Source: Mayamaea pseudoterrestris (lineage: Eukaryota). From it: a stretch of 64,000 nucleotides of DNA. Of the stretch, positions 1-64,000 are shown piece by piece. Location of the stretch: the NCBI GenBank assembly GCA_027923505.1, contig BROI01000007.1, positions 186,001 through 250,000 on the forward strand, read 5' to 3'. Position 1 is the first letter of the stretch. Every line of letters starts with the position of its first letter. Below the pieces are notes generated by a model. The model searched no databases, was not told the DNA's origin, and was given only the letters and a program-made list of their open reading frames with translations. The translations under genes were made by a program, and so were the position numbers.

Positions 1-5
1 TCAAC

Positions 6-3000
6 ATGAGCGGGAACCAAAACGAGGAGTTCCCTGCTCCGCCTCGCATGCCGCCGATCAGTAATAGCATTTTGATCGATGCCGGAAAGCAAAGACAACA
101 ATCCCCCAAATCGGGCGTCGCTCCGCACCTTTCAACTACTTCCATTCCGCCTCTAGCGAGCGCACCACCGTCAGGAAACTTTACTGGGAATCTTTTAAAC
201 ACAACGCACGACGTGGGTTCCACATTTCCTAGTGTTTCGCCAACGATTGTTTCGCTACCGCCGCCTCCGCCTCCGGCAAGGTTGTCTTCCGCGTCACCTT
301 CGTCCTCGTTACCTCGATCGCCTCTGCGCCAGCCCTCGACAACTCCCTTACCTCCGCCGCCAGTCATATCCACGAACATGGCCAGCTTCGGAGATCATAC
401 GGCAATGAATAGCTTAGCTGGCGGTAGCCCTCCAATGGATAACACTGATTTCAGCAGCGACCATGACACCGTCAGCGAACCGCCGCGTCTCCCTTGCACG
501 AGCTTTGCACCCAAGACCCTTCAGCTACTCGCCAAGCGACAAACGCACATCCCAGTTCTTGTCCTAGCTACCGAAGCTGCTCATAAGATAGCTTGGAAGA
601 ATCAGTTGCGGTTGACAGACATGCTGGAAGGCCTGATTCAATCGGCAACGTCGTCCAACTCGGCAGCCGCCGCCTCAAACCCATTGCCTCCATTTCGATC
701 TACCACACGATCCCTCCAGCTGAACTGGTCGGAAATACAAATATCTTTTATTGAGCCGGATCAACTAGCGGCACCGCTTCCCGATGGACACGCACAAACA
801 TTGCTACAGCAACATGCCGTTCTGCAATCATCCGACGGCAATCTTCAGCATGAGCTACAGATTTTGGAGGATCAAGTCGACAATCTGCTCCAGGACAATG
901 TACAAGATCAAAGCAACGTTTCTGATCCAATGGACTGGTACACAGATCGACAGGAGCAGCTTCAGCAAGTCACAAAAGATGCCTATGCCTTGACTAGTCC
1001 ACTCAGTATTCCTTGGCTATGGCGGTATCGAATGGCGCTGGATGCGTCGACAGATGGATTGGAGCCTGACATGTTTCAATGTCCAGCCTTGTGCTTGTTG
1101 GTTTGTACGACGAACGAAGTTGCTGGGCCTTTGGAAACGCTCAAATCGCTATCATCCCGTCATTACTTGCCACCGGCGTATCAGAATGGATTGTTTGATC
1201 CAGACGCGATTCGAAAGGAAGTGTTGGTATTGCATGATTCGGTGGACGGACCAGCCGGTTGGAGCGAAAACTCGTTGCGGCCGCACGAAGCGTCTTTGAG
1301 ACAATCGCTGCAAGCTAAATTTGGACCTTCAGCGAGCATTGTTAGATTGAACAGCATTGCGCCGGCATCAGCTGCGCAACTTGCACACGAGGAAGACTCA
1401 GATCTTTGGGGCGGCGATGGCGCCCGTGGAAAATGTCTATCGGTTTCTGATCGAGTTGTGATTCGCAAATATTTAGCAGCCATGGTGACGAATGCTCTAC
1501 TGCCAGCGTTGGAGAGACGAGTGGCCGATTTAAACGCAATTGTGAGTGATCGAAAGAAGGGCGTGAAGAATGTGTTGAAGAGCTTTTGGCGGGGTGGCAG
1601 CAGGGTCAAGGATGATGAAGTGGCGGCTAGTCCTTCAAGAAGTGACGTCAGGTATAGATTCGACAGCATTGAGAGTCAGTCGAGGTTACTCGCCGATACG
1701 CTGTTTTTGATGCGTGACTACGACGCCGCCCAGGGATTCTATCGTCTCGTTAAGGATGATTATAAGCAAGACAAGGCTCATGGTCATTACGGGAGCGTTT
1801 TAGAGCAAATAGCGCTGTGTATGTACCTTGCGGATTCATATGGCAGAGCCAAGGATATTTTTGCAAGCGTCGAGTCGGCGCTGCTCAGCTACAGTCGAGC
1901 GTCCGAGGACGAACGTCCTCCATCGTGGGGAGAAAAGCCGGGACGTCCATTGACGGCAACACCATATACTCGACTAGCGACGCGCTTGTGTCTCGTGTTG
2001 ACAGCCACTCGCAATATTTGCGACGACAAGCATGTCGAGGTTGGTGACTTATTGGCGTCGGCGTCTTCCCATGAAACCTCCCTCGGGGCCGCCGTGCTGC
2101 TGGAACAGAGCTCAGCGCACTATTTTAGGGCTGGTATGTACAGGAAATATGCCTTCCACATGCTCATGAGTGGGCACATGTTTCGGTCCGCTGAGCAAGA
2201 GCATCACGCTTTCCGCTGCTTCACATCGGCCTTGTACATTTACCGTTACAGCAAGTGGGACGAGCTTCACAACCATTTGCGATCAGCGCTGGCGGCGCAA
2301 CTATATTCCATGGATCGACTTGCCATGTCGCTTCAACTATATGCCAAGCTCGTCGGATCCAGCAGCGGCGGCAGAGTGTCGTCAAAATCTCAACAAAAGT
2401 TTGTCAACCATTTACTGGAAATATGTAACGATAATCCAAAGAAAGCGCTTGTTGGGGCTGACCGTATGGCTTCCTCTCCAAAATTATCCGGGGAGAAAAG
2501 AGAAGCTGTGCGTAAAGAGCGACTTGAGCGCATCGTCCAGGTCGTTCGCTATACCAAGAGTGCGTCCCGCGTATTAGAAATTCCGAACATGACTCTGCCA
2601 TGTATTGACAACTCGACCGTCATTGTCATTGCTGACGAGACGTATCATTCACGACGCGAGGACATTCAATCACTTGGTACTCCCGGTCCTGGCACAGACG
2701 ATATATGGAACGAACTCACGATGATGGCGAACGCAGAGTTGAGAATGACTGGGATGGAAAGTCCGAATTTTGATGAATCAATGGCAACGGCGCTGGCCAG
2801 AATAGACGATCCTTATGTACAGAACTATCTCAGTCAAATTGATAAAGAGAAGCTCAGGTTGCGCTCATTGATACGCTCAAAAAAGTCGTCGTCCTATATT
2901 GAAAGTCCCCCGGTCAGAGCTCGAAGGGAACCAATTACAGTCGATTTCGCAATGAGTAATCCGCTGTCAGTTCCCATCGACCTTTCTGACTTACAGCTGA

Positions 3001-4943
3001 TCGTTCGCATGTCCTTGGACGCAGGTGAGCATATTTGCACTAACGAGGACGCAATTAAAATTACTCCGTTGGTGTCATACAACGAAAAGCCCGAATGGAC
3101 GTTCCCTGGAAGTGACGCCAAGTATGCGGTTGCTGATTTCTGTCGCACATCGTCGGGTGAGAGTGAGGATGGCAAGCATTCATGGAGGTCGTCTGAGGGT
3201 TTCAATCCAAGCTTTGTGGTCACAAAAACAAGCTTGACTCTCGATCCCGAGAGCAGAAAGTCGGTCGCAATAAGCATATGCCCGCTCACAGAAGGACGAC
3301 TAGAAATTCTTGGTGCCCGCTGTCGATTATTTGACGATGTTTGGGTCAACCACGTCTTTGACCTACCCGGTGACTTACTGCAGGATACGAGGTCTAATCG
3401 TGCAAGTCGTGTGCGAGGTAAATGTACGGCTTTGATCGCCAACGTTGAACGCGGCATGCCATCGCTTACAGTACAGCTGCTTCGACTTAAAAGTAACCCA
3501 TTTCAAGAGAGTCCTGAAACCTTTTTGGATGGCGAGGTGTCTCATTGGACGCTCCGAGTGTCTAATGTTGGGACCGCTGCCGCAACCAACGTGTTTCTGA
3601 AGACGAATTTACCTTGGATATCTATTACTGGCGCTAGCTCTGGCTTTTCCGCTGAGTCTGACGGTTTGGAACATGGAGACATTAGTAACTACATTGGACC
3701 GACTGGGACACTTATGAAAATTCCGCTTCACAAAAGCGCCTTAAGGACGAACGACGAGTTACTACCTGAAGACTCGGTTGACATTCCTATTCAGATTATG
3801 ACCACCGGCAATGGTAAACAGTCCTTCTACCTGCTGTTTCGTTACGAGCTTGTGGACGATGATTCGGAAACTCCACGTTATCGATGGCTGCGGAGCATGT
3901 TTGAGGTCCCAGTTCTTCCATCATTGCGCATGGATGTACATGTGGCTCCATTGTTTTCCGCACCAGGGAAGTATACTCTTTCCGTGGAAGCTACGAACCT
4001 GAGGACCGACCGTCCAGATTGCATGCGCATCAATATAAACAAGCTCTCGCTAGCGAGTCGTTGTTACAGTGTTGAGTCACTGGGTGGTCACATTGCACCA
4101 ATTGAAATGGAGTCAAGCTGTGACTGGCAAGAGAAGAATGCTCTGCATGTTTTAGTCTCGCCCACACGAAACGAAACTGTGCTAATAAGTGAATGCCAAT
4201 TGAGTGGCTATAATGGAGCAATACAAGTGTTGAATGCAGCATCGACCGAAGTCTTAGATTTTGTGCGCCTGCACTACGCTCATGATATATGCGAACAGGC
4301 GTTGCGTTCGCATGAATCTACGCTAAACCAAACTTCGTCCACCACTGACAAAGATGGTAGTCACCCAAAATCGATTGCTCAGATACGCAGAGAGAACACC
4401 AGCTCCAGTTTTTCTTTCAATCAAGAAAGTGATTCAGACGCCGGGATTGGACACCCAACATCATTAAAGCGGTTATGTCCACCCGAGCAATATAATCATT
4501 CATTCTCTCTAGTCATGTCGTGGTCAACCAAGGACGGTTTGCATTGTGGGCAACACTTTAAGCGTGATATCTGCATTCGCCCCTCTGTAAAATATACGGA
4601 GTGTCCCATTAGTTTGTCGGCGATATATCCCGAGTCAGTGGTTGCAGATCTAAACTGCGGACCGGCTTACATACCTTATGAAATTACGTTGCACAACGGC
4701 TTGGTCGACGAGACAGTCCCCTTCGAGTTTACCATTAAGTGTCCTGAAGATTTTGATATTGTTGGACCCGAATGTTTCAAGGGGTGCCTAGGTGGAGGAG
4801 ACGCGATGTCGTTCGAGCTACAAGCTATCATTCCGCACACGGGTCTGTTCAATCTACAAAGAGTATGTCTGACGAGTCAAAGAGAGAATGCTTTCTCTTA
4901 TACATTTCCTTTGCAGTGGATTGTACATGTTCATAGCTCCTAA
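6..4943 (+). CDS. TRAPPC8: Trafficking protein particle complex III subunit TRAPPC8/Trs85
   Basis: 1645-aa ORF with a Pro/Ser-rich N-terminus and TRAPPC8 hallmarks: 'RKKGVKNVLKSFW', 'ESQSRLLADTLFLMRDYDAA..FYRLVKDDYKQDKA', 'AAVLLEQSSAHY', 'RKYAFHMLMSGHMF', followed by a beta-rich C-terminal region ('EPITVDFAMSNPLSVPIDLSDLQL'). Confidence 0.9.
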   Translation: MSGNQNEEFPAPPRMPPISNSILIDAGKQRQQSPKSGVAPHLSTTSIPPLASAPPSGNFTGNLLNTTHDVGSTFPSVSPTIVSLPPPPPPARLSSASPSSSLPRSPLRQPSTTPLPPPPVISTNMASFGDHTAMNSLAGGSPPMDNTDFSSDHDTVSEPPRLPCTSFAPKTLQLLAKRQTHIPVLVLATEAAHKIAWKNQLRLTDMLEGLIQSATSSNSAAAASNPLPPFRSTTRSLQLNWSEIQISFIEPDQLAAPLPDGHAQTLLQQHAVLQSSDGNLQHELQILEDQVDNLLQDNVQDQSNVSDPMDWYTDRQEQLQQVTKDAYALTSPLSIPWLWRYRMALDASTDGLEPDMFQCPALCLLVCTTNEVAGPLETLKSLSSRHYLPPAYQNGLFDPDAIRKEVLVLHDSVDGPAGWSENSLRPHEASLRQSLQAKFGPSASIVRLNSIAPASAAQLAHEEDSDLWGGDGARGKCLSVSDRVVIRKYLAAMVTNALLPALERRVADLNAIVSDRKKGVKNVLKSFWRGGSRVKDDEVAASPSRSDVRYRFDSIESQSRLLADTLFLMRDYDAAQGFYRLVKDDYKQDKAHGHYGSVLEQIALCMYLADSYGRAKDIFASVESALLSYSRASEDERPPSWGEKPGRPLTATPYTRLATRLCLVLTATRNICDDKHVEVGDLLASASSHETSLGAAVLLEQSSAHYFRAGMYRKYAFHMLMSGHMFRSAEQEHHAFRCFTSALYIYRYSKWDELHNHLRSALAAQLYSMDRLAMSLQLYAKLVGSSSGGRVSSKSQQKFVNHLLEICNDNPKKALVGADRMASSPKLSGEKREAVRKERLERIVQVVRYTKSASRVLEIPNMTLPCIDNSTVIVIADETYHSRREDIQSLGTPGPGTDDIWNELTMMANAELRMTGMESPNFDESMATALARIDDPYVQNYLSQIDKEKLRLRSLIRSKKSSSYIESPPVRARREPITVDFAMSNPLSVPIDLSDLQLIVRMSLDAGEHICTNEDAIKITPLVSYNEKPEWTFPGSDAKYAVADFCRTSSGESEDGKHSWRSSEGFNPSFVVTKTSLTLDPESRKSVAISICPLTEGRLEILGARCRLFDDVWVNHVFDLPGDLLQDTRSNRASRVRGKCTALIANVERGMPSLTVQLLRLKSNPFQESPETFLDGEVSHWTLRVSNVGTAAATNVFLKTNLPWISITGASSGFSAESDGLEHGDISNYIGPTGTLMKIPLHKSALRTNDELLPEDSVDIPIQIMTTGNGKQSFYLLFRYELVDDDSETPRYRWLRSMFEVPVLPSLRMDVHVAPLFSAPGKYTLSVEATNLRTDRPDCMRININKLSLASRCYSVESLGGHIAPIEMESSCDWQEKNALHVLVSPTRNETVLISECQLSGYNGAIQVLNAASTEVLDFVRLHYAHDICEQALRSHESTLNQTSSTTDKDGSHPKSIAQIRRENTSSSFSFNQESDSDAGIGHPTSLKRLCPPEQYNHSFSLVMSWSTKDGLHCGQHFKRDICIRPSVKYTECPISLSAIYPESVVADLNCGPAYIPYEITLHNGLVDETVPFEFTIKCPEDFDIVGPECFKGCLGGGDAMSFELQAIIPHTGLFNLQRVCLTSQRENAFSYTFPLQWIVHVHSS

Positions 4944-4948
4944 CGTCA

Positions 4949-7039
4949 TTAGTGTACATTACCTCTATCACAGCGCCCCATTCTTCCGATCAATAAATGC
5001 GCGCCACCGACTGCAACTTGCAAGCTAGTATCTTCGTAGCCAGGAGTCGTCATGACCGGAGTTAAGGCTATCTGTGCGAGTCTAGAACGGTCCGTGGCAT
5101 CTCCTGTAGCCAGGTTACCATGTTCGTTCCATCCACAAACCCAAACCAGTCCCCGTTCATCGACTAAAACTGTGGATTCCGATCCACAGACAACTTTCAC
5201 AGACTTTGTATTTTTAAAGATTTGCGTGGGATACTTAAACGATCCAGCAAATCCTAGCTGTCCTCGATCGGTCCTTCCCCAGCCAAAAGTTACCGCTGCA
5301 CTTTTCGTCAAAGCAACCGTGTGACTCCATCCACAGTCGAAGTCATGAACTTCGCAGCCATTAGGTAGGGACACAATCTGAGGATTCGCATCAAACAACT
5401 TGTCTCTAGTTGTTCGCCCGAGTTGGCCATACCTATTATCGCCAAACGACCAGAGCCTTCCGAGACTGTCCAAGGCCACAGTGTGATATCTCCCACACGC
5501 GACCTTCGTTATCAACGCATCGTCAGGCTTCCATCGACTCAAATGTACTTGCTGCACTGAAAATGACTGACCATGTTGACTGCAACCAAAGACAATCAAA
5601 TCTCCTTTAACAGTCACAACTGCCGAGTGATACAGACCAGCGGCTACGTGTATGGCACTGTCATTCACTAAAAACGTTGGTGTGTGAGGTTCTCGTACCT
5701 TTGCGCCAGCAATCCCTGTGACTTGACCGCGGCTGTCGTCACCAAACGCCATTACTCGCCCATCCTTCGTAACAATAACCGTGTGCGAAAACCCAAGCGC
5801 CGCTTTAGCAACCCGAATGTTGTCCAGTTCCGATAGAACAAAAAAGCCATCAGGGAGTGCTTTGGAGTGACAGGTTCCTAGCTGTGAATGCTCATTCCAG
5901 CCAAACAAAAAAAGACGGCCACTGGCGGTGATCGCGCCGGAGTGCCCGGTGCCCGCTACTAGGTCGACGACTGGGTCTGGAGGACCAGAGGCGGCATAAG
6001 CCAATACACTTTCGGTCAATCGATAAGCATCCTCACCGTTCACAAGATTATATACATCTGAAAGAAGCAGTTGATTATGTTGGTTCGATCCGCTAGCCGC
6101 GAAAAAGAATGTACTATACTCAGTTCTGATCTGCTCTTCTAATCGTGTCAGCACAATTGTTTCATCGCAAGAGGCCAGTGCCTTGGTAGACGTTGCGGCA
6201 TCGTCAAGGAAATGACGGAGACAATGAAGATATGTCTCATTCGATCCACTGGGTCCCTCTGCAGCCGCAATGACTGCGGCTGCGAATGTCAATGATTGCA
6301 AGGCTCGCGGCCAAAATGCTGGATTATCCGGAGTACCCCGATATAGCAAACATTGTACGGTTTCGCCTGTTTCGTCGACAACGACGTCAATCACGTCTCG
6401 CGCATATCCTCCCTTCTCTCGAAAATCAAGCTCCGCCAGGCAGTCCTTCACGAGTAGAGGCGGAATGACGTATACCAAACCTTCCGTCATGGACTCTTTC
6501 AAAGCTTCTTTCTTGTCACGTAATGTTCGATAGTTGTGAAACTCCTCGTCCGTCAGTAGCGTGCAGACGATCCCAGGAAAGATGGTCGTTCCTCGGTGAT
6601 CAGTGCTCTTTTGCGCCCAACAGCGTCGGTAGCCCTTGGCGCGCGCCAATGTGTTGGTAACAGAAGCATCTGCCAAAATGCCCGTTCCTGGGTTCCAGCA
6701 GAGTGACCCGTAGCCGAAGATACGGAGAAAGCCGTGATTGTCTTGTATCATTCGCTCGATGGCAGCATTGTCTGCCTCTGGGACGCCTCCGACATATATT
6801 TGCTGCTCTGGACACCAGTAAACCTTTTCTCGTTCCTCCATTACATCTTCGCTGTTTGCTTGGAAATTTTGTTGGGGCAGATTTGTTGACATGGAGAGTG
6901 ATGCGAATGAAACGCGAATGATGCGGCGAGTGACTTGTGTGACGAAAATGCGTTGCGTGAATGCGAGACTACTAGGAGTAAGCCAATGAACCAGACAGCA
7001 AGCAAAACTTAAACGCAACCGAGTAGAGAAATCATACAT
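4949..7039 (-). CDS. ChaC-family gamma-glutamylcyclotransferase fused to an RCC1-repeat beta-propeller; probable plastid targeting
   Basis: ChaC motifs 'IFGYGSLCW', 'STDHRGT..FPG', 'LDFREKGGY', 'GPSGSNETYL'. C-terminal RCC1 repeats ('AGTGHSGAITASGRLFLFGWNEHSQLG', 'CGRYHTVAL..LGRLWSFGDNRYGQLG', 'CGWSHTVAL'). Hydrophobic N-terminus ending 'SSLA-F'. Confidence 0.85.
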   Translation of the reverse strand: MYDFSTRLRLSFACCLVHWLTPSSLAFTQRIFVTQVTRRIIRVSFASLSMSTNLPQQNFQANSEDVMEEREKVYWCPEQQIYVGGVPEADNAAIERMIQDNHGFLRIFGYGSLCWNPGTGILADASVTNTLARAKGYRRCWAQKSTDHRGTTIFPGIVCTLLTDEEFHNYRTLRDKKEALKESMTEGLVYVIPPLLVKDCLAELDFREKGGYARDVIDVVVDETGETVQCLLYRGTPDNPAFWPRALQSLTFAAAVIAAAEGPSGSNETYLHCLRHFLDDAATSTKALASCDETIVLTRLEEQIRTEYSTFFFAASGSNQHNQLLLSDVYNLVNGEDAYRLTESVLAYAASGPPDPVVDLVAGTGHSGAITASGRLFLFGWNEHSQLGTCHSKALPDGFFVLSELDNIRVAKAALGFSHTVIVTKDGRVMAFGDDSRGQVTGIAGAKVREPHTPTFLVNDSAIHVAAGLYHSAVVTVKGDLIVFGCSQHGQSFSVQQVHLSRWKPDDALITKVACGRYHTVALDSLGRLWSFGDNRYGQLGRTTRDKLFDANPQIVSLPNGCEVHDFDCGWSHTVALTKSAAVTFGWGRTDRGQLGFAGSFKYPTQIFKNTKSVKVVCGSESTVLVDERGLVWVCGWNEHGNLATGDATDRSRLAQIALTPVMTTPGYEDTSLQVAVGGAHLLIGRMGRCDRGNVH

Positions 7040-7346
7040 GTAGTTATTGTTGGCTCACTATAAGCTGTATGCCACTCTCGTCGCATTATCTGCGTTATCA
7101 TCAGCAGCTTGATTGGCATCGTCGCGAAGAGCGTCATCTTATCGTATTGGTGTCGCACAGTAACCCACACTAATACCGTTACGACTCGCATGCAACGAAC
7201 ACTCGTCAATTTTGTCGATTCGATTCTCAACGCGATCTTTGATCCTTGATCCTTGCGACCCAACACAACAGCAAGCACAACCTCGACATACTGAGTAGTC
7301 AATGGTGCAAAAGATTGATTGAATGCAACGGTGATTACGCATACGC

Positions 7347-8675
7347 ATGTATCATGTCTCAACCATAGCTATGTGCATGCTCATAGTGCAATCCTTTGTA
7401 CTGCGTCAAGTTTCATCTGTTGGTACTGGCGCTTCCCATTGCAGACGATCACTTCACTCGTTTCAACATCGACGAGCAACCCACAGCTTATTAAGAGGCG
7501 GCGCAAACGAAGCTAGACAAACTGTAGAAATAATGGAAGAACAAGCGGAATCAGAGCATTGGAATTCGATTGGAGGTGGAGCTGTCAACGAGAAGCAGCG
7601 CGCATTATTAAATGCTGATTCTGCTAAAGAAAAATGCGCGGCAACGACTAGCAGCTGTGACAATGGCGCATTCACTTCCAAGCATAGATCACACTTGTAT
7701 CATGCACTTGAAGGCCTGGGTCGATATCCTAACTACTTGCAGCGATGGTCGACACAAGATATAGATCACTTGGAGGCTTCACTGGAGGAACAATTGACCA
7801 AGGTGCGAACGCAACGAGCGATGGTGATTGGAGCCCGAGCCGCGACTCGAGAATTGATCGAGCAACTTATGCTTACTGGCGAAGCCGACGAGACTTGGAG
7901 TGATCTTTTCATTTACTCAAGGCCAAATGACTGGAACGATGTGCAATGCCTTCTCGATCCACGAACCGTGACTGCCATTTTTAAATCCAACATGTTCGAG
8001 AAACATAACAATATCGCCAGTGTCGCAAGTGTACTCGACGGAACGGCGAATGTCAAGCTTGACGTGGCCAAGCTGACCGAATTAATAGACGAGGAATGAG
8101 CGTACGTGAAAGCCTTTAACGCGCTTGTCAAGGCGAAGAGTGATCCAAGGCTTCATCAAATGGATCGTCGCCCTTTTGACTTGGATTCCATTGGGTTGTC
8201 GTGGTTAAACGATCTGCTGCTGCATTTAATTATTCGTCCCATTTCAAAACAATTGTTTCAATCGACGGAGTTCTACTCGGAACTGGATTGGCGGCATGGG
8301 TTCATTGCGGGCTACTCGGCAACACCGCAGGGTGGAACTCCGCGAGAACGACTCGTGCCGCACACCGACGACTCGGAAATGACATTGAATATTGGGCTCG
8401 GAGACGTGTTTGAAGGAGGTGAAGTGGTGTTTCATGGCCTACGCGGCAGCAATCATGCGACAGACGTCGACGGTTGCATTCCGCCGCGACCTGGTAAAGC
8501 CCTTTTGCATATCGGTCGCCATTTGCATGCCGTTTCGCAAGTTACCAAGGGAGATCGGTTTGCCTTGATTGTTTGGGCGAGATCATGGCAGGGCGTTCGT
8601 GCGCAAACATGTGCCTGTTGCTGGCTCAATCGACGACTAGATAATTCGTGCATATGTGGATATAAGTGGAATTAA
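7347..8675 (+). CDS. 2-oxoglutarate/Fe(II) dioxygenase (PLOD/P4H-like C-terminal domain), interrupted by one in-frame TGA at 8097-8099
   Basis: ORFs 7347-8099 and 8106-8675 are in the same frame. The C-terminal part has HxD...H...R: 'LVPHTDDSEMTLNIGLGDVFEGGEVVF', 'ALLHIGRHLHAVSQVTKGDRFALIVWARS', plus a Cys-rich tail. May be a disrupted allele or a sequence error. Confidence 0.7.
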
Positions 8676-8816
8676 AGCCTACACCAAGTATAGATATCAT
8701 AAGACGGAAATATAGTATCCATGCTTCTTCAATGGCGAGAAGTCCTAAAAATTGTGCAAGCATTTTTCTTTTGTGTGTCTTGAGTGTGCGAGAATGTCGA
8801 CCACCATTCGACGTGT

Positions 8817-9738
8817 CTATTCCAAGTCATTCATCCGAAAATGATGCCTATCATTCTCGTGAAGAAATGAGTCGCATGCCCAGCGCAGCAATAGGGGTGG
8901 TTCCATTAGTCGCTTAACACGCCAGCCACGCAGATCTGCCATGACTGGGTATACGAATTCCAAAAAGTAATACAAATGGCCGACAGCAATCCCAATCAAG
9001 TCCATCGTAATCGCATTACCAATCAAAACGCTGAACGCCAGCATGACCCAAGGCAAATACGGAGCCCGAAAGACCAGGAAACCAAACATTGCCATCTGTA
9101 GAAAAGAGAGACAATAAGATGAGTGAATCTCAATGCATCCAATCGCTATTCAATGTTGCCGCAATGCCAATTTACATACCCGAACACCTTCATTTCTCCG
9201 TCCCCAAACATAAGTCATCATGAATGTTAAGGCTGATCCGAGAAAGTGGACATTGACAAATGTAGCAACTGCCGAAATGGCGCAGCAACCAAAGATGAGC
9301 ATCCAAACGTAATTCGCTGTGCGTCCTCGAAAATCACCTTCCTCCAACATGCGACTATACCGCACAAGAAAATACATGTGAAACAAGAAGTCAACCGAGA
9401 ATAAGCCAAAGAATAAGTACGACGTCACTAGCCTCCAAACTTCACCCTGAGCAATCAGACCCCATTCGTAGTAAAGTGAAAAAGGGGAAATAATCTCAAC
9501 GGCGCAGGCCCCAGTGGTAATAAAAGCTCCAGTCAAGTATAGACGCGAAATTGGAGGGAGTTCCTTGTACCTGGAGTAAAAACGATCCCGAGTAAGTGTG
9601 ATGCTAGTGCCGAGCGCCGCTAACAGCAAGCCCGGCCAGCCTACAAGGTAGCTTTACTCACCACGACATGAGATCAACCCCGGCTCCTCCATTATTTCCA
9701 TCAGCACGCGGAGCACCAAAACCTCCGGCAAAATCCAT
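8817..9738 (-). CDS. DER1: Derlin (Der1-like ERAD membrane protein, Derlin-2-like), 3 exons: 9738-9662, 9570-9180, 9095-8817
   Basis: 'WYKELPPISRLY', 'GEVWRLVTSYLFFG..SVDFLFHMYFLVRYSRMLEEGDFRGRTA', 'FLGSALTFMMTYVWGRRN', 'FRAPYLPWV', 'GIAVGHLYYFLE'. Introns 9661-9571 (GTGAGT..CAG) and 9179-9096 (GTATGT..CAG) restore the frame. Confidence 0.93.
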
Positions 9739-10232
9739 GATGTAAGGTGATAACGCAACAAATTGTTTGAAGTCTTGTCCCTTTATGACTCGTTGGAAGC
9801 AGCAAAAGGTCAACTTTAAATGACTGCCGTCTAGCAGCGGCTATCTCGTCAACAAAGGGCTGTTTGCTATGTCAAAATACCGAGATAATGTTCAAGATTA
9901 GCATAAAATTCGCTCGACGGGCAGATCTGAAGAGCCTCTTGATGAAGCAAGACGACACTTCTTGTGACCAGCGGTGAAAATCCGGCGAAACGTGTCGGTT
10001 CATGGGTAGCGTCACTATAGCGCAATGTGTACTCATGCGAACGCAAGGTTTTCCACGCGGAGCTACGCTCGGTACATTATAATAGAGTATGCCCGTGCTA
10101 GCATAATTACACGCTGCCTGATGGTCTGTGGCACTGCCATGCAACTATTATAGGCAGTAGTGATGTGCAGTATAATATAAAGCAGAACAACATCAATTTG
10201 TGTTGCAAGGATTGCCTTCATGGATGTGTGTA

Positions 10233-10605
10233 GTGCCACTATGGAGCACCTGTCTACCATCCTATGGGCACCTGCATGTCCCATATGTTCATTTGGCGTG
10301 GTGAAATCCCTCCTTTGCATCCAAGTAGCTCAGTGATGGTAAGAAGGAAATACCTTCTAAACGCCGCTTTAAGGGTCGGTGCCACTGGAGCACCTGCATG
10401 GCCAAACCCTTGTCTTATATGTTTATCTGGCGTTGTGAAACCCATCCATGGCCTCCAAGTAGCTCAGTGACGGCAAGAAGGAAATACCTTCTGAGTTCCG
10501 CTTGAAGGGTCATCTACCTAGAAGGTGCCACTGGAGCACTAGTCTACCATCCTATGAGCACCTGCATGGCCAAACCCTTGTCCCATACGTTCATTTGGCA
10601 TAACC
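10233..10605. repeat. Degenerate CpG-poor tandem repeat, ~2.5 copies, 146-bp spacing
   Basis: 'GTGCCACT..GGAGCAC' at 10233, 10379 and 10525; 'CCAAGTAGCTCAGTGA.GG.AAGAAGGAAATACCTTCT' at ~10321 and ~10455. Confidence 0.8.
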
Positions 10606-10610
10606 ACTCC

Positions 10611-11290
10611 ATGAGTCAGGCAAAACCTGTCCAGGGTATGCCATTGACAGGTGCAGAGTCTCAAATGGTGCAAAAAGGACTGTCTGGAGGCTGACACCAT
10701 GGGTACGGCCTCCACTGCGGGAAAGGCCATCACCACAAGTTGTCGATTCTGACCTGTCAAATGCCCCATACCCTGGCCACCCAAATACCCAATGAGTCAG
10801 GCAAAACCCGTCCAGGGTATGCCATTGACAGGTGCAGACTCACAAATGGTGCAAAAAGGACTGCTTGGAGGCTGACACCATGGATGAGTCAGGCAAAACC
10901 TGTCCAGGGTATGCCATTGACAGGTGCAGAGTCTCAAATGGTGCAAAAAGGACTGTCTGGAGGCTGACACCATGGGTACGGCCTCCACTGCGGGAAAGGC
11001 CATCACCACAAGTTGTCGATTCTGACCTGTCAAATGCCCCATACCCTGGCCACCCAAATACCCAATGAGTCAGGCAAAACCCGTCCAGGGTATGCCATTG
11101 ACAGGTGCAGACTCACAAATGGTGCAAAAAGGACTGCTTGGAGGCTGACACCATGGAATGGTCTGCAGGCTGGGTGTGGCCAACACCCCAAATTATGGAA
11201 TCATACCACCAGGATGCCACGTGCCCTGGCCCCCCAACAACCCAATGAGTCAGGAAAAACATGTCCAGGGTGTGCCGTTGACATGTGGAT
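10611..11290 (+). repeat. Outlier mini-array of the 181-bp satellite (181 + 92 + 181 + ~179 bp units plus a decayed partial)
   Basis: 'ATGAGTCAGG' monomer starts at 10611, 10792, 10884, 11065 and 11244. Sequence clearly matches the 45.8-64 kb satellite with local variants (AAACCTGTCC, CTGCGGGAAAGGCCATCACC). Confidence 0.92.
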
Positions 11291-11295
11291 GGTCT

Positions 11296-14200
11296 TGTTG
11301 GCACCATTCTGGTGTATTTTGGGTATATACATGGCCTGCTGTAGGTGCGTTTGAATGTCACGGCATCTGCGGGATGAGACTGGTGACAAGTTGTCACCAA
11401 ATACATTGCCATCCCCTGAGACACCAGCCAAGCCTACCATCTTGTAGCGCAGCCTGAATAATAATGTAGGCACCATTCTGGTGTAATTTGGGCACTTACA
11501 GGGCTTGCTGTAGGTGCATTTGAATGTCACGGCATCTGCGGGCTGAGACTGGTGACAAGTTGTCACCAATTACATTGCCATCCCCTGAGACACCAGCCAA
11601 GCTTACCATCTTGTAGAGCAGCCGGATTAATGTGTTAGCACCATACTGATGTAATTTGGGCACCTACAGGGCTTGCTGTAGGGGCGTTTGAATGTCCCGG
11701 CATCTGCGGGCTGAGACTGGTGACAAGTTGTCACCAAATACATTGCCATCCCCTGAGACACCAGCCAGGCCTACCATCTTGTAGCGCAGCTTAAATAATG
11801 ATGTTGGCACCATTCTGGTGAGATTTGGGCACCTACAGGGCTTGCTGTAGGGGCGTTTGAATGTCACGGCATCTGCGGGCTGAGACTGGTGACAAGTTGT
11901 CACCAAATACATTGCCATCCCCTGAGACACCAGCCAAGCCTACCATCTAGTAGCGCAGCCTGAATAATGATGTTGGCACCATTCTGGTGTATTTTGGGCA
12001 CCTATAGGGCTTGCTGTAGGGGCGTTTGAATGTCACGGCATCTGCGGGCTGAGACTGGTGACAAGTTGTCACCAAATGCATTGCCATCCCCTGAGACACC
12101 AGCCAAGCCTACCATCTTGTAGCGCAGCCTGAATAATTTGGCACCATACGTACTGATGTAATTTGGGCACCTACAGGGCTGCTGTAGGTGCGTTTGAATG
12201 TCCCGGCATCTGCGGACTGAGACTGGTGACAAGTTGTCACCAAATACATTGCCATTACCCGAGACACCAGCCAAGCCTACCATCTTGTAGCGCAGCCTGA
12301 ATACTGATGTTGGCACCGTTCTGGTGTGATTTGGGCACCTACAGGGCTTGCTGTAGGGGCGTGTGAATGTCACGGCATCTGCAGGCTGTGACTGGTGACA
12401 AGTTGTCGCCAAATACATTGCCATCCCCTGAGACACCAACCAAGCCTACCATCTTGTAGTGCTGCCTGATTAATGATGTTGGCACCATTCTGGTGTATTT
12501 TGGGCACCAACAGGGCTTGCTGTAGGGGCGTTTGAATGTCATGGCACCTGCGGGCTGAGACTGGTGACAAGTTGTCACCAAATACATTGCCATCCCCTGA
12601 GACACCAGCCAAGCCTACCATCTTGTAGCGCAGCCTGAATAATAATGTTGGCACCATTCTGGTGTATTTTGGGCACCTACAGGGCTTGCTGTATGGGCGT
12701 TTGAATGTCACGGCATCTGCGGGATGAGACTGGTGACAAGTTGTCACCAAATACATTGCCATCCCCTGAGACACCAGCCAAGCCTACCATCTTGTAGCGC
12801 AGCCTAAATAATGATGTTGGCACCATTCTGGTGTATTTTGGGCACCTACAGGGCTTGTTGTAGTGGCGTTTGAATGTCACAGCATCTGCGGGCTGAGACT
12901 GGTGACAAATTGTCACCAAATACATTGCCATCCCCTGAGACACCGGCCAAGCTTACCAACTTGTAGCGCAGCCTGAATAATGATGTTGGCACCTTTCTGG
13001 TGTATTTTGGGCACCTACAGGGCTTGCTGTAGGGGCGTTTGAATGTCCCGGCATCTGCGGGCTGAGACTGGTCACAAGTTGTCACCAAATACATTGCCAT
13101 CCCCTGAGACACCAGCCAAGCCTACCAACTTGTAGCGCAGCCTAAATAATGATATTGGCACCATTCTGGTGTATTTTGGGCACCTACAGGGCTTGCTGTA
13201 GGGGCGTTTGAATGTCATGGCATCCTCAGGCTGAGACTGGTGACAAGTTGTCACCAATTACATTGCCATCCCCTGAGACACCAGCCAAGCTTACCATCTT
13301 GTAGAGCAGCCGGATTAATGTAGGCACCATTCTGGTGTAATTTGGGCACTTACAGGGCTTGCTGTAGGGGCGTTTGAATGTCCCAGCATCTGTGAGCTGA
13401 GACTGGTGACAAGTTGTCACCAAATACATTGCCATCCCCTGAGACACCAGCCAAGCCTACCATCTTGTAGCGCAGGCAGCCTGATTAATGATGTTGGCAC
13501 CATTCTGGTGTATTTTGGGCACCTACAGGGCTTGCTGTATGTACGTTTGAATGTCACAGCATCTGCGGGCTGAGACTGGTGACAAGTTGTCACCAAATAC
13601 ATTGCCATTACCTGAGACATCCGCCAAGCCTACCATCTTAGAGCGCAGGCAGCCTAAATAATGATATTGGCACCATTCTGGTGTATTTTGGGCACCTACA
13701 GGGCTTGCTGTAGGGGCGTTTGAATGTCACGGCATCTGCGGGCTGAGACTGGTGACAAGTTGTCACCAAATACATTGCCAACCCCTGAGACACCAGTGAA
13801 GCCTACTATCTTGTAGTGCTGCCCGAGTAATGATGTTGGCACCATTCTGGTGTATTTTGGGCAACTACAGGGCTTGCTGTAGGGGTGTTTGAATGTCACG
13901 GCATCTGCGGGCTGAGACTGGTGACAAGTTGTCACCAGATACATTGCCAACCCCTGAGACACCAGTAAAGCCTACCATCTTGTAGTGCTGCCTGAGTAAT
14001 GATGTTGGCACCATTCTGGTGTATTTTGGGCACCTACAGGGCTTGCTGTAGGGGCGTTTGAATGTCATGGCATCTGCGGGCTAATGTCATGGCATCTGCG
14101 AGCTGAGAAAGGTGACAAGTTGTCACCAGATACATTGCTATCCCCTGAGACACCAGTAAAGCCTACCATCTTGTAGTGCTGCCTGATTAATGATGTTGGC

Positions 14201-17200
14201 ACCATTCTGGTGTATTTTGGGCACCTACAGGGCTTGCTGTAGGGGCGTTTGAATGTCATGGCATCCGCAGGCTAAGACTGGTGACAAGTTGTCACCAAAT
14301 ACATTGCTATCCCCTGAGACTCCAGCCAAGCCTACCAACTTGTAGCGCAGCCTGATTTATGTGTTAGCACCATACTGATGTAATTTGGGCACCTACAGGG
14401 CTTGCTGTAGGGGCGTTTGAATGTCCCGGCATCTGCGGGCTGAGACTGGTGACAAGTTGTCACCAAATACATTGCCATCCCCTGAGACACCAGCCAAGCC
14501 TACCATCTTGTAGCGCAGGCAGCCTGATTAATGATGTTGGCACCATTCTGGTGTATTTTGGGCACCTACAGGGCTTGCTGTATGTACGTTTGAATGTCAC
14601 AGCATCTGCGGGCTGAGACTGGTGACAAGTTGTCACCAAATACATTGCCATTACCTGAGACATCCGCCAAGCCTACCATCTTAGAGCGCAGGCAGCCGAA
14701 ATAATGATATTGGCACCATTCTGGTGTATTTTGGGCACCTACAGGGCCTGCTGTAGGGGCGTTTGAATGTCATGGCATCTGCGGGCTGAGACTGGTGACA
14801 AGTTGTCACCAAATACCTTTCCATCCCCTGAGACACCAGCCAAGCCTACCAACTTGTAGCGCAGCCTGAATACTGATGTTGTCACCATTCTGGCGTATTT
14901 TGGGCACCTACAGGGCTTGCTGTAGGGGCGTTTGAATGTCACGGCATCTGCAGGCTGAGACTGGTGACAAGTTGTCACCAAATACATTGCCATCCCCTGA
15001 GACACCAGCCAAGCCTACCATCATGTAGTGCTGCCTGATTAATGATGTTGGCACCATTCTGGTGTATTTTGGGCACCTACAGGGCTTGTTGTAGTGGCGT
15101 TTGAATGTCACAGCATCTGCGGGCTGAGACTGGTGACAAGGTTGTCACCAAATACATTGCCATCCCCTGAGACACCAACCAAGCTTACCATCTTGTAGCG
15201 CAGCCTAACGGATGGTGTAGGCACCTTTCTGGTGTATTTTGGGCACCTATAGGGCTTGCTGTAGGGGCGTTTGAATGTCACGGCATCTGCGGGCTGAGAC
15301 TGGTGACAAGGTTGTCACCAAATACATTGCCATCCCCTAAGACACCAGCCAAGCCTACCATCTTGTAGTGCTGCCTGATTAATGATGTTGGCACCATTCT
15401 GGTGTATTTTGGGCACCTACAGGGCTTGCTGTAGGGGTGTTTGAATGTCACGGCATCTACGGGCTGAGACTGGTGACAAGTTGTCAACAAATACATTGCC
15501 ATCCCCTGAGACACCAGCAAAGCCTACCATCTTGTTGCGCAGCCTGAATAATGATGTTGGCACCATTCTGGTAAATTTGGTCACCTACAGGGCTTGCTGT
15601 AGGGGCAGTTGAATGTCACGGCATCTGCAGGCTGAGACTGGTGACAAGTTGTCACCAAATACATTGCCATCCCCTGAGACACCAACCAAGCTTACCATCT
15701 TGTAGCGCAGCCTAACTGATGATGTAGGCACCTTTCTGGTGTATTTTGGGCACCTATAGGGCTTGCTGTAGGGGCGTTTGAATGTCACGGCATCTGCGGG
15801 CTGAGACTGGTGACAAGTTGTCACCAAATACATTGCCAACCCCTGAGACACCAGTCAAGCCTACCATCTTGTAGCGCAGCCTGAATAATGATGTTGGCAC
15901 CATTCTGGTGTATTTTGGGCACCTACAGGGCTTGCTGTAGGGGCATTTGAATGTCACGGCATCTGCGGGCTGAGACTGGTGACAAGTTGTCACCAAATAC
16001 ATTGCCATCCCCTGAGACACCAGCCAAGCCTACCATCTTGTAGCGCAGCCTGATTAATGATGTTGGCACCATTCTGGTGTATTTTGGGCATCTACAGGAC
16101 TTGCTGAAAGGGGAGTTTGAATGTCACGGCATCTGCGGGCTGAGACTGGTGACAAGTTGTCACCAAATACATTGCCATTACCTAAGACATCCGCTAAATC
16201 TACCATCTTGTAGCGCAGCCTGAATAATGATGTTGGCACCATTCTGGTGTATTTTGGGCACCTACAGGGCTTGCTGTAGGGGCGTTTGAATGTCACGGCA
16301 TCTGCGGGCTGAGACTGGTGACAAGTTGTCACCAAATACATTGCCATCCCCTGAGACACCAGCCAAGCCTACCATCTTGTAGCGCAGCCTGAATAATGAT
16401 GTTGGCACCATTCTGGTGTATTTGGGCACCTACAGGGCTTGCTGTAGGGGCGTTTGAATGTCACGGCATCTGCGGGCTGAGACTGGTGACAAGTTGTCAC
16501 CAAATACATTGCCATCCCCTGAGACACCAGCCAAGCCTACCATCTTGTAGCGCAGCCTAACTAATGATGTTGGCACCATTCTGGTGTATTTTGGGCACCT
16601 ACAGGGCTTGCTGTAGGGGCGTTTGAATGTCACGGCATCTGCGGGCTGAGACTGGTGACAAGTTGTCACCAAATACATTGCCATCCCCTGAGACACCAGC
16701 CAAGCCTACCATCTTGTAGCGCAGCCTGAATAATGATGTTGGCACCATTCTGGTGTATTTTGGGCACCTACAGGGCTTGCTGTAGGGGCGTTTGAATGTC
16801 ACAGCATCTGCGGGCTGAGACTGGTGACAAATTGTCACAAAATACATTGCCAACCCCTGAGACACCAGTCAAGCCTACCAACTTGTAGCGCAGCCTGAAT
16901 AATGACGTTGGCACCATTCTGGTGTATTTTGGGCACCTACAGGGCTTGCTGTAGGGGCGTTTGAATGTCACGGCATCTGCGGGCTGAGACTGGTGACAAG
17001 TTGTCACCAAATACATTGCCAACCCCTGAGACACCAGCCAAGCCTACCAACTTGTAGTGCTGCCTGAGTAATGATGTTGGCACCATTCTGGTGTATTTTG
17101 GGCACCTACAGGGCTTGCTGTAGGGGTGTTTGAATGTCACGGCATCTTTGGGCTGAGACTGGTGACAAGTTGTCACCACATACATTGCCATCCCCTGAGG

Positions 17201-20200
17201 CATCCACCAAGCCTACCATCTTGTAGCGCAGCCTGAATAAGGATGTTGGCACCAATCTGGTGTATTTTGGGCACCTACAGGGCTTGCTGTAGGGGCGTTT
17301 GAATGTCACGGCATCTGCGGGCTGAGACTGGTGACAAGTTGTCACCAAATACATTGCCAACCCCTGAGACACCAGCCAAGCCTACCATCTTGTAGTGCTG
17401 CCTGAGTAATGATGTTGGCACCATTCTGGTGTATTTTGGGCACCTACAGGGCTTGCTGTAGGGGCGTTTGAATGTCACGGCATCTGCGGGCTGAGACTGG
17501 TGACAAGTTGTCACCAAATACATTGCCATCCCCTGAGACACCAGCCAAGCCTACCATCTTGTAGCGCAGCCTGAATAATGATGTTGGCACCATTCTGGTG
17601 TATTTTGGGCACCTACAGGGCTTGCTGTAGGGGCGTTTGAATGTCACGGCATCTGCGGGCTGAGACTGGTGACAAGTTGTCACCAAATACATTGCCATCC
17701 CCTGAGACACCAGCCAAGCCTACCAACTTGTAGCGCAGCCTGAATAATGATGTTGGCACCATTCTGGTGTATTTTGGGCACCTACAGGGCTTGCACTAGG
17801 GGCGTTTGAATGTCACAGCATCTGTGGGTTGAGACTGGTGACAAGTTGTCACCAAATACCTTGCCATCCCCTGAGACACCAGCCAAGCCTACCATCTTGT
17901 AGCGAAGCCTAACTAATGATGTTGGCACCATTCTGGTGTATTTTGGGCACCTACAGGGCTTGCTGTAGGGGCGTTTGAATGTCACGGCATCTGCGGGCCG
18001 AGACTGGTGACAAGTTGTCACCAAATACATTGCCATTCCCTGAGTCACCAGCCAAGCCTTCCATCTTGTAGCGCAGCCTGAATAATGATGTTGGCACCAT
18101 TCTGGTGTATTTTGGGCACCTACAGGGCTTGCTGTAGGGGCGTTTGAATGTCACGGCATCTGCGGGCTGAGACTGGTGACAAGTTGTCACCAAATACATT
18201 GCCATTCCCTGAGACACCAACCCAGCCTTCCAACTTGTAGCGCAGCCTGAATAATGATGTTGGCACCATTCTGGTGTATTTTGGGCACCTACAGGGCTTG
18301 CTGTAGGGGCGTTTGAATGTCACGGCATCTGCGGGCTGAGACTGGTGACAAGTTGTCACCAAATACATTGCCATCCCCTGAGACACCAGCCAAGCCTACC
18401 ATCTTGTAGCGCAGCCTGAATAATGATGTTGGCACCATTCTGGTGTATTTTGGGCACCTACAGGGCTTGCTGTAGGGGCGTTTGAATGTCACGGCATCTG
18501 TGGGTTGAGACTGGTGACAAGTTGTCACCAAATACCTTGCCATCCCCTGAGACACCAGCCAAGCCTTCCATCTTGTAGCGCAGCCTGAATAATGACGTTG
18601 GCACCATTCTGGTGTATTTTGGGCACCTACAGGGCTTGCTGTAGGGGCGTTTGAATGTCACGGCATCTGCGGGCTGAGACTGGTGACAAGTTGTCACCAA
18701 ATACATTGCCATTCCCTGAGACACCAACCAAGCCTACCAACTTGTAGCGCAGCCTGAATAATGATGTTGGCACCATTCTGGTGTATTTTGGGCACCTACA
18801 GGGCTTGCTGTAGGGGCGTTTGAATGTCACAGCATCTGTGGGTTGAGACTGGTGACAAGTTGTCACTAAATGCATTGCCATCCCCTGAGACACCAGCCAA
18901 GCCTACCATCTTGTAGCGAAGCCTAACTAATGATGTTGGCACCATTCTGGTGTATTTTGGGCACCTACAGGGCTTGCTGTAGGGGCGTTTGAATGTCACG
19001 GCATCTGCGGGCCGAGACTGGTGACAAGTTGTCACCAAATACATTGCCATTCCCTGAGTCACCAGCCAAGCCTTCCATCTTGTAGCGCAGCCTGAATAAT
19101 GATGTTGGCACCATTCTGGTGTATTTTGGGCACCTACAGGGCTTGCTGTAGGGGCGTTTGAATGTCACGGCATCTGCGGGCTGAGACTGGTGACAAGTTG
19201 TCACCAAATACATTGCCATCCCCTGAGACACCAACCAAGCCTACCAACTTGTAGCGCAGCCTGAATAATGATGTTGGCACCATTCTGGTGTATTTTGGGC
19301 ACCTACAGGGCTTGCTGTAGGGGCGTTTGAATGTCACGGCATCTGCGGGCTGAGACTGGTGACAAGTTGTCACCAAATACATTGCCATCCCCTGAGACAC
19401 CAGCCAAGCCTACCATCTTGTAGCGCAGCCTAACTAATGATGTTGGCACCATTCTGGTGTATTTTGGGCACCTACAGGGCTTGCTGTAGGGGCGTTTGAA
19501 TGTCACGGCATCTGCGGGCTGAGACTGGTGACAAATTGTCACCAAATACATTGCCAACCCCTGAGACACCAGTCAAGCCTACCAACTTGTAGTGCTGCCT
19601 GAGTAATGATGTTGGCACCATTCTGGTGTATTTTGGGCACCTACAGGGCTTGCTGTAGGGGCGTTTGAATGTCACAGCATCTGCGGGCTGAGACTGGTGA
19701 CAAGTTGTCACCAAATACATTGCCATCCCCTAAGACACCAGCCAAGCCTACCATCTTGTAGTGCTGCCTGATTAATGATATTGGCACCATTCTGGTGTAT
19801 TTTGGGCACCTACAGGGCTTGCTGTAGGGGCGTTTGAATGTCACGGCATCTGCGGGCTGAGACTGGTGACAAGTTGTCACCAAATACATTGTCATCCCCT
19901 GAGACACCAGCCAGGCCTACCATCTTGTAGCGCAGCCTAACTAATGATGTTGGCACCATTCTGGTGTATTTTGGGCACCGACAGGGCTTGCTGTAGGGGC
20001 GTTTGAATGTCATGGCATCTGCGGGCTGAGACTGGTGACAAGTTGTCACCAAATACATTGCCATCCCCTGAGACACCAGCCAAGCCTACCATCTTGTAGC
20101 GCAGCCTGAATAATGATGTTGGCACCATTCTGGTGTATTTTGGGCACCTACAGGGCTTGCTGTAGGGGCGTTTGAATGTCATGGCATCTGCGGGCTGAGA

Positions 20201-20282
20201 CTGGTGACAAGTTGTCACCAAATACATTGCCATCCCCTGAGACACCAACTAAGCCCACCAACTTGTAGCGCAGCCTGAATAA
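11296..20282 (+). repeat. 169-bp tandem satellite array, ~53 monomers
   Basis: Monomer TTGGCACCATTCTGGTGTATTTTGGGCACCTACAGGGCTTGCTGTAGGGGCG...TGGTGACAAGTTGTCACCAAATAC...GCCTGAATAATGATG. Period of 169 is confirmed by ORF-track spacing (e.g. 16430, 16599, 16768, 16937). Confidence 0.98.
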
Positions 20283-20715
20283 GTCTCAGCCCATAGATTC
20301 CTTGACATTCAAGTTCAGATATATCAAGCCATGTATGCCCATAAAATACACCAGAATCTTGCCAGCATCATTTCCAGCCTGCACTACAAGATGATGTGCC
20401 TGGCTGGAGTCTCAGTAGTCTGCAATGCTTGACTGGTGAGAATTTGTAACCAGTCTTGGCCTGCAGATGTCTTGACATTCAAGTGGCCCATACGCCAAGC
20501 CATGTATGTGCCCAAATTACACAAGAATGGTGCCAGCATCATTAGTCAGGCTGCACTACAAGATGGTATGCCGGGCTGGTGTCTCAATAGACTGCAATGT
20601 TTCTCACCAGTCTCAGCCAGCAGATGCCATGACAATCAAATGCTTATATATCAAGCCATGCAAGTGCTCAAATAACAAAGAATATGTCAACATCGATATA
20701 TTTAGGCTGCGCTAT
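20283..20715 (-). repeat. Inverted, diverged relic copies (~2.5) of the 169-bp satellite
   Basis: 'GTCTCAGCCC..AGAT.CC.TGACATTCAA...AAAATACACCAGAAT...CTACAAGATG..GGCTGG.GTCTCA' matches the reverse complement of the 169-mer with many substitutions. Confidence 0.85.
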
Positions 20716-20852
20716 GTACAACTACCTGATGGTTTTTTGCCGTCGCATCGTTACCTTTAGTTTCGTTGCGACATCCGTTTCCTCCACTTTGTCGACTCAT
20801 TTTTACTGTTTGTCTCGAGTCTCGATCCATGTCAACCATCAAGTTCTAGATT

Positions 20853-21819
20853 ATGAGACAGCTTCTGCGAATTGCTGCTCCACTCGTAGCAGCATTCATG
20901 TCCTTAGTTATGGCGACGGAAGCCTCTAAATTAACGGTCTTGAATATTAAAGATGGTGTGAGACGACAAAGATCTACTCATTCAGCGGCAGGCAGCGACG
21001 ATACAATGGCACAGATCGGCACCCACCCTACCTCCTCATTCCATCGACGAGTGGCGTGTAATGTTTACCTATGGGATGCTCCTTCAGCGCTTTTTCAAAA
21101 GTGGTGTCGACATCTGATGAGAGATTGTATTTACGAAGGGAAAGGAGGCACAAAGGTGAGCTTGAGGAAGATATCGACAATAACGAATGAAATGAATCTT
21201 CTTGTTTTGCTGAATATTTTCGCATCCTTATTCACTTACCCTCTAGTGTTTTCACTTTCCTTTTAAGTTCGTACGAATCGAACCAGGTTCGTTACTACAA
21301 CTGCTGTATCCATCCTGCCTCTACAATCCTGATCGATGTTTACTTTGTGGAGGACGCTTTCCAGATCATCTCACCTTGCGGTGGGCCGGCCAGCTGTACA
21401 CACCATTCGATCGATTTTTGGACGAGTCGTTGGCAGAAGGAACTAAGAATTTAAAGGGTGTTTCGCGAGCAAGAAAGCGACACAAACGTACGTTGCCTTC
21501 GGTTGGCGTGGATATTGCCAGCGACGACAATGAAACAGTTGGCTACGTGTTTCATCGGCGTTACGTCGGTGTAGATAATTATACAACAGCCTCCGCCCCG
21601 TCCAACAAAAAGGTTACTAAAAGACAAACGAAGGCTATAACTGAGACGGATGGCAACTTGCCGTTGCGCACCTCTAGGGCCTTGTCCTATGCAGTATCGT
21701 CGATGGCAAAGAAGCGAATGAGCTTCAACCTCCTTTTGGCGAGACAGATTTTATTGGAGAGTATTGGCAAATTAGTAGAATTAGAAAATACACATATCGT
21801 TGATGGGCTCACCGAATAA
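20853..21819 (+). CDS. Hypothetical protein with N-terminal signal peptide, 2 exons (20853-21155, 21268-21819), ~284 aa
   Basis: A phase-0 intron at 21156-21267 (GTGAGC...TTTCCTTTTAAG) joins ORF 20853 in frame to the reading frame that includes ORF 21376-21819. Hydrophobic N-terminus. No recognisable domain. Confidence 0.5.
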
Positions 21820-22219
21820 ACACGATGCTGTCTAGGACTCTGAAATAGAACAGATAATAGCTTCTGCGCGTTGTTTTGGCAGTTTAGTTTGTCCCACAGG
21901 TAGAACTTGCAGCGACACTTTCTATGTTAAACACCAGGACCTTTCTTGAAGCCTTGTCAACGCCAGGTATATCGGTACTGTAGCGCCACGATTAGTTATA
22001 AAGCGGTAGCAAGCAACCAGATGATATACGTACAGGTACGCGTATCATCATAGTATATTGTAGTACGTCGTACAGTGAGTTAAAGACTACCGGTCCGACT
22101 CTACGCACCTCGCCGATGATGAAGCGATAAATCCATTTCCACTACTTGGACTTAAATCTTTTACCGATATCAAACTCATAATTGTGCGGCGGGACCTCCA
22201 AGCTGCCTCACTGGCAACT

Positions 22220-23632
22220 ATGAAGACAAATAGTTGTTTCTTATTGTGTTTATTTGCATTTCAATGCACGACATTGGCGGCATTTCTCCCGTCACGACGT
22301 CGTTCATTCGATGCGAATCCGATTTCGACGAGGAGCGTCCTTCCACCACAATTCGCACATTTCGGTTCCTCGGCCATTTCGATTCTGCAATCACATGATA
22401 GTTTCAACTTGTTGACAAATGATTTGCTAGCTGACGACACAGATATTCTTTCCCGATTGAGCTTGATGGATTATGGATCGGCGGAAGCTTTGGCTGGCCC
22501 ATTCTTTGGACTCTCGTTATTTCCCTACGTCGCCTTTCTTTACTTTTTGAATTGCAAAGAAAACAAGACACCAAAAGGTGTGACGGTAGGGTTCGTTGCA
22601 TTGCTACTCTTCGTCTTTTTGACGATTCCTGCAGCCATTGCCGCCAAGGTTTGGTACGGCGTTTCTCTCGCTGATTGCGATTGGTTGCACGCGAGCGCCG
22701 AAAGCTTGTTGACTGGAACAAATCTGGTCACCGTTGTGGCATTTAGACAAGCACTTGCTGCGACACCATTACTACCGCATGATGACGACCTTATTGAAGA
22801 TAATGAATCGCGTCAATTACCCTCGAGCATGACGAATTACGCGCCCATGACCTGGCTCATGGCAATTTGGACGGCGGCAGCTGGGGTAACTGCCGTTATT
22901 CCTGCTGCATTCGCGGACATGTCGGTTCATGATCTCTACCTTGGAGGATTTTTGGACTTGCCCGTGTCTCTATCAAATTTGTTGGAAGGCCGGTCTCAAC
23001 CTATCAATGCGCTCTCGGTTGGATGCTGGATCATTCACATTTCCAGTCTCGTCGAATTCTTGGCCATTATGGACTATTGCTGGTTGTGGAGCGAGTCAAC
23101 TCGCAATACAAAATGGAAAGGACTTGTATGGGGCCTATTGCCGCTTCATTCATCGGGCCTTACAGCCTGTACCTATCATTTTTTCTACAATCAACTTCCA
23201 GTCTTGGTGCCGCTGCAGGCGCTCTTGACCTGTTTGGGTAATACGACGGCAGCATTTGCCGCCTGGAGAATTGCCAAATCCAATGGATGGGAGCCCACCT
23301 TACGGTTTACAATGAAGGATGAAGATGAAGAGCCTCTGCCGGCAACACCAAGGATTGTAGCCCCATCAAGCGAAACTGTCGCTTTCGTATCAGGAATCAC
23401 GCCCATGCTCGAAGGAGTGGCAGCATTCGGAAGTGTCTACACTTTTTTACTAAAACTGTTTCTTGGGTGTGCATTTGCTTCATATGCTATCAAATATGGG
23501 GAGACATGGCTGCCTGTACCTTTCGAGCCAGACCTTGTTGCTGCTGTTTCGTTCATTGGCATCGCAAGCACATTGAATGCGATAAAATGGCAACGACGCA
23601 GTCAAGATTCATCGTTTGACGGATGGCTGTAA
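22220..23632 (+). CDS. Plastid-targeted membrane protein, DUF3593 + DUF2499 (Ycf49-like) fusion
   Basis: Signal peptide + 'LAA-F'. DUF3593-like 'SLFPYVAFLYFL...FVFLTIPAAI...YGVSLADCDWLHASAESLLTGTNL'. Ycf49-like 'NALSVGCWIIHISSLVE...WKGLVWGLLP....ACTYHFFYN...LQALLTCLGN'. First ATG at 22220. Confidence 0.85.
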   Translation: MKTNSCFLLCLFAFQCTTLAAFLPSRRRSFDANPISTRSVLPPQFAHFGSSAISILQSHDSFNLLTNDLLADDTDILSRLSLMDYGSAEALAGPFFGLSLFPYVAFLYFLNCKENKTPKGVTVGFVALLLFVFLTIPAAIAAKVWYGVSLADCDWLHASAESLLTGTNLVTVVAFRQALAATPLLPHDDDLIEDNESRQLPSSMTNYAPMTWLMAIWTAAAGVTAVIPAAFADMSVHDLYLGGFLDLPVSLSNLLEGRSQPINALSVGCWIIHISSLVEFLAIMDYCWLWSESTRNTKWKGLVWGLLPLHSSGLTACTYHFFYNQLPVLVPLQALLTCLGNTTAAFAAWRIAKSNGWEPTLRFTMKDEDEEPLPATPRIVAPSSETVAFVSGITPMLEGVAAFGSVYTFLLKLFLGCAFASYAIKYGETWLPVPFEPDLVAAVSFIGIASTLNAIKWQRRSQDSSFDGWL

Positions 23633-23729
23633 AATTACCATCCTGCTAGCTACTGTGTGCTTTGACACTACAAGTTATACCATACTGATTATTAGTTTTC
23701 CTGGGGGCGTTATCATACTATAGTATGTA

Positions 23730-24920
23730 CTACATGGCCGACGCCTTGATGGCGTCCGTGACATTGTTGAGCTCAATGCAGAAGCTCGAGATCGATCGAT
23801 CTAAAATAACTTCCTCCTCTTCCTCCTCTTCAAAATTCAGCAAACCTTCGACTTGATCAATGCTGCCTCGCAATGATCCATCCATTATCATACTGGCAGC
23901 AGTCATTTCCGCCTTTTCCGGCGGCACTCTCAAGATGCGCGCCAGTTCCGTGATGTATATGGATTGATACAAGTTGGCGACGGCAACCATATTGTGCTCA
24001 ATAACGCCGCGTTCCATTATGGTCAGTCCGTCGCCCATGACTGCCTTTTGATGATCAGCCAAGGAAGATTCAAACTTTACCAATTCTTGAGGCTGCAAGA
24101 TTTGATGCATGTACATCTTTTTCATAATTTGCGAATGACTCTCCATTCCTTGAATGCTATCCAACTGGTCGAGACGAGCATCTTTGTAAATGTGTGCTAA
24201 GATTCGCTGTCGCTGCGGACCGCTAGGAGCAAGGATCGCGCACGTGACGGCTCGCCCAAGCATTTGCAACAAACTCTCCGCGTCCACCAAATCAAAAGCT
24301 TCGCTTAACTCATGGTATCGCTGCGCCGCCTGCATAAACTTGCGGTTCGCGTCCAAGACACGCGCGTATGTAGACTTGTAGCGAAGCAAAAGAGCCTTGT
24401 TGTTGCTTGCGTCGACCCGCTGCACAACAGAGCCGGCCTTGGTGACTGCGGCATCTGCCTGCTCTGTCTCGTCCTCGTTAAGAAAGCATTCGGCAATCTT
24501 GACAAAGACGTTCATCTTATCCGCAGGCGAAATGTAGTAGACACTATTGTTGTCGTCATCCATGCGAAGTTCCGCGAGAATGCGTGCAGCTCCAGCGTAA
24601 TCCGTGTTAGTTGGATGATTGATCTTGTGCTCGAAAAGCTTCTGACGGAGTTGATTGTCAGCAGCATTCTCGACCGTAACAGGTAGATGACCAAGAGCCT
24701 TAATAATGACATCTTCAATGTGATCGAATGCATCGGGAAGGAAGGTCGGGGATGCGACTGTCGCCTGGATAAAATGAGCTGATAAGGATCGCTGCTCGCC
24801 TTGACCGACGCTTCCGCGTCGCTGCTGGCCACCGAAACTCGAAAAAATGGATCGAATCGAGTCATAAGCCTTGTTTTGAATTCCTGTATTAATGGAAAGG
24901 ATGAGAGCTTGGAGATCCAT
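23730..24920 (-). CDS. CSN4: COP9 signalosome subunit 4
   Basis: 'VKIAECFL', 'YARVLDANRKFMQAAQRYHELS', 'CAILAPSGPQRQRILAHIYKDARL', 'HQKA..GDGLTIMERGVIEHN', PCI domain 'GSIDQVEG'. ATG at 24920 gives 396 aa, a typical CSN4 size. Confidence 0.93.
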   Translation of the reverse strand: MDLQALILSINTGIQNKAYDSIRSIFSSFGGQQRRGSVGQGEQRSLSAHFIQATVASPTFLPDAFDHIEDVIIKALGHLPVTVENAADNQLRQKLFEHKINHPTNTDYAGAARILAELRMDDDNNSVYYISPADKMNVFVKIAECFLNEDETEQADAAVTKAGSVVQRVDASNNKALLLRYKSTYARVLDANRKFMQAAQRYHELSEAFDLVDAESLLQMLGRAVTCAILAPSGPQRQRILAHIYKDARLDQLDSIQGMESHSQIMKKMYMHQILQPQELVKFESSLADHQKAVMGDGLTIMERGVIEHNMVAVANLYQSIYITELARILRVPPEKAEMTAASMIMDGSLRGSIDQVEGLLNFEEEEEEEVILDRSISSFCIELNNVTDAIKASAM

Positions 24921-25384
24921 GATACTGCTGCTACTGGTAGTAAATTCGATTGATGGATCTTCGATGGCTCGACGGTTTCCAGAAAAGTACGAGCATGCAG
25001 GAAGGCGTGCATCAAAAATCCTCTGAAGTCCTAGCGGTACACTAGTCTTTGCACGATTGCGCATCGACCAAAAACAAGCGACGATCGAGTCCGTCGCGCA
25101 CCACCATTATGCTGCTGTCTATGCAAATAAACACATTCGCGGAGCGGGGAGGTGGTGGGATCAATGGTTTAAAAGGATGCAATGACTTTTTCGTGCACTT
25201 CGCGCGCACAAACTTTCCCTATCAATTGAAACCAAAGGAAATGGACTACCAGTAGTGCATGGCACTTCCATATGCACATGCAGTGATGATATGAGTGGCT
25301 AGCTTGGTACTAGTACTTCATGTGGAATGTTGAAGTGTATTGAATACAAATGCTGTTGGCTTGCTCCGACTAACTGCAAAATAT

Positions 25385-25817
25385 TAAGTGTTTAGAGACA
25401 AACTGGGAGCTACAGAGGGTAACAAGCTTGGTGCTGCATGTCACAGGCACTTGGATCACTTGACAGCACACTTGATGGCAAGCTGCCGAGTTGAGTGCAT
25501 GGAGACAAACTGGGACCCGAAGGAGACTGGGTCATGCCCTAGGTGACACGCTGGGCTTTGCACTTGGATCATCTGATGGCACACTTGATGGCAAGCTGCT
25601 GGGTTGGGTGCTGGGAGACAAACTGGGAGCTACAGAGGGCAACAAGCTTGATGCTGCACTGTGAAGGAGACTGGGTCATGCACTAGGTGACTCACTTGGG
25701 CTTGGCACTTGGATCACTTGACAGCACACTTGATGGCAAGCTACTGGGCTGTCAAGTGCTGGGAGATGAACTGGGAGTTACAGAGGGGGACGAGTTTGGT
25801 GTGTAAAACTGCACTGG
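25385..25817 (-). repeat. Decayed ~150-bp repeat with 12-bp substructure encoding P-S-x-x on the minus strand (left part; split by the copia)
   Basis: 'GAGACAAACTGGG' recurs at ~25396, 25502, 25615 and (variant) 25763. The minus strand reads PSSLPSSVPS...PSAKPS. CpG-poor. Confidence 0.7.
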
Positions 25818-26130
25818 TTGTAACTTGTAAATCAAATCGTTGCACCTTTCGCTTGTAGCTGTCCTTGGATGGCCAATCCAAGCTTGCAGTTGCTACAATA
25901 CGAGAGACGAATAAATCGCTTTCTTAACTCTTCAAGCTTAGTAAGTCTGCTTGTTTCTACTCTATATCGCACTAGTTTCAGCAATATACTCGTTGAATCG
26001 CTTCGAAGCCGTCGCTGCCACGCATCACGCGATCGTGAGGCTGTGGTGAGCCGCGAGTGCCGCTGTGTCACCCTATCGGACATTCGGTGTGACTTGCCCG
26101 ATTTTCGCTGTTTTCGTTCGCATCCTGCAA
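25818..26130 (-). repeat. 3' LTR (313 bp)
   Basis: + strand TTGTAACTTG...CATCCTGCAA; matches 32090-32401 except one local difference (GAGAGACGAATAAA vs GAGACGCGATAAA). Confidence 0.96.
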
Positions 26131-26140
26131 CTCCCCTCAA
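26131..26140 (-). other. Polypurine tract (sense TTGAGGGGAG)
   Basis: CTCCCCTCAA on the + strand directly abuts the 3' LTR; the ORF stops at 26148. Confidence 0.85.
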
Positions 26141-26147
26141 GTCATAC

Positions 26148-29100
26148 CTAATAGTTCGATTCCTTGAAGAGCAGGTTCTTTAAGTGCTTGCTTGCCGTAG
26201 CCCGCGGAAGAAACTTGGTAAGTACATCCGCCGGGTTTGTCGTTCCCATGATGTGGTTGAAATTAATAATTCCCGCCGCAATCGCTTCGCGTACACGGTG
26301 AAATGCCAGTGCATTGTGTCGCTTCGTCAGACTAGAGTGCGGTAAGTTGCTGCTTTGCGTTACCGACTTGTTGTCTCCAAACATCCATGAAGGTCCGTCG
26401 AGCGGAACTCCCAACATGCGTAGCGTGAAGCGGAGATCCATGATCTGCTCCGTGCTCACTCTCGCTGCTACAAACTCCGAGCCGTACGTCGCCGTCTCGA
26501 CCGTCGCTTGGCGTTTCGAAAACCAATCGACGACTGTTCCATTCAACATGTGTAGCATGCCCATCGCTGCCCGTCCCGTCGTGTAATCATGGTACAGGTT
26601 TGCATCTTCAAACGTTGACATTCGCACCGCCTTGCCGCGCGGCGTGGGCATGTTCCACGGAAGCTCTTCGCAGATCTTGCCGTACACACTGTAGTCCCAA
26701 TCCATCTTGTCAACTGTCGCGTATCGCTCGTCCGTTGGAATCAAAACATTGAATCGAATCGCTCCATCCGGGTATCGTCGTAAGTATCCGCAAATATGCT
26801 TCAACCGTTCCAAGTGCCCCGCTCGTGGCGCAGCTCGGAATCTCCCCATAGTCATGACAGCGCAGTGAATGTCGAATTGACATAAACTTACTGCCCATTG
26901 CAACGCACCAATTATCGATTGATACTTCGCAATTCCGTCGTCGTCAAGTTCTTTTGTTTCGTCGAGTTCCGGATGATCGCCGTCGCGTAGTGGACTTGTC
27001 TGCGGTCGCGGTTCTTCGCCGAACATTTCCTTGTAGTTCGCTAGTAGCCTTGTGACGTACTTCTTCGCTCCGAAGCATAGTACGCCGTCGTCGTCTCGCC
27101 AAACGTCTGCGCCCAAATGATATGCCAATGGACCGACGCCCTTCAACTTGTAGTTGTAGTTCTCAATTAAAAGATCCGTTAGTTCCTTCGGATTCTTCAT
27201 TGCTATCGCTAAATCGTCGACATACACACAAACGTATTCGTAGTGCGTGCCTTTATCGCGCATCCACACGTCCGGTTCTGCGATACACGGCGTGAAGCCA
27301 ATGTCGCGGAGTGTGTCTGCAAAGTGCTCGTGCCAGCGTGCGCCTGACGTGCGAAGACCGTATAATGCCTTCACGATCGTGAGCGTGTGACCCTCGAGCT
27401 CCCCGAACTCCGGACCTGCCACGATATAAACCTTCTCTTTCGTTTTCGCTTCCAAGTATGCGTTGCCGACGTCAGCTGCCCACAGTTCCAGACCGTTGAG
27501 TTCCGCTAACATCGCTACCATTCGTAGACTTCGTAATGACACAACGCCCGAGTAAACTGAATCCTTCGGCGGCTCTGTCATATGTCCTCCTGCGACGAGT
27601 CGTGCTTTCCGTCGCAAATCGTGCTTGACATCGAATATCATGTGCACGTTTATTCGTTTCCACGGCGCCGGCATGACCTTACCGACTCCTTGATCTGCGA
27701 ACGTATCGTAATCATTTATCTGATTTAATTCCGTTCGAATCGCATCCGTCCACAGCGTGTTGCCGTTGATCTCGTCGAGAGCTTTCGCATCTTTATAATT
27801 GCGCGGCAACCTTACGCCGAATTTGTAGCGTACGCCGTTTGCTTTCGATTTTCGTTTCGCTGCTGTCACCATCTGTCGAAACTTCTTTCGCTTCCGAGTG
27901 TAATGTTCCAGCTGCTTCCATCCTGGCTTGTCGAGTAAGCCGTGCTTGAGTCCATACTCTGCGATCGTTATTGGATCGTCCTTTTTCATGATCGCGAGAG
28001 GCTCCCACGTCGTCGTTCCGTCGGTCCATTCGACGAGAACGTTACTTGAACTTCCCTTGTATGTCGGATCGTTCGGTTTCAAATTAAGCTCGTGTCCGAT
28101 TACTTTCGTGAATACCCACTGAGTCGCCGGATCGTTTCGTATATCTTCGTCCATCTGTCGTTCGATTAAATCTGACAGTTCGTTGTAACTTATTAAGTCT
28201 TTCGCTGGCTCCTCTCCCATCTGGATCAAGAAACCTTTTGTCGTTTCGAGTAGCTCGTTATCGCGTACTTCGATATATTCGCATACAGTCGCTCGCATTT
28301 TCTGACCGTTTTCGTGTTCCCTTACGAACGTGCGTCCGATGAGTTCGCTTGGAGAGAACAGAGGGCATTTATTCCCTGATTCTTGCTCAGCCCTTCTGAA
28401 GAACTTCGCTGGTACGTTGGCGTGGTTCGCCATCGGAATCGTTTCGTCGTCGTTTCCTTCGTAGTTGTCGTGACTACTTTCTGTCGCATTCGTGCTGTGG
28501 TAGCGTCCTGTCGCGAGATCTGGTGTTTCAAAATTCCGCTCGCTTGCGCGTGTAGCTTCTTCAGAAATCTCCCCTCCAGACTCAGGGAAGGAAGGCAACT
28601 CTCGTGGTAACAAGTAGCTGCGCGAGACCACGTTGGAGCGCGGAATCGCCTGAAGCGTGTCGTCCGTCAGAACGAGAAAAGTCATATGCGGGCCGCTATT
28701 CTCTGCGATGCCCACGAATCGGCCGTTGCCAGATCGTACCGCCGAGGGAAAACTCCCCTGCGCCTCAAACGTGACCGGTTCCCACCACTTGAAATGTAAC
28801 AAAGGCGAAATATCCGGCAAATTTCCGAACGCAACTTCCGTTGGAGTGCGCCATCCCAGCGATTTCGTCGCGAGGACGTTCAGAATCATGATTACGAATT
28901 TAATCAGCAAAACCCAGCAATGGCCTGGCGAACCCGAATCTCGTTGGAGGTTCTCCATCATTGGCTTAATGTGCGACGTGTGACGTTCGCATGGATTTTG
29001 TTCTGGATGACCCGGTTCTGTGGTCACTTGAGGAATATTGTACATCCGACAGAGATCCCTCACAGCCTTGCCAGTCTCCGACTTGGCATTGTCGCTGAGC

Positions 29101-31940
29101 AGTCCGTTAGGAGCACCCACTTCGCGGATAAAATCCTCTAACGCGTTTGACATTTCGCTTTCCGACTTCATCGGGTAGCCGCGCGTGTAAAAACTTTCTC
29201 GTCCAACAAAGAGCTGCATCTTAGTAGCTCCCCCATGCCCTAGAATTCCATCATCCAAAGCTGGCGTGTCAGAGTGTATCGTGTCCGTGGCGAATAGTTC
29301 GCGCAACCGCTGAACGTTCGCGGCCGGAAATCGTGATTTCGTGAGGTGTCGAAATGGTAATCGCGGATGTTCGCTGAGATGATACCATGCTTCTGTGTGA
29401 CGTAAAGTCTGTTGAACTCGCTCAGTCGGGACCCATCCGAGGTACGGCCGAAGAGCATTATAGTCCGGTTCCTTGCTTCGCAGCTTCCGCAAATTAACGC
29501 GTGAAAACTGAGCGTGTCGCACGCACCGATTGATCAGTACGTCAAGTTCGTCGCCAGTGCGTGTCGGCGTGTGACGATTGCGGTGCGTGATACCGTCATC
29601 GTCGAATCGTTCGTCGAAAGATCCATAATCGTGATCGCGTTCGTCGAAATCGTCGTGCGCGCGCTCGACATCGTAAACAGTCGGGTCCCACGGCACATCC
29701 GACGTCATGATGACAGTCGGATACTTATCCAAATCATCGAACGTGGGTTTCGTCACGTCCAAGTACACCAGGCCATCGCGAATCGCCAATGGCAAAACGT
29801 AGCCTCCAATGTTCGTCGTAATTCGTTGCGTTCCGCCAAACATGGTCGGAATATCGTCGACGCGATGTCCCATTGCGCGCAATTGATTCGGGCAATGAAT
29901 CGTCGGTCCGTCTCGCTTTAAAGCATACTGGTGACACAAAAGCAGAATGGTTTCGCCACTAAGGGTCTTAGCCAGTCCAGCTGCAGTGCCAATCTTGAGA
30001 GCTGGGACAATATGATCGTCAATACCAGTCACATCCACCTCGGCGTTCGTTTCCGAAACGACGAGCATGTCTCCTCCGCATAAGCCTCCGTTCGCGCCAC
30101 TGTCGATGAGCGCGCCTTCGTTGATCCGCTCGTAGTGTGCGCGATTGACGCGCATACGACGATGCATGTTGAAGCTGAATGTACCTCGTCCGGTGTTATC
30201 AGTCGTCAACGATCCTGTCACTTGCTGAGTTGTAGTACTCGCATTATTCGCTTGCAGAACCGATCGTGCAGCCGTTTGGACTGACATTCCACTATTGCCT
30301 GGCTGAATATTAATCGTGCCAGGAACGCTTGCGTGATCGTTCGCTACAGATTCCGTCGCGTGACGCTCTTGATGCGCCGCGTTGACTTGCGTCTGCGTCG
30401 TAGCCGTGCCTCGTTGGTTGCGCGGTCGCCATCCGTTTTCGGGTGTCTTGGGCGCCGTCGCACGCTTGTCCTTCAACTGCTTTCGCTGATCGAACTTCAT
30501 CTCCAACCAGACTTCATCCTTCACGCTCGCGTGAGGTTTCTTCATGATCGCTGCAAATCGCTCCGCCGATAAGCCGCTTGGAGTCGCGCCGCCATTGCCG
30601 CCGCCGCCTCCTTTCGTTCCACTAGACTGCGCTTGATTGATTGTGCACTTAGTCTTCGTCGTCGATGGGTGTTTCTTGTCATACTTGATGCAGCACTCTT
30701 CTAAGTGTGCGTACAACTGCGCAAAATTGTCTTCCGAGTCGTGTTGCCCCATGTGTTTCTTGATGGCAATCATTCCGTCAAAACCTGCTAGCGAGGCGCT
30801 GAATCCAGTGTGCTCGGAGAAAGCGTCGCGTAGCATGTCGTATCGTTGTAAACCTGTCAGAGCTTCTGCGTCCATTTCGAGCAGCCAGATGACTTTCTTG
30901 TAGAACAGTGCGAGAAATTCGATCGTCGGCCGTGACCACTTCTCGGTCAGCCGCATTCCCTGCAGTTCCGTTCGCGCGCGTTCCTTCTCGATGTGAGCAG
31001 TAGCGCCTTCTTCGTATCGCGTTCGCAATCGTTGGTAGACTTCGCGTCCGTCCATCGTCTTCTTGAACTGCTGTACTGCGAGTGATGCAGACGGAGTTCG
31101 ACAGTGCGTGAGAAAGATCCTGTACACAAACACATTCTTCTTTGCATACGCCTTTTGTTCCTTCGGTCCCTTTTCCTTCGGGTCATAATCGTCGTCAAAG
31201 ACTTCGTGGAAGTCGTGCAATGTAGCGATGACTTTCAACTCGGAAATCCACTGTTTCCACGAGGAATCCAGCTTCATTTCTTTACAATCCTTCGCCGAGA
31301 ACTTGATAGACTTCGTAAATTGGTCTGAATACTTCTCGTCGTCTTCGTCGTCGCCGAGGTCCAGTACGGATGTCGGTGACTGTTTCGTGTCCACGTCCAC
31401 GCTTGTCGGTGGCACCTTGTCGGCCGAGTCGGGCTTCGACTCGTCGCCTTCGTTCGTTAGCGTGGAGTCCTTGGATTCGTCCTTCTTGGATTCCGTTTCG
31501 CTTTCCTTCGCTGGAGGTTTCGCTCCGCTTCCGCTGCCCACGCTCGCAATGTTGCGTGCTTGGACTCGTTCCTTCGCTCGTGCTGTGACGAACGTCGCCA
31601 GCGTTTCGGTGGTCAGTTGCGACCATGTCTTGATGTCAGGCGACTCTTGCGCCAAATACCATTCGATCGCGTTCGTGATCGTGCGTTGTTTCATCTTCGT
31701 TAGCGAGTGTTCGCTCGTTTCCTGCGTGACATTGTCGCCATCGTCAGTCGTCGTCGTTGTCGTCGTCGTGACGTTCCACTTCGTCGCGAAATCGTCGTAC
31801 TCCATCTCGATCAATTGCGTAAGCGATTCTACTCCGAGTTCGTCGAATAACTCCTTGAACTGAGGATCTTGGAAAACGCCTACGTTCTCTTCGTAAACAT
31901 GCGCAAAAGCCACGTCTTTCTGCGCGCGAGTTTCCGCCAT
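26148..31940 (-). CDS. Copia Gag-Pol polyprotein (Gag, aspartic protease, integrase + chromo-like module, RT, RNase H), 1930 aa from the first ATG
   Basis: Protease 'ALIDSGANGG'; integrase D-D-E 'FATDTIH / LLSDNAKSE / EQNPCERH'; RT 'RKARLVAGGH', 'ADVGNAYL', 'KALYGLRTSG', 'VYVDDL'; RNase H 'FEDAN', 'WFSKRQATVETATYGSEFVAA', 'GDNKSV', 'NPADVLTK'. Confidence 0.97.
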   Translation of the reverse strand: MAETRAQKDVAFAHVYEENVGVFQDPQFKELFDELGVESLTQLIEMEYDDFATKWNVTTTTTTTTDDGDNVTQETSEHSLTKMKQRTITNAIEWYLAQESPDIKTWSQLTTETLATFVTARAKERVQARNIASVGSGSGAKPPAKESETESKKDESKDSTLTNEGDESKPDSADKVPPTSVDVDTKQSPTSVLDLGDDEDDEKYSDQFTKSIKFSAKDCKEMKLDSSWKQWISELKVIATLHDFHEVFDDDYDPKEKGPKEQKAYAKKNVFVYRIFLTHCRTPSASLAVQQFKKTMDGREVYQRLRTRYEEGATAHIEKERARTELQGMRLTEKWSRPTIEFLALFYKKVIWLLEMDAEALTGLQRYDMLRDAFSEHTGFSASLAGFDGMIAIKKHMGQHDSEDNFAQLYAHLEECCIKYDKKHPSTTKTKCTINQAQSSGTKGGGGGNGGATPSGLSAERFAAIMKKPHASVKDEVWLEMKFDQRKQLKDKRATAPKTPENGWRPRNQRGTATTQTQVNAAHQERHATESVANDHASVPGTINIQPGNSGMSVQTAARSVLQANNASTTTQQVTGSLTTDNTGRGTFSFNMHRRMRVNRAHYERINEGALIDSGANGGLCGGDMLVVSETNAEVDVTGIDDHIVPALKIGTAAGLAKTLSGETILLLCHQYALKRDGPTIHCPNQLRAMGHRVDDIPTMFGGTQRITTNIGGYVLPLAIRDGLVYLDVTKPTFDDLDKYPTVIMTSDVPWDPTVYDVERAHDDFDERDHDYGSFDERFDDDGITHRNRHTPTRTGDELDVLINRCVRHAQFSRVNLRKLRSKEPDYNALRPYLGWVPTERVQQTLRHTEAWYHLSEHPRLPFRHLTKSRFPAANVQRLRELFATDTIHSDTPALDDGILGHGGATKMQLFVGRESFYTRGYPMKSESEMSNALEDFIREVGAPNGLLSDNAKSETGKAVRDLCRMYNIPQVTTEPGHPEQNPCERHTSHIKPMMENLQRDSGSPGHCWVLLIKFVIMILNVLATKSLGWRTPTEVAFGNLPDISPLLHFKWWEPVTFEAQGSFPSAVRSGNGRFVGIAENSGPHMTFLVLTDDTLQAIPRSNVVSRSYLLPRELPSFPESGGEISEEATRASERNFETPDLATGRYHSTNATESSHDNYEGNDDETIPMANHANVPAKFFRRAEQESGNKCPLFSPSELIGRTFVREHENGQKMRATVCEYIEVRDNELLETTKGFLIQMGEEPAKDLISYNELSDLIERQMDEDIRNDPATQWVFTKVIGHELNLKPNDPTYKGSSSNVLVEWTDGTTTWEPLAIMKKDDPITIAEYGLKHGLLDKPGWKQLEHYTRKRKKFRQMVTAAKRKSKANGVRYKFGVRLPRNYKDAKALDEINGNTLWTDAIRTELNQINDYDTFADQGVGKVMPAPWKRINVHMIFDVKHDLRRKARLVAGGHMTEPPKDSVYSGVVSLRSLRMVAMLAELNGLELWAADVGNAYLEAKTKEKVYIVAGPEFGELEGHTLTIVKALYGLRTSGARWHEHFADTLRDIGFTPCIAEPDVWMRDKGTHYEYVCVYVDDLAIAMKNPKELTDLLIENYNYKLKGVGPLAYHLGADVWRDDDGVLCFGAKKYVTRLLANYKEMFGEEPRPQTSPLRDGDHPELDETKELDDDGIAKYQSIIGALQWAVSLCQFDIHCAVMTMGRFRAAPRAGHLERLKHICGYLRRYPDGAIRFNVLIPTDERYATVDKMDWDYSVYGKICEELPWNMPTPRGKAVRMSTFEDANLYHDYTTGRAAMGMLHMLNGTVVDWFSKRQATVETATYGSEFVAARVSTEQIMDLRFTLRMLGVPLDGPSWMFGDNKSVTQSSNLPHSSLTKRHNALAFHRVREAIAAGIINFNHIMGTTNPADVLTKFLPRATASKHLKNLLFKESNY

Positions 31941-32089
31941 CGTTGTCGTCGTGACAATGTTCTTGCTATCACCTGCGGAACTTTCCGGGCCAAGAACCAA
32001 CGTGCGTCCACGTTACTTCGTAAATCAATAGTACTCTTCGTCGATAAAGTCTCTATGCCGAGGCAATGAGTCTCAAGACAGTGTTAATC

Positions 32090-32401
32090 TTGTAACTTGT
32101 AAATCAAATCGTTGCACCTTTCGCTTGTAGCTGTCCTTGGATGGCCAATCCAAGCTTGCAGTTGCTACAATACGAGACGCGATAAATCGCTTTCTTAACT
32201 CTTCAAGCTTAGTAAGTCTGCTTGTTTCTACTCTATATCGCACTAGTTTCAGCAATATACTCGTTGAATCGCTTCGAAGCCGTCGCTGCCACGCATCACG
32301 CGATCGTGAGGCTGTGGTGAGCCGCGAGTGCCGCTGTGTCACCCTATCGGACATTCGGTGTGACTTGCCCGATTTTCGCTGTTTTCGTTCGCATCCTGCA
32401 A
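32090..32401 (-). repeat. 5' LTR (312 bp)
   Basis: Direct repeat of 25818-26130, located upstream of gag on the minus strand. Confidence 0.96.
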
Positions 32402-32790
32402 CTGGGAAACAGACTGGCTCCTGAGCCAGGTGAGTCACTGGGCTTGGCGCTTGGATCACTACTTGATGGCACCATTAGTGAGTGCTTGGAGACAAACTGG
32501 GAGCCACTGAGGCGGACAAGTTTGGTGCTGCACTGGGAAAGAGACTGGGTCCTCCGCTAGATGACACATTGGGCTTTAGGCTTGGGTCACTTGATGGCAC
32601 ACTTGATGGCGTACTTGATGTCAAGCTGCTGGGGTTGTGCTAAGAGTCAACTGGGATCCACTGAGGGTGGCAAGCTTATTGTGGCACTGGGAAGGAGACT
32701 GGGTACTGCGCCAGATGATGTGGGATTGGCGCTTGGGTTTCTTGATGGCAAGCTGCTTGGTTGAGTGCTGAGAGACAGACAAGTTTGCAT
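32402..32790 (-). repeat. Right part of the decayed P-S-x-x-coding repeat
   Basis: Continues the same unit (CTGCACTGG|GAAACAGACTGG; GAGACAAACTGGG at ~32489). The minus strand reads SDPSAKPSDSPGSGASLFP. Confidence 0.7.
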
Positions 32791-32868
32791 TTCAATCTTT
32801 TCCTCAAGTGACAACCCCCGCTGTCATGCGCCAGATTGTCATGCCATTGAAAGTGACCCACAGAGGGC

Positions 32869-33470
32869 TTTGGCCTTCAGGTCAGCAGCTTCTGTTGGCA
32901 GGTACTATGTGACTGCCTAACCTAGCAGTGGCAAACATCAGATCCCCACAACCTCTTTGTAAACTGGCTTGGGGCATGATCCAAGGTCACAAATCGATAT
33001 TGTATAGGGCAATCACTTTGTGCATTTGCCTCCTGCTTGTTGCCTGCCTCCAGATCCACAGGAGTTGCTGGTATGTACCACCCAACTGCCAAACACCAAC
33101 CTAGCAGTGGCAAACATGAAGTGCCCACACACTCTATGCGTACAGCCACTGTGCATGATCCAAGGGCACAAGACATACCTCCTTGGTGAATTTGGTTTGC
33201 GCATCAGCCTCCTGCCTGCCTTTGGCCTTCAGGTCAGCAGCTTCTGTTGGCAGGTACTATGTGACTGCCTAACCTAGCAGTGGCAAACATCAGATCCCCA
33301 CAACCTCTTTGTAAACTGGCTTGGGGCATGATCCAAGGTCACAAATTGATATTGTATAGTGCAATCACTTTGTGCATTTGCCTCCTGCTTGTTGCCTGCC
33401 TCCAGATCCACAGGAGTTGCTGGTATGTACCACCCAACTGCCAAACACCAACCTAGCAGTGGCAAACATG
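32869..33470. repeat. CpG-poor tandem repeat: ~176-bp monomers in a 352-bp dimer
   Basis: ~250 bp are nearly identical at 32869 and 33221 (352 apart). 'AACCTAGCAGTGGCAAACAT' occurs at ~32919, 33098, 33271 and 33450. Confidence 0.85.
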
Positions 33471-33737
33471 CAGAGGGGGACATGCTGCACTGGGAAGAAG
33501 ACTACTACGTTCTGTACCAGGTGACACACTGGGCACGGTGCTAGGGTCACTTGATGGTAAGCATGACTACAACATATAGGGCATACCGGTACTGTACAGT
33601 AGCTAAACCCAACTTCACTCAACTTCACTCAAGTATGAAGGAGTCTGTGTCACAGAACAACTCGGTCATTTTGTGAAGTCATTGCATGAGCCTAACATGA
33701 TGTCAATCATGTCGCAGCGGCAGTACTTATTAATCTT

Positions 33738-34490
33738 GTGGAGCATGTCCGGAGAGATCCTACCACTAATATAATGAACTTGGCTCCTCCAGCTCCCATA
33801 ACTGAACCAGCCGTTGCCGAGCCTGCCCAAAAAGTAGAATCGGCAATTGCACACGCTGCACCTGCATGTGAGGCCGCTGTTGCCGCTCCAGCGACGCCGA
33901 TGGAAGCAGCGTCCTTGTATTTGATTGACTGTACCAAGAAATCACTGACATCGGCATTGCCCCCCGTCTCTGTCAAGGCATTAAGAAAGACGGGAATTGT
34001 TTTTGAGTCCTATGCGGGAGTTTTGCAGCTTAATCGTGGGATGAAAAGGAGTTTTTTAAACATACGGCTGCCGTGCTTGCCGCGTGACCGTCGTTCCATT
34101 CCATATGGCGAAGTGAAGAAGTACATAGTCCTCAAGGATGGAATTTGTCTAGTGTACTTAGAGCAGGATGCCCCATCACCCCTCTATGCTCTATCGTTGG
34201 ACGAGATGGATATTGTATCGGAAGATTCGAGGTGGCCGTTCGCCGAGTCTGTTTCGATTGATCCTGTTCCTCCCAAGAATCGGAATCGGAATTTTTCGAC
34301 GATTATATTAAAGCCGAAGCGCGACGGGTCAATATTGTACCAGTTTAGTTTCAATATTGTGGAAACAGGCAAGGATGTTGTTAAACGCTTTGTGGATGCT
34401 GTAGTGCATGCACCAAAGGTGCTACTTGTGCTGGCGACTACATCCTCAGTGAGCGAGGAAGACGAGGTGATAAACAACAAGGAGATATAA
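33738..34490 (+). CDS. Hypothetical protein with probable PH-like domain (true start may be ATG 33773)
   Basis: 250-aa ORF; Ala/Pro-rich N-terminus followed by a PH-like pattern 'YAGVLQL...KKYIVLKDGICLVYLEQDAPSPLYALSL...YQFSF...VVKRFVDAV'. Confidence 0.6.
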   Translation: MEHVRRDPTTNIMNLAPPAPITEPAVAEPAQKVESAIAHAAPACEAAVAAPATPMEAASLYLIDCTKKSLTSALPPVSVKALRKTGIVFESYAGVLQLNRGMKRSFLNIRLPCLPRDRRSIPYGEVKKYIVLKDGICLVYLEQDAPSPLYALSLDEMDIVSEDSRWPFAESVSIDPVPPKNRNRNFSTIILKPKRDGSILYQFSFNIVETGKDVVKRFVDAVVHAPKVLLVLATTSSVSEEDEVINNKEI

Positions 34491-34590
34491 ATTATTTCTT
34501 TTATAAATACAATCCGTTTTCCATGCAATTTTAATCTAATCTATACGCAGTTACATCAAACTACTTCCCTCGCTGCTACCGATCTGTCGA

Positions 34591-35508
34591 CTACTCTTTC
34601 TCGAGGTACTTATGGATATCATCCCCGCCGTAAACTTTTGACGCATGCTGAAACATTTGTTTAATCGACTTGACTACCAAGGGAGTAGATATCCATTGGG
34701 GAATCTTGCCACCAATTTCAAGCTGCAAAATGTATTCAACGTCAAAAGAATCTTTACCGGTCGGCTGCATGGTCGTACTGAACAAGCGCGACTTGGCTCG
34801 CGTGTGCCGCTCCGTAGGAGGAAACATATAGTCGTGCCATGCTTCTAGCTCAACGCCCCAGATAATGCAAGCGCCATCGAGAAAGTCTTGGCATCCACAA
34901 AGCGTCAGCTGCTCCCGAGAATCAACGCCAAGATTCGGCTTGGTTTTGCAGTAACCGACACCAAGCCGACTGCATTCGCCAAACTTGCCATATCCCATTG
35001 CCATGTTGGCATAGTCCAAGTCGTTGATCGGATAAATCTCGTAAACTTGATCAATTTGGTCGTCCCATTTCTTTCGTTCATCGCAATCCATGATAAAGTT
35101 AGTCATTGCCTGACCGACACACGGTCCTTGAATCGTTGCTCGTACTCGAAGCAATGGTGCTGGATGTCCCTGGAAATTGTCGATTCGGTCAATCGATCGT
35201 ACTGACTGTGAACCTGTCTTGTGCGACTCAACCCTCCTCCACGGCAGATCAGTCGCATCTTCGACGGTAGCAAAACCACCGTTTTTTCGGTTAATAACAT
35301 TTCTCAGCAAAGGCGAAACTGCTTCCATTCGTGAGAAAAGTTCCTCAAAATCTGGCAGCTCAATATCGACTCCGTCTGATTTGGACGGAGCTTTCTGTTG
35401 AAGCGTAGGTCGTTCCTGAAAGAGGGTGCTAGCAAAGGCAAGAGCGTAGGAATCTGGTACTAGCAGTAGACCAAGCACGTAAAGGAATACGAGTTGAAGT
35501 GAAAGCAT
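34591..35508 (-). CDS. START/SRPBCC lipid-binding-domain protein, probably plastid-targeted
   Basis: Signal peptide + 'ALA-F'; START-like 'FIMDCDERKKWDDQI', 'GVDSREQLTL', 'VEYILQLEIGGKIPQWISTPLV'. Confidence 0.72.
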   Translation of the reverse strand: MLSLQLVFLYVLGLLLVPDSYALAFASTLFQERPTLQQKAPSKSDGVDIELPDFEELFSRMEAVSPLLRNVINRKNGGFATVEDATDLPWRRVESHKTGSQSVRSIDRIDNFQGHPAPLLRVRATIQGPCVGQAMTNFIMDCDERKKWDDQIDQVYEIYPINDLDYANMAMGYGKFGECSRLGVGYCKTKPNLGVDSREQLTLCGCQDFLDGACIIWGVELEAWHDYMFPPTERHTRAKSRLFSTTMQPTGKDSFDVEYILQLEIGGKIPQWISTPLVVKSIKQMFQHASKVYGGDDIHKYLEKE

Positions 35509-35833
35509 GATGGCGAGACTCGACTTGCTTGCTTATGACAAAATGACAGTGTACTAGCAGGTGGTCGACTCCTCGCTGTACGATTGATACAGCGTCGGCC
35601 TTGATGAGAGTTGATGGCGGCCGAATCTTGTTGGCTTGAAGAGCCGACGAAGCGCGTCGATTTTCTACACCCTTGACTGATTGAAACGTGGGTCATACGT
35701 CATTATGGAACCGGTACGACTTTTTAAATGACGTCCACTCATCACCATTCGTCGCGCCCGGTTTCCTTTTTTCTTTCTCGTGGCGCATCATCCAAAAGCT
35801 GCTCCATTTCTACCATAGCTACAGCATTATACC

Positions 35834-38800
35834 ATGAACTCGCATCATATTAAGTCAGTCAACACGGACGAACGTTCGACGAAGCGTTTGACCTTCGCAT
35901 CGAGCCGTAAGCGATCAAAGCTCACGTCCGCTGACACGTACCGCACCTTTCAGGGTCGACGCGTCGGTATTGGAACAAGCGCCGCCACTCGAGAGGAGCA
36001 AGTGCATAATCCACGACCGAAGAAGAAACAAAGACAACGGAAGTCTAAGGAACAAAAGGAGGCGGAAGATAAGGCGATTTTATCGGACCAAGACGATAGT
36101 GATTCCGATGTCGAAACCAACAAGTCAAACTTTGCCAGCGAGCTCGACATTGCGCTTGACAGGAACGCATCTATTGTTTTTGGAAGCTTCCATCGCGAAG
36201 TATGGCATTTAGTACGGAGTCTTCCCGAGATTATCCACCATGCTGACAAGATTATACACCTTTTGATGGCTTACATGCTATCGCCGGCGACTGATCCAGA
36301 AACCAAATCAAATATTGGCGAAACGGACTTACTGGCAGACTCGAAGCGGGCTCGCTACGTTGTCAACTACGCAACAATTGACATTCTGCATCTCGTGGCT
36401 GTCTTGGCGCGCGATTTGCGTCATGAGATACATCCCTTTATGCACCAGACGATTATTCCGCGCATCTTGAACGATCTTTTGCACCCGCCGGCACATGAAA
36501 ATAACAAGCAGCAAATGCCACTGGATGTATGCTTTGTTGAAGCTGCATTCCGTACAGTGTCCTACCTATTTCGATACGATGCGGAAGCCCTGTTAGCGGA
36601 GAAGGCCGGTGGCGAAGAGCCATGCTTGGAGCCGATTCGCGAGTATTACGGCTTGGTCCTTGCGAGTCGGCGCGATGTGGTGCGACGTCTCGGAGCCGAA
36701 ACATTTGCTCCACTCGTGCGCAAGCTTTCCGAATCGGCGAGAAAGCGTCATTTGAAACGACTCTTGAAAGCATTGGCGCGGAACAGTGCAGGCGATTCTT
36801 CTGCTGCTCGTCGGTTGCAGTCTGATGCAATCGATGGAATCTCAACCTTCCTATTTGAAGTTGCTCGTGGTGTTCAGCGACGCTTGCACTCTAAGGGCAT
36901 TGTTGTAATCAAGGCTGTAGAAGAGGCTGTGAGCTGTCAAGATGAATTGAATGGTGGCTATGAACTGTTGATTAATGTTGGAGAGGCGTTTGTGAACCGA
37001 TTGACGCGGTCGTTAGATGCACAAAATATTGCAGCGGTCTTCCGTGTGATGTGTAAACCAGTTAAGACGGTAATCTCGTCTGAGGGACGGTTAGTTGGCC
37101 AAGGCTTCGTGGGTGTATTACGCTTAATTGGTAAACTTTGCTCGCGCCACGAGTCGTTACTCGAAACGGTAGAACTACTTGATCAGCTTTTATATGTGAG
37201 CATTTTTGATCAGTTATCTTTGAAGCAACAAGAATCGGTTTTGGATCTCCTTTCGCTAGTATGGAAGCGTGCACCAGAACAGAAGGAATTCACTGGACGA
37301 ATGAACAGCAGGATCTGTAATCTTATAAAAACATGCATTGGTGTCGGAAGTAAGGATACTAATGAAAACGCCGGCGCACATGCCTTGTCAGTTGCACTAG
37401 ACTTGATGGCATATTTGCCTGTAGAAGTTGCCATGAAAACTGTCGGTTCAGCGCTTTTATCTGTCGCAGCTGCGTCAGATTTTGAAGTGGGTGACTCGAC
37501 CTTGCCTCTCCTGTTCGCCGTGGTTGGAGCACGGGATCGCGCAATCGATGTTGGCGGAACTGACGCGCTATTCGATCTACACCTCGCAAGACATTGCCTT
37601 GTAAATGAAACAGATCGAGAGAAATTGTTGCATAACTTATTGCTTTTAACCGGAGGAGATGATTGGACGACCGAAAAGGTCGCTAGTGCAGGTATAGCTG
37701 TGCAGTGCCTCGCTTTCATTGCCGCGACTACGGCTGACGAACGAAGAGCCACGATGATGTTCGAACAGGTAGCAAAGGGTATTGTGGCGGTCATGAAGGT
37801 TACTGCTTCATCAACTGCAATCAACGATATCGACGCAAAGCGAAAAGTGTCACTCACATTTTCGCTTGCGCTTGAGTCGTTGTCGTGCCTTGCAGCGTTT
37901 CAGTTGGAAGGCGTTACCAAAGACAAGCTTGTGCAGAAAGTTGTGGAAGAGGTAATGCCGCTAGCACGTGACCACCTTGTGGCTAGCCCCAGTGCGCTTT
38001 GGACAGTAAAAAGCGTTGCCGCGTATGTCCACGTGCTCCAGCAGCTTCATTTGCGTTTGAATGTTGATTTTGAACGGGCATTTGATGATTTGATACCGAA
38101 CTTACGCAGCCGCAAGCATTTTTTCCGGCTGCACACGCTCGAGATATTGTCTAGCTTTCCTTTGAGAACAATGGCTGTTGACTATGCCGACCTTGATTTG
38201 GCCGGAGATTTGGACGACGAGCCCCGCGACGGCCAACGTATACCCAAGGCAAACGTGTCATTAGCAGCGATTAGCACTTTTGGCATGCTCTCTTTGCTTC
38301 TCGCCATTGAATCGTGTCCAGTCTCATTTGAGCATGAAAGGCAATTGATATCTCAAATATCTCGTGTCAGCGTTCTTGGGCGCGGGAGACGACTGCCGAT
38401 CTATTACGCCGAAGCTGCTGCAAATCATTTGGTTGGTCTTTTGCATGTCAAATTTGCTCCTGTTTGGCCTGCTATTGTCCAGGCTATCGGTGAGTTAGCC
38501 AAGGGTCATGTGAAATGTACATGGCCCCCGATCTTCAAAAGTATTCAGTCGTTGATGGAACGCCCTCTCCGTCAGTCTTCTCCCGATGAAGACCTTTCGT
38601 GCGAAGCAACAACACTGTGTAATGTTAATAATTACTGTAGCAAATGTCTTTCTTGGGAAACCGCCGATGTTCATGCGCACAGTCTTTTCAAAAGAGATTT
38701 TGCGTCATGTCATGTGGCCGGTATCGTGTCGAAGCACGATGCGGTGGATGAGGCTACTGTACTTGAGTGGCTATGGAAAATCATCGAGAATGGTCCTGAA

Positions 38801-41800
38801 CTACTTACTCAACACGCTAGTGTCATCGTACCCTGTATCCTTCGCTTCATACAGGAGCAATATTTCGCTGGGTCGAGGGTGGATCCGGATGCTAGGGAGC
38901 TCAAAATATACGATCTGGTCGCCTGTGGAAGGTAAGTCGATACAGCTTCCATCGATGTGACGTGCGCGCACAGCATTTTACTGAGCAGTGCAAACTCTGT
39001 TCTGCAGAGGTTGGGAAGGTTTGGCGGTGGATAAGGGAGCGGTGTATCGGAGGCTTGTCTCAGTTTTAAGAGCGCTCGCAAGTGTCAAGAATGTGAGCCA
39101 TCTTCAGTCTCATGGAATGTCAGATACAATCTACAAATCGCTACTCACTCATCCGGATAATTTGGTCGGGCGTTTGGCGTTGACGTGCTTGTTACGCTAT
39201 AAGTTTGATTATCTGTCAGGGTACGAACATGGCCTGTTGAAATTGTTCGAGAAGGACCAGCTCCGCGATTCTCTTTTGCAAATGAAATCTATAGCCGAAG
39301 AAGACTCAAATTTCTCGCATCATCGCGGCAACGTCATACCAATTCTTTCGAGAATCTTATTTGGCAGGCTTTCGGCGAGACCGGCGGGTAAATCATCGAA
39401 GCAATCGCCGTGTACTATGCGACATGCCGTTTTGTCCTTCCTTACGTCTTTCTGCGTGGATGATAATGAACTATATCCTTTCGTATACTTGTGCCTTCGC
39501 GCATATGTCCCACTTAACGTTGAAGTAAAAATCCTGGAGGCACAGGATGCGACACGGAGAGACGAAATTATAGGCGCTTTGGTGTGTGGAACGGCTGAAA
39601 GCTTCGCCCATGTCTCGTCTAGCGTGCATCAAGGATTTCTGCACATGCTGGAAGCATTGATCGCACAGCTTGGTCATCGCGTTTCTCACTTTGTGCCTGC
39701 ATTTATGACGATCCTTGTTGCCCTTGTTAAAAGGTTCGAGTTGAGGACACCCGACGAAAACTTCACTGTGGCGCTTCAAACCACGGACGACAGTCGTGAT
39801 GGTTTAATTCGCACGCTCTGCTTTCGACGTTTTTCCGAGATATTTGCGAAATTTAATAGTACAATTGACTTTCGTGAATATCAAGCGCGGCTTTGGGATG
39901 CTCTGGGAAACTCTATTAACCAATTACCGATATCGGCGGTAAATTCCACTCAGGTACCAGCGGTCCTCCAGCTATTGAAGACAATATCTGTTTATCCACG
40001 ATTGTTTTACTTGATTAAAAGCAATGATGCGGCTATCACATCTGTTGTTCGATGCATTGGGGAACGAAGTGGCGCATCTGTCGTTGAGGCAGCTTTAGCG
40101 TTCATCGACAATATTTTGGTACATTGCACCGACGATGACTCTGGTAGCGCATTAGTTCGACCCCATGTGCCTCTTATCTTAAACCAATTTCAGTCACGGT
40201 TGAAACACTTTGATGCCGGGGTTACGCCTTGGGCATTAAAGCAAGCAACAGTCAACAATGCTAGCGAAGCATCGACATGGCGACAGGAGTTGGCTATTCT
40301 GTGTCGGATCAGCGCGCTTGTAGGAAACTCCATCTCGCGTTTGACGGCTGAAGACGACAACGCGGCACTATCTGATTTGCTTGTTCCGTTTTTGGAATCT
40401 GGTAGGCTGACCGAGAACGACCTTTTAAATACGCTGGGCATACTGCAGGCACTCTCGCCGAAACTGGGCACAGAAGCAGCTTTACGCTTATTTAACCGAA
40501 TATCGATATTACTTGGACCGGAGAAGAAGAAGCCGAGAAATTTGGCGAAACAAATTTATCGAGCTATGGCGTCTGTCTTAAGCATCCTTTCTTCTTCCTC
40601 GCTCCATTTCGCTGTCACGTCAACAGATATTACTTTAAGTCTATGGTCCCTTCACTCTGTTCGAATAGATGAATTAGACATTGACAAAGTGGTGGCAACT
40701 TTGGGCAGACTTGGCGAAACTTCAGGCTTTCTTTGGATAAAGCTTTCGAGAAGCAGTGAAGCAATTGACCCGGTCGCACTCCAGCCCGTGATCACGACTT
40801 GTTTCCGTTTCTTGTTCGACGATGACGGTGTTGTATCTCGTGGAGCTTTTAAGGCTCTAAAAGCACTTGTTTTTGCCGCCGGGCGCGAGGCTCAATCCAG
40901 CAACGAAAGTGCTACGCTTTGGCTAAAATGTCTAGAAGGTACGATTGCTGCCTTCATCCGTAATGGCATCACAATCAAAGACGAATCGATTCGGCGGTTT
41001 TACATACTTCTTCTTGCTGAAGTTTGCCGAATGGCACAGTCAGCGGGATTCGACTCCCCACACTTGCATAGCGATCTTGCAAAGCTCATACGAGACGATG
41101 CGCCCGACTTGGACTTTTTTTTAAACATCACCCATGTGCAGATACACCGCAGAGCGAGGGCACTCCAACGCTTGCGCCAAAATCTTGCCACGAGCTCGAA
41201 TGCGACTGAGACCTTCTTTTCTCAAACAATTTCAAGTATTCTTATTCCCGTCGCAACCCATGCCGTCTACGAAAGCAAGACGAAAACGGAGGAGAACCTC
41301 GCGACTGAAGCGATTGCGACGGTCGGCGCATTGTGTCGCTTGCTGACTTGGAGCAAATACAGCACATTACTTGGAACCACAATCAACCAGTTCCATCGCC
41401 ATGTGGAACAGGAACGTTTTCTTGTGGCGCTGATTTGCAGTATTCTCGATGGCTTCCATTTTCAAGTGGCTTTGGGGAATGGATCGGACGGCGTAGTGTG
41501 GAGGGCACTCGAAAAGCGATTTATTCCAAAACTTGAAGGCTTGCTAGTCAAGGAGAAAACTGATCGCAAAGGCGAGACTATCAAAACACTACGACCGCCT
41601 ATAGTGCTAGCGATGCTTAAGCTCTTCCAACAATTTCCCAGAATGTATCTGATCGGAAAACTGCCGCGCTTGCTAACAGTTATATGCGGCATGCTTAAGA
41701 ACCGAGATTCGAATGTTAGGGACCTAGCTCGAACAACTCTCGCACACATGACAGTGTCACTTGATATAACGTTTCTCGCAGATATCATTAGAGAGCTTGC

Positions 41801-44520
41801 CGTTACTTTGAAGGAGGGCTATCAGCTGCACGTGCGAGCTGCAACAATTCATTCCATTTTGCTGGAGCTTTCTCTATCATATACAGTTCCTGACCTGGGA
41901 GTAAATGAAGAAGCTGAGATTGGATTTGACAATGCAGTCCCAGGAATGATAGATCTGATACAACAGGACATCTTTGGTGATGCACAAGAGCGAAAAGATG
42001 CAGAAGGCAACCAGGTTCGCTACGTGAAAGAAGCAGCTGGATCGAAAAGCTACCACTCGCTTGAAATTATTTCAAGCTTAATTTTGTTTAAGCCATCGAC
42101 TGGAGAGAAAAGTACTGTTCATGTCATTGTTATTCCTTTTTTGGAGCGGCTGAAAAATCCGACAATCAGCGCCGGCTTGATCAGGAGGATCAAAGAGTGC
42201 CTGACGCGCATCGTCACTGGTCTATCACGGAACTCGAGTCTTGGAAGCGACGAGGCCCTTGCATTTGTGCATGCTACGATAGAACCCTTCATAAGGCGAC
42301 ATTCGGTCGAAGCTGTCACGTCGTCACTTTATCTTATTGCCGGATTGGAGAGCGATGACGATGCTTGCACGCCGCTACACGTTAGCGGGAGCCTACCCAA
42401 TGCGACCATGGTACATTCTTGCTCACGCCAACTCAGCGTCGCTGAATGGCGGCCGTCTGTCTCAGGATTTTCTTCGACTGCAAATGAAGCGCGATTGGCC
42501 AAAAGGTTGTCGGAAAGAAACCTTGCCACTGTGCAGGACGGTTGCAGCGCACCGACGCTCACGGGCGCAAATCGACATTTGCGATTGGTGGACAGTAGTG
42601 CGCTATCAATAAACAACCCTGCAAGTGTTAGTGCTGTCCTTTTCGGCCTGCAGTTGTTGCATTCTGCTGTGAAGCAGGTTCGGTCTGAACAGGTGGATTT
42701 GGTTAAGCTTGATGTCTTTGTTCCAATCCTCACAGCCTGTGTCTGCACATGCAGCGATTTAGAGGTGGTGTTTCTTGCCTTAAAAACTTTGTGCTTACTT
42801 CTTAGCTTTGACCTTCCATCATTCGAGGTCTACGCCACCTCCTTGTCATCAAAGGCTGTTGAATTACTGACATCATCTGGGTCTGCACGCAACCAGAACA
42901 ACGAAACTGCTCATTCCTGTTATAAAATGTTGGCATATTTGCTAGATTTTGAACGAAAGAGAGGCTTAGACGGAAGCGATGCCGCTACTACAAGTCATCA
43001 GCTTTTAGATAATGCACAGATGGAATTACTACTTTCCTTTGTTCGAGCTTCCATCGTTGATTCCGATAATTACAACCCTGCTTTTCGCCTGTTAAAGGCG
43101 ATAATGTCGCGTCGCTTTGCTTCATCAGAATTTTACGATCTGATGGAAACTCTTCTGCAACAAACGGCGAAAAGCCACAAGCCATCACTTCGTGAACAAA
43201 GCACCACAACGTTTATCAATTTTCTGCTTACATATCCCATGTCGACGGAAAGGATTGAGCAGCACCTGAAGCAGGCCGTCTTAAACATTAAATACGAGTA
43301 CGCAGATGGGCGCCTTTCAGCAATCCAATTGCTATCGACAGTGATTAAGCGATTGCCGCTGGAGCTTTTAGATCATCATCTTCAGCTCTTCTTTCTACCG
43401 CTGACGTTGCAACTGGCAAATGATTTGTCCGAAGAGTGTCGAAATGCGGTTGCGAGCTGCATCAGATCATTGCTGGGCCGACTGCTCAAAATCGCTGCAA
43501 CTTTGCTATGAATACGTTTTGCGATGGTCTAGCGGTCAAGAGACTCTCGGCGCACAGCGTTGCAGCTGTTTGGATTGTTCGTAGAATCATGCTCAGATTT
43601 TTTGCGTCGGCAGGGAGAGTTGATAGGATGCTTTGTGTAATGGACTCGATCCCGCACAATCCTTCATCAGATTGGGAGCTAGTCTATTTCTCGCTGCTCG
43701 ATCTGGACAAGTCTATGAAGGACTGAACGACATAATTGTCCCGAGAAGCAATCTTTGGGTTGGCACGTCACGTGCTCTTTGGTCTAAACACCCATGGGTG
43801 CGGCGTTCAGCGTGTCGGCTATTGGCAAAGTATCTTAACTTGTTTGTCATTAACGAGCTTGTCGCGACAAGATGAGCAGCATTTCACTTGTCGCCAAACA
43901 TCCAGGATCGCTGGAGGAACTTGCGAGAGGCCATGTCGTTGGCCAGTCTGGACGAGGAGAATACGACGACGATATCAACTGATCTGACAAATCGCTCACT
44001 GGGTCTCCAGGCCATTCATCGATGTCCTAGTCTCATTGTCGGCAATTAAAATTCTAGTGAGGAGCATCCATGGTGCTGAAGCGGTTATCACAAAGCGCGA
44101 AGAACAAGGATCCAAGCGCGCAAGGCCGTATACATGTGTTTTGCTTTTGCAACTTTTGTCCGGACATAATCGAGGGTGATTTGCCATTGATTATCGAACC
44201 TTGCACCGGTCCGAATTGAGACGCGCAATGTGCTCGACCTCCTCATTTAGTACAACAAAATGAGCGTCCCTGGGATGCGGCAACGAGGAATCGAGACTTG
44301 CCGGGGAATCGTCATGCTGGAGCAGCAATTGACACGAATGATAAGTTTGTTGTGGCGTATGGTAGTTAAGAGGTTTCAGGAGAAGAAGGATCACGCAAGT
44401 TGAAATAAAATGAAGTATTGTAGAACCAAAGCGTCAGAAAGCGCAAGATTCAAAAGACGAGCGCGAAAAGCAGACACAAGGACGGGAAAATGAGAAAGAA
44501 GAACCCAAGAGGGGGACAGA
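35834..44520 (+). CDS. UTP20: U3 snoRNP/SSU processome component UTP20 (DRIM); intron 38932-39007; 3' end frameshifted after ~43500, end coordinate approximate
   Basis: N-terminal 'VRSLPEIIHH', 'LARDLRHE', 'HFFRLHTLEIL', 'GLLHVKFAPVW', 'DFFLNITHVQIHRRARAL', DRIM-like 'LKEGYQLHV..ATIHSIL', 'YEYADGRLSA'. The 76-bp GTAAGT..TGCAG intron joins ORF 35834 and ORF 38988 in frame. HEAT-like fragments and a basic, purine-rich tail continue to ~44.5 kb. Confidence 0.9.
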
Positions 44521-44787
44521 AAAGGCGGAGAGGAACGATGAAGAGAAATGTCTTCTTTTTTCTCAAGATGCGGGGTATGCGCACATGGGAGTAGTGGGAT
44601 GAATAAATATTGTAAATACTATTACTAGTTGTCGCATGTTCACTGCATGTTTGCTGGTATGGACGTCAATGTGCGGAATTGCACAGCATATGGTTGCAAC
44701 AAAGGCCAGGGATCGGGTAAACACCCTCCAGTCGAATGACATCATGGGGGATCCAAATCAGGATGTATCCCAGGTGTTGCTCACGCC

Positions 44788-45794
44788 GTCCACGTCCACA
44801 CTTCGTCGGTGGCACCTTGTCGGCGAGTCAGGCTTCGACTCGTCGTGGCCTTCGTTCGTTGGGCGTGGAGTCCTTGGATTCGTCCTTCTTGGATTCCGTT
44901 TCGCTTTCCTTCGCTCGGAGGTTCTCGCTCCGCTTCCGCTGCTACGCTTCGCAATGTTGCGCGCTTGGACCTCGTTCCCTTTCGCTCGTGCTGTGACGAA
45001 ACGTCGCCAGCGTTTCGGTGGTCAGTTGCGACCATGTCTTGATGTCCGGCGACTCTTGCGCCAAATACCATTCGATCGCTTGACTCGTGTGGTTCATCTT
45101 CTTCGCAGTGTTCGCTCGTTTCTCTGCGTGACATTGTCGCCCGTCAGTCGTCGTCGTTGTCGTCGTCGACGTTCCCACCTCGTCGCGAAATCGTCACTCC
45201 ATCTCGATCAGCGAGTTGTACGTTCTCGAGTTCGTCGAATAACTCCTTGAACTGAGGATCTTGGAAAACGCCTACGTTCTCTTCGTAAACATGCGCAAAC
45301 GCCGCGTCTTTCTGCGCGCGAGTTTCCGCCATCGTTGTCGTCGTGACAATGTTCTTGCTATCACCTGCGGAACTTTCCGGGCCAAGAACCAACGTGCGTC
45401 CACGTTACTTCGTAAATCAATAGTACTCTTCGTCGATAAAGTCTCTATGCCGAGGCAATGAGTCTCAAGACAGTGTTAATCTTGTAACTTGTAAATCAAA
45501 TCGTTGCACCTTTCGCTTGTAGCTGTCCTTGGATGGCCAATCCAAGCTTGCAGTTGCTACAATACGAGAGACGAATAAATCGCTTTCTTAACTCTTCAAG
45601 CTTAGTAAGTCTGCTTGTTTCAACTCTATATCGCACTGGTTTAAGCAATATGCTCGTTGAATCGCTTCGAAGCCGTCGCTGCCACGCATCACGCGATCGT
45701 GAGGCTGTGGTGAGCCGCGAGTGCCGCTGTGTCACCCTATCGGACATTCGGTGTGACTTGCCCGATTTTCGCTGTTTTCGTTCGCATCCTGCAA
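44788..45794 (-). mobile_element. Truncated second copy of the same copia: 5' LTR (45482-45794), leader and first ~570 bp of gag
   Basis: Homologous to ~31389-32401. The LTR has 4 substitutions relative to copy 1's 3' LTR. The gag portion is indel-ridden. The LTR end joins the 181-bp satellite directly. Confidence 0.93.
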
Positions 45795-48700
45795 TGGGTA
45801 TGGCCAACACCACAAGTTGCAGATTCTTCCCTGTCAAACGCCCCATGCCCTGGCCACCCAAATACCCAATGAGTCAGGCAAAACATGTCCAGGGTATGCC
45901 ATTGACAGGTGCATAGTCTCAAATGGTGCAAAAAGGACTGCCTGGAGGCTGACAACATGAGTACGGCCTCCACTGTGGGTATGGCCAACACCACAAGTTG
46001 CAGATTCTTCCCTGTCAAACGCCCCATGCCCTGGCCACCCAAATACCCAATGAGTCAGGTAAAACATGTCCAGGGTATGCCATTGACAGGTGCATAGTCT
46101 CAAATGGTGCAAAAAGGACTGCCTGGAGGCTGACAACATGGGTACGGCCTCCACTGTGGGTATGGCCAACACCACAAGTTGCAGATTCTTCCCTGTCAAA
46201 CACCCATGCCCTGGCCACCCAAATACCCAATGAGTCAGGCAAAACATGTCCAGGGGATGCCATTGACAGGTGCAGAGTCTCAAATGGTGCAAAATGGACT
46301 GCCTGGAGGCTGAAAACATGGGTACGGCCTCCACTGTGGGTATGGCCAACACCACAAGTTGCAGATTCATTCCTGTCAAACGCCCCATGCCCTGGCCACC
46401 CAAATACCCAATGAGTCAGGCAAAACATGTCCAGGGTATGCCATTGACAGGTGCATAGTCTCAAATGGTGCAAAAAGGACTGCCTGGAGGCTGACACCAT
46501 GGGTACGGCCTCCACTGTGGGTATGGCCAACACCACAAGTTGCAGATTCTTCCCTGTCAAACGCCCCATGCCCTGGCCACCCAAATACCCAATGAGTCAG
46601 GCAAAACATGTCCAGGGATGCCATTGACAGGTGCAGAGTCTCAAATGGTGCATAAAGGACTGCCTGGAGGCTGACAACATGGGTACGGCCTCCACTGTGG
46701 GTATGGCCAACACCACAAGTTGCAGATTCTTCCCTAAAAACGCCCCATGCCCTGGCCACCCAAATACCCAATGAGTCAGGCAAAACATGTCCAGGGTATG
46801 CCATTGACAGGTGCAGAGTCTCAAATGGTGCAAAAAGGACTGCCTGGAGGCTGACACCATGGGTACGGCCTCCACTGTGGGTATGGCCAACACCACAAGT
46901 TGCAGATTCTTTCCTGTCAAACGCCCCATGCCCTGGCCACCCAAATACCCAATGAGTCAGGCAAAACATGTCCAGGGTATGCCATTGACAGGTGCATAGT
47001 CTCAAATGGTGCAAAAAGGACTGCCTGGAGGCTGACACCATGGGTACGGCCTCCACTGTGGGTATGGCCAACACCACAAGTTGCAGATTCTTCCCTGTCA
47101 AACGCCCCATGCCCTGGCCACCCAAATACCCAATGAGTCGGGCAAAACATGTCCAGTTCGGGCGTTCCAAATGGAAAAGGACGGGCGACGCGCTCCACTG
47201 TGGGTATGGCCAACACCACAAGTTGCAGATTCTTCCCTGTCAAACGCCCCATGCCCTGGCCACCCAAATACCCAATGAGTCAGGCAAAACATGTCCAGGG
47301 TATGCCATTGACAGGTGCAGAGTCTCAAATGGTGCAAAAAGGACTGCCTGGAGGCTGACACCACTGGTACGGCCTCCACGGTGGGTATGGCCAACACCAC
47401 AAGTTGCAGATTCTTCCCTGTCAAACGCCCCATGCCCTGGCCACCCAAATACCCAATGAGTCAGGCAAAACATGTCCAGGGTATGCCATTGACAGGTGCA
47501 TAGTCTCAAATGGTGCAAAAAGGACTGCCTGGAGGCTGACACCATGGGACGGCCTCCACTGTGGGTATGGCCAACACCACAAGTTGCAGATTCATCCCTG
47601 TCAAACGCCCCATGCCCTGGCCACCCAAATACCCAATGAGTCAGGCAAAACATGTCCAGGGGATGCCATTGACAGGTGCAGAGTCTCAAATGGTGCAAAA
47701 AGGACTGCCTGGAGGCTGACAACATGGGTACGGCCTCAACTGTGGGTATGGCCAACACCACAAGTTGCAGATTCTTCCCTGCCAAACGCCCCATGCCCTG
47801 GCCACCCAAATACCCAATGAGTCAGGCAAAACATGTCCAGGGTATGCCATTGACAGGTGCAGAGTCTCAAATGGTGCAAAAAGGACTGCCTGGAGGCTGA
47901 CAACATGGGTACGGCCTCCACTGTGGGTATGGCCAACACCACAAGTTGCAGATTCTTCCCTGTCAAACGCCCCATGCCCTGGCCACCCAAATACCCAATG
48001 AGTCAGGCAAAAACATGTCCAGGGTATGCCATTGACAGGTGCATAGTCTCAAATGGTGCAAAAAGGACTGCCTGGAGGCTGACAACATGGGTACGGCCTC
48101 CACTGTGGGTATGGCCAACACCACAAGTTGCAGATTCTTCCCTGTCAAACGCCCCATGCCCTGGCTACCCAAATACCCAATGAGTCAGGCAAAACATGTC
48201 CAGGGTATGCCATTGACAGGTGCAGAGTCTCAAATGGTGCAGAAAGGACTGCCTGGAGGCTGACACCATGGATACGGCCTCCACTGTGGGTATGGCCAAC
48301 ACCACAAGTTGCAATTTCTTCCCTGTCAAACGCCCCATGCCCTGGCCACCCAAATACCCAATGAGTCAGGCAAAACATGTCCAGGGTATGCCATTGACAG
48401 GTGCATAGTCTCAAATGGTGCAAAAAGGACTGCCTGGAGGCTGACACCATGGGTACGGCCTCCACTGTGGGTATGGCCAACACCACAAGTTGCAGATTCT
48501 TCCCTGTCAAACGCCCCATGCCCTGGCCACCCAAATACCCAATGAGTCAGGCAAAACATGTCCAGGGTATGCCATTGACAGGTGCATAGTCTCAAATGGT
48601 GCAAAAGGACTGCCTGGAGGCTGACACCATGGGTACGGCCTCCACTGTGGGTATGGCCAACACCACAAGTTGCAGATTCTTCCCTGTCAAACGCCCCATG

Positions 48701-51700
48701 CCTGGCCACCCAAATACCCAATGAGTCAGGCAAAACATGTCCAGGGTATGCCATTGACAGGTGCAGAGTCTCAAATGGTGCAAAAGGACTGCCTGGAGGC
48801 TGACAACATGGGTACGGCCTCCACTGTGGGTATGGCCAACACCACAAGTTGCAGATTCTTCCCTGTCAAACGCCCCATGCCCTGGCCACCCAAATACCCA
48901 ATGAGTCAGGCAAAACATGTCCAGGGTATGCCATTGACAGGTGCATAGTCTCAAATGGTGCAAAAGGACTGCCTGGAGGCTGACACCATGGGTACGGCCT
49001 CCACTGTGGGTATGGCCAACACCACAAGTTGCAGATTCTGACCTGTCAAACGCCCCATGCCCTGGCCACCCAAATACCCAATGAGTCAGGCAAAACATGT
49101 CCAGGGTATGCCATTGACAGGTGCAGAGTCTCAAATGGTGCAAAAAGGACTGCCTGGAGGCTGAAACCATGGGTACGGCCTCCACTGTGGGTATGGCCAA
49201 CACCACAAGTTGCAGATTCTTCCCTGTCAAACCCCCCATGCCCTGGCCACCCAAATACCCAATGAGTCAGGCAAAACATGTCCAGGGTATGCCATTGACA
49301 GGTGCATAGTCTCAAATGGTGCAAAAAGGACTGCCTGGAGGCTGACACCATGGGTACGGCCTCCACTGTGGGTATGGCCAACACCACAAGTTGCAGATTC
49401 TTCCCTGTCAAACGCCCCATGCCCTGGCCACCCAAATACCCAATGAGTCAGGCAAAACATGTCCAGGGTAGGCCATTGACAGGTGCATAGTCTCAAATGG
49501 TGCAAAAAGGACTGCCTGGAGGCTGACACCATGGGTACGGCCTCCACTGTGGGTATGGCCAACACCACAAGTTGCAGATTCTTCCCTGTCAAACGCCCCA
49601 TGCCCTGGCCACCCAAATACCCAATGAGTCAGGCAAAACATGTCCAGGGTATGCCATTGACAGGTGCAGAGTCTCAAATGGTGCAAAAAGGACTGCCTGG
49701 AGGCTGACAACATGGGTACGGCCTCCACTGTGGGTATGGCCAACACCACAAGTTGCAGATTCTTCCCTGTCAAACGCCCCCATGCCCTGGCCACCCAAAT
49801 ACCCAATGAGTCAGGCAAAACATGTCCAGGGTATGCCATTGACAGGTGCAGAGTCTCAAATGGTGCAAAAAGGACTGCCTGGAGGCTGACACCATGGGTA
49901 CGGCCTCCACTGTGGGTATGGCCAACACCACAAGTTGCAGATTCTTCCCTGTCAAACGCCCCATGCCCTGGCCACCCAAATACCCAATGAGTCAGGCAAA
50001 ACATGTCCAGGGTATGCCATTGACAGGTGCATAGTCTCAAATGGTGCAAAAGGACTGCCTGGAGGCTGACACCATGGGTACGGCCTCCACTGTGGGTATG
50101 GCCAACACCACAAGTTGCAGATTCTTCCCTGTCAAACGCCCCATGCCCTGGCCACCCAAATACCCAATGAGTCAGGCAAAACATGTCCAGGGATGCCATT
50201 GACAGGTGCAGAGTCTCAAATGGTGCAAAAAACTGCCTGGAGGCTGACAACCTGGGTACCGCCCCCACTTTTGGTATGGCCAACACCACAAGTTGCAGAT
50301 TCTTCCCTGTCAAACGCCCCATGCCCTGGCCACCCAAATACCCAATGAGTCAGGCAAAACATGTCCAGGGGATGCCATTGACAGGTGCAGAGTCTCAAAT
50401 GGTGCAAAAAGGACTGCCTGGAGGCTGACAACATGGGTACGGCCTCCACTGTGGGTATGGCCAACACCACAAGTTGCAGATTCATCCCTGTCAAACGCCC
50501 CATGCCCTGGCCACCCAAATACCAAATGAGTCAGGCCAAACATGTCCAGGTGATGCATTGACAGGTGCGGTGGACTTCGAGGAACCAGGTACGCCACTGT
50601 GGGTATGGCCAACACCACAAGTTGCAGATTCTCCCCTGTCAAACGCCCCATGCCCTGGCCACCCAAATACCCAATGAGTCAGGCAAAACATGTCCAGGGA
50701 TGCCATTGACAGGTGCAGAGTCTCAAATGGTGCAAAAAGGACTGCCTGGAGGCTGACAACATGGGTACGGCCTCCACTGTGGGTATGGCCAACACCACAA
50801 GTTGCAGATTCCCGTTCAAACGCCCCATGCCCTGGCTACCCAAATACCCAATGAGTCAGGCAAAACATGTCCAGGGTAGGCCATTGACAGGTGCAGAGTC
50901 TCAAATGGTGCAAAAGGACTGCCTGGAGGCTGACACCATGGGTACGGCCTCCATTGTGGGTATGGCCAACACCACAAGTTGTTGATTCTTACCTGTCAAA
51001 CGCCCCATGCCCTGGCCACCCAAATACCCAATGAGTCAGGCAAACCATGTCCAGGGTATCCATTGACAGGTGCAGAGTCTCAAATGGTGCAAAAGGACTG
51101 CCTGGAGGCTGACACATGGGTAGGCCTCCACTGTGGAGGCTGGCCAACACCACAAGTTGTCGATTCTGACCTGTCAAAGGCCCCATGCCCTGGCCACCCA
51201 AATACCCAATGAGTCAGGCCAAACATGTCCAGGGTATGCCATTGACAGGTGCAGAGTCTCAAATGGTGCAAAAGGACTGCCTGAGGCTGACAACATGGGT
51301 ACGGCCTCCACTGTGGGTATGGCCAACACCACAAGTTGCAGATTCTTACCTATCAAGCGCCCATGCCCTGGCCACCCAAATACCCGATGAGTCAGGCAAA
51401 AACATGTCCAGGGTATGCCATTGACAGGTGCAGAGTCTCAAATGGTGCAAAAAGGGCTGCTGAAGGCTGACACCATGGGTACGGTCCAGGTGGGTATGGC
51501 CAAACACCACAAGTTGTCGATTCTGACCTGTCAAACGCCCCCATGCCCTGGCCACCCAAATACCCAATAGTCAGGCCAAACATGTCCAGGGTAGGCCATT
51601 GACAGGTGCAGAGTTCAACTGGTGCAAAAGGAAGTGAGGGAACCTGGTACGGCCTCCACGGTGGGTATGGCCAACACCACAAGTTGTCGATTTCCCTGTC

Positions 51701-54700
51701 AAACGCCCATGCCTGGCCACCCAAATACCCAATGAGTCAGGCCAAACATGTCCAGGGGTAGGCCATTGACAGGTGCAATCTCATGTGAAAAGGAGGGAGG
51801 TGACACCTGGCCACGTGGGTATGGCCAACACCACAAGTTGTCGATTCCCTGTCAAACGCCCCATGCCCTGGCCACCCAAATACCCAATGAGTCAGGCCAA
51901 AATGTCCAGGGGATGCCAATGACAGGCAGAGTCCAATGTGCAAAAAGGATGTGAGGTGACACCATGGGTACGGCCTCCACGTGGTGTATGGCCAACACCA
52001 CAAGTTGTAGATTTACCTGTCAAACTCTCATGCCCTGGCCACCCAAATACCCAATGAGTCAGGCCAAACATGTCCAGGGTATGCCATTGACAGGTGCATA
52101 GTCTCAAATGGTGCAAAAAGGACTGCCTGGAGGCTACCACCATGACTACGGCCTCCACGGTGGGTATGGCCAACACCACAAGTTGTCGATTCTGACCTGT
52201 CAAACCCCCCATGCCCTGGCCACCCAAATACCCAATGAGTCAGGCCAAACATGTCCAGGGTATGCCATTGACAGGTGCAGAGTCTCAAATGGTGCAAAAA
52301 GGACTGCCTGAGGCTGACACCATGGGTACGGCCTCCACGGTGGGTATGGCCAACACCACAAGTTGTCGATTCTGACCTGTCAAACGCCCCATGCCCTGGC
52401 CACCCAAATACCCAATGAGTCAGGCCAAACATGTCCAGGGTATGCCATTGACAGGTGCATAGTCTCAAATGGTGCAAAAGGACTGCCTGGAGGCTGACAC
52501 CATGGGTACGGCCTCCACGGTGGGTATGGCCAACACCACAAGTTGTCGATTCTGACCTGTCAAACGCCCCATGCCCTGGCCATCCAAATACCCAATGAGT
52601 CAGGCAAAACATGTCCAGGGTATGCACATGACAGGTGCAGAGTCTCAAATGGTGCAAAAAGGACTGCCTGGAGGCTGACACCATGGGTACGGCCTCCACG
52701 GTGGGTATGGCCAACACCACAAGTTGTCGATTCTGACCTGTCAAACGCTCCATGCCCTGGCCACCCAAATACCCAATGAGTCAAGCCAAACATGTCCAGG
52801 GTATGCCTGACAGGTGCATACTCTACAATGGTGCAAAAAGGACTGCCTGAGGCTGACACCATGGGTACGGCCTCCACGGTGGGTATGGCCAACACCACAA
52901 GTTGTCGATTCTGACCTGTCAAACGCCCCATGCCCTGGCCACCCAAATACCCAATGAGTCAGGCCAAACATGTCCAGGGTATGCCATTGACAGGTGCAGA
53001 GTCTCAAATGGTGCAAAAAAGGACTGCCTGGAGGCTGACACCATGGGTACGGCCTCCACGGTGGGTATGGCCAACCGTTGTCAATTCTGACCTGTCAAAC
53101 GCCCCATGCCCTGGCCACCCAAATACCCAATGAGTCAGGCAAAACATGTCCAGGGTATGCCATTGACAGGTGCAGAGTCTCAAATGGTGCAAAAAGGACT
53201 ACCTGGAGGCTGACACCATGGGCACGGCCTCCACGGTGGGTATGGCCAACACCACAAGTTGTCGATTCTGACCTGTCAAATGCCCCATGCCCTGGCCACC
53301 CAAATACCCAATGAGTCAGGCCAAACATGTCCAGGGTATGCCATTGACAGGTGCAGAGTCTCAAATGGTACAAAAAAGACTGCCTGGAGGCTGACACCAT
53401 GGGTACGGCCTCCACGGTGGGTATGGCCAACACCACAAGTTGTTGATTCTGACCTGTCAAACGCCCCATGCCCTGGTCACCCAAATACCCGATGAGTCAG
53501 GCCAAACATGTCCAGGGTATGCCATTGACAGGTGCATAGTCTCAAATGGTGCAAAAAGGACTGCCTGGAGGCTGACACCATGGGTACGGCCTCCACGGTG
53601 GGTATGGCCAACACCACAAGTTGTCGATTCTGACCTGTCAAACGCCCATGCCCTGGCCACCCAAATACCCAATGAGTCAGGCCAAACATGTCCAGGGTAT
53701 GCCATTGACAGGTGCATAGTCTCAAATGGTGCAAAAAGGACTGCCTGGAGGCTGACACCATGGGTACACCTCCACGGTGGGTATGGCCAACACCACAAGT
53801 TGTCGATTCTGACCTGTCAAACGCCCCATGCCCTGGCCACCCAAATACCCAATGAGTCAGGCCAAACATGTCCAGGGTATGCCATTGACAGGTGCAGAGT
53901 CTCAAATGGTGCAACAAGGACTGCCTGGAGGCTGACACCATGGGTACGGCCTCCACGGTGGGTATGGCCAACACCACAAGTTGTCGATTCTTACCTGTCA
54001 AACGCCCCATGCCCTGGCCACCCAAATACCCAATGAGTCAGGCCAAACATGTCCAGGGTATGCCATTGACAGGTGCAGAGTCTCAAATGGTGCAAAAAGG
54101 ACTGCCTGGAGGCTGACACCATGGGTACGGCCTCCACGGTGGGTATGGCCAACACCACAAGTTGTCGATTCTGACCTGTCAAACGCCCCATGCCCTGGCC
54201 ACCCAAATACCCAATGAGTCAGGCCAAACATGTCCAGGGTATGCCATTGACAGGTGCAGAGTCTCAAATGGTGCAAAAAGGACTGCCTGGAGGCTGACAC
54301 CATGGGTACGGCCTCCACGGGGGGTATGGCCAACACCACAAGTTGTCGATTCTGACCTGTCAAACGCCCCATGCCCTGGCCACCCAAATACCCAATGAGT
54401 CAGGCAAAACATGTCCAGGGTATGCCATTGACAGGTGCAGAGTCTCAAATGGTGCAACAAGGATTGCCTGGAGGCTGACACCATGGGTACGGCCTCCACG
54501 GTGGGTATGGCCAACACCACAAGTTGTCGATTCTGACCTGTCAAACGCCCCATGCCCTGGCCACCCAAATACCCAATGAGTCAGGCAAAACATGTCCAGG
54601 GTATGCCATTGACAGGTGCAGAGTCTCAAATGGTGCAAAAAGGACTGCCTGGAGGCTGACACCATGTGTACGGCCTCCACGGTGGGTATGGCCAACACCA

Positions 54701-57700
54701 CAAGTTGTCGATTCTGACCTGTCAAACGCCCCATGCCCTGGCCACCCAAATACCCAATGAGTCAGGCCAAATATGTCCAGGGTATGCCATTGACAGGTGC
54801 AGAGTCTCAAATGGTGCAAAAAGGACTGCCTGGAGGCTGACACCATGGGTACGGCCTCCACGGTGGGTATGGTCAACACCACAAGTTGTCGATTCTGACC
54901 TGTCAAACGTCCCATGCCCTGGCCACCCAAATACCCAATGAGTCAGGCCCAACATGTCCAGGGTATGCCATTGACAGGTGCAGAGTCTCAAATGGTGCAA
55001 AAAGGACTGCCTGGAGGCTGACACCATGGGTACGGCCTCCACGGTGGGTATGGCCAACACCACAAGTTGTCGATTCTGACCTGTCAAACGCCCCATGCCC
55101 TGGCCACCCAAATACCCAATGAGTCAGGCCAAACATGTCCAGGGTATGCCATTGACAGGTGCAGAGTCTCAAATGGTGCAAAAAGGATTGCCTGGAGGCT
55201 GACACCATGGGTACGGCCTCCACGGTGGTTTTGCCAACACCACAAGTTGTCAATTCTGACCTGTCAAACGCCCCATGCCCTGAGCACCCAAATACCCAAT
55301 GAGTCAGGCCAAACATGTCCAGGGTATGCCATTGACAGGTGCAGAGACACAAATGGTGCAAAAAGGACTGCCTGGAGGCTGACACCATGGGTACGGCCTC
55401 CACGGTGGGTATGGCCAACACCACAAGTTGTCATTCTGACCTGTCAACGCCCCATGCCCTGGCCACCCAAATACCCAATGAGTCAGGCCAAACATGTCCA
55501 GGGTATGCCATTGACAGGTGCATAGTCTCAAATGGTGCAAAAAGGACTGCCTGGAGGCTGACACCATGGGTACGGCCTCCACGGTGGGTATGGCCAACAC
55601 CACAAGTTGTCGATTCTGACCTGTCAAACGCCCCATGCCCTGGCCACCCAAATACCCAATGAGTCAGGCCAAACATTTTGCCTGCGGTCTCAAATGGTGC
55701 AAAAGGACTGCCTGGAGGCTGACACCACTGGTACGGCCTCCACGGTGGGTATGGCCAACACCACAAGTTGTCGATTCTGACCTGTCAAACGCCCCATGCC
55801 CTGGCCACCCAAATACCCAATGAGTCAAGCCAAACATGTCCAGGGTATGCCATTGACAGGTGCAGAGTCTCAAATGGTGCAAAATGGACTGCCTGGAGGA
55901 CACCATGGGTACGGCCTCCACGGTGGGTATGGCCAACACCACAAGTTGTCGATTCTGACCTGTCAAACGCCCCATGCCCTGGCCACCCAAATACCCAATG
56001 AGTCAGGCCAAACATGTCCAGGGTATGCCATTGACAGGTGCAGAGTCTCAAATGGTGCAAAAAGGACTGCCTGGAGGCTGACACCATGGGTACGGCCTCC
56101 ACTGTGGGTATGCCAACACCACAAGTTGTCGATTCTGACCTGTCAAACGCCCCATGCCCTGGCCACCCAAATACCCAATGAGTCAGGCCAAACATGTCCA
56201 GGGTATGCCATTGACAGGTGCATAGTCTCAAATGGTGCAAAAAGGACTGCCTGGAGGCTGACTCCACGGGGGGTACGGCCTCCACGGTGGGTATGGCCAA
56301 CACCACAAGTTGTCGATTCTGACCTGTCAAACGCCTCATGCCCTGGCCACCCAAATACCCAATGAGTCAGGCCAAACATGTCCAGGGTATGCCATTGACA
56401 GAGGCTGACACCATGGGTACGGCCTCCACGGTGGGTATGGCCAACACCACAAGTTGTCGATTCTTACCTGTCAAACGCCCCATGCCCTGGCCACCCAAAT
56501 ACCCAATGAGTCAGGCCAAACATGTCCAGGGTATGCCATTGACAGGTGCAGAGTCTCAAATGGTGCAAAAAGGACTGCCTGAGGCTGACACCATGGGTAC
56601 GGCCTCCACGGTGGGTATGGCCAACACCACAAGTTGTCGATTCTGACCTGTCAAACGCCCCATGCCCTGGCCACCCAAATACCCAATGAGTCAGGCCAAA
56701 CATGTCCAGGGTATGCCATTGACAGGTGCAGAGTCTCAAATGGTGCAAAAAGGACTGCCTGGAGGCTGACACCATGGGTACGGCCTCCACGGTGGGTATG
56801 GCCAACACCACAAGTTGTCGATTCTGACCTGTCAAACGCCCCATGCCCTGGCCACCCAAATACCCAATGAGTCAGGCCAAACATGTCCAGGGTATGCCAT
56901 TGACAGGTGCATAGTCTCAAATGGTGCAAAAGGACTGCCTGGAGGCTGACACCATGGGTACGGCCTCCACGGTGGGTATGGCCAACACCACAAGTTGTCG
57001 ATTCTGACCTGTCAAACGCCCATGCCCTGGCCACCCAAATACCCAATGTGTCAGGCAAATATGTCCAGGGTATGCCATTGACAGGTGCAGAGTCTCCAAT
57101 GGTGCAAAAAGGACTGCCTTGAGGCTGACACCATGGGTACGGCCTCCACGGTGGGTATGGCCAACACCACAAGTTGTCGATTCTGACCTGTCAAACGCCC
57201 CATGCCCTGGCCACCCAAATACCCAATGAGTCAGGCCAAACATGTCCAGGGTATGCCATTGACAGGTGCAGAGTCTCAAATGGTGCAAAAAGGACTGCCT
57301 GGAGGCTGACACCATGGGTACGGCCTCCAGGTATGGCCAACACCACAAGTTGTCGATTCTGACCTGTCAAACGCCCCATGCCCTGGCCACCCAAATACCC
57401 AATGAGTCAGGCCAAACATGTCCAGGGTTAGCCATTGACAGGTGCAGAGTCTCAAATGGTGCAAAAAGGACTGCCTGGAGGCTGACACCATGGGTGGCCT
57501 CAAGGTGGGTATGGCCAACACCACAAGTTGTCGATTCTGACCTGTCAAACGCCCCATGCCCTGGCCACCCAAATACCCAATGAGTCAGGCAAACATGTCC
57601 AGGGTATGCCATTGACAGGTGCAGAGTCTCAAATGGTGCAAAAAGGACTGCCTGGAGGCTGACACCATGGGTACGGCCTCCACGGTGGGTATGGCCAACA

Positions 57701-60700
57701 CCACAAGTTGTCGATTCTGACCTGTCAAACGCCCCATGCCCTGGCCACCCAAATACCCAATGAGTCAGGCCAAACATGTCCAGGGTATGCCATTGACAGG
57801 TGCAGAGTCTCAAATGGTGCAAAAAGGACTGCCTGGAGGCTGACACCATGGGTACGGCCTCCACGGTGGGTATGGCCAACACCACAAGTTGTCGATTCTG
57901 ACCTGTCAAACGCCCATGCCCTGGCCACCCAAATACCCAATGAGTCAGGCCAAAACATGTCCAGGGTATGCCATTGACAGGTGCAGAGTCTCAAATGGTG
58001 CAAAAAGGACTGCCTGGAGGCTGACACCATGGGTACGGCCTCCACGGTGGGTATGGCCAACACCACAAGTTGTCGATTCTGACCTGTCAAACGCCCCATG
58101 CCCTGGCCACCCAAATACCCAATGAGTCAGGCCAAACATGTCCAGGGTATGCCATTGACAGGTGCAGAGTCTCAAATGGTGCAAGAAGGACTGCCGGGAG
58201 GCTGACACCATGGGTACGGCCTCCACGGTGGGTATGGCCAACACCACAAGTTGTCGATTCTTTACCTGTCAAACGCCCCATGCCCTGGCCACCCAAATAC
58301 CCAATGAGTCAGGCAAAACATGTCCAGGGTATGCCATTGACAGGTGCATAGTCTCAAATGGTGCAAAATGGACTGCCTGGAGGACACCATGGGTACGGCC
58401 TCCACGGTGGGTATGGCCAACACCACAAGTTGTCGATTCTGACCTGTCAAACGCCCCATGCCTTGGCCACCCAAATACCCAATGAGTCAGGCAAAACATG
58501 TCCAGGGTATGCCATTGACAGGTGCAGAGTCTCAAATGGTGCAAAAGGACTGCCTGGAGGCTGACACCATGGGTACGGCCTCCACGGTGGGTATGGCCAA
58601 CACCACAAGTTGTCGATTCTGACCTGTCAAACGCCCCATGCCCCGGCCACCCAAATACCCAATGAGTCAGGCAAAACATGTCCAGGGTATGCCATTGACA
58701 GGTGCAGAGTCTCAAATGGTGCAAAAAGGACTGCCTGGAGGCTGACACCATGGGTACGGCCTCCACGGTGGGTATGGCCAACACCACAAGTTGTCGATTC
58801 TGACCTGTCAAACGCCCCATGCCCTGGCCACCCAAATACCCAATGAGTCAGGCCAAACATGTCCAGGGTATGCCATTGACAGGTGCATAGTCTCAAATGG
58901 TGCAAAAAGGACTGCCTGAGGCTGACACCATGGGTACGGCCTCCACGGTGGGTATGGCCAACACCACAAGTTGTCGATTCTGCCCTGTCAAACGCCCCAT
59001 GCCCTGGCCACCCAAATACCCAATGAGTCAGGCCAAACATGTCCAGGGTATGCCATTGACAGGTGCATAGTCTCAAATGGTGCAAAAAGGACTGCCTTGA
59101 GGCTGACACCATGGGTACGGCCTCCACTGTGGGTATGGCCAACACCACAAGTTGCAGATTCTTTCCTGTCAAACGCCCCATGCCCTGGCCACCCAAATAC
59201 CCAATGAGTCAGGCAAAACATGTCCAGGGTATGCCATTGACAGGTGCAGAGTCTCAAATGGTGCAAAAAGACTGCCTGGAGGCTGACACCATGGGTACGG
59301 CCTCCACTGTGGGTATGGCCAACACCACAAGTTGCAGATTCTTCCCTGTCAAACGCCCCATGCCCTGGCCACCCAAATACCCAATGAGTCAGGCAAAACA
59401 TGTCCAGGGTATGCCATTGACAGGTGCAGAGTCTCAAATGGTGCAAAAAGGACTGCCTGGAGGCTGACACCATGGGTACGGCCCCCACTGTGGGTATGGC
59501 CAACACCACAAGTTGCAGATTCTTCCCTGTCAAACGCCCCATGCCCTGGCCACCCAAATACCCAATGAGTCAGGCAAAACATGTCCAGGGTATGCCATTG
59601 ACAGGTGCAGAGTCTCAAATGGTGCAAAAGGACTGCCTGGAGGCTGACACCATGGGTACGGCCTCCACTGTGGGTATGGCCAACACCACAAGTTGCAGAT
59701 TCTTTTCTGTCAAACGCCCCATGCCCTGGCCACCCAAATACCCAATGAGTCAGGCAAAACATGTCCAGGGTATGCCATTGACAGGTGCATAGTCTCAAAT
59801 GGTGCAAAAAGACTGCCTGGAGGCTGACACCATGGGTACGGCCTCCACTGTGGGTATGGCCAACACCACAAGTTGTAGATTCTGCCCTGTCAAACGCCCC
59901 ATGCCCTGGCCACCCAAATACCCAATGAGTCAGGCAAAACATGTCCAGGGTATGCCATTGACAGGTGCAGAGTCTCAAATGGTGCAAAAAAGGACTGCCT
60001 GGAGGCTGACACCATGGGTACGGCCTCCACTGTGGGTATGGCCAACACCACAAGTTGCAGATTCTTCCCTGTCAAACGCCCCATGCCCTGGCCACCCAAA
60101 TACCCAATGAGTCAGGCAAAACATGTCCAGGGTATGCCATTGACAGGTGCAGAGTCTCAAATGGTGCAAAGGACTGCCTGGAGGCTGACACCATGGGTAC
60201 GGCCTCCACAGTGGGTATGGCCAACACCACAAGTTGTAGATTCTTACCTGTCAAACGCCCCATGCCCTGGCCACCCAAATACCCAATGAGTCAGGCAAAA
60301 CATGTCCAGGGTATGCCATTGACAGGTGCAGAGTCTCAAATGGTGCAAAAAGGACTGCCTGGAGGCTGACACCATGGGTACGGCCTCCACTGTGGGTATG
60401 GCCAACACCACAAGTTGTCGATTCTGACCTGTCAAACGCCCCATGCCCTGGCCACCCAAATACCCAATGAGTCAGGCAAAACATGTCCAGGGTATGCCAT
60501 TGACAGGTGCAGAGTCTCAAATGGTGCAAAAAGGACTGCCTGGAGGCTGACACCATGGGTACGGCCTCCACGGTGGGTATGGGCAACACCACAAGTTGCA
60601 GACTCTTCCCTGTCAAACGCCCCATGCCCTGGCCACCCAAATACCCAATGAGTCAGGCAAAACATGTCCAGGGTATGCCATTGACAGGTGCAGAGTCTCA

Positions 60701-63700
60701 AATGGTGCAAAAAGGACTGCCTGGAGGCTGACACCATGGGTACGGCCTCCACTGTGGGTATGGCCAACACCACAAGTTGTCGATTCTTCCCTGTCAAACG
60801 CCCCATGCCCTGGCCACCCAAATACCCAATGAGTCAGGCAAAACATGTCCAGGGTATGCCATTGACAGGTGCAGAGTCTCAAATGGTGCAAAAAGGACTG
60901 CCTGGAGGCTGACACCATGGGTACGGCCTCCACGGTGGGTATGGTCAACACCACAAGTTGCAGATTCTTCCCTGTCAAACGCCCCATGCCCTGGCCACCC
61001 AAATACCCAATGAGTCAGGCAAAACATGTCCAGGGTATGCCATTGACAGGTGCATAGTCTCAAATGGTGCAAAAAGGACTGCCTGGAGGCTGACACCATG
61101 GGTACGGCCTCCACTGTGGGTATGCCAACACCACAAGTTGCAGATTCTTCCCTGTCAAACGCCCCATGCCCTGGCCACCCAAATACCCAATAAGTCAGGC
61201 CAAACATGTCCAGGGTATGCCATTGACAGGTGCATAGTCTCAAATGGTGCAAAAAGGACTGCCTGGAGGCTGACACCATGGGTACGGCCTCCACGGTGGG
61301 TATGGCCAACACCACAAGTTGTCGATTCTGACCTGTCAAACGCCCCATGCCCTGGCCACCCAAATACCCAATGAGTCAGGCCAAACATGTCCAGGGTATG
61401 CCATGGACAGGTGCAGAGTCTCAAATGGTGCAAAAAGGACTGCCTGGAGGCTGACACCATGGGTACGGCCTCCACTGTGGGTATGGCCAACACCACAAGT
61501 TGCAGATTCTTCCCTGTCAAACGCCCCATGCCCTGGCCACCCAAATACCCAATGAGTCAGGCCAAACATGTCCAGGGTATGCCATTGACAGGTGCAGAGT
61601 CTCAAATGGTGCAAAAAGGACTGCCTGGAGGCTGACACCATGGGTACGGCCTCCACGGTGGGTATGGCCAACACCACAAGTTGTCGATTCTGACCTGTCA
61701 AACGCCCCATGCCCTGGCCACCCAAATACCCGATGAGTCAGGCCAAACATGTCCAGGGTATGCCATTGACAGGTGCATAGTCTCAAATGGTGCAAAAAGG
61801 ACTGCCTGGAGGCTGACACCATGGGTACGGCCTCCACGGTGGGATGGCCAACACCACAAGTTGTCGATTCTGACCTGTCAAACGCCCCATGCCCTGGCCA
61901 CCCAAATACCCAATGAGTCAGGCCAAACATGTCCAGGGTATGCCATTGACAGGTGCAGAGTCTCAAATGGTGCAAAAAGGACTGCCTGGAGGCTGACACC
62001 ATGGGTACGGCCTCCACGGTGGGTATGGCCAACACCACAAGTTGTCGATTCTTACCTGTCAAACGCCCCATGCCCTGGCCACCCAAATACCCAATGAGTC
62101 AGGCAAAACATGTCCAGGGTATGCCATTGACAGGTGCATAGTCTCAAATGGTGCAAAAGGACTGCCTGGAGGCTGACACCATGGGTACGGCCTCCACGGT
62201 GGGTATGGCCAACACCACAAGTTGTCGATTCTGACCTGTCAAACGCCCCATGCCCTGGCCACCCAAATACCCAATGAGTCAAGATGTCCAGGGTATGCCA
62301 TTGACAGGTGCAGAGTCTCAAATGGTGCAAAATGGACTGCCTGGAGGCTGACACCATGGGTACGGCCTCCACGGTGGGTATGGCCAACACCACAAGTTGT
62401 CGATTCTGACCTGTCAAACGCCCCATGCCCTGGCCACCCAAATACCCAATGAGTCAGGCCAAACATGTCCAGGGTATGCCATTGACAGGTGCATAGTCTC
62501 AAATGGTGCAAAAGGACTGCCTGGAGGCTGACACCATGGGTACGGCCTCCACGGTGGGTATGGCCAACACCACAAGTTGTCGATTCTGACCTGTCAAACG
62601 CCCCATGCCCTGGCCACCCAAATACCCAATGAGTCAGGCCAAACATGTCCAGGGTATGCCATTGACAGGTGCAGAGTCTCAAATGGTGCAAAAAGGACTG
62701 CCTGGAGGCTGACACCATGGGTACGGCCTCCACGGTGGGTATGGCCAACACCACAAGTTGTCGATTCTGACCTGTCAAACGCCCCATGCCCTGGCCACCC
62801 AAATACCCAATGAGTCAGGCCAAACATGTCCAGGGTATGCCATTGACAGGTGCATAGTCTCAAATGGTGCAAAAAGGACTGCCTGGAGGCTGACACCATG
62901 GGTACGGCCTCCACGGTGGGTATGGCCAACACCACAAGTTGTCGATTCTGACCTGTCAAACGCCCCATGCCCTGGCCACCCAAATACCCAATGAGTCAGG
63001 CAAAACATGTCCAGGGTATGCCATTGACAGGTGCAGAGTCTCAAATGGTGCAAAAAGGACTGCCTGGAGGCTGACACCATGGGTACGGCCTCCACGGTGG
63101 GTATGGCCAACACCACAAGTTGTCGATTCTGACCTGTCAAACGCCCCATGCCCTGGCCACCCAAATACCCAATGAGTCAGGCCAAACATGTCCAGGGTAT
63201 GCCATTGACAGGTGCAGAGTCTCAAATGGTGCAAAAAGGACTGCCTGAAGGCTGACACCATGGGTACGGCCTCCACGGTGGGTATGGCCAACACCACAAG
63301 TTGTCGATTCTGACCTGTCAAACGCCCCATGCCCTGGCCACCCAAATACCCAATGAGTCAGGCAAAACATGTCCAGGGTATGCCATTGACAGGTGCAGAG
63401 TCTCAAATGGTGCAAAAGGACTGCCTGGAGGCTGACACCATGGGTACGGCCTCCACGGTGGGTATGGCCAACACCACAAGTTGTCGATTCTGACCTGTCA
63501 AACGCCCCATGCCCTGGCCACCCAAATACCCAATGAGTCAGGCCAAACATGTCCAGGGTATGCCATTGACAGGTGCAGAGTCTCAAATGGTGCAAAAGGA
63601 CTGCCTGGAGGCTGACACCATGGGTACGGCCTCCACTGTGGGTATGGCCAACACCACAAGTTGCCGATTCTTACCTGTCAAACGCCCCATGCCCTGGCCA

Positions 63701-64000
63701 CCCAAATACCCAATGAGTCAGGCAAAACATGTCCAGGGTATGCCATTGACAGGTGCATAGTCTCAAATGGTGCAAAAAGGACTGCCTGGAGGCTGACACC
63801 ATGGGTACGGCCTCCACGGTGGGTATGGCCAACACCACAAGTTGTCGATTCTTACCTGTCAAACGCCCCATGCCCTGGCCACCCAAATACCCAATGAGTC
63901 AGGCCAAACATGTCCAGGGTATGCCATTGACAGGTGCATAGTCTCAAATGGTGCAAAAAGGACTGCCTGGAGGCTGACACCATGGGTACGGCCTCCACGG
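45795..64000 (+). repeat. 181-bp tandem satellite array, ~100 monomers, extends beyond the window
   Basis: Monomer AATGAGTCAGGC(A/C)AAACATGTCCAGGGTATGCCATTGACAGGTGCA(G/T)AGTCTCAAATGGTGCAAAAAGGACTGCCTGGAGGCTGACACCATGGGTACGGCCTCCAC...ACCACAAGTTG...CCTGTCAAACGCCCCATGCCCTGGCCACCCAAATACCC. Period of 181 is seen in ORF spacing (e.g. 53981, 54162, 54343, 54524). Confidence 0.98.

Follow-up and report, generated by a model that had tools for sequence, protein, structure and literature searches.

Ty1/copia retrotransposons with a chromodomain on the integrase have already been published for diatoms. Llorens et al. (2009, PMC2774666) describe a putative chromodomain at the C-terminal end of CoDi-A integrases, probably acquired independently of the chromoviruses, and in supplementary file 4 of that paper the CoDi-A elements CoDi2.4, CoDi3.1, CoDi4.1, CoDi4.3 and CoDi7.1 are listed with zero CCHC arrays, the protease motif LPIV and "Chromo Yes". 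CoDi-A is the CoDi-I of Ustyantsev et al. (2017), represented among the Ty1/copia elements of Phaeodactylum tricornutum by CoDi2.4, 3.1, 4.1, 4.3-4.5 and 7.1. The CoDi chromodomain is mentioned again in later papers (PMC5348765; bioRxiv 10.1101/2024.05.11.593484), and the term "chromodomain" is absent from Maumus (2009, PMC2806351). The remark, in the initial annotation of the locus presented here, that chromo-like modules had been noted for some diatom CoDi elements is therefore correct.

In the Ty3/gypsy chromoviruses a chromodomain is likewise fused on the C-terminal side of the integrase, where it is presumed to choose the chromatin; these chromodomains have been linked to targeting (PMC3059260, citing Gao 2008). 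According to the same source, type II chromovirus chromodomains are without the first cage aromatic and in most cases without the last one, so that incomplete cages are found there as well.

Diatom genomes are compact. The assembly of Mayamaea pseudoterrestris has a size of 30.6 Mb, with repeats accounting for at least 19%, mainly Ty1/copia elements (PMC9724779). The window analysed here is a stretch of 64,000 nucleotides from this species, and it contains one further instance of a chromodomain in a diatom copia integrase, to which are added a confident structural model, a barrel upstream of the chromodomain, a variant of the binding cage and the size of the family. For CoDi elements, no description of the barrel, of the hairpin insertion or of the missing third cage aromatic was found in the passages of the above papers that were compared, and the cage variant may already be shown in the published alignments (AF2A in Llorens et al. 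2009, Figure S4 in PMC5348765).

Structure and classification of the element

The coordinates of the element, its domains and its surroundings are given in Table 1. The two LTRs share 99.05% identity (blastn, 2 mismatches and 1 gap on 315 aligned columns), and the LTR edge was chosen so that both flanks give the same target-site duplication. Inside the single frame, the Pfam rve match is partial and under its curated cut-off, and it lies upstream of the RVT_2 match, which is the Ty1/copia order (integrase before reverse transcriptase). A DSG protease motif is present at aa 637 and the tetrapeptide LPLA, which resembles LPIV without being identical to it, at aa 740; a search of the frame with the regular expression CX2CX4HX4C returned no CCHC knuckle. 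The 100% protein match is the annotated protein itself, a hypothetical protein of M. pseudoterrestris. Because the LTRs are 99% identical, the frame is unbroken and ACTGG is found at both flanks, the element is considered to be a diatom Ty1/copia LTR retrotransposon that is young and apparently intact.

Table 1. Positions of the element, its domains and adjoining repeats in the window (element sense is the minus strand; aa, residues of the frame)
Feature	Position	Strand	Description and evidence
Left flank, degenerate 113-150-bp tandem repeats	25385..25817	.	CpG o/e 0.14
Target-site duplication ACTGG, 5 bp	25813..25817; second copy 32404-32408	.	flank letters
3' LTR	25818..26132	-	315 bp; purine-rich tract before the 3' LTR in the sense direction
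gag-PR-IN-RT-RNaseH frame, uninterrupted	26148..32012	-	1954 codons counted from stop to stop, with the first Met at 31940
Reverse transcriptase, Pfam RVT_2 (copia type)	27036..27671	-	aa 1448-1659; E 3.1e-25
Basic helical segment after the chromodomain, KRKK...KRKSK	27837..27917	-	aa 1366-1392; model helices 156-162 and 165-182, composition
Divergent chromodomain, three strands and C-terminal helix	27930..28127	-	aa 1296-1361; models, structural neighbours, homology via relatives
SH3/Tudor-like five-strand barrel and the long helix after it	28134..28364	-	aa 1217-1293; AlphaFold model, VIA-align
Integrase catalytic core, part of Pfam rve	29004..29186	-	aa 943-1003; E 4.6e-4, 20.9 bits (curated cut-off 32.6 bits)
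5' LTR	32090..32403	-	314 bp; direct repeat, blastn of the element ends
Second, truncated copy	44788..45794	-	5' LTR (45482-45794) with about 690 bp from the 5' part of gag; blastn

The element has in common with CoDi-A/CoDi-I a diatom host, the PR-IN-RT order, a gag without CCHC, a protease motif of LPIV type and a chromodomain on the C-terminal side of the integrase, and differs in the genus of its host. Judged by these shared character states (no CCHC, LPLA, chromodomain), it is probably of CoDi-A/CoDi-I type. The features of Ty3/gypsy elements, namely a gypsy-type reverse transcriptase and an integrase downstream of RNase H, are not those of the element, which has an RVT_2 domain with the integrase upstream of it, and, unlike the chromoviruses, it carries an extra barrel ahead of the chromodomain. 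The two groups belong to different superfamilies, which argues for an independent acquisition of the chromodomain, as was also proposed by Llorens et al. (2009, PMC2774666).

Copies of the element were compared using Logan contigs of four runs over positions 24800-33800. In run X1, 7703 contig pieces with 90-100% identity fell on this interval; summed word depth, which is not a copy number, was about 1,360-5,150 per 300-bp bin over the element (mostly 2,000-3,600), compared with 10-14 over the flanking gene. This is a sign of a multi-copy family. Among the 32 best-supported in-frame differences between the element and the contigs, 26 are synonymous, including both sites located in the module described below (105 further differences fall outside this set).

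Two-domain module between integrase and reverse transcriptase

The initial annotation had drawn attention to a chromo-like block, preceded by a short beta-rich block, between the integrase core and the reverse transcriptase. The peptides that it quoted were all found on the minus strand at 27954-28343, in the single gag-pol frame and between the rve and RVT_2 matches: LIGRTFVREH at 28314-28343 (aa 1224-1233), FLIQMGE at 28212-28232, QWVFTKVIGHE at 28089-28121 and NVLVEW...ITIAEY at 27954-28043 (aa 1324-1353).

The structure of aa 1211-1400 was predicted with AlphaFold2 on a 41-sequence alignment (pLDDT 86.9, pTM 0.59). The model falls into three parts: the barrel and the long helix behind it span model residues 18-83, the sheet and its C-terminal helix residues 91-146, and basic helices residues 156-182. 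This third part may possibly serve, from their composition, as a nuclear localisation signal or as a linker to the reverse transcriptase. Structural neighbours were searched with VIA-align in a set of 48,161 PDB representative chains, in which all Z values were below 8, a range where the tool warns that a common arrangement alone is possible.

The barrel is predicted to consist of strands 18-22, 28-41, 46-55 and 61-65, followed by helix 66-83. Model residues 7-77 match Tudor/SH3-like barrels with Z of 4.8-5.7 (ERCC6-L2 Tudor 5.7, 1wgs Tudor 5.5, BAHCC1 TTD 5.4, Spindlin-4 5.0, SMN Tudor 4.8). With its five strands and its similar size it resembles the Tudor, chromo-barrel and SH3-like domains of the "Royal family" (ERCC6-L2, SMN, PHF20L1, Spindlin, BAHCC1), from which it differs in having no Pfam family match by sequence and few conserved aromatics in the 41-sequence alignment; ESM Atlas gave no usable match for it. 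The Tudor/SH3-like fold suggested for this first block is thus supported by the model. A duplicated chromodomain was also considered for the barrel, of which there was no sign (hhalign of the barrel against the chromodomain profile, probability 0.3%).

For the second block, the two-domain model gives strands 91-98, 114-119 and 124-128 and helices in 129-146, that is, a three-stranded antiparallel sheet packed on a C-terminal helix. Eighteen of the 20 top VIA-align rows are chromo, chromoshadow, HP1, CHD or cpSRP43 domains aligned on model residues 80-154 with Z of 5.6-6.8, among them HP1 chromoshadow, Chd1, CHD4, Rhino, Oxpecker, dHP1, Chp1, SUV39H1 and cpSRP43; GEN-1 and a Tudor domain, the latter on the barrel, take up the other two rows. 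When aa 1292-1365 were folded alone (pLDDT 87.8, pTM 0.73), the result agreed with the two-domain model. Foldseek searches of the PDB with this single domain returned 43 rows, all chromo or chromoshadow domains except PetP, GEN1 and one remodeller entry, with probabilities mostly of 0.9-1.0 (0.75-0.82 for three Chd1/ZMET2 rows), a target-normalised TM of about 0.7 and 18-29% identity; the best E-value was 0.028 and none reached 0.001. Searched as a whole against the PDB, the two-domain model gave weak and mixed rows (SETDB1 Tudor, tandem chromodomains, pyruvate carboxylase), and against BFVD nothing interpretable. The chromo-like pattern reported for the second block is accordingly borne out by structural neighbours, nearly all of which belong to the chromo or chromoshadow domains, and by homology traced through relatives as follows.

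For the module as it is encoded in the window, Pfam gives no match up to E 10, and its sequence is hence below the PF00385 cut-off; none of the 41 whole-module sequences matches Chromo at E<=1, and searches of PDB sequences with phmmer and with the whole-module profile gave chance matches only, no chromodomain being among them. With the chromo part aligned alone, 5 of 30 family members match PF00385 at E<=10. Five members without the hairpin insertion described below were scanned again with PF00385: the segment of P0036 scores 26.4 bits, above the cut-off of 25.1 bits (E 6.5e-6), that of P0030 scores 22.1 bits, under the same cut-off (E 1.4e-4), and that of P0039 has E 0.063. The segments of P0036 and P0030 are 42-45% identical to the domain of the window, and the three segments together 36-45%. 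A family profile restricted to the chromo part has 8 matches at E<=10 in PDB sequences, 7 of which are chromodomains, each of them weak (E 0.1-1.2): cpSRP43, Rhino (two sequences), CDYL2, CDYL and LHP1 (two sequences). In ESM Atlas the closest named clusters bear PF00385 (score 0.82), which is taken as a lead only. Considering the PF00385 matches of relatives, the profile matches and the fold together, the second block is very probably homologous to chromodomains through intermediate sequences.

The module is also widely conserved. A 201-aa stretch containing it is found with 35-57% identity in 38 other polyproteins that bear RVT_2 (1100-2240 aa), and a HMMER search with a 208-aa stretch (27789-28412) in a space of 1.84 billion representatives (clusters at 50% identity) matched 1787 clusters at E<=1e-3, of which 651 remained at E<=1e-10 and 55 at E<=1e-30. 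Such conservation across copia polyproteins and clusters is not that of a variable linker.

Insertion context and site choice

After processing of the polyprotein, the module would probably form the C-terminal end of the integrase, as in the Ty3/gypsy chromoviruses; it could end up on the reverse transcriptase instead, depending on where the protease cuts between IN and RT. On the integrase, it would anchor the integration complex by binding some feature of the chromatin on repeat-rich, CpG-methylated DNA, and this tethering would bias insertions away from genes. We consider chromatin tethering that affects site choice to have about an even chance of being right, and the same balance applies to the reading as a whole, in which a CoDi-type element carries a barrel and a genuine divergent chromodomain used for tethering. 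If the integrase truly bears such a tether, it would help explain how active elements persist beside dense genes, and integration guided by a chromodomain would then have evolved a second time, independently of the gypsy chromoviruses.

Two insertions are present in the window. The main copy is inserted into degenerate 113-150-bp repeats that cover about 0.8 kb between genes, the repeat family of the left flank continuing at 32404-32780 (CpG o/e 0.23). The LTR of the second copy is 98.7% identical to that of the main copy (93.9% over the whole piece), and its outer end adjoins the first unit of a 181-bp satellite that begins at 45795 and occupies the remainder of the window. Both insertions therefore lie in or against repeats, as had been pointed out initially, and the tandem repeats that they touch have a CpG o/e of 0.14-0.24. 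Over the window, CpG o/e is 0.09-0.32 for all tandem repeats, 1.1-1.2 for genes and 1.54 for the element; depletion of this kind would be consistent with cytosine methylation of these repeats over a long time.

The further proposal that the element is "satellite-seeking" is not supported as it was stated. Tandem repeats represent 29,253 of the 56,402 non-element bases of the window (52%), and against this background the chance that both insertions (n=2) touch repeats is about 0.27. As the rest of the window consists mainly of host genes (TRAPPC8-like, RCC1/ChaC, DUF3593, CSN4-like and UTP20), the chance expectation is higher still under selection against genic insertions. Satellite DNA specifically as the target is unlikely.

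The same figures bear on survivorship as a source of the repeat association: in a compact, gene-dense genome insertions would persist in non-genic DNA, which is locally mostly tandem repeat, and the association would then say nothing on targeting. This explanation has close to an even chance. The share of tandem repeats, the host genes that largely make up the remainder, and the fact that only two insertions, one of them truncated, are available in the window all speak for it. However, the main copy is very young, with LTRs 99% identical and an intact frame, which leaves little time for selection to filter, and the repeats around it form a patch of just about 0.8 kb between genes, two observations that speak against survivorship.

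Binding cage and possible ligands

The domain of the element shares with cellular chromodomains (HP1/CBX, Rhino, CDYL, CHD1, cpSRP43) the fold of three strands and a helix and the core V-x-W...T-W-E-P followed by the helix, at 18-29% identity in structural alignments. It differs from them in two respects. The first hairpin contains a 15-residue insertion (HxGPL...YKGSxYN), conserved in most family members, and a 3-residue deletion follows the conserved Trp and removes the GY/GF cage residue. The third cage aromatic falls inside this deletion: in HMM alignments to Rhino and CDYL2, their GF/GY has no counterpart in the family of the element, and 50 of 53 sequences have a Gly at position 1332. 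W1329 occupies the second cage position in these alignments and is a Trp in 52 of the 53 sequences. W1299, which we take to be the first cage position by where the structural alignments start (assumed ungapped, and with HP1 numbering), is W, Y or F in 39 of 53. As read from the alignments, the cage would thus retain two canonical aromatics out of three, the third being lost with the deletion. By comparison, type II chromoviruses lack the first, whereas the element keeps the first and second and loses the third.

Since the third aromatic is missing, methyl-lysine reading is not assured, and with a cage reduced to two canonical aromatics the ligand may be other than the classical H3K9me3 tail. 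The domain might even have the chromo fold without reading histone methyl-lysine at all, binding instead a non-histone peptide in the manner of cpSRP43 or nucleic acid, or acting in integrase assembly without any part in site choice; we regard this as possible, though on the unlikely side. Besides the deleted aromatic and the conserved hairpin insertion, which is absent from canonical chromodomains, it agrees with the best chromodomain sequence match, that to cpSRP43, whose WTDMSDATWEP loop is the closest to the WTDGTTTWEP of the window, and with chromoshadow scores as high as the chromo ones (HP1alpha chromoshadow, Z 6.8; Swi6 chromoshadow, TM 0.71). Conservation of the first and second cage positions argues against this reading, as do the position at the integrase end, which is that of the chromoviruses where targeting is documented, and the lack of cage residues in type II chromovirus chromodomains as well (PMC3059260).

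A stronger version of the tethering hypothesis can be formulated, in which the barrel and the cage-incomplete chromodomain make up a two-part reader, present in about 1,800 protist copia clusters, that recognises something other than the classical H3K9me3 tail in CpG-methylated satellite chromatin and directs diatom copia elements into satellite arrays. We hold it to be improbable; if true, it would provide a parallel, independently arisen in Ty1/copia, to the plant gypsy elements that target centromeres.

A variable linker that merely happens to look chromo-like, with no real domain, is very improbable: the absence of a Pfam or PDB sequence match for the window's sequence and the middling structural scores would allow it, but it is opposed by the identity of 35-57% in the 38 other polyproteins and the 1787 clusters, by models with pLDDT of 87-88 whose structural neighbours are almost all chromo domains, by one relative above the Pfam cut-off and by copy differences that are mostly synonymous.

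Within the family, the copy in the window departs from the consensus at three loop positions that are otherwise conserved, L1309 (G in 45 of 53 sequences), N1310 (P in 44 of 53) and S1323 (Y or W in 44 of 53), and this counts against the reading as a tethering chromodomain. Y1318 is located in the insertion loop.

Tandem repeats and CpG depletion

All tandem repeats in the window are strongly depleted in CpG, with observed/expected ratios (o/e) of 0.09-0.32, as compared with 1.1-1.2 for the host genes and 1.54 for the young Ty1/copia element of the same window. This difference between the repeats on the one hand and the genes and element on the other suggests cytosine methylation that is of long standing and limited to tandem repeats.

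Features discussed in the text (window positions; aa, residues of the element protein)
Feature	Position	Residues	Remarks
547-bp patch	10611-11157		273-bp unit, two copies, 100% matches
CpG-depleted tandem repeats	11296-20282, 25385-25817, 32404-33388, 45795-64000		CpG o/e 0.09-0.32
Basic helix segment	27837-27917	aa 1366-1392	Directly C-terminal of chromodomain
Non-consensus positions, chromodomain hairpin insertion	28044-28088	aa 1309-1323	Versus family consensus
Low-complexity linker	28365-28640	aa about 1125-1216	Acidic and serine-rich, ~90 aa
Short 179-bp repeat	32868-33528		Adjoins element

The 179-bp repeat probably ranks among the genome's major satellites: in sequencing run X1, its summed contig word depth, which is not a copy number, was 33,000-44,000 versus 10-14 for the flanking genes, and it also had the greatest depth of any feature in runs X2, X6 and X7. 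The 547-bp patch is immediately followed by the 169-bp satellite and, when compared by eye, has a long motif in common with the consensus of the 181-bp satellite at the opposite end of the window.

Element-like contigs in other runs

Runs X6 and X7, which are labelled as other organisms, each contain one contig of ~6.2 kb that is ~98.6% identical to the element (25818-32258); the flanking host gene, unlike the element, is uncovered in both. The X7 contig circularises via one LTR (joint of 32089 to 25818). These contigs may represent trace carry-over of the diatom M. pseudoterrestris, may come from a close relative, or may reflect transfer of the element.

Segments within and around the integrase module

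In the chromodomain hairpin insertion, three conserved positions of the window copy depart from the family consensus (L in place of G, N for P, and S for Y/W). The helix just C-terminal of the chromodomain carries two basic clusters, KRKK and KRKSK, ~10 residues apart, and this segment resembles a bipartite nuclear localisation signal, such as the one at the end of the Ty1 integrase. On the other side, the acidic linker is a spacer between the C-terminal region of the integrase itself and the barrel-chromodomain module; among the 32 best-supported differences from contigs of other runs, it holds two of the six non-synonymous ones (aa 1175 and 1176) and three synonymous ones.
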